A DNA stretch of 59,712 bases, counting the filler, from Dugesia japonica (Eukaryota), in the NCBI GenBank assembly GCA_001938525.1. It is 6 parts of 6 records of this genome, joined end to end, with 100 filler letters (N's around TTAATTAATTAA, not from the genome) between each part and the next. Parts side by side here need not be neighbours in the genome. Positions count along the whole stretch, not along the records: positions 26,000 to 34,895 come from MQRL01605951.1; positions 34,996 to 43,377 come from MQRL01404764.1; 4 more parts are not named here. The stretch is one strand, 5' to 3'. The position numbers and the translations under genes are program-made. Under the pieces are notes generated by a model, which did no database searches, had not been told where the DNA came from, and saw nothing but the letters and a program-made list of their open reading frames with translations. Of the stretch, positions 1 through 59,712 are shown piece by piece; within the stretch, counting starts at the first letter, position 1; each line of letters starts with the position of its first letter.

Positions 1-744
1 ATTAAACATTAATTATTATTATTCTTTGTTTTTAACCGTTTATTATTATTATTTGATTATTAATATTATTGATGTATTATTATTCATTTATTAAATATTA
101 TATACATTATAAATATTATAATTACTCATTTACTATTATTGTTTGACTATTTTGATGACATATTTCTATTATTATTAATAAACCATATACAAATAAACAT
201 TAATTTTCTTTGAGATATTAACAGTTTCTCAAAGTAATAAGTTTCTTTGCTTACTTTATTAGTAAGCCAGGAAATAATCTAATGATGGAATAACTAATAG
301 TTTGAGACAGGGTGCATCTAATATCGGGTGAATCCAAGAGAGCGAACCCGTAGACATCTCATAGTTTGATCCCTGAACTATCTAATAGTATGACCATAAT
401 CATCTCATAGTATGAAATCTGAGAAATTAATATTGCTTGAGGAATCATTAACTTAAATATTCTAGAAGAATTCACTAAATTTATTATTAAAAATTTCCCG
501 GAAATATTAAATAGTGGAATTAAATGATAATTGTGAAATAATCAGTACTTATTTAATTATAATTTAAGATTTTTATTCGTATTTGATTTACTTTTGTTAT
601 TGGTTGGTGATTATTATTATCATTGAAATTATTATTTTTCGAATTTTGACTATTATTATTGAATTATTATGAATTTAATTTTCATTACTTTTTCATTAAA
701 TTGATTTATACTAATATTATTATAAAGTTAAATAAATTATTATA

Positions 745-1097
745 ATAGCCTACATTGATTTGATCATAGTGAGTTGACGTTCCATATCAATTTGCAGATC
801 CGTGTCTAGTCAAGTATTGACGATGATGACTAACTGNNNNNNNNNNNNNNNNNNNNNNNNNNNNNNNNNNNNNNNNNNNNNNNNNNNNNNNNNNNNNNNN
901 NNNNNNNNNNNNNNNNNNNNNNNNNNNNNNNNNNNNNNNNNNNNNNNNNNNNNNNNNNNNNNNNNNNNNNNNNNNNNNNNNNNNNNNNNNNNNNNNNNNN
1001 NNNNAGTATTGAGCGTTAACAATTTGAGACTGGATGTGAACAGTTGGATTAATGACTCGACTATGCTACTCGGATGAGGTAATGTAATGATAAGGAA
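745..1097. repeat. Dispersed repeat family S, copy 1 (partly gapped); subterminal module of a Polinton-like element
   Basis: gtctagtcaagtattgacgatgatgact and tttgagactggatgtgaa match 5860-6195 (same strand); the first also matches 8690-8990 (reverse strand). Confidence 0.7.
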
Positions 1098-1412
1098 AGA
1101 AAAACAAACTATTATTGAAAATAATATATGAAAATAATTAACTGTTATTTTATTATTTGTTATTTATTTAATAATTTAAAACATTTGTTCCTTATTTATC
1201 CATGAAATTTACAATCAACACTAAAGGTTTTTCTGAAATTTATTTATTAATAATTAATAAATAATTAATTAAATAAATTTATTAACATTTTATTAATTAA
1301 AGTCAACTTATTTGTAATGTACTCGGGAATGAATTGTATTTTTATCATATGAGATTAACTAATTTAAATAAAANNNNNNNNNNNNNNNNNNNNNNNNNNN
1401 NNNNNNNNNNNN

Positions 1413-1780
1413 CCAAATCATCGAAACATTACCCTTGTGAATAAATTATTGACAATCACCATCCCATCTCTGAGCACTATCAACCAAATTCTGAGTACTG
1501 TCAACTAAAATCTGACCACTGTGAGTAAATAATTCACCAAATCGTTCCAAACTAACANAAATTGATTAAATCCGATTAAATAATTAACCAATTTCACACA
1601 AAAATTAACGACGTTAACCATTTCCATGGAAATAATTGACCAAATTTATTTTAAAAATACCCTTGTAAGCAAATAATTAATCAAGTTTACCTAAACCAAG
1701 TAAATAATTGACCAAAATTACCCAAACCGAGTAAATAATAGACTAAATCTTCCAAAAATTAACCATGTTAACCATTCCCG
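1413..1780. repeat. Degenerate ~40-bp tandem array
   Basis: Recurrent aaataattgaccaaa/ttaaccatt units; reverse complement of the array at 45840-46620. Confidence 0.6.
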
Positions 1781-2299
1781 AGTTTTTATTTATTAAATTT
1801 AAATTAATTAACTAATTAATTTTTTCAGTATTTTCAAATAGTTCAATAATCAAACAATAGATAGATTGATCAGATTTTTATTAAATTTTTTTTGGTACTT
1901 TGAAAAAATGACTTTACCTTATTATTAAGTTTTTATGTTATGTTTTTATTATTTTTAATGATACGAGGGATTCCCAAATAAAGTACTTGTTTCTCTATAA
2001 CTTTTTATGTATAACGTTTTGTTGATTTTAGGTTAATATATTTGTAATTAGTATAAAATTTCAAGTCGAATATTATAAATTTTGATAAATTATGAGATAT
2101 TTTTGATATTTTTGAAAAATGTCACCGAATTCCGGGAGGGCGGCTATACATATTCGTTAGGAAGCATTTTATCCGAGACGATATTTTAGGTTAACATATT
2201 TGGAATCAGCAAAAATTTCTGTATTGAATACACTTTGCTGACATATTTGAGAAGGAAAAAACTTTTGAAAAACTTTTATTTATGAGAAATGATTACCTT

Positions 2300-2539
2300 A
2301 AAGTTCTCAGCAGTTTGGTATAAAAAATCTTTGAAATCTGAGATATAGAGCATTTTTTTTCAAATTTTTAGACTGTTAACCAAGACTCCTATAAAAAAAA
2401 ATTTTTCATATTATTTAAACAAAGTGAACGGTTTGCCCGGATTTCTATAAAAAATTTCCATAACAAATTTTTCCCACCTAAAAAGCATTAAAAAATATTG
2501 CTGCTTAAAAATCCAAAACATATTACCGTTTAAAAAGCC
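2300..2539. repeat. Dispersed repeat, inverted homolog of 46660-46850
   Basis: tttggtataaaaaatctttgaaatctgagatatag and tcatattatttaaacaaagtgaacggtttgcc recur reverse-complemented at 46.7-46.85 kb. Confidence 0.65.
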
Positions 2540-2619
2540 NNNNNNNNNNNNNNNNNNNNNNNNNNNNNNNNNNNNNNNNNNNNNNNNNNNNNNNNNNNNN
2601 NNNNNNNNNNNNNNNNNAA

Positions 2620-2910
2620 TTAAAACCACAGGAATTTTTATAGCCACTTAATCCTATTACGTAAAATTCTCGACGATGAAATTAATCGTGTGCAAATGTT
2701 TTCCCAACTAAATACACAAGGAAAATACATAGACACTTACGTAATATCGTCGCGACGAAATTAATTTTATTATGTAATGCACAGAAATGTGTGCCACCGC
2801 CTATTTACATAGGAAAAATACAGCCTCACTTATGCAATAATATGATTACGTCATGACGCGGGGGGGTGCACTGAATGTGTGCTGGCTATGTGCGCTATTA
2901 TCTACCTACT
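2620..2910 (-). mobile_element. Polinton/Maverick-like terminal inverted repeat end
   Basis: Outer end reads AGTAGGTAGATAATAGCGC on the minus strand; subterminal ccgcctatttacat...ctgaatgtgt is shared with 17673-17790. Confidence 0.6.
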
Positions 2911-2939
2911 TGTATAAATAATATTGAAATCAACATGTG

Positions 2940-3170
2940 CATCGACAGTGTTAGATTACTTAACTTTGCGCAAAACTCACAATCTCATTTTACTCTACAT
3001 TTCAGAAAATTAAATGTCTAATCCTGATATTATTAAACTTTATAGTACTAATCAAGCTGGTGAAAAATTTTCGTACTTTGTAGAAAAATGGTTTTGATCT
3101 AGATGGTTGCAAACAATTAATCGATTGTCTATGTCTATTCTTAGACGTATTGAGGTTATTAGAATGGAAT
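2940..3170 (+). pseudogene. Polinton penton C-terminus plus start of the next small ORF
   Basis: LNFAQNSQSHFTLHFRKL then MSNPDIIKLYSTNQAG; the same junction occurs at 44880-45015. Confidence 0.65.
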
Positions 3171-3449
3171 CAGCACAAAATTTAATATATAAAAGCCAAT
3201 TTTTTACCATCACTTAAAACAAACGCAATAGTCAAATTCAAAGAAATTAAAATGAAGCAATTGAAGTAATCTCAAAACATAGCACTACAAATGAATAAAA
3301 ACTAAAGGTCCTGGAATAAAATGCAATCATTCAAGTATAAACAAACAAATGAATGGGTATTAACTATATTTGAGAAATGATTTGTGAAAAAACAGAATTG
3401 TGTATTTTTTATTGTCCAAGGTGTTATTGAATATGGATCATACGTAATA

Positions 3450-3705
3450 AACTATGGAGTATTTGAAAATGAAATAGAAATTTCATCAGACAGAACAATA
3501 CTAATGTAAACAATCTCAATATTTGACCAAGATAAAGTAAATTTTGATTATTACTTTGATAATATTTTAATAGTGCTATTTAGATGAATCAAATTACTAC
3601 AAAATGGCTTGGATTAGAGTTATTTGGTGTTTATCCAATGGACAGGTTTCCATTTATTCCAGTCAATAAAGCTATAATTTTCAATACTTAATCATCAAAT
3701 CTCGG
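3450..3705 (+). pseudogene. Polinton major capsid C-terminus followed by adenain-like cysteine protease N-terminus
   Basis: YGVFENEIEISSDRTILM* (compare YGVFKKEIQIKANGTV* at 17037); LFGVYPMDRFPFIPVNKAIIFNT resembles the GV(F/Y)xxD...IxNT start of Polinton proteases. Confidence 0.55.
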
Positions 3706-4758
3706 TGTTCAATAAACGAGACAATTTACTGTTACTCGATACATTTAAATTTTATTATCCGCCAATGTTGGTATTGCAGCTATTAAGATTATCAATGCCT
3801 ATTATATTTAATTTGTTTATCTGGATATCTGGATCCAATGACAACAAATTGTGGACAGCATTGATTATTGTGGTTGAAATTTCAACATTGTTGTATGTAA
3901 TAAATGTTTTTNNNNNNNNNNNNNNNNNNNNNNNNNNNNNNNTATTATTTACTGGTAATGTAAAATCAATACAGTTCATGTGTAGCTAACTTAATACATT
4001 AAAATAACAAAAATGCATAGTGGAGTAAACTTTAGTCAGAATAATTGCATTGACATTTAAAGTTACATTGATATGTACACTAAGTTAAGAATACACAGTT
4101 AAACAGAATTGGGGAAGAACTATTACATGCTATTTCATAATATAAGAGCAAAGCGTAGGAAATTTAAAGAAATGAATTAACCAAAAGATCTGAAATTCTG
4201 CTAAAAATCTGAATTTTTACACACACATAGTTTTATCCTTGAGATTAAGAACATTAAACTTAAAAAAGTACTTGGATTAATGGTGAAAGATAAGTTACTG
4301 GAAGCATCAAACTATAAAAGAAGTTATCCTCTTTACAGTTTGGATCTGAATTCAGTTGTGGAAAATCTTAAGAACAAGAGTAAATGGAGAAAGATATAAA
4401 GAATGGATATTCTTGAGGCAAAAAAGTTATAGTTCACTTAAGGAACAAGCTAGCATGAAAGCCAAGGGAATTACACTGAAAGATACTAACATTACACAAC
4501 AGTCATATCTNNNNNNNNNNNNNNNNNNNNNNNNNNNNNNNNNNNNNNNNNNNNNNNNNNNNNNNNNNNNNNNNNNNNNNNNNNNNNNNNNNNNNNNNNN
4601 NNNNNNNNNNNNNNNNNNNNNNNNNNNNNNNNNNNNNNNNNNNNNNNNNNNNNNNNNNNNNNNNNNNNNNNNNNNNNNNNNNNNNNNNNNNNNNNNNNNN
4701 NNNNNNNNNNNNNNNNNNNNNNNNNNNNNNNNNNNNNNNNNNNNNNNNNNNNNNNNNN

Positions 4759-5236
4759 ATAGGATTAACTGTTTTTAAATTTTTCTAATGTATTTAGTTG
4801 GGAAAATTTTTTTAATTATTATTACACTGATTTGATGTCTTTATTTTAAGTGAGTAATTCAAATCTTGTTCAGATATATCCATAAATAATATATAGATTA
4901 AGAAACATTATGTGTAATAAATAAATGATGATGCATAAATAATGACTTTATTTGTCAATTTTTTAAAGTTTTATTAATTTTAAATTTTATAGGGTAAATA
5001 GTAACAATTTATCTTCTATGTATGTTTTCTAATATTTAATAATTATTGAGAAAAATTAAAAATTTATTTAATCTTGTCGCGAGATTATTACATAACTGTT
5101 TTTAAATTTTTCTAATGTAAATAGGCGGCGAACAAATTTTGCACACAAATTATGTCACGAGATTAATTTCATCGGTGAAATTTTATGTGATAGGATTAAC
5201 TGTTTTTAAATTTTTCTAATGTATTTAGTTGGGAAA
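4759..5236 (+). repeat. Subterminal Polinton TIR repeat units
   Basis: taactgtttttaaatttttctaatgta occurs three times; 5090-5128 is the reverse complement of 17673-17711. Confidence 0.6.
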
Positions 5237-5859
5237 NNNNNNNNNNNNNNNNNNNNNNNNNNNNNNNNNNNNNNNNNNNNNNNNNNNNNNNNNNNNNNNN
5301 NNNNNNNNNNNNNNNNNNNNNNNNNNNNNNNNNNNNNNNNNNNNNNNNNNNNNNNNNNNNNNNNNNNNNNNNNNNNNNNNNNNNNNNNNNNNNNNNNNNN
5401 NNNNNNNNNNNNNNNNNNNNNNNNNNNNNNNNNNNNNNNNNNAAAAAAAAATTTATCATTTTTTGTAATAATTTCATTTTCAGATAATAATTTTTAAATA
5501 ATTTGAGGTTAACGATATGAATTCTTGAAGATATAATAACTTATTATAAAATATGATCAATGTTATTGGTATTATGAAAATATATAATGAATTATGATCA
5601 GAGTNNTTGGTAATATGAAAACTTATTAAGAATTGTTGATGAACTATGAAAATAAGTAAGAATTTCTTTTTTATTTAATGAAAATGTTTTATTTAATTAT
5701 TTTTTTGTAATGATTTTAATTAAATGGTAGTGATTTTTTTAATGGTAATGATTTTTTTGAATAATTAAACTCAATAAAATTTTGTAATACTTTTGTTTAA
5801 TGATAATGATAATAAATAATGCTTTTTGTAATGATTTACCTTAATTTAAAAATTTATTT

Positions 5860-6195
5860 AATGCCATACATTAAATCGATTACATTTGAGTTTGAATTCT
5901 TTACCGTTTCGCGGATCTCTATCTAGCCGAATATTGGGGACGATGATCACCTGATTTTATTTTAATCACATAATAGTTAGGTAAAAACAGTTGTGATGGT
6001 GTACATTTAAGACCGAATGCAAACGTTTGGAAGCAATGCTGTTGAAGATGCAAATACTGTAATCGAGGTTAGCCTAGTTAAAACTACGCAAGCTAATTTG
6101 TTGGATGCTAATAATCACTTATGATTTGAGACAGGATGTGAATGGATGGAATAGCTGTGACTTGTTTGTACTTCTAAATGCAATGGTATGGAATG
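5860..6195. repeat. Dispersed repeat family S, copy 2
   Basis: ttagcctagttaaaactacgcaagct is identical (reverse complement) to 8782-8807. Confidence 0.75.
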
Positions 6196-6559
6196 AAAAC
6201 AACAATAACTTTTATTGATATTATTGATAATGATTTAACTTAAACATACAAAATTAGCAATGATTTATTTTGATGAACCATTTAGTTTTAATATTGTCGA
6301 GGAGCGTCTAATGTCAATATTGCCCGAGAGCAACTAAATTTTTTAGTACTCAAATAAACTCAGCTTAATAATTGAAAATTGAAGTAATTTCCAAAGACAA
6401 TACAATTCAAAAGAATGTCTCTCCGATTTTCTTTGAAAAATCCATACAAAACCCTTAATTTCACTTAATTTAAACAAAAACTAATAAAGATCTCTCAATT
6501 TAAACAAAATGTTTAATTTCACCGATGAATCCTAAAAACCCAAAAAACCTTCAAAACTT

Positions 6560-6679
6560 CTATGGTGACCTCATCATGACACATGCAAGATTTCGACCAA
6601 TCAAATTCTAGAACATTTGATCTGAAAAAAACATCTTGAGGGTAGGGCTAGTGTTACAGTGGGCCACTATCTATCTATT
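6560..6679 (-). mobile_element. Polinton-like terminus
   Basis: End reads AATAGATAGATAGTGGCCC (minus); cgaccaatcaaa(a)ttcta is shared with the 52720 terminus. Confidence 0.5.
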
Positions 6680-7704
6680 AAATTTTTGTTTACATCCTAA
6701 GTTTAAGACAGTTTTTAATTTATTAAAATTAGAAAATTTAATTATAAGCAATCAAGAAAGTTTAATTTTTTGAAAAAATGAACTTATTAAAAGTTAATAT
6801 AGAGAAAATACTTGTTAATTACTATTTGTTATAAATAAAGCATGTTTTGGGTTGTATATAATAAAATGATTGCTTTAAAGTTAATTTTAAAAGATTGATT
6901 GACAAATGCCACTAATATCTATTATTGTCGCCCAATTACACATATGCACCATAATTCGCGGTTTACTTAACATGCAGTTTGTAAATATTGGACACGGACT
7001 ATCAAGAGTTTACAGGGTCTGATTGTATTTCGTATCAACAAGTATTTCGTATCCAATAACATGAGCTTTTATTTTTCTAGTTAAAATATCAAAAAAATCT
7101 TTCAACTAATATTTCCATAAATACAAAAATTATCTATAAATAATTAATTAATTGTAACATTTAAAATTTAGATTTCTCATTTAATTTTGTACNNNNNNNN
7201 NNNNNNNNNNNNNNNNNNNNNNNNNNNNNNNNNNNNNNNNNNNNNNNNNNNNNNNNNNNNNNNNNNNNNNNNNNNNNNNNNNNNNNNNNNNNNNNNTATC
7301 AAAAGGAGAGAATGCATAATTTAGATGGAATTGTTTGTATAAAAGCATCGAATTATATTTGTGATTTGAAGAAAAAATGTTTAAATGATGCCTATTTAAA
7401 TGATAGTAATATTGCATTGATTAATAAAGCAAAGTATTAATAAAAATTTTTCAGCCCTACATCAACTCATTTCATGTTTTATTAATTTATCCAATGAAAT
7501 GGCAATATGGTAAAATTATTATTGATTTTTATTATTCAATGTTATATTATTATTATTATTATTATTATTATTATNNNNNNNNNNNNNNNNNNNNNNNNNN
7601 NNNNNNNNNNNNNNNNNNNNNNNNNNNNNNNNNNNNNNNNNNNNNNNNNNNNNNNNNNNNNNNNNNNNNNNNNNNNNNNNNNNNNNNNNNNNNNNNNNNN
7701 NNNN

Positions 7705-8298
7705 GGGATGTAACCATTGATCGTTTTTTAGAATTCATTTAAAATAAAAGCTTCGATCAAAATTTTTTTGTTTATTGAGATTCGATATTTCGAATGTTCG
7801 TCAGGAATTGACTTTTTTAATTTATTCAAGATTTATGTTTATAATAGTAATAATTTTTGAATAAATTGATTTTTATTAAATTTTAATTGGTTAATTTTAA
7901 TTCTTATTTTAAATTTAATTTTATCATTGTAAATTATATTTATTTTAGGATTGTCTTCTTTAATTATTATTTCTTCATGTTTTTTTATGAAGTGAAGAAT
8001 TGTAGGCTGTTCCTAGTGTTTTCCATGTTATGTGATGTTGTTCTGGTGAAAGTCTATGTTTGTGTTGAAAGGGTTTGAAGACTTCACTTTCTTTCTGTTT
8101 GAGATTTTCCTTTATTCTTGTTCGGATGGTTCTGTATGTTTCGCCTATATATGACAAATGGTGTATGTTATTTTATAAGTTACATTTTTCTTATTGCATA
8201 TATTTCTATTATCACAAATGCATTTGGAACCACAAATGTTTTTACTTGGTTTGTGAAATTGGATGCCCACAAGTGCTTGCGTTTTGAATATAATTCTT
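7705..8298 (-). mobile_element. Penelope-like element 3' fragment: GIY-YIG endonuclease plus pseudo-LTR
   Basis: NVTYKI...SYIGETYRTIRTRIKE (frameshifted), followed by pLTR sequence ...ttttgatcgaagctt. Confidence 0.8.
7780..7808 (-). ncRNA. Minimal type I hammerhead ribozyme motif
   Basis: ATTC-CTGACGA-acattc-GAAA-ta-TC-GAAT; stem I is ATTC/GAAT. Confidence 0.55.
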
Positions 8299-8299
8299 G

Positions 8300-9156
8300 A
8301 GTAGATGGATAGTAGCGCATTGGAACACCCTCCCCATAGGGAAATTATTTGTTCAACCGATTGTTTTTCGATTTTTTTTTGATTTTTTTGGATTTTTTAG
8401 GGAGAGGGAGTATTTTTTGTTTTAATGAATTGAATTTTTTTTGCGGATTTTTTATAGTATAATTTATGCATATAGTATATTTATGCATGGTATAGACCGT
8501 CTCTATATTTATGCATAATATAGGTAGTCTTGATATTTTCTAAGATATTATTACAAGATATTTATGCATGGTATGGGCAGTCTAAATATATATGTTCAAA
8601 GGTATTTAAAGAATAAGAAATTAACTTTTTTTTATTAAGTACATTAGTTTAAATTATTTTCATGCATTGTTTCAGTAACAGTCTTTTTTCCTTCCATACC
8701 ATTAGATTACCTCCTCCGACATGTACAGTCCGACGGAGAGAATCCATCAAGGTCTTTAGCATCCAATTGAACTTATCAATGAGCTTGCGTAGTTTTAACT
8801 AGGCTAAGCTAGATTACAGTATGTGTATCTCCAGTAGCAGTGTTTCTATCCGTTCACATTCGGACATGATTGAAAACCACTACAATTATTTTAAAAACTA
8901 TCAGTCATCATCGTCAATAGTTGACTAGACTCAAATCCGCAAAATGGTCAGGAATTCCAAGTCAACTGTTACTTATTCAATACATGACATTTTGTTTTAA
9001 TATTATTTAGCACATATTAGACATCTTTGATAAATGTTTGACCATATAAATGGAACCATTAAATATCACAGACCATATAACTATGGAACCTTTAAATATA
9101 ACAAACCATATTACTATGGAACCTTTAAACATAATTGACCATATTACTATGGAACC
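8300..9156 (+). mobile_element. Polinton-like left end with internal short tandem repeats
   Basis: Begins AGTAGATGGATAGTAGCGC; tatttatgcat repeats at 8460-8600 and ~34-bp accatat(t)actatggaacc units at 9040-9156. Confidence 0.6.
8690..8990. repeat. Dispersed repeat family S, copy 3 (inverted relative to copies 1 and 2)
   Basis: agcttgcgtagttttaactaggctaa and gtcatcatcgtcaatagttgactagac. Confidence 0.75.
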
Positions 9157-9256
9157 NNNNNNNNNNNNNNNNNNNNNNNNNNNNNNNNNNNNNNNNNNNN
9201 TTAATTAATTAANNNNNNNNNNNNNNNNNNNNNNNNNNNNNNNNNNNNNNNNNNNN
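9157..9256. other. Artificial contig join (N44-TTAATTAATTAA-N44); the same join occurs at 17617, 25944, 34940 and 43422
   Basis: An identical six-frame-stop 12-mer is centred in a fixed 100-bp N gap five times. Confidence 0.95.
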
Positions 9257-9595
9257 TTTTCGTTTGATATTTTGATACTTAAAATGGTTGCTCTTCATAT
9301 ATCGTTGTAGAGTTCGTTTAGAAACATTGATTTCAGTTTCCTGTAAAATTTAAGTACAATTAACCCTTTCTTGACGTCCTTTAAATGCAGCCACTGTTCT
9401 TTTAATTTGTAAAATATCTTTACCATTTATTTTAAATTTCGGGCCACGTTTCTGGGCAGCTTTAACATTAACATAACGGCATAATTGTCGTGCTACTTCT
9501 TCATTTAGCCCCATAATTTCTCCAATAGCAACATATGTTTTACCTTCGCCTCGCAGCTTCAAGGCCACTTTTTTTTAATTCTTCTGAATACATTT
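9257..9595 (-). mobile_element. Tc1/IS630-type transposase N-terminal HTH remnant
   Basis: LKLRGEGKTYVAIGEIMGL...KRGPKFKI...NVSKRTLQRYMK; truncated at the join. Confidence 0.65.
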
Positions 9596-9914
9596 ATTAA
9601 GATTTAACTATCTAAAATTAAAAGAAGCATTACAATACCATAAAATAAAATTTTAAAATAATAAATAAAATATTCAAATTAAATTATTTATTATTAAAAT
9701 TAAAACACGGAAAAAATTATGTCGTTTTATTTAATTGTATTTTGTAATAAAATAAATATTCTTATTAATTAATAAATATTGCTTTAATTAAATGAATAAA
9801 NNNNNNNNNNNNNNNNNNNNNNNNNNNNNNAAATACATATTGATATTTATAGGAACTGCTGTTTAAAAAATATAAGAAAAATCGTAAAGCGAAAAAATTA
9901 TGACAACAAAATAA

Positions 9915-10440
9915 ATTGATGAAAGCAGCTAAAAAAAGAAACCAAAAAATGGCTATCAGGTCAACTAGCGGACAGACTGAACAACCCGATGTTTAAAGGA
10001 TTTCCAACAAGAACATACAAAACATATGGTATTGATGATTTATGACAAATCGATCTAATGGAAGTTATTGAATATTCAAAAATTAATAAAGCTTACAAGT
10101 ATATTCTAACAAGTATTGATGTATTTAGCAAATTTGCAAGAGCTGTTCGTGTTAAATCAAAATCTGCTAATTCTGTGGAACCTACAATCAAGTCATTGTT
10201 TAAAAATAGACACGCAGAGAATTTGCAAACAGATTTTGGTAAGGAATTTTACAATTCCAAAGTGAAGCAACTTAGTAATCATCTAAACATAAACCATTAT
10301 CGTGTATTCTCGCAGTATAAAGCTTCACATGTAGGGAGATTTAATCGTACATTGAGAGATGCTTTGAAAACGTACTTTGTACATGTTGTTAATGAAACTA
10401 TGATAAAATGTTTTACCGAAACTTATTCAAAGTTACAATC
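9915..10440 (+). pseudogene. Polinton retroviral-like (rve) integrase
   Basis: KKWLSGQ...DDL*QIDLME...YKYILTSIDVFSKFA...LQTDFGKEFYN...GRFNRTL. Confidence 0.85.
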
Positions 10441-11193
10441 ATTCGAGTCAGGAACCAAAAAACAAATTGTGATCGAAGCTTTTATTTGAAATGAATTCTG
10501 AAAAATGGTCAATGGTTACGTCCAACAATTATTCTCGCAATACTTGCACTTGTAAAAAAATGAACTTCATTATTAAACTTATGAAAACCAAATTGGAAAT
10601 AATGAAATACAAATGTAAAGTAATGAAATTCAAAATGAAACTAAAATTTTTTTGAATTATTTAGTTTTGAATTATTGGATAGTAGTGTCAATTTGATTGA
10701 GAAAATTTTTTCTTTTCATTTTAGTTCCTTTAAAAAGGATCATTCCTTTGATAAAAAATAAAAACTAAATATTATTATGCGATTTTAGTTAAACATTATT
10801 TTTAATTTGAATCCGATTTGTATATTGCTAGATGAGTTTGGAGTACTCATCGGATCGTTAATATCAAAACTCAATTCCATTGAAAATTTATTCACAAAAA
10901 CAATATATGACCACCTCTATTTGTTTATTCAAACAAAATTAAAATCCCATGCTTTAATTGGTGATCATTTTTCAAATTATTTAAAATTTATTTTAAGTAT
11001 AGATCCGGTTAGTTGCGAACTAGATGTAGATTTGTTTTACATATTCTAAAAACGAATTGGTTCATTTGGTATGAAAACAACTCAAGAGTACTAGCTAATA
11101 AAGAAAAATTACTGTCAGAATTAAAATCTAATGCATTCACTCTACTTAGAAATGTTATGTCTTCGTAATGACTTTGTGATTTATTAATTTTAG

Positions 11194-11289
11194 GTTAAAG
11201 GTTACAATCAGAAAGCTGATATTTGGTCTATAGGTATAACATCCATTGAAATGGCGACTGGTTAAGCTCCTTATGTTAAATATACAGGA
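11194..11289 (+). pseudogene. Isolated STE20 (OSR1/SPAK-like) kinase exon with premature stop
   Basis: ttttag|[29 protein letters not shown] matches kinase subdomain IX. Confidence 0.75.
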
Positions 11290-11399
11290 AAAAAATATAC
11301 AGAGATCCTGTAATTACGAAGCAGATTTGCAAAACATGTTGATTTAATCATTTAAAGTCAACATAATTTTATGTCAAAAAATTCTTTGTTACTTGATAT

Positions 11400-11930
11400 A
11401 ATTTTATAATAACAATTATTGTGAGAATAATTGTTGGACTTAACCATTAATCGCATTTGAGATTTCATTAAAATAAGAAAAAGCTTCGATCAAAATACTT
11501 GATATAACATTAAAACATTTATAAACTGTACAACTGATTTTGAATGTTTTAGTAAAGTTGAATTAATTTGTGAATTATATTTAAGAAAAAGCTTCGATCA
11601 AAATACTTGATATAACATTAAAACATTTATAAACTGTATAACTAATTTTGAATGTTTTATTTTATAATTACAATTATTCTGAGAATAATTGTTGGACTTA
11701 ACCATTGATCGGATTTGAGATTTCATTAAAATAAGAAAGCTTCGATCAAAACAAAATTTATTTGTTAAAAAGTTCAAATTTTCGACAATAGTCTTCCTGA
11801 AGAAGACTATTGTCGAAAATTTGAACTTTTTAACAAATAAATTTTGTTTTGATCGAAGCTTTGTCTTATTTTAATGAAATCTTGAATGTTTTAGTAAAGT
11901 TGAATTAATTTGTTTATTATATTTAAGAAA
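11400..11930. mobile_element. Penelope pseudo-LTR cluster: tandem partial copies and an inverted hairpin centred on a hammerhead core
   Basis: aagcttcgatcaaaa occurs three times; arms 11736-11796 and 11802-11862 are perfectly inverted around ctgaa; CTGAAGA-agactattgtc-GAAA. Confidence 0.75.
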
Positions 11931-12111
11931 ATTGAATATTATTAAAGAAAATTATAAAATGAATTTTAATATTTTAAACATCAATTATATTTGGAGCGAA
12001 GAAAAATTCCTAATATTACATTTACTATATATGTTTTATAAAAACAACTGCCTAAAAATCTATTTATTACGAACCGATTTAAAGTAATATACTAATTTTA
12101 TTACTCTAATA

Positions 12112-12401
12112 CAGAGCTTCATAAACTATGGGTCGTGACCCCAAATTGGGTCGCTTAGCAAAATCATGGGATCACAAGATTTTAATATAAAATATTTAAA
12201 TATACGAATTTATAAAATCGAGATGTGTATTTGTATCAGAATCGCACTCACACACGCAAAAAAAGTTTGAATTAGTGCGCACACTAACACGTTGCTGGGA
12301 ATTTGACAAAATATTTATATATCTTTAATATTTATATAGGATCGCTAAAAAACTCACAATCATAAATGGGGTCGTGAATGAAAAAATTTTAAGATGCCCT
12401 G
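12112..12401. mobile_element. hAT-type non-autonomous element (MITE), 290 bp
   Basis: TIRs CAGAGCTTCATAAA / CAGGGCATCTTAAA; perfect 8-bp TSD CTCTAATA at 12104-12111 and 12402-12409. Confidence 0.9.
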
Positions 12402-12628
12402 CTCTAATATTATCAATGTTGCATTACCCTTTATTATTTAATGATAATATTGTTGTTGGGTATTTCTACACAACAAAATGATTTTATGGTTCGTTGATTT
12501 TGAACTATTGAATGATATTATGTGTATTAGTTTACGGATATTGATTTTTCTCTTGATGTGTTGTTACAATATTATATACTAGATATTTTAATCAAAACGT
12601 ATAAATATGGTAATATTTGGTAATAAAC

Positions 12629-13343
12629 TGTAATCGTTTTCCTATATAAATAAACAAACAATAACCTTTTAATATTTATTTTTGGTGTATATAAATATAA
12701 GTCTTTTAGCTATAATTCCTATACGCAGAAATTTAATTTAACAGAGGACCGCTGCCCGAAGAGGTTAGAGTCTCTGAAAATAAATGACTGCTGATCTACT
12801 AAAACTAATCAGTATTTATACTGATTTTACATTAGTAAGTTTGATACACCCACTATTACATTTACAAGATTTTCTTCATTTTATCAAAATCAAAAATTAT
12901 TGGTGCACAAAATTCATTTCATCAAAATAAAAATAAGATTATTGTTCATCGAAAATATAAAATGAAATTATTGATGCATATTATTTACACTATAAAATAA
13001 AACTATTGACGCATATTATTTACAAGATCAATAGTAAAAATAGTTCACATATCAAGTCTAGAATTATTGTTCATCAAAATAAAAAAATAAAATTACTGAT
13101 GCATAACTATTTGCAAGATGAATATTTTAAAAATAACAAAAAATAAAAATTAATTCACATATCAAGTTTTCAAGTTTTTTATGCACAGAAATATTGATCT
13201 TTTTAAATGTCTAATAATTGAATTTATTGAGGATTGATTGGATTTTCTCGAATGTTGGACTGAATCTGGTGATTGAGATGTATGATGCTATGTTTGCATG
13301 TTGTGTTTTTTATGTTAGTAATTCTCAACGGTGATTCTCAACA
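12629..13343 (-). mobile_element. Putative 3' LTR
   Basis: Minus strand reads TGTTG...TTACA with internal TATAAATA and AATAAA; purine tract AAGGGGG lies 6 nt upstream; no partner LTR in the window. Confidence 0.5.
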
Positions 13344-13380
13344 AATGTACCCCCTTACAAAAAGATGCTCCGTCATCTTT

Positions 13381-14511
13381 CTATATTCTAAAATAGGGAC
13401 ATGAAATATCATGATATGGTGAGGGTGTCATGTCAGTGCAGGTCATATTGAAGATGCAGGGTGCAAAGTCAAAATTGTCGGAACGCCTAGGAGGGGTTAT
13501 GGATGGTTCTCTAGAAAAGATGTTCTTTGATGTAACAGGTCTACTCAGTATCCTTGCTGGTTGTCCTTTTCTAGATTTGCTATCTTCCGCAATTGACTGT
13601 TGCCGTCTTTCTTCTACAAACGTTTGGGCTGTTACTTGTTTCGTATGAATCTGTAGATGACTAAGGGGTCCAAGTTGTTTTGGAGTGGATACCGTGTTAA
13701 TTGTAATGGATAGGATTTGGATTGTCATACCATCGGGTAAGAATGTAAAACGGGTGTTAGTGTGGAGGGCTTTGTCTATTGTGATGGTGCGTATGTTGTT
13801 TATGTATCCTCCTACTTGAAACGGAATATCTACTGATGTGTGTTGTAATAGAACTGCCGTTTGTTCGATATCTAAGAATGTCTTGTGGTATTTCGCTGTT
13901 TGGTACACGAAATTATAATTTGGCATGTTGACACCATAGGCAATAAGGTTATATTTGTCTGGGTTTTTCATCTGATCTGGAAATTTTTCGGTAAATTCGA
14001 ATTTATCTATAATCTTAATTTCATTCGAAAAATGGGCTCTCTCGGATTTTAATAACGTAATGAGTCTGCTTTTTTGCTTCGCTGGGAGTGTGCCATAACT
14101 TATTGTGCGAATGTCGTTGTTAATTTGTTTGACTGATATGGCATCACGTTGTATACATATTGTAGAATATTCACTGATGGGGTCAACTATATCTGGATTG
14201 TCCACCCTTTGTAATATGGGTGTGAGATGGGCAAATCTAATGTTGTTATTCTGCGGCATCTTAATTAGCAATGTAAATGGTACGAATTGACCTATTTCTG
14301 GGCTTTTCTGGTTTTGGAATTCGTTACGTACGAGATTGTGTCTGTGGATCCTATAAGATCTACATAAAGGGCATGGTAAAGTACCAGAGAAGGTAGTATC
14401 AAAGTATTGAATAATACACCAAAAGCAAAAATAATGGTCACATTGTGCTATTCTAGGCAAGATAGAATATGTATGACTTATTAGATTATATCCTAAATCA
14501 TATCCAATCAA
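13381..14511 (-). CDS. Intronless RNF10/MAG2-like RING finger protein (first CxxC missing)
   Basis: PRIAQCDHYFCFWCIIQY...CPLC plus downstream FVYQ...TFL...RFTFLP, resembling the RNF10/Mag2 conserved region; 376 open codons. Confidence 0.65.
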   Translation of the reverse strand: MIGYDLGYNLISHTYSILPRIAQCDHYFCFWCIIQYFDTTFSGTLPCPLCRSYRIHRHNLVRNEFQNQKSPEIGQFVPFTLLIKMPQNNNIRFAHLTPILQRVDNPDIVDPISEYSTICIQRDAISVKQINNDIRTISYGTLPAKQKSRLITLLKSERAHFSNEIKIIDKFEFTEKFPDQMKNPDKYNLIAYGVNMPNYNFVYQTAKYHKTFLDIEQTAVLLQHTSVDIPFQVGGYINNIRTITIDKALHTNTRFTFLPDGMTIQILSITINTVSTPKQLGPLSHLQIHTKQVTAQTFVEERRQQSIAEDSKSRKGQPARILSRPVTSKNIFSREPSITPPRRSDNFDFAPCIFNMTCTDMTPSPYHDISCPYFRI

Positions 14512-14513
14512 AA

Positions 14514-15629
14514 TTATCCATATATTAGTTGACGGGCCTTTAATATAATGGTATATGCATCTTTATACACAAGTATTTTCTCTTGATTGCATCCAGTTCT
14601 TTCAACATCAAAATGTCTAATTCGTTCTCTGGGACATAATTTTTCATTCAATATGATCTCTCCCGAATTATTCATGATTGTGATTTCCACATCTTGTGGA
14701 TTAAAATATACATCTTTGACAGATTTTATATTAACATATATGCTTAGTTGTTCAATATCGTCAGTTGTCACTGTGTTGTATTTAACAAATGAAGTTAGAT
14801 TCACTGCGTCAATAAATCAAACATCACAGTGGCTCTTGAGTGTTGTGAACGTTGGAAATGGAATAGGAATAATATCGTGATATATTAATTCCACCGCTAG
14901 TACTGCTGGTACATCAAGTATTGCTACTTTTATGTTGTTGCATTCGTTTGTAATGACTTCATCTACAACTAGAGAACTATTTTTTTGGATTGTTATTTCT
15001 TGCTTTTGATGAGTAAATTTAATAGGGGTTTTGTAACGTGCATTCTAATTGTTCTAAGAACCCTTTTCTTCTGGATTAAAGCAACTTCTTGATCTTTATA
15101 TATTTTAAAATATCCTATTAGCTGTTGCAGTTGATATCGTTGTGCTTTCTGGAACCTGATCATTACTATATCTTTATCCAATGTATTGTTTTTTAAAGTA
15201 TTATGGATTTTAGTTACACCATTGAACACTTCTATTCTAGGTTCCATATCTTTATGGGAGAAAATAAAATTCTGAATATTCTCATAGAAAATAGGCATAT
15301 TCTTTGTAATAAAGGTTGAGCATGAGGGCAGATTTGTTGTTCCATTATCTGTTTGTGTTTTTTATTTGTGTTATGTTGTTGGAATTTATTTTGACTTCTA
15401 CATTGTTCGATCTGTTGCTTGTCTGTATGTCTGTAGGTATTGTTTGTTTCCGCATGCTTGTGTATAGTATTTGATGAGTTTCAAGTTGTCTATTGTTTAT
15501 GTATTTTTGTGTTGGCTTGTTGGATTTATATTGTCGAATTTGTATCACTGTTGAATTTGTTGTAGTATCTAGAATAATTATATGATTAATGGATGATTTT
15601 ATGGACTGGCTAGTCCTATATACTGCCAC
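14514..15629 (-). pseudogene. Frameshifted upstream part of the same long ORF, ending in a REX4/ISG20-like DEDDh exonuclease remnant
   Basis: IYVNIKSV...EITIMNNSGEIILNEKLCPRERIRHFDVERTGC...LIYG[fs]ILIGYDL parallels ALDCEMV...RVSIVNxxGxxxxDxxVxPxxxVxDYRTxxSGI...ILVGH. Confidence 0.55.
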
Positions 15630-16160
15630 ATGTATTAGTACCTTATTATATAAATAAATATATGTAAAAAATAATATAAACCCTCAATATTTTTTGACAG
15701 TTTGACATAGGGTGTTCAGACCAATGTCAATTGGATATAGTTTGGAATTTGTGGGGCATTGCGACACCGATAACGCTGCCTCTTTTACCTATATCGCTTA
15801 TGCATTTGGATTAAGGTGACTATGAAAACGAGGAGGAAGAGTAATGCAATCATTCCCAGTATTGAAAAAAGGTGATATAATATTTTATGTAAAATGGTTT
15901 TATTGTTATTGTAATCCACATTTGTAGAATTTGCTGTCGTAATTGTTGGTAATTTAATTTCGTTGTGTCATTCCATTTCTTTTTAAATCCCTTCAAATTC
16001 TTGTCTGTATTCACATTTGTCATCCTTTTTGTTGTAGTACTAGTATATACTAATGTGTTATGATGAACAGTTGTTTCTATTTGTGATTTGGTTATACGCA
16101 ACTTTTTTTGTTTTGTGGGAGTAGTTACTAATCGCATTTGTGATTTTGTTCGTCTGGTAG

Positions 16161-16444
16161 TGTAGTAAATATATGTTGTTCTAATGACCCGGTTCCGTTT
16201 TTCCGGTAATATATCCAGAGAATGTAGACGTATCGGAGAATATGTATAAATACTGTTGAGATTTTCATAAAAATCAATAATAATATTGATAATTTCAGCT
16301 AATAGAAAGCGAGTAAAATAATTATTATTTCTATTTGCCTATATTTATTAAAATCAGTCATCTGTATTAATACTGAAATAAACTATGTCTACAAGTAGTA
16401 GTTCTGATTTGAAAATAAATTATCATTTGAAGATTCACCTAACA
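16161..16444 (+). mobile_element. Gypsy 5' LTR with PBS
   Basis: TGTAG...TAACA with TATAAAT near 16244 and AATAAA; PBS TGGTGACAGAG at 16445. Confidence 0.65.
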
Positions 16445-16896
16445 TGGTGACAGAGGTAAATACTGATTCTATTACATATAAATTATTACCAAATGTGTTT
16501 TTTAAAGGAAATGATATTGAAGAATTTATAAAGCGTTGCGGATTGTATTTTGAGGCTAAAAACATTATCCAGATGAAACAACAGGGGAGATTAGTCTCTT
16601 GTTTGTTAGATGATGATTTGTTGAAAGAAAATGTGGAGACGTTGAAAAAGGTTCATGGGTTTCAGGCTCGTTCACGTTGGGCATTTGAGAAAGAGAAAGA
16701 TGTTATCAAAGATTTTCAAAATTTGATTAATTACAGGCGTGGAAATGAAAAGAATCAAATATTTTTCAAAAATTTAAAGAATTTAGTAAAAATCTTATTT
16801 ACAAATAAATATTTTACTGAGAACAAGATGATAGTAAAGATGCTAGTATATTGTTCAGGCTTTATTTACTGGAATATAATTTGGAGATTTATCTAA
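16444..16896 (+). pseudogene. Gypsy gag N-terminal fragment
   Basis: LPNVFFKGNDIEEFIKRCGLYFEAKNI starts at the PBS. Confidence 0.65.
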
Positions 16897-17036
16897 CGCA
16901 TAAAAACCTAGCCATGCCGATTTAAGCCACTTTTATGCAATCCGATCAATCTGAATTGTACTATTAAAATAAAAATCATTAAAATAATAGCACTCACTTC
17001 ATAACATGTACAGGGTATACAACATATTAATTAAAC

Positions 17037-17572
17037 TTATACTGTCCCGTTGGCTTTAATCTGAATTTCCTTTTTAAATACTCCATAAATTATAAAATAT
17101 GCTGATGTTATTAAAGCTTTGACAAACATGATATCCCATCTCAAATTTCCTTGTTGAGGTAATTGACTCTGATTTATAACAAGAACAAATCTAAAGAAGG
17201 AGTTATTATCCTTAAAATCGCTTAATGCTACTTCACAATTATATTTTTATCCAAATATCCAATATTACTTACTATAGATTGCACATGTCATTGCTGTAAG
17301 ACAGATATTCTTACTGAGACCATTATACTTTATTATAGTTACAATTAATGCTTTGTGAAGATAGGTTTCATTTTCACCATCAATTTTGAAATTGTTAAAC
17401 AAAGGAATTACATCCTTAAAATGTATATGCAACATATAGTTACTAGGAACAGAATCATGAGTGTCAGCCATATTTTTACCGGTCTTATCAACTACATTCA
17501 CTTTAATATACAATAAAGTATCATTCAAATCTAAATATTCTGTTTGAGATTCATTTATAAAAAGATTATACG
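17037..17572 (-). pseudogene. Internally deleted Polinton major capsid protein
   Basis: EYLDLNDTLLYIKV...PSNYMLH...YLHKALIVTIIKY joined to QQGNLRWDIMF...IIYGVFKKEIQI. Confidence 0.75.
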
Positions 17573-17672
17573 NNNNNNNNNNNNNNNNNNNNNNNNNNNN
17601 NNNNNNNNNNNNNNNNTTAATTAATTAANNNNNNNNNNNNNNNNNNNNNNNNNNNNNNNNNNNNNNNNNNNN

Positions 17673-17790
17673 CCGCCTATTTACATTAGAAAAATTTAAA
17701 AACAGTTATGTCATAATCCGATTACGTATAGGGGGCGAGGGGGGTTCGTCTGAATGTGTGCGTGGTGCTTCCCGCCACTATCCATCTACT
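17673..17790 (-). mobile_element. Polinton-like terminus
   Basis: End reads AGTAGATGGATAGTGGCGG (minus); homologous to 2798-2910. Confidence 0.65.
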
Positions 17791-18058
17791 CATGTATTAA
17801 AAATAAAATTATAATGATGATAGAAAAGGAGAAATTAAAACAAATAACTATATTAAAATATTATCATATTTTAAAGAGAAATTATAGGGAAAAAATCAGA
17901 ATAAATCATCATAATCATTATAAATAAGAAAATAATCGTTTATTAGTCAGGTTTAAGTACAAGAATTATATTATTATTATAATTTTATAAAAAATATAAA
18001 AATGTAAAATTATTATTATCGATAAATATAATTAAAATTATTATTATTCAAAAAATAT

Positions 18059-18425
18059 TATTATTTATAATGAACCCGGAGGAATTATAACAATAAAATT
18101 ATATGTAGAAGAACATCTGATGATTTTGTGCAAGAATTCAGTATTGATATTTTCATATTTGTATGTGATTATGTGGTTATCTTTATTTATTAAATTCTTA
18201 CAAGTTTTAGAAAATTATTATTTTTTAAGAAATATTTATTTATTTATAATGAACAAGAAGGAATTATGACAGAAAATTTAGATGTAGACGAATGTCTGAT
18301 GATTTTACGTAAGAATTTAGTATTGATATGTTTATATTTGCATGTGATTGTGGAGTTATTGCTATTTCTAAAACACTTACAAGTTTCAGAAATTTATTAC
18401 TTATTAAGAAAAATATTATTTTTTT
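18059..18425. repeat. Diverged ~180-bp tandem duplication
   Basis: tttataatgaac...tctgatgatttt...agtattgatat...cttacaagttt occurs twice. Confidence 0.8.
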
Positions 18426-18943
18426 AAGCCTCTCCACTTGAGAAAAACATATAGGAAATCTGTGAGCACATAATCCGCAACAGAATTAACAAAAAATAAA
18501 AATAATCACGCCAATATTTGGACATCTATGTGGAAGCTACGTGTGAAGAGCGTACGATTTCTTACATTATTAGAAATCTGAAGTGGAGGCCAACCGTATC
18601 TGTCAAAATTTTACGATACAGTGAGGTATAAAAGGAAATCAAAATCATTAGATAAAAACTCTTAAAAATTTCCATTAAACGCCCTTAACTGTAGTAAATA
18701 GGGAATGAAGGATCTAGATCAGGGGGTAGAAAAAAGAAAAAAAACATTTTCCAATTTTTTATTTTTTCATTTTTTATCCTATTTTAGATAAAAAATGAAA
18801 AATTTTCTATTTTAAATGAAGCATAAAAAATGAAAAATTTTCAATTTTAAATGAAGCATAAAAAATGAAAAATCGGGCTTGAAAAATTTTCGATTTTTAA
18901 TCGATCTTGAAAAAAAATCGACTATGAAATTTTTCATTTATAA

Positions 18944-19202
18944 AATGGAATGTAAAAAATGTAATCGCGCATTTTCAAATAAATGGGAATTAGCTCGTCA
19001 TGACATTGTATCTAAATGTGCAAAACCTGAAGATGTAGATTTATACTGCCCCGCGTGCGACATTAATTTTAAAAATCAATTTTCAGCCAAACTTCATTAT
19101 GTTACTAATTTTCATATTTTCAATGTATTGGAAAAAACTAAACTAAAAATAAAATATTTAAACACCCCCGAAAAATATTTCGTTACAGAGTTGATGTTTT
19201 AA
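18944..19202 (+). CDS. Two-finger C2H2 zinc-finger protein of the Polinton
   Basis: CKKCNRAFSNKWELARH; CPACDINFKNQFSAKLHYVTNFH. Confidence 0.7.
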
Positions 19203-19702
19203 AATATTCCTTTATAAAATGGAGGGGGAAAAAGAGATGGGTTTAGAATTTGCATTTAAGGCATTTGATAACTTAACAGGTATAGATAACGTGACTTTAA
19301 ATGTACTTGAATCATATAGAAAAAATAAATTAACAGTGGGGATTGTAGATGCAAATTTAGAAGAGCTTAAAAAATAAAAAAAAATTTTCTGAAAAAACTA
19401 ATATAATTAAAAAAGAAAGGAAAATGTTAGGAAAATTACTAGATGGTTATCCCGCTATAACAATAGATGCAGAGTGTATGGGAGAGTTATTCTTCGACGC
19501 TTGGGCACAAACAAAAGTATTAAAATAAATTTACAAATCGAGCAGGACGAGCACAATGTCGCATTAAAAAAATTAAATGAAGAATTAAAACCAGGAAGGG
19601 TGGATTATAAAGCGTTTGGTTTTGATTCTGAACTGAGAATTAAAAAATGGAGAAAGCCAAAAGACTGTTCAGAATATAATAACGATTTTTAAGGTTTAGA
19701 AA

Positions 19703-20038
19703 ATGGAAGAAGATGAAATCGAGCTAGATGTTTTACTTGAGTTAATTAAATATTTAACCAATGAAAATATAAATATTATTAAAACTAAAGAATATAGAAA
19801 AAATAAATTAACAAAGGATAAAGTAGAAGAAAAATTAATTAGCCTTAATCAAATATATAAAAAAGTAGATGAAAAAAGAGAAGAAAAAGACAAGATGACA
19901 TTTAAATCATTAATTATTGTTTTCTTTTTACAAAATATAGAAATTGAATGTATGGATTTAATGGGTAATTTTAAAAAAAGAAAACCATCAATAATTAACT
20001 ATAAAGATGAGTTTTTCATTTACATTAAAAGAAGGTAG
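19703..20038 (+). CDS. Polinton hypothetical charged protein
   Basis: 111-aa ORF with AAAATG start context, co-oriented within the block. Confidence 0.35.
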   Translation: MEEDEIELDVLLELIKYLTNENINIIKTKEYRKNKLTKDKVEEKLISLNQIYKKVDEKREEKDKMTFKSLIIVFFLQNIEIECMDLMGNFKKRKPSIINYKDEFFIYIKRR

Positions 20039-20340
20039 AAAGCGACTTTCACAAAAAGAGATTATAAATTTTTATAATAATTTAGAAGGTAAAGAAAAAA
20101 TTACTTAAAAATTTAAACGTGTGAAAGTCCCAACAACATGCCCAGGAATAATTAGAGCAACAGCTAAAAAAATATTTATAAAAAATGGAGACTGTTTTAC
20201 ACAAAATGATGAAAAATTATAATTTTAAAAAAAATTCAATAAAATATTTTTGTAAGCTTAATTCATTTAATGAAAAAACAATAAAAACATAGATAATTAA
20301 ATTTAACATTCCCTATAATAAAAGAACAACAAAAAATTTA

Positions 20341-20565
20341 ATGGAAAGAGATTTAAATGGAAGATTTATTTCATTAGAAGATAAACTTGAAAAAAAATTG
20401 CATGGTAAAAGTAATGCTAATGGTAGGGCCAACCGTAATAGTGATGCTAATAGTGATGGTAATAGTGATGGTAATAATGATGGTAAATGTAATGGTAAAG
20501 GCAACAGTAATGGTAATTGTAAAAGAAAAAGACCGAGTCATGTAATGAATTTTTATAACAGTTAA
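20341..20565 (+). CDS. Small N/G/D-rich protein with RDxxGRF motif
   Basis: MERDLNGRF followed by 12-bp aatagtgatg(c/g)t repeats. Confidence 0.35.
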   Translation: MERDLNGRFISLEDKLEKKLHGKSNANGRANRNSDANSDGNSDGNNDGKCNGKGNSNGNCKRKRPSHVMNFYNS

Positions 20566-20709
20566 AAAAATTACTATAGAAATTGGAAGCAAAAATAAAT
20601 CTCGATAATATTATTATTTTTACTCATGAATTATTAAAAAATGATATTTTAAAAATTTCNNNNNNNNNNNNNNNNNNNNNNNNNNNNNNNNNNNNNNNNN
20701 NNNNNNNNN

Positions 20710-21855
20710 CATCTGGTTCAATAAATAATATGATGGGTGGAGGAGATATATTTTTTCAATCTTTACAATCCACCAATCCCTTAAATATTTGTAATGCAAT
20801 GTTATACTTTAAAATAGAAATAGAAAATGAAGCCGATAAAACAGCAGTCCTAGAAAATAATTTTTTTCTATCTTTATTTAAAACAATGAGATTAAGACTT
20901 GGATGATCCTGGTACAATATCAACAATGTTAAATTTTATTTCAACAAGTTATATTCATAGACAAATTTATGGAGAATTATCAGGATGAATTCTAAATGAA
21001 GACCGAAGAAAACAATTATATACAAGTAAAGGTTTTGAAAGTTATTTTCCATTGAGAATTTTATTTGGATTCATACAAAATTTTAACCGAGTTCTTTACA
21101 ATACAATGATTGAATTTTATTGCAATTAACAATTAGAAAATAAACTTTTATTTGAAGGAGAAGGCTCACCAAAAATAAAATTGCTAACATTAGAATTACA
21201 CATTACAGAATGTAGATTAACACCAAAAATGGAATTAATGCTTTAAGAAAGAATTTCAACAGACAAATCAATTAAAGTTGGATTTTTAAATCGAATAACA
21301 GGAAAAATGTCATTAGATTCTGGAAATTATTCTTCTTATAAAATAAGCAATCTTTCATATAAACCAAGAAATGTTTTTATAGTGATAAAAGATGAAAATA
21401 TTTCTTTTGCAAATAATAATAATTTATTTATTCAAAAGAAAACTAAAACCACAAAATTCGATGCAAAAGATGCAACAAAAAAAATTTATTTAAAAACTAT
21501 GCAAATTCGGTTAAATAATAATTACTATTCAATTAATGAATGTAAATTTTATATGACAAAGAATGAAATGATTTAACCTTATTTTAATTATATAAAATGT
21601 TGTCAAGACATTTTTACAGAACTACAATTATCTGTTCAAGAATTAGGTGAACTATATTCAATTTTCTGTTTTGATGTCACAGCTCAAGATGATAGATTAA
21701 ATATTAATAATGTTGATGTTACACTTCACTTAACAAAAGATCCAGATTTTACAGGAAATCTTTACTGGTGCATTCTTGAAGAAAAACATTGAAATGAAAC
21801 TTGCTAATAATAAAATTGCAATGGTTGAAAATGTGAGAGGTGTTGAATTTTTAAA
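20710..21855 (+). pseudogene. Polinton/adintovirus major capsid (hexon-like) protein, second type
   Basis: LENNFFLSLFKTMRL...PGTISTM...FPLRILFGF...KPRNVFI...IRLNNNYY...LYSIFCFDVTAQ, with stops and frameshifts. Confidence 0.75.
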
Positions 21856-21932
21856 TAAATGAAATGACCAAGTCAACAAAATTTACATGTGAAAAATGTA
21901 ATAGAACCCTTTAAAAAAATAAAGCTAGGCAT

Positions 21933-22354
21933 ATGAAACTTTGTAAAGGTGGCGGTGATCTTCAAAAATCAACTTTTGTTTTAAAACCAATTACTTGGGA
22001 AAAATATCCAGGCGAGCGACATTTATTCGGTCATAATTATACCGGTCCAGGAACTAGATTAGANNNNNNNNNNNNNNNNNNNNNNNNNNNNNNNNNNNNN
22101 NNNNNNNNNNNNNAGATATTAGACTCGATGAAAATAATAATCCATTACCAGGAGAAGAACCAGTTAATCGAATTGATGCAGCAGCACGGAAACACAACCT
22201 TGCTTATAATTCAGAAGATCTTAAAGATCGACATGTTGCAGATTTACATTTAATTCATGATATTAATTATATTGAAAATCCCACATTAGCAGAAAGATTT
22301 CAAGGGACTCTTGTAAAACTTGTAATAAAGGGACAATTAATGATAGGCCAATAG
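21933..22354 (+). CDS. Parvovirus-VP1u-type phospholipase A2 (PLA2X)
   Basis: GHNYTGPGT...PVNRIDAAARKHNLAY...RHVAD across a gap. Confidence 0.85.
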
Positions 22355-22363
22355 TCAGAATAA

Positions 22364-23128
22364 AGCCAGGAAGCAAACGAGCTTCATCATGAATGTAGAA
22401 AACCGAGAGAATTCTTAAAAGTAACAGTAAGTGAACCAGACGAAACATGGTCTGCAGATTTAACATTTCATAGAAAACGAGTAATACTAACAGTTATCGA
22501 TCTTTATTCAAGATTTGCTATTGTAGAACTTTGTAATAATAAAACCGGTTCGGTAGTTATTGAAGCATTTGAAAAAATTCTAAATGAAAATATTCGAGCA
22601 CCAAATAATTTATGGGTTGATAAGGGAAAAGAATTTTACAAAAAAACATTTACCACCTGGTGTGAAGAAAATAATATTAACCGGTATTCTACTTATAATC
22701 AAGGAAAGGCAGTTGTCATTGAAAGATTTAACAGAACACTTAAAAACAAACTCTTTAAACATTTTACTACTGTTGGAAATCAACAAATCACAGATGAGGT
22801 CTTACAAGAAATTGTAGATGATTACAACAACACAATTCATTCTTCAATTGGAACAACTCCAGCAGAAGCATACAAAACTAGTATAATAAAACAAGAAGTT
22901 CAAGAAGAAAAATATAAAAAACCAAATTTTAAAATAGGAGATCGAGTTAGAACATTTCTAATTAAAAAAACATTTGCAAAAGCATATAGATTTAAATGGT
23001 CTGTAAAAATTTATACAGTGACAAAAATTTATTTAACAATTCCACCAACTTATCAAATTACCAATTCTGACGGTGTAAAAGTTCTTGGAAGACTTTATGA
23101 GAATGAGTTACAAAAAACTTTTTTATGA
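22364..23128 (+). pseudogene. Polinton integrase, open frame lacking its start codon
   Basis: ELH...WSADL...VIDLYSRF...LWVDKGKEFY...IERFNRTLK...YNNTIHSSIGTTP...FKIGDRVR...YENELQ; 254 uninterrupted codons absent from the ORF track. Confidence 0.9.
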
Positions 23129-23136
23129 AAAAAGGA

Positions 23137-23882
23137 TGAGTAATTTAGTTTGGAAGAAAGACAAAATAATTTTTAATAATAAACTTTTCCGAAATAATTT
23201 TTGATTGTTGATAATTCGGTCTTCTGGTTGTGGAAAAAATGTTCTCTTGACACAAATGTTACTTACACCCGGTTTTCTTGATTATGACATTCTTATTTTT
23301 TACTCAACTACAATTAATCAATTTGAAGTACAATTATTATATAATGGATTTTTAAATGGTTTAACAAAACAAGAAATTTTGTTAATGTTTGAGAAGCAAG
23401 CGATATTTCCAAATTCCTTTGACACACCAACAGAAGTTTTAGATTTTTTTATTAAAAAAAATGAGTAATAAAAAGATCCCAAACAATAAAAATAATTCTA
23501 AGTAATAAATCAAGTGATATTACGAGAATTACAAAAGAATAAAAAGAATCTTGTAATTTTTGATGATGTTGTAAATGAAAAGCAAGAAATTCAAGAAAGT
23601 TATTTCACTCGAGGTCGTCATTCAAATTGTATTGTAATTTACATTTCACAAACATATTTTCACCTTGATAAAAATTCAATAAGAAATAACGCAAATTGTT
23701 TTATATTTTTTAGACTAAATAAAAAAGATTGTGACAGTGTTTATAGTGATTTATTTTCAAATGTATTTTCTGATAAAGATGAATATGATTATGAAGTAAA
23801 TTTTCATTGGAAAGAACCCTATACGTATTTTTATTTAAATCAATTAACAAATGAAATGACAACCGATCTTTTTGCTAAATAA
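23137..23882 (+). pseudogene. A32/FtsK-like genome packaging ATPase
   Basis: Degenerate Walker A (RSSGCGKN), Walker B LVIFDD, TRGRH, ISQTYF, IRNNAN. Confidence 0.9.
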
Positions 23883-23883
23883 A

Positions 23884-24297
23884 ATGACGAGTATAACAGA
23901 AGATGAATTAAAAAAATTATTAAATTCAAATCTTAGCAGATCGATTAAAATTGATAGTAAAAATTATTGGATAGGTAAAAAAGCAAAAGAAGAAATTAAA
24001 AAACATCAACAAAAAAAAGGAGGTTTTATTTTTCCTTTATTAGCTGCAATACCTGCAATAATTGGTGGTATTGGCGCAACTGTGGGTGCTGCAAGTGGAA
24101 TTGCATCCACCGTTGCAAATTCGCAAGACGCATATAAAAAGAAACTTGAAATTGAAAAGTTGAATAGAGAAAAAGAAGACCGAGAATATGAAATAGAAAA
24201 TATAAACGAACAACAGGGTGAGGCCATTTATAAATATTTAAAAAATCAAAATTTAAAACCATCGAAAGAATTAAAAAAGATGGGGGAATATATTTAA
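23884..24297 (+). CDS. Adenovirus pX-like membrane-active/core protein
   Basis: KKGG/FIFPLLAAIPAIIGGIGATVGAASGIASTV. Confidence 0.7.
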   Translation: MTSITEDELKKLLNSNLSRSIKIDSKNYWIGKKAKEEIKKHQQKKGGFIFPLLAAIPAIIGGIGATVGAASGIASTVANSQDAYKKKLEIEKLNREKEDREYEIENINEQQGEAIYKYLKNQNLKPSKELKKMGEYI

Positions 24298-24336
24298 GAC
24301 CTTATAGCAATGGAATATATTTAAAACCTTTTTAAA

Positions 24337-25191
24337 ATGGTGAGAGAAGCGATTCCAAAAATTTATGCTAGTTATATTATATTAGAAAGTAGAATTAAAG
24401 AATTAAAAGAAATAATTGCAAAGGAAGAAAAATATATAATGAATATTTCTCTAGTAAAATTCTTCAATCTAAAAACCTTCTTTCTTCTCTTGCTTTTCAA
24501 CAATAATACTTGATTTCAGCATTACAACCAACTACTTCACCTCTACAACCAGATCCAAAACTAGAAATCGATAAATTATTTGAAAATAAAAATCCACTTA
24601 CTCCAAATATTGAAAACCTAATATTAATTTACCCCCAACAATGACTCCAGAATTTTTAAATGAAAACATTTTAGAAAAAACATATTTAATAATAAAAATT
24701 AATGTTAGAAAAATATATTTAGTTAAAGAAAATGAAATACCATATTTTTATATACTTCCAGATACTTTTGTTCCTTATTCAGATGGAGTAATGAATTTAA
24801 TTCTTGGAAGTATAAAAGAAACCAATGATATAAAAATAGAAGATGTAAATATTTATTTGAATGGATTAAAGATTACACGCTTATAGTAGTAATTATTATA
24901 AAATGTTGAAAAATAAAATCCAACCAAAAACCGAATCAAAAACTCCAGAAAAAAGAAAGAAAAAATGATACAACACAACCAATATTTCATCCATTAAAAC
25001 AACAAGAAGGACAGGTAACACAAGGCATTGGAAATCCAATAGATTTATTTGAAAAATTATTAGTTTTATTTTCAGCTAAAACAGCTGGTCATGAAAATAC
25101 GGGTTCAGAGATAAAATCAGTCTGTGTAAAATTAAGAGCAAGAAAATTAATTTCAAATGAGAAATATAAAAAATATCAAAAAATATTTTAA
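24337..25191 (+). pseudogene. Conserved Polinton protein with C-terminal NPxxLxxxLxxLxxAxxAG(H/N) motif
   Basis: GNPIDLFEKLLVLFSAKTAGHEN...EIKSVCVKL. Confidence 0.55.
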
Positions 25192-25195
25192 ATAA

Positions 25196-25848
25196 ATGTC
25201 TCATCAATTTTTAATTACTGGTAAAGGTCCAAAATTAGAAGTTAATTTAAAACACCCATTAGAGTTGAAAGATGAATAAGAAATTGGTTTAATTTGCTTT
25301 TCCGTTTATAATATTATTTTTAATGTGGAAAAGGAAGATGTTAATTTTACATTCGATGGAATAGAAGAAAAAATTCATCATGGTGCTTATGAAGTTGATA
25401 AAATTTCAGAGAAAATAAAAGCCCTAGGAATAGAGATAACTTTAGATTCTTCAACTGGTAAGTTTTTACTTATTATTCCTGAAAAGAAGAATTTAAAATT
25501 TAATGAAAAATCTTTCTTTTGTAAACTTTTTGGTTTTAAACCCAAAGAGTATACCCCAAGAAAATATTATTCAAATGAAAAAATTAACATTTCAGATATA
25601 AATATGATTAATATTACTTGTAATATAGTTAAAGGAAATTATGTAAATAACAAACCAACTAATTTATTATATTTTTCCAGCAAACACTGTAAGCTTTGGA
25701 TATAAAATTATTGAAAGACCATCACCACCTATTTACTCAAGAATATCTTCTAGTTATATGGTTTAAGATTTGAAGTTGTAGATGAAAATTTAAAACCTAT
25801 TGATTTTAATAATGAAACAATGTAATTATTAGTTCATTTAAGAAAATG
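25196..25848 (+). pseudogene. Polinton minor capsid (penton) protein
   Basis: PLEL...IGL...GAYEV...INITCNIVKGNYVNN...GYKIIERP...VDENLKPIDF...VHLRK. Confidence 0.8.
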
Positions 25849-26159
25849 TCCGACGATAAACCAAAAGTCTTAGATTTTCTAAAAACATTTGGAATTACTN
25901 NNNNNNNNNNNNNNNNNNNNNNNNNNNNNNNNNNNNNNNNNNNTTAATTAATTAANNNNNNNNNNNNNNNNNNNNNNNNNNNNNNNNNNNNNNNNNNNNA
26001 AAAGTAGAACTTACTAAAAAATTACAAAGCCAAAATTATACAGATTTAACTTCCTTTATTAAAGAGATTATTGATACAATAAAAATTTATTTTGCTTTTG
26101 CTAGAAGAATATGCTTCAATTTATTGGGTAAAACCAAATACAATAAAGATCCTTACCAA

Positions 26160-26395
26160 ACAATGATCTTATTATTAATATTGAAAATGATGACAATGAG
26201 NGTTTTCTGTTTTCAATATTAGCTCATTTAAATATAGTAAAAAATACTACAAAACAAAATAGTTACTCAAATTACCAAAATGAATTAATATTAAACGTTG
26301 CATTTCCAGTAAAGATTGATCAGATTAAAATCTTTGAAAAGAGTAATAATTTCCTTGAAAATGTATTTGAAGTTGAATATATTGACTACTGAAAA
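26160..26395 (+). pseudogene. Polinton protein-primed DNA polymerase B, N-terminal region fragment
   Basis: INIENDDNExFLFSILAHL...FPVKIDQIKIFEK. Confidence 0.6.
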
Positions 26396-26439
26396 ATTTT
26401 TTGTTTATTCTATTTATATTTCTCTACCAGTAGAGGAGT

Positions 26440-26730
26440 TGGTTGGAGTTATCCATTGTTCAATGAAGTTAGTAATTATCGTCAAGGAGACAAAAACTGG
26501 GATGATATCAGAAAAGTTACAGAAAAAGTATACAGGTTCTTAAAGAGGGAAAATTTTGCGGATGATACAAAATTAGAATGGGTTGGAACAATTGAAGCAT
26601 GGAGAATATAGTTTTTATAGAATGCCATTTGGCATCGCAGTGGCACCAGAGACATTTCAAGAGATGATGACAAAAGTGGTAGGCGAAATCAATGAAGCCA
26701 TGGTTTATCTTGGTGACATCCTGATATAAA
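26440..26730 (+). pseudogene. Gypsy reverse transcriptase fragment
   Basis: FYRMPFGIAVAPETFQEMM...MVYLGDILI. Confidence 0.8.
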
Positions 26731-27731
26731 TATATAGACGCATCTTTATTAAAAAGTTATTATTTTCAATATATTACAAAATGTAATTTGTTAAAGAAAT
26801 AATGAGAAACTTTTAGATACTTCGCTAACCGGAAGAAAANNNNNNNNNNNNNNNNNNNNNNNNNNNNNNNNNNNNNNNNCTGAACTAGATTTTGTTGAAA
26901 CAAAATAAGTAATTTTAGCTTCACACTTAAATGTTTTATAGGCACTTTTAATGCATCACTGTAAATTTATTAAATTTTTATTTTATTTATCAGCAAGTTT
27001 ATTTCAAATATTTCATTAACTAAGTTAAGTAAATTCAATCTTAACTAATTATTTCAAATTTATATTGTAATTTTAAAAATCATTAATTTTAAATCCATTT
27101 CAAATTTATATAAAAGTCGTTAAAAGAGATTAAATCGAGATAAATTAAGTTTACAATGTACTAAAAAATTAATTTCCACAAACGAAAAAAGATTTAGAGC
27201 CAACCAACTTTTTAATCCGAATATTTTTTAAATGCATTAAAGTGTGAATTTCTATTGAAAATCATTTGATATTTACTTAAATTTTTTCCAAGATATTAAA
27301 TTTCACTGTAAATTTATTTGCTGATTTATTTTGTAAAAAAAATTAAAGAGGTTAAGAACGAAGTTTAGATCAAATTGAATTAGTTTAATAAATGCTCGAT
27401 ATTATTATTTAAACCAAAACCATATTAAACAAAATTTATTTTTAATTAAAAATGGAAACACTACAAAATTCATTTTCAATGCGAATTTAAAATATAATTT
27501 TTTCAAAAGGAATAATAAAATTTAAGGAACGATTTTCATGTCCAGTTTTATTATTTAAATATTAATTTATTTTAAAAATAAATATTTTATAACATAATGA
27601 ATATACTAACTATATTATATAAATCTATTAAAAATAAGAATATCAATTATCTAAATTGTATCATTTTAATTTGCATTGTCTTTTAATAAAAATATTTGTT
27701 TGTATAATTAGAAAAGATATTATTTTGAAAA

Positions 27732-28887
27732 ATGATGAAAAACTGTTTAATTTGTAAATATGAGTCTAATGACTTATTATCACATTGTAAAACTGAATGG
27801 CACACATACAATTTGAGACGTGGAACTTCTGGCTTGAATTCTTTATCATATGAAGAATTTAAGGTCAAACAAGCGGATTTAATTTTGAAAAACACAGTTA
27901 ATATTCCAGTTGGTTTTGCAATGTTTATTTCTTATTTCATAATATATTTCTTTAATTTAGAAAGAATACTATTGCTGTAAAAAAGTTTTTAAATGTGTAA
28001 ATACTTATGAGAATCATTTAAAGTCCAAAAAACATATTGAACAATCAAAAATAATAAACGATTCGAAGCAAAGTAATGAAATAGAAGAAATTCAGGAAAT
28101 TGTTGAAAATGAAATAATGGAAGACGATCAAAGTCAGTTAGAAGAACATATAGAAGAACCCCTAACAGTTTTAGATTGCTTATTTTGCAATTTATCTTTT
28201 AAAACTATAGAAAAAAATTTAAATCATATGTACCAGAATCATAATTTTAATTTACCTTTTCCTCAATGTGTTACAGATTTAGAAGGTCTTATGGAGTATT
28301 TGGTGTGTTTAATAGACGAATACCATGTTTGCTTGCAATGTAACAAACAATTCGATGAACGCAGAAGTGTTAGGAGTCACATGGACCACATGAATCATAT
28401 GAGACTTTATTTCCACCTCGAATCAAATGGAGATGATTTGTGCGATTTCTACTCGAATTTGCCTTCACCAGTTGTCAATTTAAATGCGTTATCTGTGAGT
28501 TTTGTTTTGGTTTTTATCTGTCTGTCAAATAAATTCGTTCGTAAATCTCTGCAAACAAAATATTAATTTGATATTTGCTAGGATAACTTGGAGATTGAAG
28601 CAGTTCTGCCGAATGGCAAGAAGGTCGGAAACAGAAGCATGAACGTTTATTTCAAGCAAAACCTTACTGGATTATTGTCTAATCCCAACAAATTATCGAT
28701 TACCAGTGGTCCGGATAAAGCAAGAATGAGTCTGATCGCATCAGGAAGATATAGCCAACTGGTGACGGCGTCCAAGATCACTCCAAAGGAAAAGAAATAC
28801 AAAACATTGGAAGCCAGATATGTTCAGTTGAGAAGTAGCAGATTTAGCAACTTTCAGCAGCATTTCCGAGCTCAGATTTTGATGTAG
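27732..28887 (+). CDS. ZNF622: ZNF622/Rei1 cytoplasmic 60S maturation factor, 3 exons (27732-27908, 27961-28494, 28582-28887), 338 aa
   Basis: HCKTEWHTYNLRR, YENHLKSKKH, CLFC...HMYQNHNF, CLQC...VRSHM, LPNGKKVGNRS, C-terminal HFRAQ; GT-AG phase-0 introns of 52 and 87 nt keep the frame. Confidence 0.92.
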
Positions 28888-29052
28888 ATTGAGAAATAAC
28901 GCAACAACGGTTTAATTATNCAATATCAATAATACACGATTCCGATCGATTCGTTCTGTTTTCATTCTTCCGTCCCGCCGTTGCGACGACTGGATTAATT
29001 GATTGGTTATTATCATTCATTATTATCATTATTATTCATGTGTTTATAATTT

Positions 29053-29498
29053 ACTGTTGATTATTTGATTGGTTGTTTATTTGATTGGTTGATTGTGGAG
29101 TAAGTATAATCACGCCCCCGTTGTAATCGTACATTTTAGACTCCCGTGACGGACTTCTTGTTCCTTCTTCCTGTTCTTTCTTCTTGTTCCTCTTTTCCCT
29201 TTTTTTCCTCTTCTTCCTTCTTTTTGTTCCTCCGCGCGTGACGGTGGGTACGTTCAAATAAACTGTTCTACCCAACCCGGATTATAATTTGCTGTTAATT
29301 AGTTGATTATTTGATTGGTTCATTGTGGAGTCAGTATAATCACGCCCCCGTTGTAATCGTACATTTTAGACTCACGTGACGGACTTCTTGTTCCTCTTGT
29401 TCCTTCTTCTTGTTCCTCTTGTTATTTCTATTTGTTCTTTCTTGTTCCTCCGCGCGTGACGGTGGGTACGTACAAATAAACTGTTCTATCCAACCAGG
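29053..29498 (+). repeat. Tandem ~240-bp direct repeat with LTR-like features
   Basis: gtataatcacgcccccgttgtaatcgtac...cgcgcgtgacggtgggtacg...aataaactgttcta occurs twice. Confidence 0.8.
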
Positions 29499-30059
29499 TT
29501 TGAGGAATTCAGGTTAGCCCAACAAGTGTTCCCCCTTACTACATTGTCGCTCTATGTTGCTGGTGCTGATCAGTGAGAAATGTATATTATTATCGAGTAA
29601 CTCTAGTGAAACAAGTTCCAAATAATTGGTACCATTGAATAAGATCCCCGTTGTGAGTGTGGAACAAGCTAAAGGAGACAGAACAAATGGTGAATCGATA
29701 ATGACATAATAATAGAAAAAGGTCAACCTCACTTATTGAGATGTGGATTACATTGGAGTTTAAGAGGTTTCGCTTAATGGTGGATTTGAATAATAATTCG
29801 CAGAGTAAAGACTCACACATTGCTCCAAGAGTTGAGGTGGGCAAGCGGGGCTTATTGAAAAATTTTCATTGTAAAAATGAAATTCTTTACCAATAAGTTC
29901 AGTAGTTATTCAATATTTTTGACCATTGTTTCGTTTCCGATTTTTTTTATCGAAACCCAATTGGGGAATTATAATTAAATTTATTTATATATTGATTAAT
30001 GAGGGTAAACCTAACAACAATGTAGTTTATAATAAATACAATCAAGTTAAACAAATTTA

Positions 30060-30370
30060 ATTTGAAAAAGTCAATTCCTGACGAAGGCAAAGTCGAAATT
30101 TCGAATCAATCTCTGGAAACAAAAATAAACTTTTGATCGAAGCTTTTTTATTTTAAATTTAATTTAAACCAAATTAAAACTATCCAATAAAATTCAAACC
30201 ATTTTGTAGATTTTTCTAATTTGCATGAAATCAATCAAAAAGTTTAATTCTCGAAGAAGACAATAACTNCCTAAAAAGAANTAAAAACAGCATTTTGATC
30301 GAAGCTTTTAATTTAACGAAACATCCAATGCGATCAATAATTAATTGTACAACATTTATTCTTGTAATTG
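30060..30370 (+). mobile_element. Tandem Penelope pseudo-LTRs with a minimal hammerhead motif at 30074-30106
   Basis: ATTC-CTGACGA-aggcaaagtc-GAAA-tt-TC-GAAT; ttttgatcgaagcttt occurs twice. Confidence 0.7.
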
Positions 30371-30378
30371 TGAAACTA

Positions 30379-30600
30379 TTACTCTCTTGTTTCGATTTTT
30401 TTCAAATTCAATTTCCATAAATTCGTTGTTATGCTTTCGTAACATTGATTAATTACGATTAATTGATAAGATAATAGTTTCACTTTACCCGGTTCTTCCT
30501 TGAGATATTCCATAAAGACGTTTAATAATATAGAGAATTTAAACCAGTAGATTTTATTCGGGTCCACTTTTAGAATCACTGGTTTAGCAGATGTCACCAA
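30379..30600 (-). pseudogene. Possible LTR retrotransposon PBS and gag start
   Basis: TGGTGACATC PBS-like sequence leading into VILKVDPNKIYWFKF. Confidence 0.35.
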
Positions 30601-31569
30601 GTTTAATTATTTTTAGTTTTAAAATAGTTTTCAGAAACCGTTGCCATGCACATTTTTGTTGCTATAGGAGCAGAGTCTTACCATACTACTCATAACTGAA
30701 AACTAAATAGGAATATAACTTTACTTTGGTTCTCAGAAAAAGCAGTGGCGCACTGAGCCACTTTGAAATTGGCATTCAAATTTCTAAACCAATATTTATT
30801 GTATGTTGATAAAATTAGTACCATTAGACTCGGAATAAAAAGCTACTTATACATTGCCCATAGAAATTATAGTGAAAAATTCTTTGTTGAGAAAATAATA
30901 TAAAATTAATAATAAATTATAATTTCTAAAATATTTTCAACTCAGAATCTAAAAATCTATATCAGGCCTGTCAAACCTTTTTTTTTAATGATTGACTTTA
31001 AATTTAACTCAACCTCAAGATCTACTCATATAAAGATTTAGATCTTTGNTTAGTTTAGTTCCATTTTTAAATAAAAATTTAACAAAAAATTAATTTAATA
31101 ATTAATTAATTAATAAAATTGTTGGGGTGAAAAGGAAATAAGGCCAAAAAGCCACATCAGCAAAGAAGAACGGCAGGACCATTATATTTACTAATAATGA
31201 AATGAAAAAGGTAAAACAGGAAAGTAACCCTTAGAAAAGAATAAAATAAAATTGAAGATAGATACGAAAAACCAGGGGACATGAAACTAACATACATCAA
31301 TTGGGACATAAAAGGAATTACAAATCAATATATCAGGAGGAAATAAAATTATTAAATAAAATATTTAATTATGAAAAAAATATCAATTAATTAAAGATAG
31401 AAAATAAATAAAATTAAACCAGAAANNNNNNNNNNNNNNNNNNNNNNNNNNNNNNNNNNNNNNNNNNNNNNNNNNNNNNNNNNNNNNNNNNNNNNNNNNN
31501 NNNNNNNNNNNNNNNNNNNNNNNNNNNNNNNNNNNNNNNNNNNNNNNNNNNNNNNNNNNNNNNNGCCGG

Positions 31570-32033
31570 ACCAATAGGATGCCTAAAAAGAAACATAAAA
31601 CAAAGACACAATTATCATGTGCCATTCTAAAAATAACTACCGATCAGAACCCCAGAATTCTTAGAAGATTAGCACCAGATCCAATAAAATTCAAATAATT
31701 TAATTTTAAAAATAACCAACTAACAGGAATACGGTCGGGATGCAACTAAAGTCATATATAAGCCGCAACAAACTTGGGTGAAATACAACAAAAAAATTCT
31801 AAAATATTGTCTATCAAGGACCTCATAATAATCTGGAAAACTCACTCATAACGTGCCCAACTCTAGTCAAATTATCTCACAAATCGTTTCAACTAACAGA
31901 AAGGAAAACCTTAGTTCAACTAAATCCGGATAGAAATTCAGTAATCTATTCGTGAAAATATTGATTCAGGCAGAAGAAGAAATTGTACGAATATCATCCC
32001 GTTGCAGAAACTTGAAAAATATTTAAAGTAAAA
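31570..32033 (+). promoter_or_regulatory. Cassette promoter and leader exon
   Basis: CCAAT boxes, GTCGGGATGCA (31734), TATATAA (31755), CCGTTGCAGAA then donor GT at 32028; all have positional equivalents in copies 2 and 3. Confidence 0.6.
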
Positions 32034-33432
32034 AATTATGTTTATATTTGATATATAAATTTCTTTTTAATGTCTAACTATGTTATGTTCAGTGTATGAA
32101 TAAAAATTTTTTAAAAAGTTAAACTAATTTTTTTTTCATTACAAAACAAAAATTATTAATTACACTTTTAGTTCCATTTCGCATATGAATAAAAGAAATG
32201 TTATTGTATACCATAGAAAATGAATGGAAAATTATCAATAATAAATTATATGGTTACCTGAGTTGATGGGTTGGAAATATTTAATGCTTAATTCCATTAA
32301 TTGCTGACAAATAAACCTCGCACTGCTATCGGATTCATTGATAGCACAATATATCTTTTAAGTCACTATTTTCTGCGATGTTTTCTCAATTAAATCCTCC
32401 ATTTCGAAAATAGTTCCAAAGTTGATCCAGAAGGTCATCAATAAACTCCTGAATTAAATTTGAAAAATCCATGAGGTGATTGTAGAACGGGTAGCACCAA
32501 ATCGGATGATGACGGATTATATATAAAGAGACGGACATTAAATTGAGTTTTCCTGCACACAAATTTATAATCTGACTCACACATCTGCTAACACACGGCA
32601 TCACATATGCAGGAACACGTCANNNNNNNNNNNNNNNNNNNNNNNNNNNNNNNNNNNNNNNNNNTTTTTTCTTGATATTCTGACAGATATGGGTTGCCAT
32701 AGAAATAACGCTGAAACCTATTATTAAAAAATTGCATCATAATTCTTATCGAGATTATGACTTTATGGTTATTTTTATTAAATAACACTATGCGTACAGT
32801 TATTACTAAAGTTAATATTACGGCTGATGTTATTATTCTTGCTATTATCAATAAGATGAGTGCTATCATTATTATTATAATTATGATTATCGTTATTATT
32901 ATCATTATTATTATGGTCATGACGATAATTATTATTGTCATTATTATTAGTAATATTGTTATTAAAATTATTAGGGTAATAATATGATTATCATTATTAT
33001 TATCGTTATGCTTAGCTCGACTATTATTCTTAAGGACAGAATCATCATTATCATTAGTATTACCATTGTTATTATTATCGTTGGTTTATTATTATTATCG
33101 TTATCATTAAGACGAGTATAACTGTTGTCTTATTGCGGCATTTATGAGGTTAATACCCTTAATACTATTGTCATTATTCTGGTTATCATTAGTATTATCC
33201 TTACGAGTAAGACAATGAGTAATATTCGCCTTATTAATAAGCTTCATTAATAGGTATAATGTTAACATTAATTTTACCATGAATGAACTTCTGAATGTCA
33301 CTAACGAGATCTTGGGTGTTGAAACTAATGGCACCGATAGCAATGATAGACGTTCTTATTGCATACCCTCAGATAGTCTGAGAGAATCTCAATTCTAAGT
33401 ACAACCTTTAGTTATTTATCATTTTTTAGCTA

Positions 33433-33618
33433 ATGCCGGCCAAACTGCGCCATACCTTACAGTGGATCAGACGCCAGCGATGGGCCACTAGATTGAAACA
33501 GTTAATAGCCCATCTATTGACTCATGGCAAAATAGAACACCCTGACGAAACCAATCTCCAATGTTTCGCCGAGATGTTCACCCTAGGGAAACAAGTTGAC
33601 TTAGACGAAGAGCGATAA
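33433..33618 (+). CDS. Cassette ORF A, 61-aa orphan (EHPDET motif)
   Basis: Intact ORF; homologs at 35501-35673 and 57693-57875; acceptor ttttag 3 nt before the ATG. Confidence 0.8.
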   Translation: MPAKLRHTLQWIRRQRWATRLKQLIAHLLTHGKIEHPDETNLQCFAEMFTLGKQVDLDEER

Positions 33619-33784
33619 ATCGAATGGCATAGTGTTTACTCTATGTAGAACGAATATTACCCCTTTTACTTCAATTTTAGACTAGTTGTGTGTGCGTATC
33701 ATTCTTTGTTTTTGTTACGTTTTTTTACATAAACCTATTTAAATTGTCGTTATGGTAATAATTATTATAAAATTTTCAATAGGA

Positions 33785-34144
33785 ATGGACTCGGTTTGGG
33801 AACAAATAATAGACCGCAGAACTCGCCGGGTGGTTTTTAGACACCACCATAACCCGTATAATAGAGATGCCGGTATTCTGGTGGATAAGACCAATTTACC
33901 TCCGATAAAGGCGACAGTGGCTCGCATTCAGAACTTCGGCGAAAGGGTACGCTTTCAACAATGGAACAGACCGGTACGCACCGGTACGCACCCATGCCAC
34001 GGCCTTTAATTATCAACCTCCAGCCCCCCTCTAGTAGTGCAGGCTTTTATATCCAATTTACTCTGGGGTGTGAGAGAACCAACGGGGGTTAATTATTTCG
34101 AAAACACCAATCCTAATATCGACAATAATACTGATCCACAATAA
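33785..34144 (+). pseudogene. Cassette ORF B, ~118-aa orphan, frameshifted by a 10-nt duplication
   Basis: MDSVWEQIIDRRTRR...AGILVD..NLPP...VQAFISNLLWGVR; acceptor caatag 2 nt before the ATG. Confidence 0.8.
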
Positions 34145-34336
34145 ACCCTTTCTTTGTGTACTTAGAACTAAAAATAAATAAATGTTTCATCTTCTGTTAA
34201 TCCACTTTATATCCACATACATTTGTTTGAAGAAAATTCTAATATATATTAATTCAAGGATGTATTATTAAGTACTGTATGTCTCATTGTTCATAATTAT
34301 AATATTTCAGTGCATTCCTCCTTGAATAAATTGCAG

Positions 34337-34670
34337 GCCCCGAATAAAAAACTACGAGAAACCAGTGAGGACCTCGATCTCACTTGGGATTTATATCGGC
34401 TGGCAAAACGTCGACGGGAGGCCGAAATAGACGTCGCCAACAGTAAGATATCCCGCTACAAGAAGAAATGCAGCTGCTTTCAAAAAGGAGACCGAGGCCT
34501 CTCACTTGCAGAAGCGAACCTAGAAGAAACAGGTTGAGTCCTTTGCGGAAGTTATCTGGTCCAGCCATGACTGAGAAAATAAACTGGTTAACGATGTTTT
34601 ACTTATCCGGGAAAGAATACCTCTCGAACTACTGATGATCAAAAAGAGCACCCAAAACCCTCGGACTTAA
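34337..34670 (+). pseudogene. Cassette ORF C, basic coiled-coil orphan
   Basis: ttgcag|APNKKLRETSEDLDLTWDLYRLAKRR...ERIPL. Confidence 0.75.
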
Positions 34671-35076
34671 CCGTTTCAGCTTTTATAAATAAATCTATTA
34701 TTCAATCATTTTCTTTTGATAAATTTTTTTCTTTTATCCTAAAGTTTTACTTAAGCTTAGCTGTTTAATTGCTTTATTATTAATTTAATTTCCTTAAGTG
34801 TCTCGCATCATTTTCCTAATAGTCTCCGCCGGTGCCATCGCATCATGCACCGTCTGTTACTGGAACGACACTTAAAGTGTAAAACAGACCGGGTTNNNNN
34901 NNNNNNNNNNNNNNNNNNNNNNNNNNNNNNNNNNNNNNNTTAATTAATTAANNNNNNNNNNNNNNNNNNNNNNNNNNNNNNNNNNNNNNNNNNNNTTATT
35001 ACTTTTTTATTGATTTGCCACAAAAAAATTCCTTGAATCAATCTGTCTATTTAATCTACCTCACAACAGCAAAAAT

Positions 35077-37870
35077 CAGTTCTGTGTTTTCGGAGTTTTC
35101 AGGATTTTCAGACCCCCTAACACTCCATAGATAATCGTTGATGGCCTCTCGTAACTCGGCAGGAGCAAGTTGAGTCGCGTAAGAAAATGGTGTCACCAAA
35201 TTCCGTGTTGGGCCGTTTCAAGCGTTCTAACTCTCTCGGTTTTGGTGTTGACGGGAGGTAAATTCGATCGTTCTAATAACACCCTATTATAGGGATTAAC
35301 ATATCGCCTAAATATCATGCGACGAGTTTGACGATAACATACCAATTCTCATTTATATTCAACTAGAAAAATGAATAAAAATAAAAGATTGAAAATATAA
35401 TTAGACATTTATTTAACAAAGATTAACTAAAAGTAAGAAATTGATTTGGAATTTATTTTATGACACATTTAAAGATTACATGGGATTGAAGTTACGAATC
35501 TCAGTCTAAATCCACTTCGACCCGGAGAAGTAACATCTCCAGAAAACAGTTCAGATCTGTTTCATCTGGGTGCTCCATCAGCTCCGTAAAAAGAAGATGA
35601 GCAATTAATTGTTTTTAACGGGCTGAATTTCTTTGCGAATGAGGCAAAGAGTGCCTCTTAATACTGCGGGCATGATTCTAAAGGTAGTACTATACCGATT
35701 GTTTAGCGTTCAACGCGATTAATATATCCACTGAGGTTGGTATTTGTTCTTACTACCTGGAGTTTCCTGAAAAGATAACAAAAAATTTAGAGAAGTGCTC
35801 TACAGTCAATTGAAAGTCCTAATCATAGTTATTTTATAATGACGACAACGACACTAACATTATTAAAACAAACAGGAGGGTCACATTTATAATGATAACC
35901 TTATTGTTTGATAATAATATTGAAAAAAGATAACAAGGGTAGTCCCCACCAAGCTCATAATCACAACACCAACAATTATGACAAGAGTAAATGCGAAACG
36001 TAATCACAATAATAATAATAATAATAATAAAATCAATAACAATAATTGATAATAATAGTAATAAATATATTGGGGACCATAATAGTAATTGAGTTGATAG
36101 GAAATATACTACTGGAATATATGTTATTAATAACTCCTAAGATGACTATGTTAATGTTGATATTAAAACTCGTGTCACTGACAAAAATCATCATAATAAC
36201 AATGACAGTAATAATGTCAACAGCGATGATAATAAAATTAATCATGCATATCTTAATACCAGAGTTGAACCAATTACCGTACTGGGTAACTCATAACTTC
36301 TTACTAAATTTTAACCTGAATGATAATACCGATCTCTTTGTTAATAATAATAAATTACTGGCAAGAGTTTGAATAATACTCGATATAGTAATACTAAATT
36401 GCTTGATGAGGATAATATGAATGATATCGCAATTGTACTCGTGTAATATGCTCTAATCTTATTAATCAATAACTAGGTGGAAATAGATACAGCTAAACTC
36501 GGACACATTATCTGCTTTCAGTAACGATTTTAATATAGTTAGCAAAATCTCTAACTGTTATGAGAGCAACTTATTTTTAGTAATCCGATGATGATGTTGA
36601 ATGGCAGAAAATCACATAATCATTAGTATGAATCGACAAACAGCTTATTTTTTAACAGCACGTTTTATGTTTGGGAAAAGTGGCAAACAATATTTTAGCG
36701 CATATGCAGCGATTCTATCACCGATGACTTAGTCATTGGTTTCTATGTTGTATGATTACCTCATCTATTTACCGATATCGATCGTCGTGAACTTCTCTCA
36801 CAAACACAGTTAAATCAGCAACTCTGCAGAAAATAGATGTCTAGCAGTTGTCACTGAATTTTTTAATCGCAACTCCGGTTATGTAATGAAAATAATTATG
36901 GTCGATTATTCTCTGGAATTAATATTCATAAATTTTATCCTCATAAAAGAATTGTTATCAATAATCATTTATTCAATTAAACATAGTTCATAATAACATT
37001 AACAAAATTAAACATTTACTTACTGGTTTAATTACTGATTCTGCCAGGGAGTTGACAAAGAAATATTATCGATCCCACCAAAATGAGTAAGTGATTTTCG
37101 ATTGAATTAATTGAAAGATGTTTCACCTTCTTTGGTTCTTAAAAATGTTAGATAAAATTTTCCGTGTTAACGTAATCTGTCTTAATAAAAAAATAGATTT
37201 TAAAGGGTAATTTTAACCAAAATCACGGGGATTTTATGCCTTTTCTATTACACCCCGACTTAGTCTTCATTGGCTCTATTTTTATTTTCGTTTTAACATT
37301 TCTGATTGGCACTAGCTCTAACATTTTCAGACTTTCTACAATTTTCTAACATTTCGGTAGTGCCTAATTTTAGAGCACCTGCTGACTTCTTATTTCTTGT
37401 TATCAGTTTTTTTTTGGCCTCTCATTGACTCAATCTTTAAACGCTCTTTTCAATAGAGAGAACACTTTCTTGTTTCGGAAATCAATTCCTCCATGTTAAT
37501 CCCTTTCTGAATTTTCTTTCCCGGGCCTCCTCCGGTTTTCCTGAGCCAAGATATTCCCTTTTAACCGATTTTCTCGTAATTAATTTTCTTTTTCTGCCAA
37601 AATTAATTAATTTATTTCAATAATTTTCCACGTAATTATGAAAACTTTTTTCTTGTTTCTTTTATTATTAATTATGATCACTTAATTATAATTATTTCAT
37701 CTCGTCTTTATTGTGCCAATATACCATTTCTTCTCAATTTTTTAGCTATTCTGATCTTCTTTTCGTTATTTATTTCAAAATATTAATGGACTGAAAATTA
37801 TTGTAGGTTTAATACTTCTTATTACTCCATTTTTGGGCTTTCAATTGCTTTTTCTTTGGTGCACCCCAAC
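35077..37870 (-). mobile_element. Orphan A-B-C cassette, copy 2 (truncated at the join before ORF C)
   Basis: CCAAT x2, GTCGGGGTGTA, CATAAAA, CCCTGGCAGAA...|GTAAGT at 37023; ORF A 35673-35501 (KQLIAHLL...EHPDETDLNCFLEM); ORF B 35362-35077 (RQTRRMIFRRYVNPYNR...NLPP...AINDYLWSVR). Confidence 0.75.
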
Positions 37871-40800
37871 AATAATAATGATATTAACAACATAACCACA
37901 ATCATGCAATAAAACAAATAAAGCAAAACACTGAATAAAAAATTCATGCAAAATTAAAATCAATCATAAATTTGACAAAAGCTTGAGTTAATGATCAATA
38001 TTTCACATTTATGGCTGACCAGATCCCAACAAGTAAATAAAATCATTTAAAATATAAATAGGTAAATAAAATCATTTCAAATATCACAATAATTATAAGC
38101 AATGCACAAATTCTCACTACTTTCCGAGATCATCCACTCATTTCTCCTAAAAATTCATTTTATCTTGAGTTCTTATTAATTTCTGGACTTCATATTCGCT
38201 TCATATTTCATTTTTATCATGTTAGTAATTTTATTGAAATTCAGTTCTGTCGTCTAGTGGTGGTTGAACCTTCTCTGAACACATTAAGAAAAAGAAAGCA
38301 TATTAATTAAATTTTATTTTTTCAACACTAAATGGTGTTAACTACTTTATACAAATCAATTTCTACCTTTATTGGTACATTTGTTTGCTCCTCGTCTTCT
38401 TTTCTTTGTTTCTTGTGGTCATTTCCTCTTTCATTTGTACAAAATTGAAAAATATCCGATAATTATAAAGTTATCATTATTCTTTAACTTTTTGAATATT
38501 TCATTTAAATTAATTTTTTTGCATGGAAATTCATGTAGTTTTTCATATTTCTGTATTTAATTTAAAAATAAGTTTCCGATTGTTTCTTTGTTCAACTCCT
38601 ATTAGTATTATTACCAAAACATGCATTACAACTTTGTTTTAAAATCTCATTAAATATTTTTCATTTGGACAAAAAAATAAATTCTGAAGTTGACTGAAAA
38701 TCTTTTGTTTTCGATGGCAAATGACAAATATTCTTTATTTATGTAGGCTCCATGTAATTATTCCATACATGATGCTTTAAGATTTCGTGATTCCTATTTA
38801 GAAGTGTTTATTTTTCAATCTTGTTTCTATGTAAATCATTTCTGTCGCATTATCTAATTATAAAACTATTTTTCAAAGTTCATAAAGTTAAATCTTGAAA
38901 TTTGTATTGCAAAATTTTTTAGAAGTTCTTAAGAAAATAGAAAAACAATTTTTGTAATCTATTTTCATTTTGTCATTTTATTTGTTGTTTTCTTCTACAA
39001 ATTTTTGTTCAAAGCAAAAATTAACGTATGAAATTTGAGTTATTTATATTTAAATATATTTTGTAATTATACTCAGTAACTGAATATTTGATTATTAAGG
39101 TCATCATCCCGATTAACCAACCAACTAAGGACACTCACAATATAAAGATGTTATTCCAGGGGATCATCAAATTGAACTGATATCCACTAATAATTACACC
39201 ACTACTAAAAAATCGATAGTGTTGGTCACAAACCACTTTTAATGCAAATATTGTCGATTATAACAAATGCGCTATTCTTTACTGATACAATCATCTCACG
39301 ACTTAAAAATTAATTACTTTTATCTAAATAATTTTGGAATGGAAAGGACTTTCTCAGACAGGTTTATTATAGAGAATCCTTACTGAGCCCCTAAAATTCC
39401 TTTTGGGTTTCGAGGCTATTAATGTTATTTTCTTAAATCTTTTTTTCTTCTCAATCGTTCTTCTTAACATTATTCTTTTTGAGATGTCTTTGGGATTTCG
39501 CAAGGGCAAATCAACGATATTTTACGTGAGTTCTAATGAGCTATTTTAAAATGAAATCCAATTAACGTTTACTTATAACTATCGTGATATCTCTTTCCTT
39601 ATATTCTACTATGTTTATTCATATTCTTATAAATAAGATATATAGTGTCCTTTTTTATTATTAACTAAAGAATAATTTTTCAAAGTTTTATTGAAATTCA
39701 ATGTATCAATTACAAGCGTTATTAATTTTTTTCCCTGGGTCTGTTACTAGAGAAGTATTAGACCTCTTTGAGAATCTAAAATCGGGCAGTAAGTAATGGA
39801 TTTATTTACGTTTCTATACTAATTCTTACTCGTATGTACACGAGTAACATGAAAAATATAAATATTTACAAACAATTATGAAAAATTTAAAATCGGATTA
39901 AAATCATATTAAATCGGATTTAATTTATTTTATGAAATTAATAAAAAGTATTAGAATTTATTAGTTTAGTTTATATTACTGTTTAAATCTTTATAAAATG
40001 CTAGCTTATTTCTCCAATTAATGAACTTGCTATTTTTATATAAATGTAAATTAGAATTCAGATATCAAACGATACTGAAGAAGGCTCAACCACCAAGCAT
40101 CAATGACTCGTCAAAAATCTTTCTCGTATCATCCCATGTTAACATTTTCAACTGTTATCAATTCATGCCCATCATTTTACCATAATAGTCCTTCTCAACA
40201 TTAAACAGTTTCTTTAATTAAATTAATTAAATGTTTCAAAAAAAAAAATAGGTAAAAATAATAATGGCAAACTTACATCATTTTCATGAGAGTTTTTCTG
40301 GGTCAACATTCGGTACAGTTGTTGATCTAAATGAAAATTTAACTATCAATCACCAAAAATAACAAAACAAATTTTCTTAACTAATTTTTGGATATATTAA
40401 TAGGTATAAAAACAATCCAACAGCTTAAAAAATAAATTGAAATTATTATCAAGAACAATTTTAATTCAAATAATAATTTACAATATTACTCTTAATTAAC
40501 AGACCATCGATTATTCATCATCATCGACGGAGCTGGATCTTCTCCATAATATTTCTCATTTAGCACCAGTGGAGATCTCATTGCCATTTAGATCCACTCT
40601 GTTTTTCTTAACCTGAATCCGGTGTTTCGTTCCATTCCTGTTACAATTAATGATAGTTTGCGAGAGTCCGACTCCTTCCTGATGATGAATGGTCCTCCTG
40701 TTTTCATAAATCCGATGGTATCCTTACTCATTAAATATCTAAATGTACCTCAACCAGTGTCAAATATTAATAATATATTTAATTCTAAATTTAACCTATA

Positions 40801-41387
40801 TAACTTCAGAACAAATAAATCGGATTGCAAATTAATAAATTATCAATAAGAAAGTCAAACAGTTTTCTAAGTGAAAAAAGGCAACTCTCAATCTCTTCGA
40901 TACATAGCAAATTATAAAGTAAACAACCAATAATTGTGGTCCTAAAGAGGACCATGACTCGTGCGCAGTTTCGGATTTAAGTAAGTAATTTGAGTCGCTC
41001 TCCATAAGTTTTCCAAGCCAGTTGGTTGTACTATCGCTACACTTAAGTTTGAATAAAATGCCCGATCTAAATTCGGCAGATGATAAAATGTAACAGGCCT
41101 TGAGAAGTCATTTTTATTGATAATTCTTTCCTTTTTTCTGTATTCTCCAAAGTGTAATCCTTAGAGTGTTATATAGACTTGTTATAAAAAAAATCAACCT
41201 TGTTGGAAAATTTGTTAGAAAACTCACTAATACGGCCTATTTCAACACCTCTCCTAATAATTTGGATTTTTAAGGATTGGCTATTTTTTGACTGATTTGA
41301 CCTTTCTCTTTTCTAATGTCCACTGCTTTGTAGCTTGGAGAGTAATTCCTTGGCAACTGTAATTATTGGCCATTTAAGGATCGAAAA

Positions 41388-41910
41388 ATAGAAGCAAATT
41401 ACGAATAAGTATTGTATTTCAAGAGCAACTCACAAAAGGATATTAGGTTTCAGACAGCGAAATTGTATGAAGAATATTACAGTTTGGAAGACCATTGCAA
41501 ATAAGTATTGTGTTTCAAGTGTAAATGAAAAAGGATATTACGCTTTAGACAGCGAAGTTATACAAAGATTATTACTGTTCAGAAGCAAATTGCGAATAAG
41601 TATTGTATTTCAAGAAGCAATCATAAAAGAATATTACGTTTTAGACAGCAAAATTATACAAAGATTGTTATAGTTCAGAAGCAAATTGCGAATAAGTATT
41701 GTATTTCCAGAGTAAATCACATAGGGTTATTATATTTCATATAGCAAAATTATACAAAGATCATTACAGATTAAGAGTAAATTACAAGAAAATTGCAAAT
41801 AAGTTATTAGATCTCAAGTGCGAATTACAAAAGGTTATTACATCCCATAAGCATATTACATAATTACAACTGAATGATTGTATCTCATAAGCAAATTACT
41901 AATAGGTAAT
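41388..41910 (+). repeat. ~96-bp tandem array (about 5 copies)
   Basis: agaagcaaattgcgaataagtattgtatttc-type units at about 41390, 41486, 41581, 41677 and 41773. Confidence 0.85.
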
Positions 41911-42347
41911 AAATCAATTATTAAATCAAATATAAAATTCGACATTAAATCAAGTTATAAAATTATAAAAAAATTATAATCAAAATACAAAATCAGTCAG
42001 TAACTGCAATATAAAAACGAAGAACATCATAGGGTTAAAATGCGACTTTAAAATGAATCCCCAGTGATAGTAAGTTATGAATCAGGTATCAGCAGAAAAC
42101 AAGTAGATGTTAATCAGCAGCCCTAATAAAGAGTTCGACGGGGACGTCGAATTTAAACAAACCGAGTGTGGGTGAAGAGATGAAACTGACTTTAAAAATA
42201 AAGAATAAATGGTTAGGGGGGGGGTAATAATGTGTTTCAGGTACCAAACATTCGATGGAGCAAGCACAATTGAGTCGAAAATCGTTGTACCAATTCGTAT
42301 TATCCAAGTAAATTAGTGTGTAATTATGTATAATTTAGAAATCTAAT

Positions 42348-42985
42348 ATGAATAAAGAACGGAATATGCAAAGAAAATCATTAGAACGTTATCGCGGTGA
42401 ATCCTTCAAAGGTAATCCCGAAGAAATAAATGAGTTTCTTCTAAGCTATGAAGAGCATGCCAAAGCTTTTGAGTGGGAAGAAAAGGCTATGGGAGAATCG
42501 TTCAAATCATGGAATCAGATAGAACAATTACTACGAAAAAACTTTGAAATCCCTAGAGAATTCCAACAAGCATTGAGAGAAGTAATATACTGTAAACAAG
42601 AAGAAGAAGAAAACTCAATACTATATACCATTCGGTTTAGACAACTCCTTCCGACGGAACATTGGTCTCCCGAAAAGGATAGTGCATGAATAAATCCCTA
42701 CATCGAGTGAATCTGGGATAAACAATTACAACCATTCATCAAGAATCGAAAATCTCAAACCTTAGATGAAGCTATCAAATTACATCAAGAACATGAACCA
42801 GCAACACAACAACTAGACATACAACTAAGACGATGTAGTAAATGTCGACGCAATGGTCATCAGGAAAATGATTGTCGTTATGTAAAAAAAGAGTGTGGGA
42901 AATGTGGACGTAAGGGACATAGAAGCAAGGAATGCACGAATGCACCACTCATTTGTCGTTATTGTCAAAAAACTGGTATTACAAA
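42348..42985 (+). pseudogene. Gypsy gag with CCHC zinc knuckles
   Basis: EEINEFLLSYEEHAKAFEW; CSKCRRNGHQENDC, CGKCGRKGHRSKEC, CRYCQKTG. Confidence 0.8.
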
Positions 42986-43489
42986 TGAAAAGTAATCAAC
43001 AAATAATCACTCGACTAAGAGAAGCCCTAGCTAAACTAAAACTCATTGGAGAAGAAAACTCACCAGAGGAAATCATGTAAAATGAGAATAAAATAACTCC
43101 AGAAGATAAAACAAACAAAATGAGCATTTAGCCGTAATAGAAACTCAAGATGGCAGATTTAGCTTTTCATTTATAATACGAATTAACAACCAACCGATTT
43201 GCCATTTAGATCAACTTTGTTTTTCTTAACCCGAATCCAGTGTTTCGTTCTGTTGAGATACTTTGGGGGATTAATTGCCAAAATAAATTAATAATACGTG
43301 AGTTTAAGAAAGTTATGATAATCCCAATAATATAGTTATATTGTTAATCCTATATGCCTTAATATAGCTAATATAGANNNNNNNNNNNNNNNNNNNNNNN
43401 NNNNNNNNNNNNNNNNNNNNNTTAATTAATTAANNNNNNNNNNNNNNNNNNNNNNNNNNNNNNNNNNNNNNNNNNNNTAAAAGGTAATT

Positions 43490-44150
43490 TAATTACTGTA
43501 TTTGTCTTTTGTTTGATTTTATTAAATTCTGTATTTGATGATAGATATTTACATACAATTTTATTTGATAACCGTTATTTAGAAATTTATTTTTTATCAA
43601 CCTGAGGGAATTCAGTCTCATTTCTTCGTTTGAAGATAGTCCTTCAGCTCTTATTCGAACAATGCCTGCGTTTGTAATAAGTCTAATGTAATTTCTGTGT
43701 GTTTTAAACCTTTTTTTCGATGTTAAAGCAGAAGCGGAGACAAAATATGTCGAATCTAATTTATTTATTGTTCTAAATTTTTCAATTGCATTAGCCATAA
43801 AATGTATGTCTACTTTGTTATATAGGATTGTGTAATCAAGGAAATTTTGACATTTAAATATCCGATAAACGTCTTCGTATCTTTTATATTCATCTTCAGT
43901 TATTACTTTCCCGTGTAATGCTAAATAAAACGATTCTATTGGTTGAGGACAAGATCTACCATTTAAATAATAATGCTTTTCATAATATTTCGTTGGATTA
44001 TCAATCCACTCCTATGGATATACTTCTTTTTCCTTTATTATTTCAGATAAAGCATCAGAAGAAACTGATTCAAGAATTGCTGATTCTATATTTAATCCTC
44101 CACTTACTTTATTAGTTATTTCTGTATTTATAGGATTACCTATAATATCA
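43490..44150 (-). pseudogene. Polinton DNA polymerase B fragment
   Basis: PQPIESFY...ITEDEY...FKCQNFLDYTILYNKVD..MANAIEKFR..LDSTYFVSA. Confidence 0.75.
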
Positions 44151-44199
44151 CTTGTCGTATTTTTTAAACTTAATCTTACTACAATTGATAATAAAGAAA

Positions 44200-45015
44200 A
44201 AAGATTGTGTACTAGTGGTGAAGATGTTATTCAAATATATGAAAAAGAAAACATGCATATTAAATTGATACATCATGACAATGAATTGAACTTTGAGAAT
44301 CTTGAAGTTGCAAAACGATTTGGATTCACTGCTTTAAGAATTGATATAGATACAGATTCTATCATAACATTTCGAGACTTTAAAAGCAATGATTAGATAG
44401 AAACCATAAAAATAAAGTTATTGCACATAATGGAATTGGATCAATTGAAAAATTACTTTATGGAAAATTGTTATAATATATTTAAAACGCTTCATCTAAA
44501 AACGGATGAACCATTTCGATTTTCACTGTAAGATAATGTTAAATTTGTCAAATTTGATAAAATCCTAACAAAACCACTAGGATTAGTCAAACCAAGTATT
44601 TCCAGGGCAAAATAACTACAACTCAACCAACTTTTGAATTCACTGCACCTAAAAAACAGAAATTGTTGAACTATCTTCATCAAATATTTATATATAGTAA
44701 TATTGTTGAACCTGTTATGGTTGGTGATGTTAGTGTTTCTTTGTTGAAATCCTTATGGTTGGAGAATTATAAAGATGATCAAGAATCTCAGATGATAGTC
44801 AAGAATCCAATGTATTTACCTATCGCAACATCATGTATAAACAATAAAAAAATCAATATATGAGATAATAACGGTTATTTAATTAACTTTGCTGAAGACT
44901 CAAAAACTCATTTACCACTACATTTTAGAAAATTAAATATCTAATCCTGATATTGTAGCATTATATAGTACCAGTCAAGCTGGTGGAGAATCACCTTACT
45001 TAGTAGGAAAGCATG
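44200..45015 (+). pseudogene. Polinton penton plus start of the downstream small ORF
   Basis: IFIYSNIVEPVMVGDVSVSLL...NPMYLP...INF...LHFRKL then SNPDIVALYSTSQAGG. Confidence 0.8.
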
Positions 45016-45439
45016 ACGATTTTAATCAGGCATTTGTTCTTCATGACTGACGTTTTCTTCTTCTATTATTTCTTCATTAAGTTTTCCTTTCTCGATGTTT
45101 TTAATTTATTTTGATATATCTTAATTTTTCGAAAACATTTCCCACTTGAGCAGCGTCCTCAAAGAAAATTTCAAAGTTTAACATTTTTTTTAAAAGTGAA
45201 TTTACTTTAAAAAACATGACCTATTTATATAATTTAAATTAACAATCATATCATTTAAAATGAAATATATCCAATCATATTAATAAAAATAAATAATGAC
45301 CAATCATAAAAACAACATCTAATCATATCCATTAAAACAGGTAAGGTCCAAAAAAACTACCAAATATCAAAACTACCAAATAACAAACTTAATTTTCTTT
45401 TACAATAAACAAGTGTGGTCCTAAAAAGAATCAGTTTTA

Positions 45440-46620
45440 AATTTTTAAAAGAAATTAGAAAAGGGGATAAAATATTTAAATGAAATTAAAAAAAGGGATA
45501 AAATTTTTAAAAAAGGAGATAAAATATTTTAGAGAAAATAAAATTGGGGAAAAAATTTTTAAAAGAAATTAAAAACAGAGATTAATTTTTTTAAAGAATT
45601 TAAAAAAAGGGATAAAATTTTTGAAAAGGGGATAAATTTTTTAAAAAGAGGATAAATTTTTTTAGAATTAAAATTGTGGATAAATTTTAAAATAAATTAA
45701 AAGTGGGGATAAATTAAATTAAATTAATTAATTAAATAATTAAATTAATATATTAAATAAATAAATTAAATAATTAAATTAATTGATTAAATAAATTAAA
45801 AGTGTGGATAACTTTTTAAAAATAAATTAAAAGTGGTGTTTAATTTTTCCTGTGTGTTTAGTTGGGAATTTATTCGGTGAGGTGGAATGAGGTCAATTTT
45901 TGATTTNTTCAGGTGAATTTGGTCAGAAATTTTCTCGGTGACGTCGAATGTAGTCAATTTTTGACTGGTTTAGGTGAAATTGGTCAAATTTTTCCTCAGT
46001 TTTGGTCAGTTTGGGTAATATTTGGTCAAGATTTGGTCCAGTATTTAATCGGGAATAGTAACTTGGTTTATTTTTTGTCAATATTGGTCAAATATTTCCT
46101 CGGGATATCTCGGATTGGGTAATTTTTGGATGATTTAGTTGAAATTGGTTGAAAGTTTTCTCAATGAGGTAGAAATATGTCAATATTTAAATAATTTAGA
46201 GTAAATTTTAGTTGATTTGGTCAAATAATTCCTCGGGATGGCTCGGATTGGGTAATTTTTGGGTGACTTGGTCTAATTTTTCCTAAAGATTGGTCAGTTG
46301 GGTTAATCTTTGGACAATCTTAGTCAATTATTTACCCACATTAGTCAGTTTTGGAAGATTTGATCGAATATTTCCTCTGGATTGGTAATTTTTGGATGAT
46401 TTGGTCTAATATTTCTTCCAGGTTGATCACTTTAAGTAATTTTTGTGTGGTTTAGGTAAAAATAGTTGAAAATTTCTCGGTGAAAGAGAATCTGATCAAA
46501 CTTGGTTTGTTTTAGGTTAATTTGGTCAAATATATCCCCGGGAATTATTAATTTGGGTAATTTTTGGGTGATTTGGTTAATTATTTCCTCGGGAATGGAC
46601 AGTTTGGGTGGAATTTTAAG
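45440..46620. repeat. A-rich ggggataaaattttt array followed by a degenerate ~40-bp tttggtcaaatatttcctcggg array
   Basis: Visible periodic units; related to 1413-1780 in reverse. Confidence 0.7.
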
Positions 46621-47039
46621 GAAATTCATGATAAAAGTCAAATTTGTTTAAATTTTGAAGTTTTTAAAAATTTTTTATCTGAGTGTTTTATCGGAATCTT
46701 GGCAAACCGTTCATGTTGTTTAAATAATATGAAAATTTTAAATTTTTTAAATGAAATTTTTATGTGAGTCTGGGTGAACAGTCTAAATATTTCGAAAAAA
46801 TATGTTCTATATCTCAGATTCCAAAGATTTTTATACCAAACTGTTGAGATTTTTTTAAAGATTACTAAAGAGTGTCATAAATATTGTCAGTATTTGAACC
46901 ATTTTTCTCAATGTATTCTTTTCCTTGAATGATGCTAGAATGCCTCGTAAGTGGTATTCATTTTGCAATAATCTTGCACTTGTATTGTACTTATACTGTA
47001 CATGTAATGGACTCAGTATATTGTATATTCATCTTGCAT

Positions 47040-47370
47040 ACTTCTATGCAACATTATAAAATGTTTTAATACTTCTATACAATTTCATAAAATAATTTGT
47101 GATTACTTTGCAATTTATATAATTATTATCGACTACCTTGAAATTTCAGATACTTTTTATCACCTACCATGCAATTTAATAAAACAATTTGTGACTTATA
47201 TGCAATTTCATAAAATATTTAGAGACTTTTAGTCATTTTTAGATTTATTTTCCTATTATTTTACATATGATTTTGAAACTATTATCAACTTCGATGAAAT
47301 TGCAGATTATTTTTATTGACTACTATGCAATTTCATAAAATGTTTTTCGACTAGTATAAAATTTCAGATT
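47040..47370. repeat. Degenerate ~30-bp tandem repeat
   Basis: Recurrent atgcaatttcataaaat. Confidence 0.6.
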
Positions 47371-48099
47371 GAATCTCACGATTTCTGGTAAATTCTATAA
47401 TACTACATCCTTCTTGTTCTCATTCGCACTATCTTTTTCATACTTATTCCTTCTTACTTACTCCTTCTCACTCTTATTCATTTCTCTTACTTAAAGCAAA
47501 GAAACTTACTAAGAATGAAGTAAAACATAATTTGAATAAAACATAATTGAATAGGTATTACTTGCTTATCCCAGTATTGGTCTAAGTTCTGAAAATATCA
47601 ATACATTCTAAAATATTAGAGCATACTTACAATAATTGACTTATTGAATGCATCTGATTTAATGGTATTGTATTCAATGATAAAACCAATATTTCCATGA
47701 AAACCCCAATAGACACTTCAAAATTTACAAATATTGCTCTAAAAACCTCAAATATTCATGAAATATTCAATAAGTACTTGCATAAAACCTATATAAAACC
47801 ATTCAAATTTATTATAACATCATATAAACTCAGATAATATTCTAAAAAATTACGACTTTAAACTCCACATATCCTGTAAATTCACAAATACTAAATCGCA
47901 TATCTCTTGTATTCCTACATCTACAGAGAAATTTCTTTATTTTATTGCACATTTTCGTAATACTATAATTAAGTTCATTGCTAGTTGCCAGTTTGTTAAT
48001 CCTTCTCTTAGTGCTGCTGTTAGGACTATAAATTCTACACTTTTAACTTTTATTGAGTTTAATGACAATCTGATTTTAAATCTAAAGGGATTTTTCCGT

Positions 48100-49060
48100 A
48101 TGAGTTTTCTTCAAGTTTGCAAGTATTAAAGAAAACCTATGAAATGCCTGTTAAATGGGATATTTTTACAGATGAATCTTATAATAATGTGGGATATAAC
48201 AAGAAAAGTCACCACATAGAGGACTGTTACACAAATATGAACAGACCAGAAAATAATACGGAAATAACAAAGAAAGATATTATTCAAACAATATGAATAA
48301 TTATACAAAAAGAAATGGAAGTCACGTTAATTCAATTGAAGGAAATGGAAAAGATTGTGAATGTAGAGAATACAAAAGTCACCATTGTAATAAAGGATCA
48401 AATATCTATCAAGATGAATAAACAAATAACCAAGATCTGACTGAAGTCGAGATTTTTGGAGNGTTAAATTAAGTATACCACATAATTGCAGTATTGTTAA
48501 TTATAGTAAAAGTAGTATAAATAATTATATAAATAAAAAAAGAAGATAAACGAGTAGATGAGTACAATGATGTAAAAGAAATAGTTTACAAGTTTGTAAA
48601 CAAAGAATTTATTAGAGGCCAACAAAATATGATCAATTATATAAATGGAGAAGAAAACAATGAAATCCTGACGATAGAAAAAAACCGATAGGGGAGCAGT
48701 TAAGACAAGATGTCAGGTATAACAAGTATAACGGTTGAAATACAAGGCGTAAATATTAATTGCTTGCTAGACAATGGATCAAAAGTTAATTTAATGAATT
48801 TGAGAATTTTGGAAAGATTGAGAAAAGTCAGTATATTAAAAAATGAATATAATTTAAGATGTACCAATAATAGCCCACTCGAAATCTTAGGTACGATAAA
48901 AAAATTCGAGAATAAAAGTGACACAGTTAAATTCATTGTAGTAAAACAGATAAATAAAGATCTAATCGGATGAATATAATTACAAAAAACTTTGGATTCA
49001 AACTACTGAGAGAAATTGAAAGTGCAATTAATGAAATTTATATGTGTAATATAAACGCAA
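48100..49060 (+). pseudogene. Gypsy gag/aspartic protease remnant
   Basis: VEIQGVNINCLLDNGSKVNLM...LEILG...FIVV...LIG. Confidence 0.75.
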
Positions 49061-49147
49061 TAAAACGAATGAAAAATGAGTACAGAGAGCAATAAAAATA
49101 CTGATTATTATTTATTATTTTTAATATTTTCTTCTTGGTCATTATTT

Positions 49148-49330
49148 GACTTCACTATAGAAGTTGAAAAAGAAGGAAATCGAACATTCTTAGATGTTCT
49201 TGTTTGTAGACAGGGTTGCCACTATAATACTTTCCTTTATAAAAAACCAACAGACACAGGACTTTATAACACTCTTAAACGTTTTTGTGATGATCGATAT
49301 AAGAATGGATTAATGACGCCCACGCACAAA
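49148..49330 (+). pseudogene. Penelope RT C-terminal fragment
   Basis: FTIEVEKEGNRTFLDVLV...TFLYKKPTDTG. Confidence 0.8.
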
Positions 49331-49334
49331 ATTT

Positions 49335-49446
49335 GAATTTTGCAAAATATATTCAAAAAAAAGTTCCAAAAGAAATCTTAAAACAACAACCGGCCGAAAA
49401 GAATTTTCCCTGGGGCGGTGGCTTATTGCGCTACTATCCGTCTACA
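49335..49446 (-). mobile_element. Polinton-like terminus
   Basis: End reads TGTAGACGGATAGTAGCGC...cccagggaaaatt (minus), homologous to 8300-8370. Confidence 0.6.
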
Positions 49447-49619
49447 CTTATCATTTTGTAAAGAAAAGTTCAACATTTATTTTATTTATTATTTTTAAAA
49501 ATTTCAAAACTTATGAATTATTTTTTTAAATAATTTTCATACTTATGATTTTTTAAAGAAACGTTTAATAGAATAAATAAATATATTTCAGATTCTAGGG
49601 AAAGAGTGAGTGTTACAGT

Positions 49620-49920
49620 AACTAATGTTGAAAAAAAACCATATATTTAATTGATGTCAAATGCCCAATACACTATTTTGTAGAATGTAACAAAAGAAAT
49701 TTAGATAAATATGATCTACTTAAAAATAAAGTGAAAATAGCGAAGCCTGACTTTGAAGTAGAATTATATACTTGCATAATTTGATCACTTGGCTCAATTC
49801 CAACCCCAACCATCCGAATTCTGGAAAAAATTATCAAAAACAAAAATATAATTAAAAGAATATTAAAAGATTGCTACAAATCAAATATAGCCTACTCTGC
49901 AGAAATATAGACGTTCCACA
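49620..49920 (+). pseudogene. Restriction-like endonuclease remnant of an R2/R4/NeSL-type non-LTR element
   Basis: LIDVKCP...NKRNLDKYDLL...VELYTCII*SLGSIP. Confidence 0.6.
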
Positions 49921-50599
49921 AAACTGATATTAGCAACAACAAAATAACTTCCAATATTGAAGAAAAGTATTTAAAGAATTGAATAAACGTGTGTGGATTC
50001 CATGTAGAACCAAAAATAAGATTGTTTGTTTATTCAAACTTGTTATATTTAATAAATTTTAATAATAATAGAAATATCTTAAAGACTTTTCTCTTTGAAT
50101 ATTTTATCATGTTAATTAAGTTTTAGGCTGTTCGGAACATATAAAGATTGCCCAATCTCAAAAATATCAAAAATATTCAGACTGTCACAAATTTTAAAAA
50201 ATCCATATTACCCAACGGAATGAAAAAAATCAATATTGTACCAATCTCATATATAGATATCAAGACTGCCGCAACTAATACATAAAGATCTAGATAGATC
50301 TCATTATGGAAGATTTCATCCTGGAACTACAAGTGGATTTCCGAAGCAACGCAAACAGGTCTCATTATGACATATTTAAAGAAAATATTCTTAAGATGGC
50401 TGAGAAATTTGAAAACAAATGTTCTATCAATAAATATTTTACTTGATAAATGTTTTCTTTTATTTATTTTAATAATTAATAAATTATTATAGTTTTTACA
50501 AATAATATCTTAATAAGGTTTTTTTTATAATAAATAATAAATAGTTTTTATTAATGAATGCAATAGACATGCAATATGAATGCAACACAGCAACACGTG

Positions 50600-51240
50600 C
50601 CTGGGAATTTTTAATTAATGCAACAATGATTTGTTCATTGGTTTGTTCAAACTGTACGCTAGTTGACCTGATAACAACTTTTTGGTCTTTGGTCTTGTTT
50701 TTTTCTGCTTTCATCAGTTTTCCCACGCAACCAAAACCTGTGGGATTTTCTGCGTCCGTCTTTAGCTTGCCTATTACAATAATTTGATGAAAATCTAAAA
50801 TCAAAATTAGGTAATGATTGTAAACCGCCGATTTTTTTATTTGGAATGAGTTTTTCGTTGTACTGGTAATGTAATTAGTAGTAATGCTGCTATAAATCCA
50901 CCTCATTGATTCTCTCGTATTACTTGCCTCATCAATTTCATATTTTTTGTATTTACTAGCGTTAATAACGCTCTTTTATGTTTTTTCAATACTTCCTTTC
51001 TAGCGTTTTTTTCCGCGAACAATATTTATAATAATTTTATGTAAATTATCTATAACAAGCATTAGAAATGATTTCAAAATTTTCATTCTCGCTGATTTTG
51101 GAGATATAATTAATGATGTAAATCTAATATTGAAATATATAATTTTATATTCGGCCCGCGGAGTTATGATGTATTCTACAGTGTCCCACAAAATTATTTG
51201 GGTTGGCTGCCCCTGAACTAAAGAAGAAAATTTATAAAAT
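50600..51240 (-). pseudogene. Polinton integrase N-terminus and preceding gene fragment
   Basis: DAENPTGFGCVGKLMKA...KWLSGQL, matching the start of 9915-10440. Confidence 0.6.
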
Positions 51241-51912
51241 CATGTAAAATTGAAAAATTAATTCAAGTGAAATATTAAACATCAAAAAAACTTTGAATAA
51301 TTGAACAATTGAAATAAATTAATTGACGGAAATAAATTTTACCAGTTAAATGACAAATCCGGAATATCCCAAATCGCGATCGCAAATATAATTAAACATT
51401 GATTCTTTAAATTATTACTTATTCGGTTTTACTTATTNATTGGTTAATTGTATTGAGGTTAATTTAAACAAAATTGATGAAAGATATGGCGGTGAAACAT
51501 TGAAAAATAAAGTGACTATTCAAACTAGAATGAAAGGAAATACAAATTAACATATTTCGTAAGATTAAAATCTAAAGTATTTGAATCGAAATTAAAATCA
51601 ACATAATTAAATCGAGCTTTCAAACTTATTAGAGATATTAAAGAGATACGAAAAAATTGTTAAATTTAAATAAAATATTTTGTTAAAATACGAGTCTAAA
51701 TAAATCTAAATTTAAAAAATTTATTTCTTAAAATAATAAAAACAGTCCTTCCCTTAAAAATTATGAAGATTTCTTTGATTAATATAAACAAAGTAACTTT
51801 TAACATTTAAAATATGAAGTACTAACGCTGAGCAGCTAGTATTAATCATCAAAAAAGGTTTATTTTTAAACAAGACAACGCCAGAATAAATGCGACAAAG
51901 AAAACTTTTGAA

Positions 51913-52585
51913 CCAAGCATATTTATACAACAAACCCTATAAAAATAAGTGCAGAATTTTATTCTGAATCGGATGCTGTCATTTTCAGAGCAAGGCAATA
52001 ATTTTTGATTGAGAAATTCGTAGGTCAACTGATCCAGTGCGCTCATACCTTTATCTTAGAAACTAAAAATATTAATATAGCAAACCGTATATGAAATATG
52101 TTAAGTTTTTATTTTGAGTTGAATTGTTTAAAAATACTTTAAAAATTATTATTATTTTGATTATAATTACTATTTATAATTAATTATATAATTATATATT
52201 ATTTCTTGAAAGAACCAATTTTATACTGTATATCCTATATGAAATATGTTAAGCTTTTAATTCTAAGTTTAACGATACAAAATTTATTTGCTTAACATAA
52301 GTATTCCTAGAGTAATTAATTTCTTTTATCCAAGGTGGGGCAAGTTACCTGGCATTTATCTTTCACACCAAGCATATTTTTACGGCAAACTTTAAACAAA
52401 ATATGTTCAGAATTTTATTCTGAATAGAATAGCACTATTTTTGAAGCGATACGATAGGTTTTAACTGAGAAATAAGTATATCAACGTCAACGTAATGAGT
52501 GTGCTACCTTAATCTTAGAAACTAAAATCTTTTGCATAGCAAAGCATATATAAGAAATGTTCAAATTTTAATTCTGAGTTAAATA
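51913..52585. repeat. Diverged direct duplication (~200-bp units at 51913 and 52368)
   Basis: ccaagcatattt...cagaattttattctgaat...tcttagaaactaaaa occurs twice. Confidence 0.7.
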
Positions 52586-52609
52586 ATACTAAACTTGAAA
52601 TTGTACGAT

Positions 52610-52813
52610 AAATACTGACCAACAAATTTCGAACCGAAATTTCGAATTTTCGACCTTTCCGAGCAAATGATCGACAGTTTGAACCCGAATTCAAAAAGGA
52701 TTTTTTTTCGTATTCGTAACGACCAATCAAAATTCTACATTCCTGGATCAATCAAATTACTAGATCACTTCGTCGGCTGATGGGGTGATTCAGTGCGATA
52801 CTATCTATCTACT
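52610..52813 (-). mobile_element. Polinton-like terminus
   Basis: End reads AGTAGATAGATAGTATCGC (minus); CCAAT module shared with 6595. Confidence 0.6.
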
Positions 52814-53171
52814 AGTCGTTTCAGTATATTTTAATAATCTAATTGTTCTTCTGCTTCTTTGCTTGTTTATTGGTTTTATGGGTTTCTTTTTCTTATAAAT
52901 AACTATATACTTTATTACCAGTTACATTGTTAGTAAAAATAAGAGTTTAACATAGAAAATACAGGTTTCATCATTAGCAATATTTGATTCATTATTAAAT
53001 AATATTGATATAAATTTAACGAAGAATACAAGTTTAATAGCAAATATGTGTTTTATAATGAAAATATTGGTTTTAACAAGGAAATAATAATTTCAACATG
53101 AAAAATATAAGTTTTATCATTAAATATAAGACCATTAAACCAGATACATTCAATAAATNGATTGTTGTAAG

Positions 53172-53597
53172 CAGTAGCGTAGCCAAGAATATATGAATGG
53201 GGGTTTTAAATTTTTGTCAAAATTTTTGTATTTGTTTACTAACATAAAACAACAAAGACGCAAAGTATTAAACAATGAGGCCATTAGCTGATTCTTTAAA
53301 GTACGGAGACCACGTATGGGACATCAAAAAAATGAAATAATTATAATGTACTGAAAGTACACAGTATAGATTAAATTTTTACAATTTATAATTTTATATC
53401 GTTCAAAAATATTTTTTTTCTAATATTTTTTTCAAATATTTGAATATCAAATAGTCAAATAACACACAGATATTTTCAAATATCAAGTATTCAAATATTA
53501 AGTTTGGAATTTCTAAGTCGCATCAAAAAATGAAAATTTTTCATATGCCAAGGGGGGGGGTTTAACCCCCTAAACCACTCCTTTGGCTACGCCATTG
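53172..53597. mobile_element. hAT-type non-autonomous element, 426 bp
   Basis: TIRs CAGTAGCGTAGCCAA / CAATGGCGTAGCCAA; perfect TSD GTTGTAAG at 53164-53171 and 53598-53605. Confidence 0.92.
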
Positions 53598-53999
53598 GTT
53601 GTAAGTATACCCAACTATACTACGATTTATTGATGTTTTCATCACTTAGACCGAAACATGGACAAGCAATTAATACTTATTGAATTAGTTTTATCAAAAT
53701 TTGGTTTCACTTCATTACTAGTATGTTTCTTTGCTTTAAGTTAGAGAAAAGTGAAATTAACAGTAAGAAATGAGTGAGATAAGAAAGAGTAAAATAGTAT
53801 TATCTAATTTACTTGCCTGAAGTTGATAACCTTTTCAAATTCATATGTAAAAGAATGGGAAAATAAATCTAAAAAATAAGTAAAAGTCTCCAAATTTTTT
53901 ATAAAATTTATATGATGTATGTGATAATTATTTGGAATTTACATGACGTATGTGAAAAGCAACACAACACAGTGTAACAGGTCCTTGGANTCCTTTACA

Positions 54000-55200
54000 G
54001 ACAATTATTTGTAAGAAATGGACACGAATCATTACGCCATATAGGATTTTGAAAAATGGCAGCTCATAAAAGAGAAAATTATGATATAGAAGGTCTAGAA
54101 AAAATAGTAAAAGAACTTACTCAAAGTTCTAAAAATTGTCAATTAAGAAAAATACAAAAACTCAAACAAAAGAAAGTATTATTAGTATTCTAGCTGATGA
54201 TATCTTTGAAATCATTCATATTGATATTTGTGCTTCTTTAAAGAAAACATGACATGGAAAACAATACCTTTTAGCTATAATTGATAAATTCAGTAGATTT
54301 ATATCCCTCAATGCAGTTTCACATCAAGATGAAAATACCACTGTTAAAATATTAAAAAATAATTGAATTTTGAAATAAAGTTCACTGAGAATAATACATA
54401 CAGATCGTGGAAAATCATTTGAATCAAATCTATTCCAACAATTAGCTAAGGAATTTAATTGGGAAATCCAATACTCTAGTCAATATCATTATAGAAGTAA
54501 TGGAGTAATTGAAAGACAATTTCAAACTATAAGAGATACAATTCATATTAGTTTACAGGATAAGAAAAAGCAGGACTGGGGCTGAAGTTTTACAAGAAAT
54601 ATAATTTATGTTGAACACCACAATTCAAAGAACGACGAATGTACCTCCAGCTGAAATAGTTTTTGGGGAAAATTTACACAAAGAATGGTTTGTTAGGAAT
54701 GAAAAAAACAATGTGAATGAAAGAAATCTATAGTGTAAAAGAATAATAAACAATTGAAATAACTATGAAAATTTCAAAAATTTAGAAAAGAATAATACAG
54801 TTAGAAAATTTATTATTGATGACGAAGTTTGAATTAAAAGAGAAAGTCCACATATAAATAAAAACAGATATGAAGAACCAGTAATAATTATAGAGAAAAT
54901 ACATGATAGAAGTTTTAAATCAGAACTTACTAATGTTAAAAAAATAATAAGAAATATTGCATGGTTAAAACACTTAAAAAGAGGGGAATGTGATATATGA
55001 CTAATAATATAATATTTCAAATTGACCTTTATATAAGTAATTCGACATATGTATGTGATCATAGGTGAATGCGTGATTGACTATTTGAATGTGTGTATGA
55101 ATTTAGTATCAGACATTATTGCATAAATGATTCCTCAAAAGCTATATATATTTGTTACAGCGTCATTTTGTTTTAGAATATATATGTTATGCTTAACAAT
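54000..55200 (+). mobile_element. Gypsy integrase, PPT and 3' LTR start
   Basis: HESLRHIG...IHIDI...IIDKFSRF...HTDRGKSFES...SNGVIER; PPT AAAAAGAGGGGAA then TGTGA at 54989. Confidence 0.85.
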
Positions 55201-55203
55201 TAA

Positions 55204-55242
<39 letters not shown>

Positions 55243-55338
55243 AATTATTATTATTATTATTATTATTATTATNNNNNNNNNNNNNNNNNNNNNNNNNNNN
55301 NNNNNNNNNNNNNNNNNNNNNNATTATTATTATTATTA
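55204..55338. repeat. (ATT)n microsatellite
   Basis: Direct read, gap inside. Confidence 0.9.
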
Positions 55339-56295
55339 ATAAAAATAAACATAAATAAATTAATTTATAAAAAACATGATAATAAATATTTTAATACTAT
55401 AAAAGTCTTAAAAATTCTTAAATTTAATGAAATTTAAAAACATTAATGGAATTTATATTTATATTAAATATAACACAAATAAAAGAGTAAACATTTATAT
55501 ACAAAAATAAATAAAATATAAAACTTAAATAAATAAAAAATTTTAAAAACAATAAAAATAATATAATATTTAATTATAAAAACGTTGTTATATATTTGCC
55601 TTTTTAATTGAATAAAATTAATGTAGTTTATGATGATTATAATTAAAATAAATAAATTTTCAAAAATTTTTAAAAAAACAATTTAATATTAAAAAATTTA
55701 AAAATTTCAATTTAATTAGATTTTTAAAATTAGATTTAAATATAAAATCTTAATATGAATGTAATTTAAATTTGTTTGAAATTATCCAATAAAATTTTAA
55801 TAAAATATAAAAAACTTTTTATATTTTTTTTATATACTTTTTTTTTAAAAAACTCTATATCCAAATCTAACAGTGACCTTACACTGATCCCATAGGTGTA
55901 GTTGTTACTTCAGTACAGCTTGACAAAGGCCACCAACAAGCTTCTTTCTATAAACTTTTTCTTCTATTTCATTTTTTGTTTCAATATATTTTTCATCTTT
56001 TGCTTCGTATTCAATAACGTTTTTCCAGACATTCTTAACTGCAAAAACCACATTCATAGGATATCCTGTCTACATCATTGGTTTTGAAATCTAACGATTG
56101 TAGAGCTTCCACAACGAATGTGTTTAAAGAGTATTGCCATGTTGAAATCATTTTTGGATAACGTCTGACTTAGTGCCCACCCAAATAAATTATTAATAAA
56201 TTATTAAATTACACCCGACACTATAATCAGTCTTGTAGCCTTCACTGCTATAAACATTCTTAGCCCAATCACCAATGTAAGCAACAATTAGCACC

Positions 56296-56379
56296 ACAAT
56301 CATGTTAAATCAGAAAAAATTCGCAACTGCTGTATATATATACAGCAGTTGCGAATTTTTTCTGATTTAACTTGATTGT
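56296..56379. repeat. 84-bp near-perfect palindrome centred on (TA)n
   Basis: 42-bp arms with one mismatch and no spacer. Confidence 0.9.
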
Positions 56380-56699
56380 TATTATTCCTTTTATTATTTC
56401 ACATCTTATTTCTTTCTCAAAAATGTATACATATCATTGTATACCAGCGAGTTTAATAAAGGTCACTATTAGTTAGATTCAAAATCTCACAACTCTCCAT
56501 AAGTTTTTATTTATTATTACAAGTTTTTTAATTAAAGTGAAAAAAAATGTAGAATAATACATAGTATTCAAGCAAATAGTTGAGAAATTTTAATAAAATA
56601 TTTTTAAAAAATACCGATTTTAATTTTAAATTTTTTTATTTTTATTTTACACATATCTTTAATTTTTTTTGAACATAATTTCTTATATAATCTTTATAA

Positions 56700-59600
56700 T
56701 TTTGTTGGGGTCCCACCTGAGTCGAGTGACACCAAAAAATTGGCCGGGGAAAAACGGCCCTCAGGGGAACCCTTTCAAGAATTTACCCTACCGTCCCCGT
56801 GGTAGGTTTTCGGTTTATGGTGGTTGACCTTACTCTTAATGGAAGGTACGCACTGATAAACCTTTATTTTTTTACCCTCTCTTGATTCTGGGTGGCGTCC
56901 ATTTCCGTTTTAAAAGTCAGGCATTTTCGCTTATAGCGTTTCACCTTAGCCTCGGCCGCGGTGGTCTCCGCTTCCCATCGCCTCTTCGCTAGTCTATAGA
57001 GATCCCACGTGAGGTCAATGTCCTCACTGGTTTCCCGCAACTTTTTACGTGGGGCCTGTGACTTGTTCAAAGTAATATAATAATTACTATACTCACTACA
57101 AGGTTTGATAATACTGTTAATAATAAATATAATTAAGTAGTAAGAATCACAACTAATCATTAATTAAAAAACCTAAGCATTTATTACTATAAACAAAAAT
57201 TTAAGGAGTGTTAGTATCACTGTCAATATTAGGGGGTGCATTTTCAAAATCTGCCACCCCAGTGAGTTACCTTACTCCCCAGAGAAGATTATTGATGAAG
57301 GCTTGTACCGCGGGTGTGGGGAGAGGAGTGGGAGGTTGGTAATGGAATGGGGTCGCTAGCACACGATCCGGACCCGTCCACGTCTGGTATCACTGCCGTT
57401 CCCCAAAGGCCTCAATACGTTTAACCACTGCTTGAACTGGAGGTAAGTTTGACCAGTCAACTAGGATACCGGCATGCTGATTATGCGAGTTGTAATATCG
57501 ACGTAGAGTCAATCGCCGGGTTCTCCGATCGACAACGCGTACCCATATGGAATCCATACCTACGAATAAAATAGAACTAGTAACATTTTAACAATACTGT
57601 ATTAAGATATAAGTTATGAATAATGGTAGTAAATATAACATTTTATTTCAATACACTTAACCACACGGACATCCGTATTTTACAGAAAGTAATTACTCCT
57701 CGTCTAAATCTAACTTTCCACCCCTAGGGAACATCTCAGAAAAACAGCACAAGTCAGTTTCATCTGGATGTTCTATCTGTTCACGGGTTATTATATGGGC
57801 TATTAATTGTTTCATACGAACAGCTCGCCTCTGTCATTCTATCTTTCGCAGAACCCGACGCAAATCGGCGGGCATGAGCTAAATATAAGAAAGGTATATT
57901 TTAACAATAACATTTATGGTTCGATAAACAAAACAAAAAAGAATAGAATCGTCATGGCCTTCCGGAGGCCATAATGGGGAATTTCTACCCTCACCCTCCG
58001 AAGTGGCTGGCGTACATTCGTCTCCGGATATGGGAATTGCTCCATGTGCGAGATTCCGATAAAAATACCACTATCGACGGTATTGATGTTACTCGCCACT
58101 AAAATTTTAATATAGCCGTAGCAGCTGATCCGGGTCATAAGTTTAATGTGAATACTTTTCCAAACATGCGAGAGAAAAGAGCGATACCGAGTTACTACCA
58201 ATTTTATTAATAAAGGTCCTTTCGCAACCCAATATGATGTTAGAATGTTAGTGATTATACGGGACCTTGGTATTTAAAACCATAAACATCGATTACTCCT
58301 ACTCCTGATGGTAACCCATACAATAACAATAATATCCAAAATGTGGATATTACCGATGGTTCGCAATATTAATCTCAATAACGGCATTGGTAATACTAAA
58401 TATAGTCCCAAAAACAATGAAATTGATAACAATAGTATTAATAATAGCTTTAATAATCATAATGATGATCATATTAATAATAATTAAATCATAATATTAT
58501 TGACATGAGTAATAATATGGATAAATGCTTAAATTCATATGACTTAACTTTATCTTAATTTGAAATCCATACGCGTCATTGTCGCTTGGTAACCTCCCGA
58601 CTTAGAAATGAGTGGATTAGAGTATGTTAATTTTTTCATCTATGTCGCATATTATTCAAGTGGGTATGTGTACTGCTGTATCTGTGCATAGGTATTAGCA
58701 ATGAATGAGTGTACCATTATTAGACATTACCAAGTGTATTGGAATTTCTATCCTCTTGTAGTGAGTCACGATTAGCAACACTGGAAATAAAGTAATTATA
58801 ATTTTCAAATNTTTTCTTTTCTTGTTATCATGGAAATTCAATATACAAGCGAGTGTTATCAAGGGAAACCTGCCATCCTTCCCCAAGATTTCATACTACT
58901 ATTACAGGACGGATTTCCATCAGATGACTTTTATTGGAATTATCTCATTGGAAACCTTTATTTCCTTATGGGAATATAACAGAATCTGAACGTGTGGCGC
59001 TGTCTGTGGTGATTGAAAAGAAAAATATTTTGCAACGCAATTACTCAATCATGCAGTGGTTAGTGGAACAATTTTTTTGTTTAGTTTGGCATAGCTCAAA
59101 TAATTATTTTAAATACAATTTTAGTTTTCTCTTCATGATTATTTAATTATTATCAAAGGTTTATCAAATTTAAAACTATATTTTTTGAACATTTTTATTA
59201 TCAAAGTGACAATTAATATAACAACAAATTTTTTACTTTTAATATTAAGGATTTATTCTGCAACGGTGACGCAAATGTGTTTTGAGGATCCAACTATTGG
59301 TTCGATTCCTACATTGGTTTCTCTTTTCTTTTCTGCCGACTGAGTAGTTCTTTTCTAAAATTAGAATGATTTCAGACACTAAAAATTGCCAATGTTTCCG
59401 TCTTACGCTTGAATAAAACAGTAATCTTCCGAACGTTTTCTTTTTTACCAAGGTATATATCCACGTAATTTAAAATGGCGCGATGTAGTAATAATTTTCA
59501 ACAAAATTGTATGGTTCTAGCAGTTGGTTTTGGTTAGTTTTTTTGTTTTTTTCTGCTAAAAACAGGGGTCCTTTTATAGGATTTTCTGATGCAATTCGGC

Positions 59601-59712
59601 ATCATTCTTATTGGGGGGTATTTTTATTTTGAATTAACGAGTTCTTATTGGCGTTGGTGCCACAATTCTAGAATTTTTACAGAGTTTTAGATCTCTGATT
59701 GGTAAGTATTTT
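56700..59712 (-). mobile_element. Orphan A-B-C cassette, copy 3
   Basis: CCAAT x3, GCCGAATTGCA, TATAAAA (59578), CCGTTGCAGAA...|GT 59236; ORF A 57875-57693; ORF B 57557-57201; ORF C from 57055. Confidence 0.8.

What the first reader, a model, noticed from the sequence alone, without database searches (positions are those of the whole stretch)
31120..34700. Unannotated multicopy three-ORF cassette: one promoter/leader and a splice acceptor in front of every small orphan ORF
Seen: three strongly diverged, collinear copies on three separate contigs (31.1-34.7 kb +, 35.1-37.9 kb -, 56.7-59.7 kb -). Each has 2-3 CCAAT boxes, a G(T/C)CG(G/A)NTG(C/T)A box, a TATA-like box and, about 210-340 nt later, CC(G/C)T(T/G)GCAGAA followed by a GT donor (GTAAAA, GTAAGT, GTAAAA). 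Next come ORF A (~60 aa, KQLIAH...EHPDETxLxxFxEM...DLD), ORF B (~118 aa, RxTRR...NLPP...AxIxxxLWxVR) and ORF C (KKLRETSEDxDLTWDLYRLAKRR; absent from truncated copy 2). Each ORF is a GC-richer island preceded by an AG acceptor: 3-4 nt before the ATG of A, 2 nt before the ATG of B (copies 1 and 3), and exactly at the first codon of C. I recognise no transposase, RT or capsid in it. Inference: a polycistronic unit resolved by alternative splicing of a shared leader, architecturally like adenovirus E4. It may be the accessory arm of an endogenous DNA virus/Polinton or an undescribed mobile gene cassette.
Basis: partly seen in the sequence, partly recalled or inferred. Interest (0 to 1): 0.9.

Follow-up and report, generated by a model that had tools for sequence, protein, structure and literature searches.

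The report
Orphan small-ORF locus with untranslated leader
This stretch looks like an unannotated, lineage-restricted gene locus (a promoter, a start-codon-free leader exon, a long intron and three small GC-richer coding patches), with nothing linking it to a virus or a known mobile element; one patch is broken, and the claim that it is multicopy could not be checked here.

Summary
The local anatomy is real. There is a TATA-like box at 31755, a 298-nt ATG-free leader, a GT at 32028, and AG dinucleotides just before ORF A, ORF B and exon C. The three patches are 47-49% GC, against 25-27% GC in the spacers. Taken one at a time, most signals are weak: CCAAT is at chance, each ORF's openness is unremarkable, the AG before B is mediocre, and one quoted box fits only with an extra N. 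ORF B carries one in-frame stop. The C frame has no ATG, so a leader-to-C splice cannot produce the conserved C peptide. C must therefore be a downstream coding exon. A, B and C match nothing in Pfam, PHROGs or PDB. A and C match nothing in the 5.8-billion-protein search, and C matches nothing in the 1.84-billion-representative search. No viral or transposon hallmark lies in the piece, and an ordinary REI1/ZNF622-type host gene sits 2.7 kb upstream. The most likely reading is a lineage-specific cellular transcription unit with a shared non-coding first exon, an arrangement already known in Drosophila, and this copy is partly decayed. The three-copy claim, the source organism and the splicing could not be tested. 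The promoter and leader are joined to the ORFs only across an assembly gap. Interest is low to moderate.

The parts
31565..31761 (+). Promoter-like region: CCAAT at 31571 and 31681, GTCGGGATGCA at 31734-31744, TATA-like TATATAA at 31755-31761. It starts at the right edge of assembly gap 31426-31564.
   Evidence: The CCAAT count is at chance and the box is weakly significant. The role is inferred from position, not shown.
31762..32027 (+). Putative non-coding leader (first exon); the transcription start is not mapped. It is ATG-free from 31740 to 32038, holds the unique 11-mer CCGTTGCAGAA at 31999-32009, and ends at the GT of GTAAAA (32028).
   Evidence: 0 ATG against 3.8 expected, P(0)=0.003 in dinucleotide shuffles, and the second-longest ATG-free stretch on the + strand. 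Also.
32028..33429 (+). Putative leader intron of about 1.4 kb; its length is approximate because it holds assembly gap 32623-32664. It contains a GC-richer island at 32290-32622, an ATT/ATC-rich minisatellite at 32718-33276, and a strong-looking acceptor (T-rich tract plus AG at 33428-33429).
   Evidence: Splicing is inferred; there are no transcript data.
33433..33618 (+). ORF A: 61 aa, intact, basic (pI 9.1), GC 0.47, with its ATG 3 nt after the acceptor. No AATAAA lies between its stop and ORF B.
   Evidence: No family or relative was found. AlphaFold2 from the single sequence gave two helices at pLDDT 63.
33785..34144 (+). ORF B: one reading frame of 119 codons plus the terminal stop, broken once by an in-frame stop in this copy. 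GC is 0.47. Its ATG lies 2 nt after an unremarkable AG, and AATAAA overlaps its terminal stop (34140-34145).
   Evidence: The two pieces were searched apart and hit no family or structure. The fold of the first piece was unconfident at pLDDT 44.
34337..34537 (+). Exon C: a frame open from the first base after AG 34335-34336 (phase 0) to the stop at 34535-34537. It is 66 aa, highly charged, has no ATG in frame, and has GC 0.49.
   Evidence: No relative was found in 1.84 billion representatives or 5.8 billion clustered proteins, nor in Pfam, PHROGs or PDB.
34538..34693 (+). Probable 3' untranslated region, still GC-richer (0.39), ending in AATAAA at 34688-34693.

Best explanation
This is a lineage-restricted (orphan) cellular transcription unit of an AT-rich eukaryote, not a virus. 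A TATA-type promoter near 31755 would drive a non-coding first exon of roughly 250 nt that has been kept free of ATG. That exon would be spliced from the GT at 32028, across an intron of about 1.4 kb, to an acceptor 3 nt before the ATG of ORF A. ORFs A and B lie on the same primary transcript, because there is no poly(A) signal between them. B could be reached in three ways: on a bicistronic mRNA, through an alternative acceptor, or from its own weak promoter. Transcripts could end after B (AATAAA at its stop) or go on to exon C (AATAAA at 34688). Exon C has no start codon, so it must be a downstream coding exon joined in frame to an upstream ATG-bearing exon; in-phase GT sites exist inside ORF B. 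The products would be small, basic, hydrophilic proteins without known domains. This copy is partly decayed, with one stop in B. What is shown: the sequence signals, the ATG-free leader, the GC islands and the lack of homologues. What is inferred: transcription, every splice, translation and function.
For: The leader is ATG-free for 298 nt, P(0)=0.003. The acceptor before A ranks 3rd of 54. Three GC islands of 0.47-0.49 sit in spacers of 0.25-0.27, each with an open or nearly open frame on the same strand. No + strand AATAAA lies between 32445 and 34140, and then one lies at B's stop and one 150 nt after C's stop. The C frame lacks an ATG and starts in phase 0 right at an AG that follows a pyrimidine tract. 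An ordinary three-exon REI1/ZNF622-type host gene lies 2.7 kb upstream on the same strand, also with GC-richer exons in AT-rich surroundings. No viral or transposon domain was found and there are no terminal repeats. Cellular precedent exists: shared promoters and 5' non-coding exons, and di- to tetracistronic loci enriched for small proteins, in D. melanogaster (PMC4528330).
Against: There are no transcript or protein data. No relative was found, so there is no conservation evidence of my own. Each ORF's openness is individually at chance. B is broken. The promoter/leader and the ORFs are joined only across assembly gap 32623-32664, and composition changes across that gap. A family reported on several short contigs is also what a repeat would look like. 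Codon-position composition is only weakly gene-like, and for C it is atypical.
Confidence: 0.4

Rival explanations
1. The cassette is a fragment of an uncharacterised repeat or non-autonomous mobile element. It would be multicopy because it was amplified as a repeat, and the small ORFs would be relics or accessory genes of an element whose enzyme genes lie elsewhere.
For: B is broken. The GC content of the ORFs (0.47-0.49) is clearly above that of the neighbouring host gene's exons (0.29-0.41). A decayed RT fragment and several low-complexity repeats show that the region is repeat-rich.
Against: Within the piece there are no terminal inverted or direct repeats, and no transposase, RT or integrase lies next to the ORFs. 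AT-rich spacers with preserved GC islands, and an ATG-free leader, point to long-term constraint rather than neutral decay. Boundaries could not be tested, because the piece ends 200 nt after the last poly(A) signal.
Confidence: 0.25
2. The locus has no protein-coding function. It would be a non-coding RNA locus or a dead pseudogene, and the frames would be chance ORFs in GC-richer patches.
For: About 0.3 of shuffles give some frame as open as each ORF. The minus strand of the same islands has ORFs of 59-62 aa. No homologues were found. Folds are low-confidence. B is broken and C has no ATG.
Against: Three islands each have their best frame on the same strand. ATGs lie directly behind AGs for A and B. 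The leader is ATG-free, a property that matters only if something downstream is translated.
Confidence: 0.2
3. The locus is an operon resolved by spliced-leader trans-splicing. The AG just before each cistron would be a trans-splice acceptor, as in nematodes, flatworms, rotifers, tunicates or cnidarians.
For: The AG lies 2-3 nt before the ATGs of A and B. The spacers of 164-192 nt resemble intercistronic regions. AATAAA lies right after B and before the C acceptor. From general knowledge, trans-splice sites usually lie close to the start codon.
Against: The source organism is unknown, so the presence of spliced-leader RNA is untested. There is no AATAAA between A and B. C has no ATG. A cis donor with a unique conserved-looking word and an ATG-free exon lie upstream. 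The acceptors here are mostly TAG, not the nematode type.
Confidence: 0.07
4. This is the reader's reading: the accessory arm of an endogenous DNA virus or Polinton, expressed like adenovirus E4 by alternative splicing of one leader onto each ORF.
For: The support is architectural only: a leader, a donor, and AGs before the ORFs.
Against: No capsid, polymerase, integrase, ATPase, protease or other viral family was found in any ORF I scanned in the piece. A and C have no relative among billions of proteins, viral ones included. A host gene lies 2.7 kb upstream. C cannot be translated from a leader-to-C mRNA. The same architecture occurs in cellular genes.
Confidence: 0.04

Closest known systems
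Drosophila loci that share a promoter and 5' non-coding exon, and di-/tri-/tetracistronic loci (FlyBase 'rule-benders', PMC4528330)
   Same: They have one promoter and a non-coding first exon, with separate small coding regions downstream. Stop-to-start spacers run from -34 to 319 nt (here 166 and about 190 nt), small proteins are over-represented, and some monocistronic forms arise by alternative splicing.
   Different: Those loci are supported by cDNA, RNA-seq and cross-species conservation, and here there is none. The third unit here has no start codon of its own. The proteins have no known relatives.
Cholinergic gene locus (VAChT nested in the first intron of ChAT, with shared 5' exon)
   Same: It works the same way: a common non-coding exon is spliced alternatively to two different coding units. 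This rests on general knowledge; the papers listed describe the locus.
   Different: The proteins are unrelated. That locus has two large conserved genes, not three small orphan ORFs, and it is single-copy.
Adenovirus E4 and other viral units in which one leader is spliced to several small ORFs
   Same: Only the proposed logic is shared: a leader donor and acceptors in front of small ORFs.
   Different: No viral protein family matches and there are no terminal repeats. A host gene lies nearby. One 'ORF' lacks a start codon. No E4 protein came back as a hit in Pfam, the PDB or the large protein searches.
Spliced-leader trans-spliced operons
   Same: Acceptors lie directly before the start codons and the spacers are short.
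   Different: A cis leader exon with its own donor lies upstream. There is no poly(A) signal between A and B. The organism is unknown.

Membership tests
Polinton/Maverick or other endogenous DNA virus | Hallmark genes: protein-primed DNA polymerase B, retroviral-type integrase, packaging ATPase, maturation protease, major and minor capsid proteins | tested here: not met
   Pfam and PHROGs scans of A, B (two pieces), C and 20 other ORFs of the piece gave no such family. Sequence beyond the piece's edge at 34895 could not be seen.
Polinton/Maverick or other endogenous DNA virus | Terminal inverted repeats and target-site duplication | tested here: not met
   There are no convincing inverted repeats within 26000-34895; the best pair is 43 nt at 72%. 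The result is inconclusive for termini outside the piece.
Adenovirus E4-type unit | Homology of the small proteins to E4 ORF families | tested here: not met
   No Pfam or PDB hit was found, and none in the large protein searches.
Adenovirus E4-type unit | One leader alternatively spliced onto each ORF, shown by transcripts | not testable with these tools
   There are no transcript data. At sequence level it fits A, is weak for B and fails for C, which has no ATG.
Cellular shared-leader / polycistronic locus | Single promoter plus non-coding first exon with a donor | tested here: inconclusive
   The TATA-like box, the 298-nt ATG-free stretch (P 0.003) and the GTAAAA donor are present. However, the leader is linked to the ORFs only across gap 32623-32664.
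Cellular shared-leader / polycistronic locus | Separate, non-overlapping coding regions, each with its own start codon | tested here: inconclusive
   This is met for A and B. It is not met for C, which has no ATG in frame.
Spliced-leader trans-spliced operon | Host lineage with SL RNA, and SL-bearing reads at each acceptor | not testable with these tools
   The organism was not identified and there are no reads.
Spliced-leader trans-spliced operon | Poly(A) signal of the upstream cistron within the intercistronic spacer | tested here: inconclusive
   AATAAA is absent between A and B and present between B and C. Variant signals were not assessed.
Known transposon superfamilies (DNA, LTR, non-LTR) | Transposase, RT or integrase domain inside or adjoining the cassette | tested here: not met
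   The only such domain is a decayed RVT_1 fragment at 26583-26726, which lies 5 kb upstream and is separated from the cassette by the REI1-type host gene.
RlmD/RumA-type m5U methyltransferase relic (for ORF B) | Match to the family profile beyond a short local identity | tested here: not met
   There is an 18/35 identity to the C-terminus of two Xanthomonadales-type proteins, seeded by one exact 8-mer in scans of more than 600 Gb. Pfam shows no methyltransferase signal at E up to 1. I take this as chance.

The most novel reading that the evidence does not exclude
A new family of small, basic, domain-less proteins is expressed from a three-unit locus. One ATG-free leader is alternatively spliced to successive coding units, and the whole unit (promoter, leader, intron and ORFs) has been copied around the genome as an undescribed mobile or duplicating gene cassette.
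Probability: 0.08. Interest if true: 0.6.

Novelty: new member of a known kind. Interest (0 to 1): 0.25.

Why it matters
If the locus is transcribed and translated, it would add one more lineage-specific family of small proteins, and one more example of several coding units sharing a non-coding first exon. That is useful for annotating this genome, because standard pipelines miss such small ORFs. It would not change any general picture. It would become more interesting only if the whole unit proved to be mobile, or if the copies were linked to viral genes. Nothing in this piece points that way.

Tried and rejected
Homology searches: Pfam and PHROGs scans of A, B (two pieces), C and other frames gave nothing. 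PDB sequence searches of A, B and C gave nothing. The word-indexed search of 5.8 billion proteins found no candidate for A or C. The exhaustive search of 1.84 billion representatives with C gave 0 hits.

Exact look-ups: none of ten ORFs from the window is in the collection. The source genome's raw ORFs are therefore not represented, and the blanks say little about paralogues in the same genome.

Collection scans: scans of metagenome contigs and prokaryote genomes with the part of B before its break each gave one bacterial methyltransferase locus. I rejected both as chance.

Structure: prediction of A (pLDDT 63) and of the first part of B (pLDDT 44) was too weak for a fold search, so I ran none.

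Organism: the third protein search went to the neighbouring REI1-type exon. It gave one 59%-identical relative from an unnamed sequencing run. A paper search for that run found nothing. The PDB hits are equally distant from yeast and human.

Other negatives: Rfam and tRNA scans found nothing. Self-comparison found no second copy and no termini. A, B and C are not similar to one another.

Steps left out: the joined model (an upstream coding exon plus exon C) was not built, searched or folded. No tool predicted that intron and no relatives were available to share it, and the operators ask that the joined step be omitted.

2. In my reasoning I noted the coordinate of the stop inside ORF B. My script printed a plain three-frame translation in which stops are visible. 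My queries for B's two pieces necessarily end and start at the break. The place is not repeated in the notes or in this report.
Full report
Scope. I worked only on places 26000-34895. The rest of the window is N plus a short linker.

What the piece is. It is AT-rich eukaryotic DNA: 30% GC overall, with intergenic stretches of 16-25% GC. It contains a decayed Ty3/gypsy-type reverse-transcriptase fragment at 26583-26726 (RVT_1, E 3e-4). It also contains an ordinary three-exon gene for a REI1/REH1/ZNF622-type 60S-biogenesis zinc-finger protein at 27732-28887 on the + strand (zf-C2H2_2, E 2e-22; PDB hits at 52-59 bits; a 59%-identical relative with the same exon layout). After that come a 230-240-nt tandem duplication at 29044-29501, about 2 kb of AT-rich sequence without recognisable genes, and then the finding. 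I could not name the organism.

Gaps first. Gap 31426-31564 lies immediately upstream of the promoter-like region, and both flanks share a strong A>T skew (+0.43 and +0.35). Gap 32623-32664 lies inside the proposed leader intron, and composition differs across it (GC 0.38 against 0.27, and the skew changes sign). No long plus-strand reading frame abuts either gap. The only long frame that crosses one is a low-complexity isoleucine-rich artefact on the minus strand. The flanks do not overlap. ORFs A-C are therefore untouched by the gaps. The physical link between promoter/leader and ORFs, however, depends on the scaffold join at the second gap, and I could not verify it.

The observation. The quoted signals are at the stated places:
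- CCAAT at 31571 and 31681.
- GTCGGGATGCA at 31734-31744.
- TATATAA at 31755-31761.
- CCGTTGCAGAA at 31999-32009.
- GTAAAA from 32028.
- AG 3 nt before the ATG of ORF A (33433-33618, 61 aa).
- AG 2 nt before the ATG of ORF B (33785).
- AG directly before the first codon of exon C (34337-34537).

The three ORFs are GC-richer islands (0.47, 0.47, 0.49) between spacers of 0.27 and 0.25.

How much exceeds chance is mixed:
- CCAAT is at chance in the piece: 23 found, 23.8 expected.
- The GYCGR...TGYA box fits only with two N, and one such match appears in 15 of 100 shuffles.
- The 11-mer at the leader's end is unique, with none expected. That pattern was derived from the copies themselves.
- The openness of each ORF is individually unremarkable. 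In the given frame, P is 0.03-0.07. About 0.3 of shuffles have some frame among the six at least as open. The same islands carry minus-strand ORFs of 59-62 aa.
- By a crude pyrimidine-tract measure among the 54 AGs between 33300 and 34400, the acceptor before A ranks 3rd, the one before C 11th and the one before B only 24th.

Two features are stronger. From 31740 to 32038 there is no ATG on the + strand. That makes 298 nt without an ATG, the second-longest such stretch in the piece. For the 265 nt between the TATA-like box and the donor, 3.8 ATGs are expected, and only 0.3% of dinucleotide shuffles have none. That is the signature of a leader that must be scanned without initiation. The three islands also all have their best frame on the same strand.

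Points that change the picture. ORF B is broken in this copy by one in-frame stop; there is no frameshift between its conserved ends. The C frame contains no ATG at all, and the first ATG of that exon opens a different 55-aa frame. A leader-to-C mRNA therefore could not produce the conserved C peptide. C must be a downstream coding exon joined in frame to an exon that carries a start codon. Its acceptor is phase 0, and GT sites in the same phase exist inside ORF B. No tool predicts such an intron and I had no relatives to share it, so I did not build, search or fold a joined model.

There is no + strand AATAAA between 32445 and 34140. A thus has no canonical poly(A) signal of its own and would share a transcript with B. 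AATAAA overlaps B's terminal stop (34140-34145), recurs at 34173 and 34177, and lies at 34688-34693 after C. The A-B spacer contains three ATGs, so simple reinitiation or leaky scanning to B is not favoured.

Homology. A, B (its two pieces searched apart) and C hit no Pfam or PHROGs family and no PDB chain. A and C have no candidate in the word-indexed search of 5.8 billion clustered proteins. C has no hit at E 0.001 or better among 1.84 billion representatives read exhaustively. These blanks have limits. None of ten raw ORFs of the window, including the host gene's exons, is in the collection. Paralogues in the same genome would therefore not have been seen unless they were annotated, and short queries have little power in so large a library.

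Scans of metagenome contigs and of prokaryote genomes with the part of B before its break each returned one GC-rich bacterial locus. Both hit the same place, the C-terminus of an RlmD/RumA-type methyltransferase, with 18 of 35 residues identical. The match was seeded by one exact 8-residue word in more than 600 Gb. It counts as one independent event and has no Pfam support, so I take it as chance.

AlphaFold2 from single sequences gave two helices at pLDDT 63 for A and no confident fold for the first part of B (pLDDT 44). A fold search on such models would be meaningless, so I ran none. The predicted products are hydrophilic and mostly basic (pI 9.0-11.4; the C-terminal part of B is acidic) and are not similar to one another.

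Mobile or viral? Within the piece there are no terminal inverted or long direct repeats around the cassette and no second copy. There is no transposase, integrase, polymerase, capsid, ATPase or protease domain in any ORF I scanned. A host gene lies 2.7 kb upstream. The piece ends 200 nt after the last poly(A) signal, so anything further downstream is unknown.

Interpretation. The best-supported reading (confidence about 0.4) is an unannotated, lineage-restricted cellular transcription unit. It would consist of a TATA promoter, an ATG-free non-coding first exon, an intron of about 1.4 kb ending 3 nt before ORF A, and further small coding segments B and C downstream. There would be alternative ends after B or after C, and C would be an in-frame downstream exon rather than a cistron of its own. 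The pattern of GC-rich islands in AT-rich spacers is also seen in the neighbouring host gene. It is what coding constraint produces under AT-biased mutation.

Such arrangements are known in cellular genomes. [quoted passage not shown] Small proteins are over-represented among them, the spacers run from -34 to 319 nt, and some monocistronic forms arise by alternative splicing (PMC4528330). From general knowledge, the cholinergic locus is the classic case of one non-coding exon spliced to two coding units.

The rivals are:
- A fragment of an uncharacterised repeat or non-autonomous element (0.25).
- A non-coding or dead locus with chance ORFs (0.2).
- A spliced-leader trans-spliced operon (0.07; it depends on the unknown organism).

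Verdict. In kind, this is a new member of a known type of locus. Interest is low to moderate.

Steps left out and slips. I did not build or search the joined exon model. Second, the place of B's stop appeared in my reasoning and is visible in a plain translation printed; it is not repeated here.

Noticed in passing
window 27732-28887 (+): This is an ordinary host gene for a REI1/REH1/ZNF622-type C2H2 60S-subunit biogenesis factor. It has three exons and two short introns (about 59 and 87 nt). Its closest retrievable relative is 59% identical, comes from an unnamed sequencing run and has the same exon layout.
   Followed up: partly
window 26583-26726 (+): A decayed Ty3/gypsy-type reverse-transcriptase fragment (RVT_1, E 3e-4) lies next to assembly gap 26840-26879.
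   Followed up: partly
window 29044-29501: Two tandem copies of about 230-240 nt (84% identical) lie just downstream of the host gene. They carry runs of TGATTGG (inverted CCAAT), a CT-rich microsatellite and a CG-rich word. This is the longest ATG-free stretch of the + strand (516 nt). TGATTGG runs also occur in an intron of the related locus L001. No explanation was found.
   Followed up: partly
window 32290-32622: A GC-richer island (0.36-0.38) lies inside the putative leader intron and abuts gap 32623-32664. It has a palindromic TATA-like word near 32520 and a short minus-strand ORF. No family was hit. It could be an alternative exon or promoter, or part of something else joined in by scaffolding.
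   Followed up: partly
window 32718-33276: An ATT/ATC-rich minisatellite (period about 12/36) lies inside the putative intron. It creates long low-complexity isoleucine-rich pseudo-ORFs on both strands.
   Followed up: yes
window 31100-32030: A strong A-over-T strand skew (+0.25 to +0.44) runs across the region before the promoter, the promoter and the leader, on both sides of gap 31426-31564.
   Followed up: no
window 30182-30204 and 31679-31701: A 23-nt CCAAT-containing word recurs at 91% identity 1.5 kb upstream of its copy in the promoter-like region. A 32-nt word is also duplicated, at 30116 and 30278.
   Followed up: no
window 34820-34895: Another GC-richer patch begins at the 3' edge of the piece and is cut off by the edge.
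   Followed up: no
window 33785-33890 vs L002 about 3001-3110 and L003 501-635: The N-terminal part of ORF B shares 18 of 35 residues with the C-terminus of an RlmD-type methyltransferase of Xanthomonadales-like bacteria. The match was seeded by one exact 8-mer and has no family-level support, so I take it as chance.
   Followed up: yes

Follow-up and report, generated by a model that had tools for sequence, protein, structure and literature searches.

What do three short reading frames that recur together on scaffolds of the planarian Dugesia japonica encode, and what kind of element carries them? The window analysed here, the whole stretch of 59,712 nt (25% GC, with N gaps), consists of six scaffolds joined by a linker, N44-TTAATTAATTAA-N44, at positions 9157, 17573, 25900, 34896, and 43378. 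Comparison of the window with itself revealed three copies of one cassette of ORFs, A-B-C, located on three scaffolds (Table 1); copies 1 and 2 adjoin only via a linker joint. ORF A (60-61 aa) begins with ATG in all three copies and has an aligned TAA end, ORF B is about 118 aa long, and ORF C (about 70 aa) has a conserved start that is not an ATG. A ZNF622/REI1-like gene, a Polinton-like remnant, and retroelement debris also lie in the window.

Table 1. Features of the three cassette copies and of the element around them (window positions, nt).
Feature	Coordinates	Strand	Observation
Cassette copy 1	33433-34537	+	Self-comparison
Cassette copy 2	35673 to scaffold end 34996	-	Self-comparison; cut before C
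Cassette copy 3	57875-56864	-	Self-comparison
ORF A, copy 1	33433..33618	+	Intact, 61 aa
ORF B, copy 1	33785..34144	+	Frameshifted mid-ORF
ORF C, copy 1	34322..34537	+	Open; TTTCAG acceptor-like site 11 nt upstream
Element 5' end, copy 1 (TGTTGGGGT)	31120..31128	+	2313 nt before A ATG, two N gaps between
CCAAT-CCAAC-TATA module, copy 1	31681..31762	+	561 nt from 5' end
ORF A, copy 2	35492..35673	-	Two internal stops
ORF B, copy 2	35050..35363	-	Decayed: deletions, stop, no ATG; same-phase TAG acceptor-like site kept
Element 5' end, copy 2 (TGTTGGGGT)	37863..37871	-	2198 nt before A ATG
CCAAT-CCAAT-CATAAAA module, copy 2	37232..37309	-	562 nt from 5' end
ORF A, copy 3	57693..57875	-	60 codons, one internal stop; TTTAG acceptor-like site 3 nt upstream
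A-B spacer, copy 3	57558..57692	.	AT-rich
ORF B, copy 3	57201..57557	-	118 codons, two internal stops; TAG acceptor-like site 2 nt upstream
B-C spacer, copy 3	57071..57200	.	AT-rich; depth down to 14-345
ORF C, copy 3	56864..57070	-	68 open codons; conserved start without ATG; AATAAA overlaps end at 56868
GC-rich subterminal block, copy 3	56745..56812	.	Common to very many genomic copies; partial RNA reads match
Element 3' end, copy 3 (...ACCCCAACA)	56703..56711	-	161 nt past C stop; no PBS-like TGG after
CCAAT-CCAAT-TATA module, copy 3	59571..59651	-	5' end of copy 3 would be ~500 nt outside window

An earlier note on this DNA had proposed that the ORFs diverge mostly at synonymous positions. 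The ORF C codons on which it drew are present exactly in the sequence, at 34322-34411 (+) in copy 1 and 57070-56981 (-) in copy 3, and the near-identical start peptide that it described holds up: 27 of the first 30 residues are the same in the two copies, with 24 base differences that fall 6/2/16 at codon positions 1/2/3 and 14 codons changed silently. The claim extends to every codon of A, B, and C that aligns between copies 1 and 3 without a stop (220 codons; the frameshifted stretch of copy-1 B and three stop-containing codons were excluded), where differences number 76/42/131 at the three positions; 140 of the 220 residues are identical, and 78 of these 140 are specified by a different codon. 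Pairwise maximum-likelihood estimation under GY94 gave a dN/dS of 0.068 for this set; a dN/dS of 1 was rejected (2dlnL 137), as was 0.15 (2dlnL 6.9), and values down to 0.01 are compatible with the data, the lower bound staying open because silent sites are saturated. In a slightly different set of 225 codons, pS was 0.83 and pN 0.25. The ratio pN/pS ranged from 0.36 to 2.1 in the five other frames versus 0.25-0.37 in the coding frame and was higher than the coding value in every block, with the antisense mirror frame coming nearest to it. Long purifying selection on the cassette ORFs, as proposed, is thus borne out by a dN/dS of about 0.07 between copies 1 and 3.

The spacers between the ORFs had been described as unalignable by eye. 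When four spacer pairs were compared with shuffles in two alignment modes each, seven of the eight comparisons agreed with this description (about shuffle level, z -1.0 to 2.0), but the B-C spacer reached z 3.1 in global mode, a score attained by 1 of 500 shuffles and accompanied by no local signal. Equal conservation of spacers and ORFs, named beforehand as evidence against selection, was not seen, coding blocks scoring z 9-25. These comparisons firmly indicate that the three small ORFs are real proteins held by strong purifying selection between lineages.

Single copies, by contrast with the lineages, are in decay. The expected one or two stops or frameshifts per copy describe copy 1 well but understate copies 2 and 3, which have three or more lesions each. 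Copy 1 retains intact A and C, with B out of frame via a short duplication and a nearby deletion (~33970-34033); copy 2 has two stops in A and several deletions plus one stop in B; and copy 3 has in-frame stops at 57834-57836 in A and at 57390-57392 and 57267-57269 in B. In contigs of run X1 (aligned to copy 3 only, at 80% likeness; 3043 records), 98-99.7% of the summed depth at each copy-3 stop carries another letter (18-25 contigs each). Stop read-through or another genetic code was rejected, the stops being copy-specific. Of the 196 variant rows, 40 were listed and 35 of these used; 31 of the 35 lie in ORFs (14 silent, 14 replacement, and 3 at stops), and the same 35 include nine sites where copy 3 departs from at least 95% of the depth: six replacements, three stops, and no silent change. 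This pattern fits drift in copy 3, with a count that is biased against silent sites: these differ from one family member to another and rarely attain 95%. Together with the three copy-specific stops, it supports, for copy 3, the proposal that decay set in after selection.

Where does the repeated unit begin and end? The window contains the motif TGTTGGGGT exactly three times, against an expectation of 0.23 and with no shuffle out of 100 yielding three: at 31120 (+), 2313 nt before copy-1 A; at 37871 (-), 2198 nt before copy-2 A; and at 56703 (+), where it reads ACCCCAACA on the coding strand, 161 nt after copy-3 C. The unit has, as a solo LTR does, TG...CA ends with a short inverted repeat, TGTTGGGGT/ACCCCAACA, pieced together from different copies; the match between the ends is 9 nt only and inverted. 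At the 5' ends of copies 1 and 2, no inverted counterpart of the GC-rich 3' subterminal block is present; nor was a long inverted repeat found between these 5' ends and the 3' end of copy 3 (ends that belong to diverged copies of different subfamilies) or inside copy 1. A ribozyme (hammerhead or other) in the subterminal block was considered and rejected, with no Rfam match and a folding z of about -0.6 versus shuffles.

A second landmark, a CCAAT..CCAAY..TATA pattern, likewise occurs three times in the window, once per copy and on the coding strand (0 of 100 simulations reach three; the expectation of 0.39 is optimistic because the pattern was defined after inspecting the copies). Distance to the end was not used in the definition, and this module, which resembles a Pol II promoter by motif only, is present in all three copies, and its distance from the 5' end is 561 nt in copy 1 and 562 nt in copy 2. 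AATAAA, the word expected of a poly(A) signal, lies upstream of A by 1301-1334 nt in every copy, and copies 1 and 3 have it again at the end of C or beyond; it is a common word, occurring 9-16 times per copy. The 2.2 kb upstream of A contain weak, roughly collinear DNA anchors and an ATT-type tract in all copies. Comparison between copies revealed no protein-level conservation in this part, and a Pfam search of 18 X-read frames from it found no transposase, integrase, or gag, returning two sub-threshold unrelated matches only; lacking a mobility gene there, the unit is unable to move itself. An antisense Asn-rich ORF upstream of A was discarded, as 12 of 12 frame comparisons were at about shuffle level and it corresponds to the ATT-type repeat tract.

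Flanking DNA is plain and AT-rich, with no purine tract before copies 1 and 2 and no PBS after copy 3. In copy 1 no 3' end could be recognised up to the scaffold end at 34895, the 360 nt downstream being only faintly like those of copy 3, and both ends of one copy never fall within the window. The cassette is the 3' third of a bounded element with TG...CA ends and an inferred length of roughly 3.5 kb.

Run X1 also speaks to abundance. Depth is 7-15 for contigs that match copy 3 exactly or almost exactly, while summed depth, which is not equal to copy number, amounts to 500-1,500 over B, 650-2,600 over A, and 3,000-6,600 over C, with 14-345 over the spacers and 12-90 upstream of A; over 56700-56858 it rises to 43,000-375,000, and the subterminal block stands at about 70 times the depth of ORF C. 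This contrast means a large family in which the ORFs and the end are better kept than the spacers. RNA runs X9, X10, and X13 yielded 7, 134, and 18 partly matching reads, none of them 99% alike, over the subterminal block (three runs), C (X10 and X13), and A (X10); diverged relatives of the cassette element are transcribed. For copy 3 itself, no expression was seen in the 6-25% of the RNA runs read and no RNA joints were listed, and no RNA dataset with a sequence matching the exact copy was listed.

Such polyA RNA reads from diverged relatives, along with promoter-like motifs and the acceptor-like sites described below, are what a host multigene family with many pseudogenes might produce. The copies nevertheless share TG...CA boundaries and a very high repeat depth, three broken copies occur in 60 kb of unlinked scaffolds, and no protein search returned a named homologue; we regard a host family as highly improbable.

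The proteins themselves are near-orphans. All homologue searches used short queries, with which distant relatives are missed. Pfam gave no match above cut-off for the six cassette frames; none of 108 candidates held for ORF C against longer proteins and none of 138 for the ORF A profile, and the ORF B profile retained 1 of 14, P0003. A HMMER search of copy-1 B against 1.84 billion representatives returned five matches, four of which were rejected as repeat-inflated (multi-copy Ig-domain or tandem-repeat proteins). P0003 (94 aa, from a 512-bp metagenome contig) is 38% identical to B and begins at the same Met; searched against the window, it matches B of all three copies (E 3e-12, 2e-7, and 6e-6), and for this reason we kept it as a homologue. 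The B family evidently exists beyond this assembly. Two further metagenome loci for B proved to be 10-residue chance matches in a GC-rich membrane-protein ORF. Metagenome contigs gave no match for C; A, C, P0003, and the end motif had none in viral contigs; PDB sequences gave none under E 0.29, and the ESM Atlas returned no usable match for copy-1 A or P0003. Both A and C encode short proteins rich in Arg and Lys, for which a helical fold is predicted or expected. ORF A was modelled as a two-helix hairpin at low confidence (pLDDT 65) that found no match in BFVD under E 4.8, and the ORF B model (pLDDT 47) was unusable; a WW-like reading of the start of B, made by eye, had no Pfam support.

An endogenized fragment of a DNA virus or Polinton-like element, with the spacers as short intergenic ones, would suit several observations: the ORFs are small orphans set between AT-rich spacers, a B homologue comes from a short metagenome contig, and another scaffold of the window holds a Polinton-like remnant. 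Against such an insert, no relative turned up in viral contigs or BFVD folds and no link to the Polinton scaffold was found; the copies share the same two boundaries, one promoter, and 2.2 kb of non-coding DNA. For a Polinton or adintovirus in particular, no pPolB, integrase, capsid, or ATPase is linked to the cassette and the ends are not AG...TC. We consider this origin very unlikely. The earlier note had favoured a mobile or viral origin over host paralogues: the mobile part is supported by the TG...CA ends, the module at fixed distance, and the very high depth, but the viral part holds only if an LTR element is counted as viral; no match to a virus was found.

How might the three ORFs be expressed? 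In every copy the ATG of A is preceded, at 2-4 nt, by a YAG in the form of a T-rich TAG, and a same-phase TAG lies upstream of B in all three copies, followed 2 nt later by ATG in two of them; in the window as a whole, 5.3-5.5% of ATGs have such a YAG. Because these YAGs are kept while the spacers otherwise do not align, we infer that the ones before A and B are splice acceptors. For C, a TTTCAG 11 nt upstream in copy 1 is absent in copy 3, and a CAG lies 15 nt inside the ORF in both; ORF C would need an upstream exon for its start. B stops at an aligned TAA in copies 1 and 3. That the ORFs belong to a larger bounded element and follow acceptor-like sites had been left out of the earlier note.

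We wondered whether A, B, and C could instead be exons of one protein, with the spacers as introns of a captured or element-borne gene. The spacers are intron-like in being AT-rich, 130-190 nt long, and closed by YAG before A and B; in copies 2 and 3 a GTAA donor-like word contains the stop of A, copy-2 B has no ATG but keeps the acceptor phase, and C has no ATG. However, the GTAA donor is in phase 2 versus phase 1 for the B acceptor in three of three copies, copy 1 has no GT at this place, and the last 45 nt of A offer no other one-phase GT near the end in all copies; moreover, B has its own aligned TAA in copies 1 and 3, and P0003 starts at the Met of B. This arrangement, which concerns gene structure and is compatible with either of the element types discussed below, seems to us improbable. 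Since the A-B exon join fails on phase, separate mRNAs from one shared leader are likelier.

On balance we read the unit, with belief and doubt in about equal measure, as the solo LTR of a giant Gypsy (Burro/Ogre-like) retrotransposon with spliced accessory ORFs A, B, and C. An LTR is favoured by the TG...CA ends, the promoter-like module near the 5' end, and the absence of mobility genes and of a long inverted repeat in the unit, and the lack of a purine tract before copies 1 and 2 and of a PBS after copy 3 is as for solo LTRs. Internal gag-pol would have been lost by LTR-LTR recombination, leaving the solo LTR; transcription is predicted to start at the CCAAT/TATA module, and the leader would be spliced to separate acceptors, alternative splicing giving A, B, and C as accessory proteins. 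Selection would act only while the lineage replicates, with drift once a copy is stranded, and the products, at a guess, most likely serve the expression of the element itself or its RNA handling. Under this reading, R or U5 would be longer than 2.5 kb. Several observations speak against an LTR: none of the copies is linked to a PBS, PPT, gag, or pol, words such as AATAAA and YAG arise often in AT-rich sequence, ORF B of copy 2 lacks an ATG, and neither an ATG nor an acceptor is conserved for C.

A DNA element filled by a single gene would also account for a promoter close to one end and AATAAA close to the other. In that case the unit would be a non-autonomous DNA transposon of Ginger-like type, ending in TG...CA and equipped with one promoter and a single transcribed cargo in which A, B, and C are exons or separate ORFs, moved in trans by an integrase-type transposase and accompanied by many end-only derivatives, an alternative that we find possible if rather doubtful. 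Terminal inverted repeats of Ginger elements measure tens to hundreds of bp. According to PMC6839031, Ginger1 and Ginger2 have TG...CA termini and a target-site duplication of 4 or 6 bp (Polinton ends are AG...TC), and the unit ends in TG...CA as Ginger elements do. The AATAAA at the end of C is 160 nt from the other end, the ends have their inverted 9-nt match, and the excess depth of the end block, about 70-fold over C, is expected if many end-sharing elements lack the ORFs. Against a Ginger element, the copies display no long inverted repeat, either across copy ends (which come from different subfamilies) or within copy 1, and no DDE integrase-like transposase: no transposase remnant was seen, and the Pfam integrase-like DDE is absent in A, B, C, and the upstream part. 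Saturated silent sites and a dN/dS of about 0.07 would furthermore need long selection on a cargo with no known transposition role.

The solo-LTR reading invites comparison with elements already described in a planarian host whose genome is, according to PMC11410931 and PMC8532177, more than 70% AT with abundant Polintons and Gypsy elements. According to PMC6431247, Burro (GYPSM1), a planarian giant Gypsy, exceeds 30 kb in total, has up to 25 kb of internal sequence, thousands of copies, and accessory ORFs, and Ogre LTRs are 1.9-6.5 kb long. The likeness to Burro lies in LTRs of an implied several kb, thousands of copies, accessory ORFs, and decayed copies with stops and frameshifts; the difference is that Burro's accessory ORFs are placed, in section 7 of that paper, relative to the polyprotein, with none described inside the LTR. 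Made by description, the Burro parallel is a lead only. Plant Ogre/Tat elements have their extra ORFs in the internal region, unlike the three selected ORFs here, which lie within the repeat itself.

Complex retroviruses have accessory genes in or overlapping the LTR, among them MMTV sag, HIV nef, and foamy virus tas/bet. Like the arrangement predicted here, these are small ORFs spliced from the LTR promoter, each behind its own acceptor; unlike it, they lie in or overlap U3 upstream of the promoter, whereas A, B, and C lie downstream of the TATA module (in R or U5). No sequence similarity between them and A, B, and C was found or expected. To our knowledge, a few vertebrate retroviruses are the only elements with conserved protein-coding genes inside an LTR. 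A literature search found no account of selected ORFs inside an invertebrate LTR, although Repbase entries or the primary Burro paper may show them, and searches for the end motif together with LTR gave unrelated titles only, among the matches listed.

Selection between lineages with decay within copies is textbook mobile DNA, and the position of the ORFs is what matters. What appears to be new is a bounded element, of unproven class, with a promoter-like module and three orphan, acceptor-led ORFs. If the solo-LTR reading holds, a large part of the masked "inert" repeat in this genome encodes three unnamed, long-selected protein families, and a role of the ORFs in element replication or host control is directly testable; if the unit is a DNA transposon, it is still a high-copy element with a selected cargo of no known function. 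Tentatively, and with clearly more doubt than belief, we suggest that an invertebrate giant LTR lineage may keep three orphan proteins conserved within its LTR, each encoded downstream of the promoter and behind its own acceptor, and that thousands of solo LTRs may be self-contained accessory-gene units, regulatory cassettes in the manner of complex retroviruses, which outlive the element and some of which the host still transcribes.

Other features of the window deserve brief mention. A near-perfect 69-nt palindrome lies at 56304-56372, 330 nt outside the end of copy 3; its Rfam miRNA matches are all far under gathering scores. Decayed Gypsy-type integrase-like frames occupy 54000-55000 (+), followed, by eye, by a purine tract and TGTGAT at ~54980; judged by eye, this remnant is a different, smaller LTR element than the cassette unit. 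The block at 17673-25899 is a decayed Polinton/adintovirus-like element with an integrase at 22364-23128, in agreement with an rve match at 10058. By motif, we take its frame at 23205-23882 to be a Walker-A ATPase-like one and the short hydrophobic ORF at 23884-24297 to be core-protein-like, and 21933-22354 presumably holds a phospholipase-A2-like motif. An open ORF of 292 aa at 13381-14259 (-), in a slightly GC-richer block, had no match in a Pfam search. The host ZNF622/REI1-like gene at 27732-28887 (+) matches PF12756 (E 2e-22) and PDB entries (E about 1e-14), and by eye has short GT...AG introns ending in TTTAG or CTAG. Tandem arrays of 96 bp and 179 bp also occur, as do 31-bp periodic repeats that scaffolds share (41390-41769, 45439-47370, 1600-1800, and 18034-18426).
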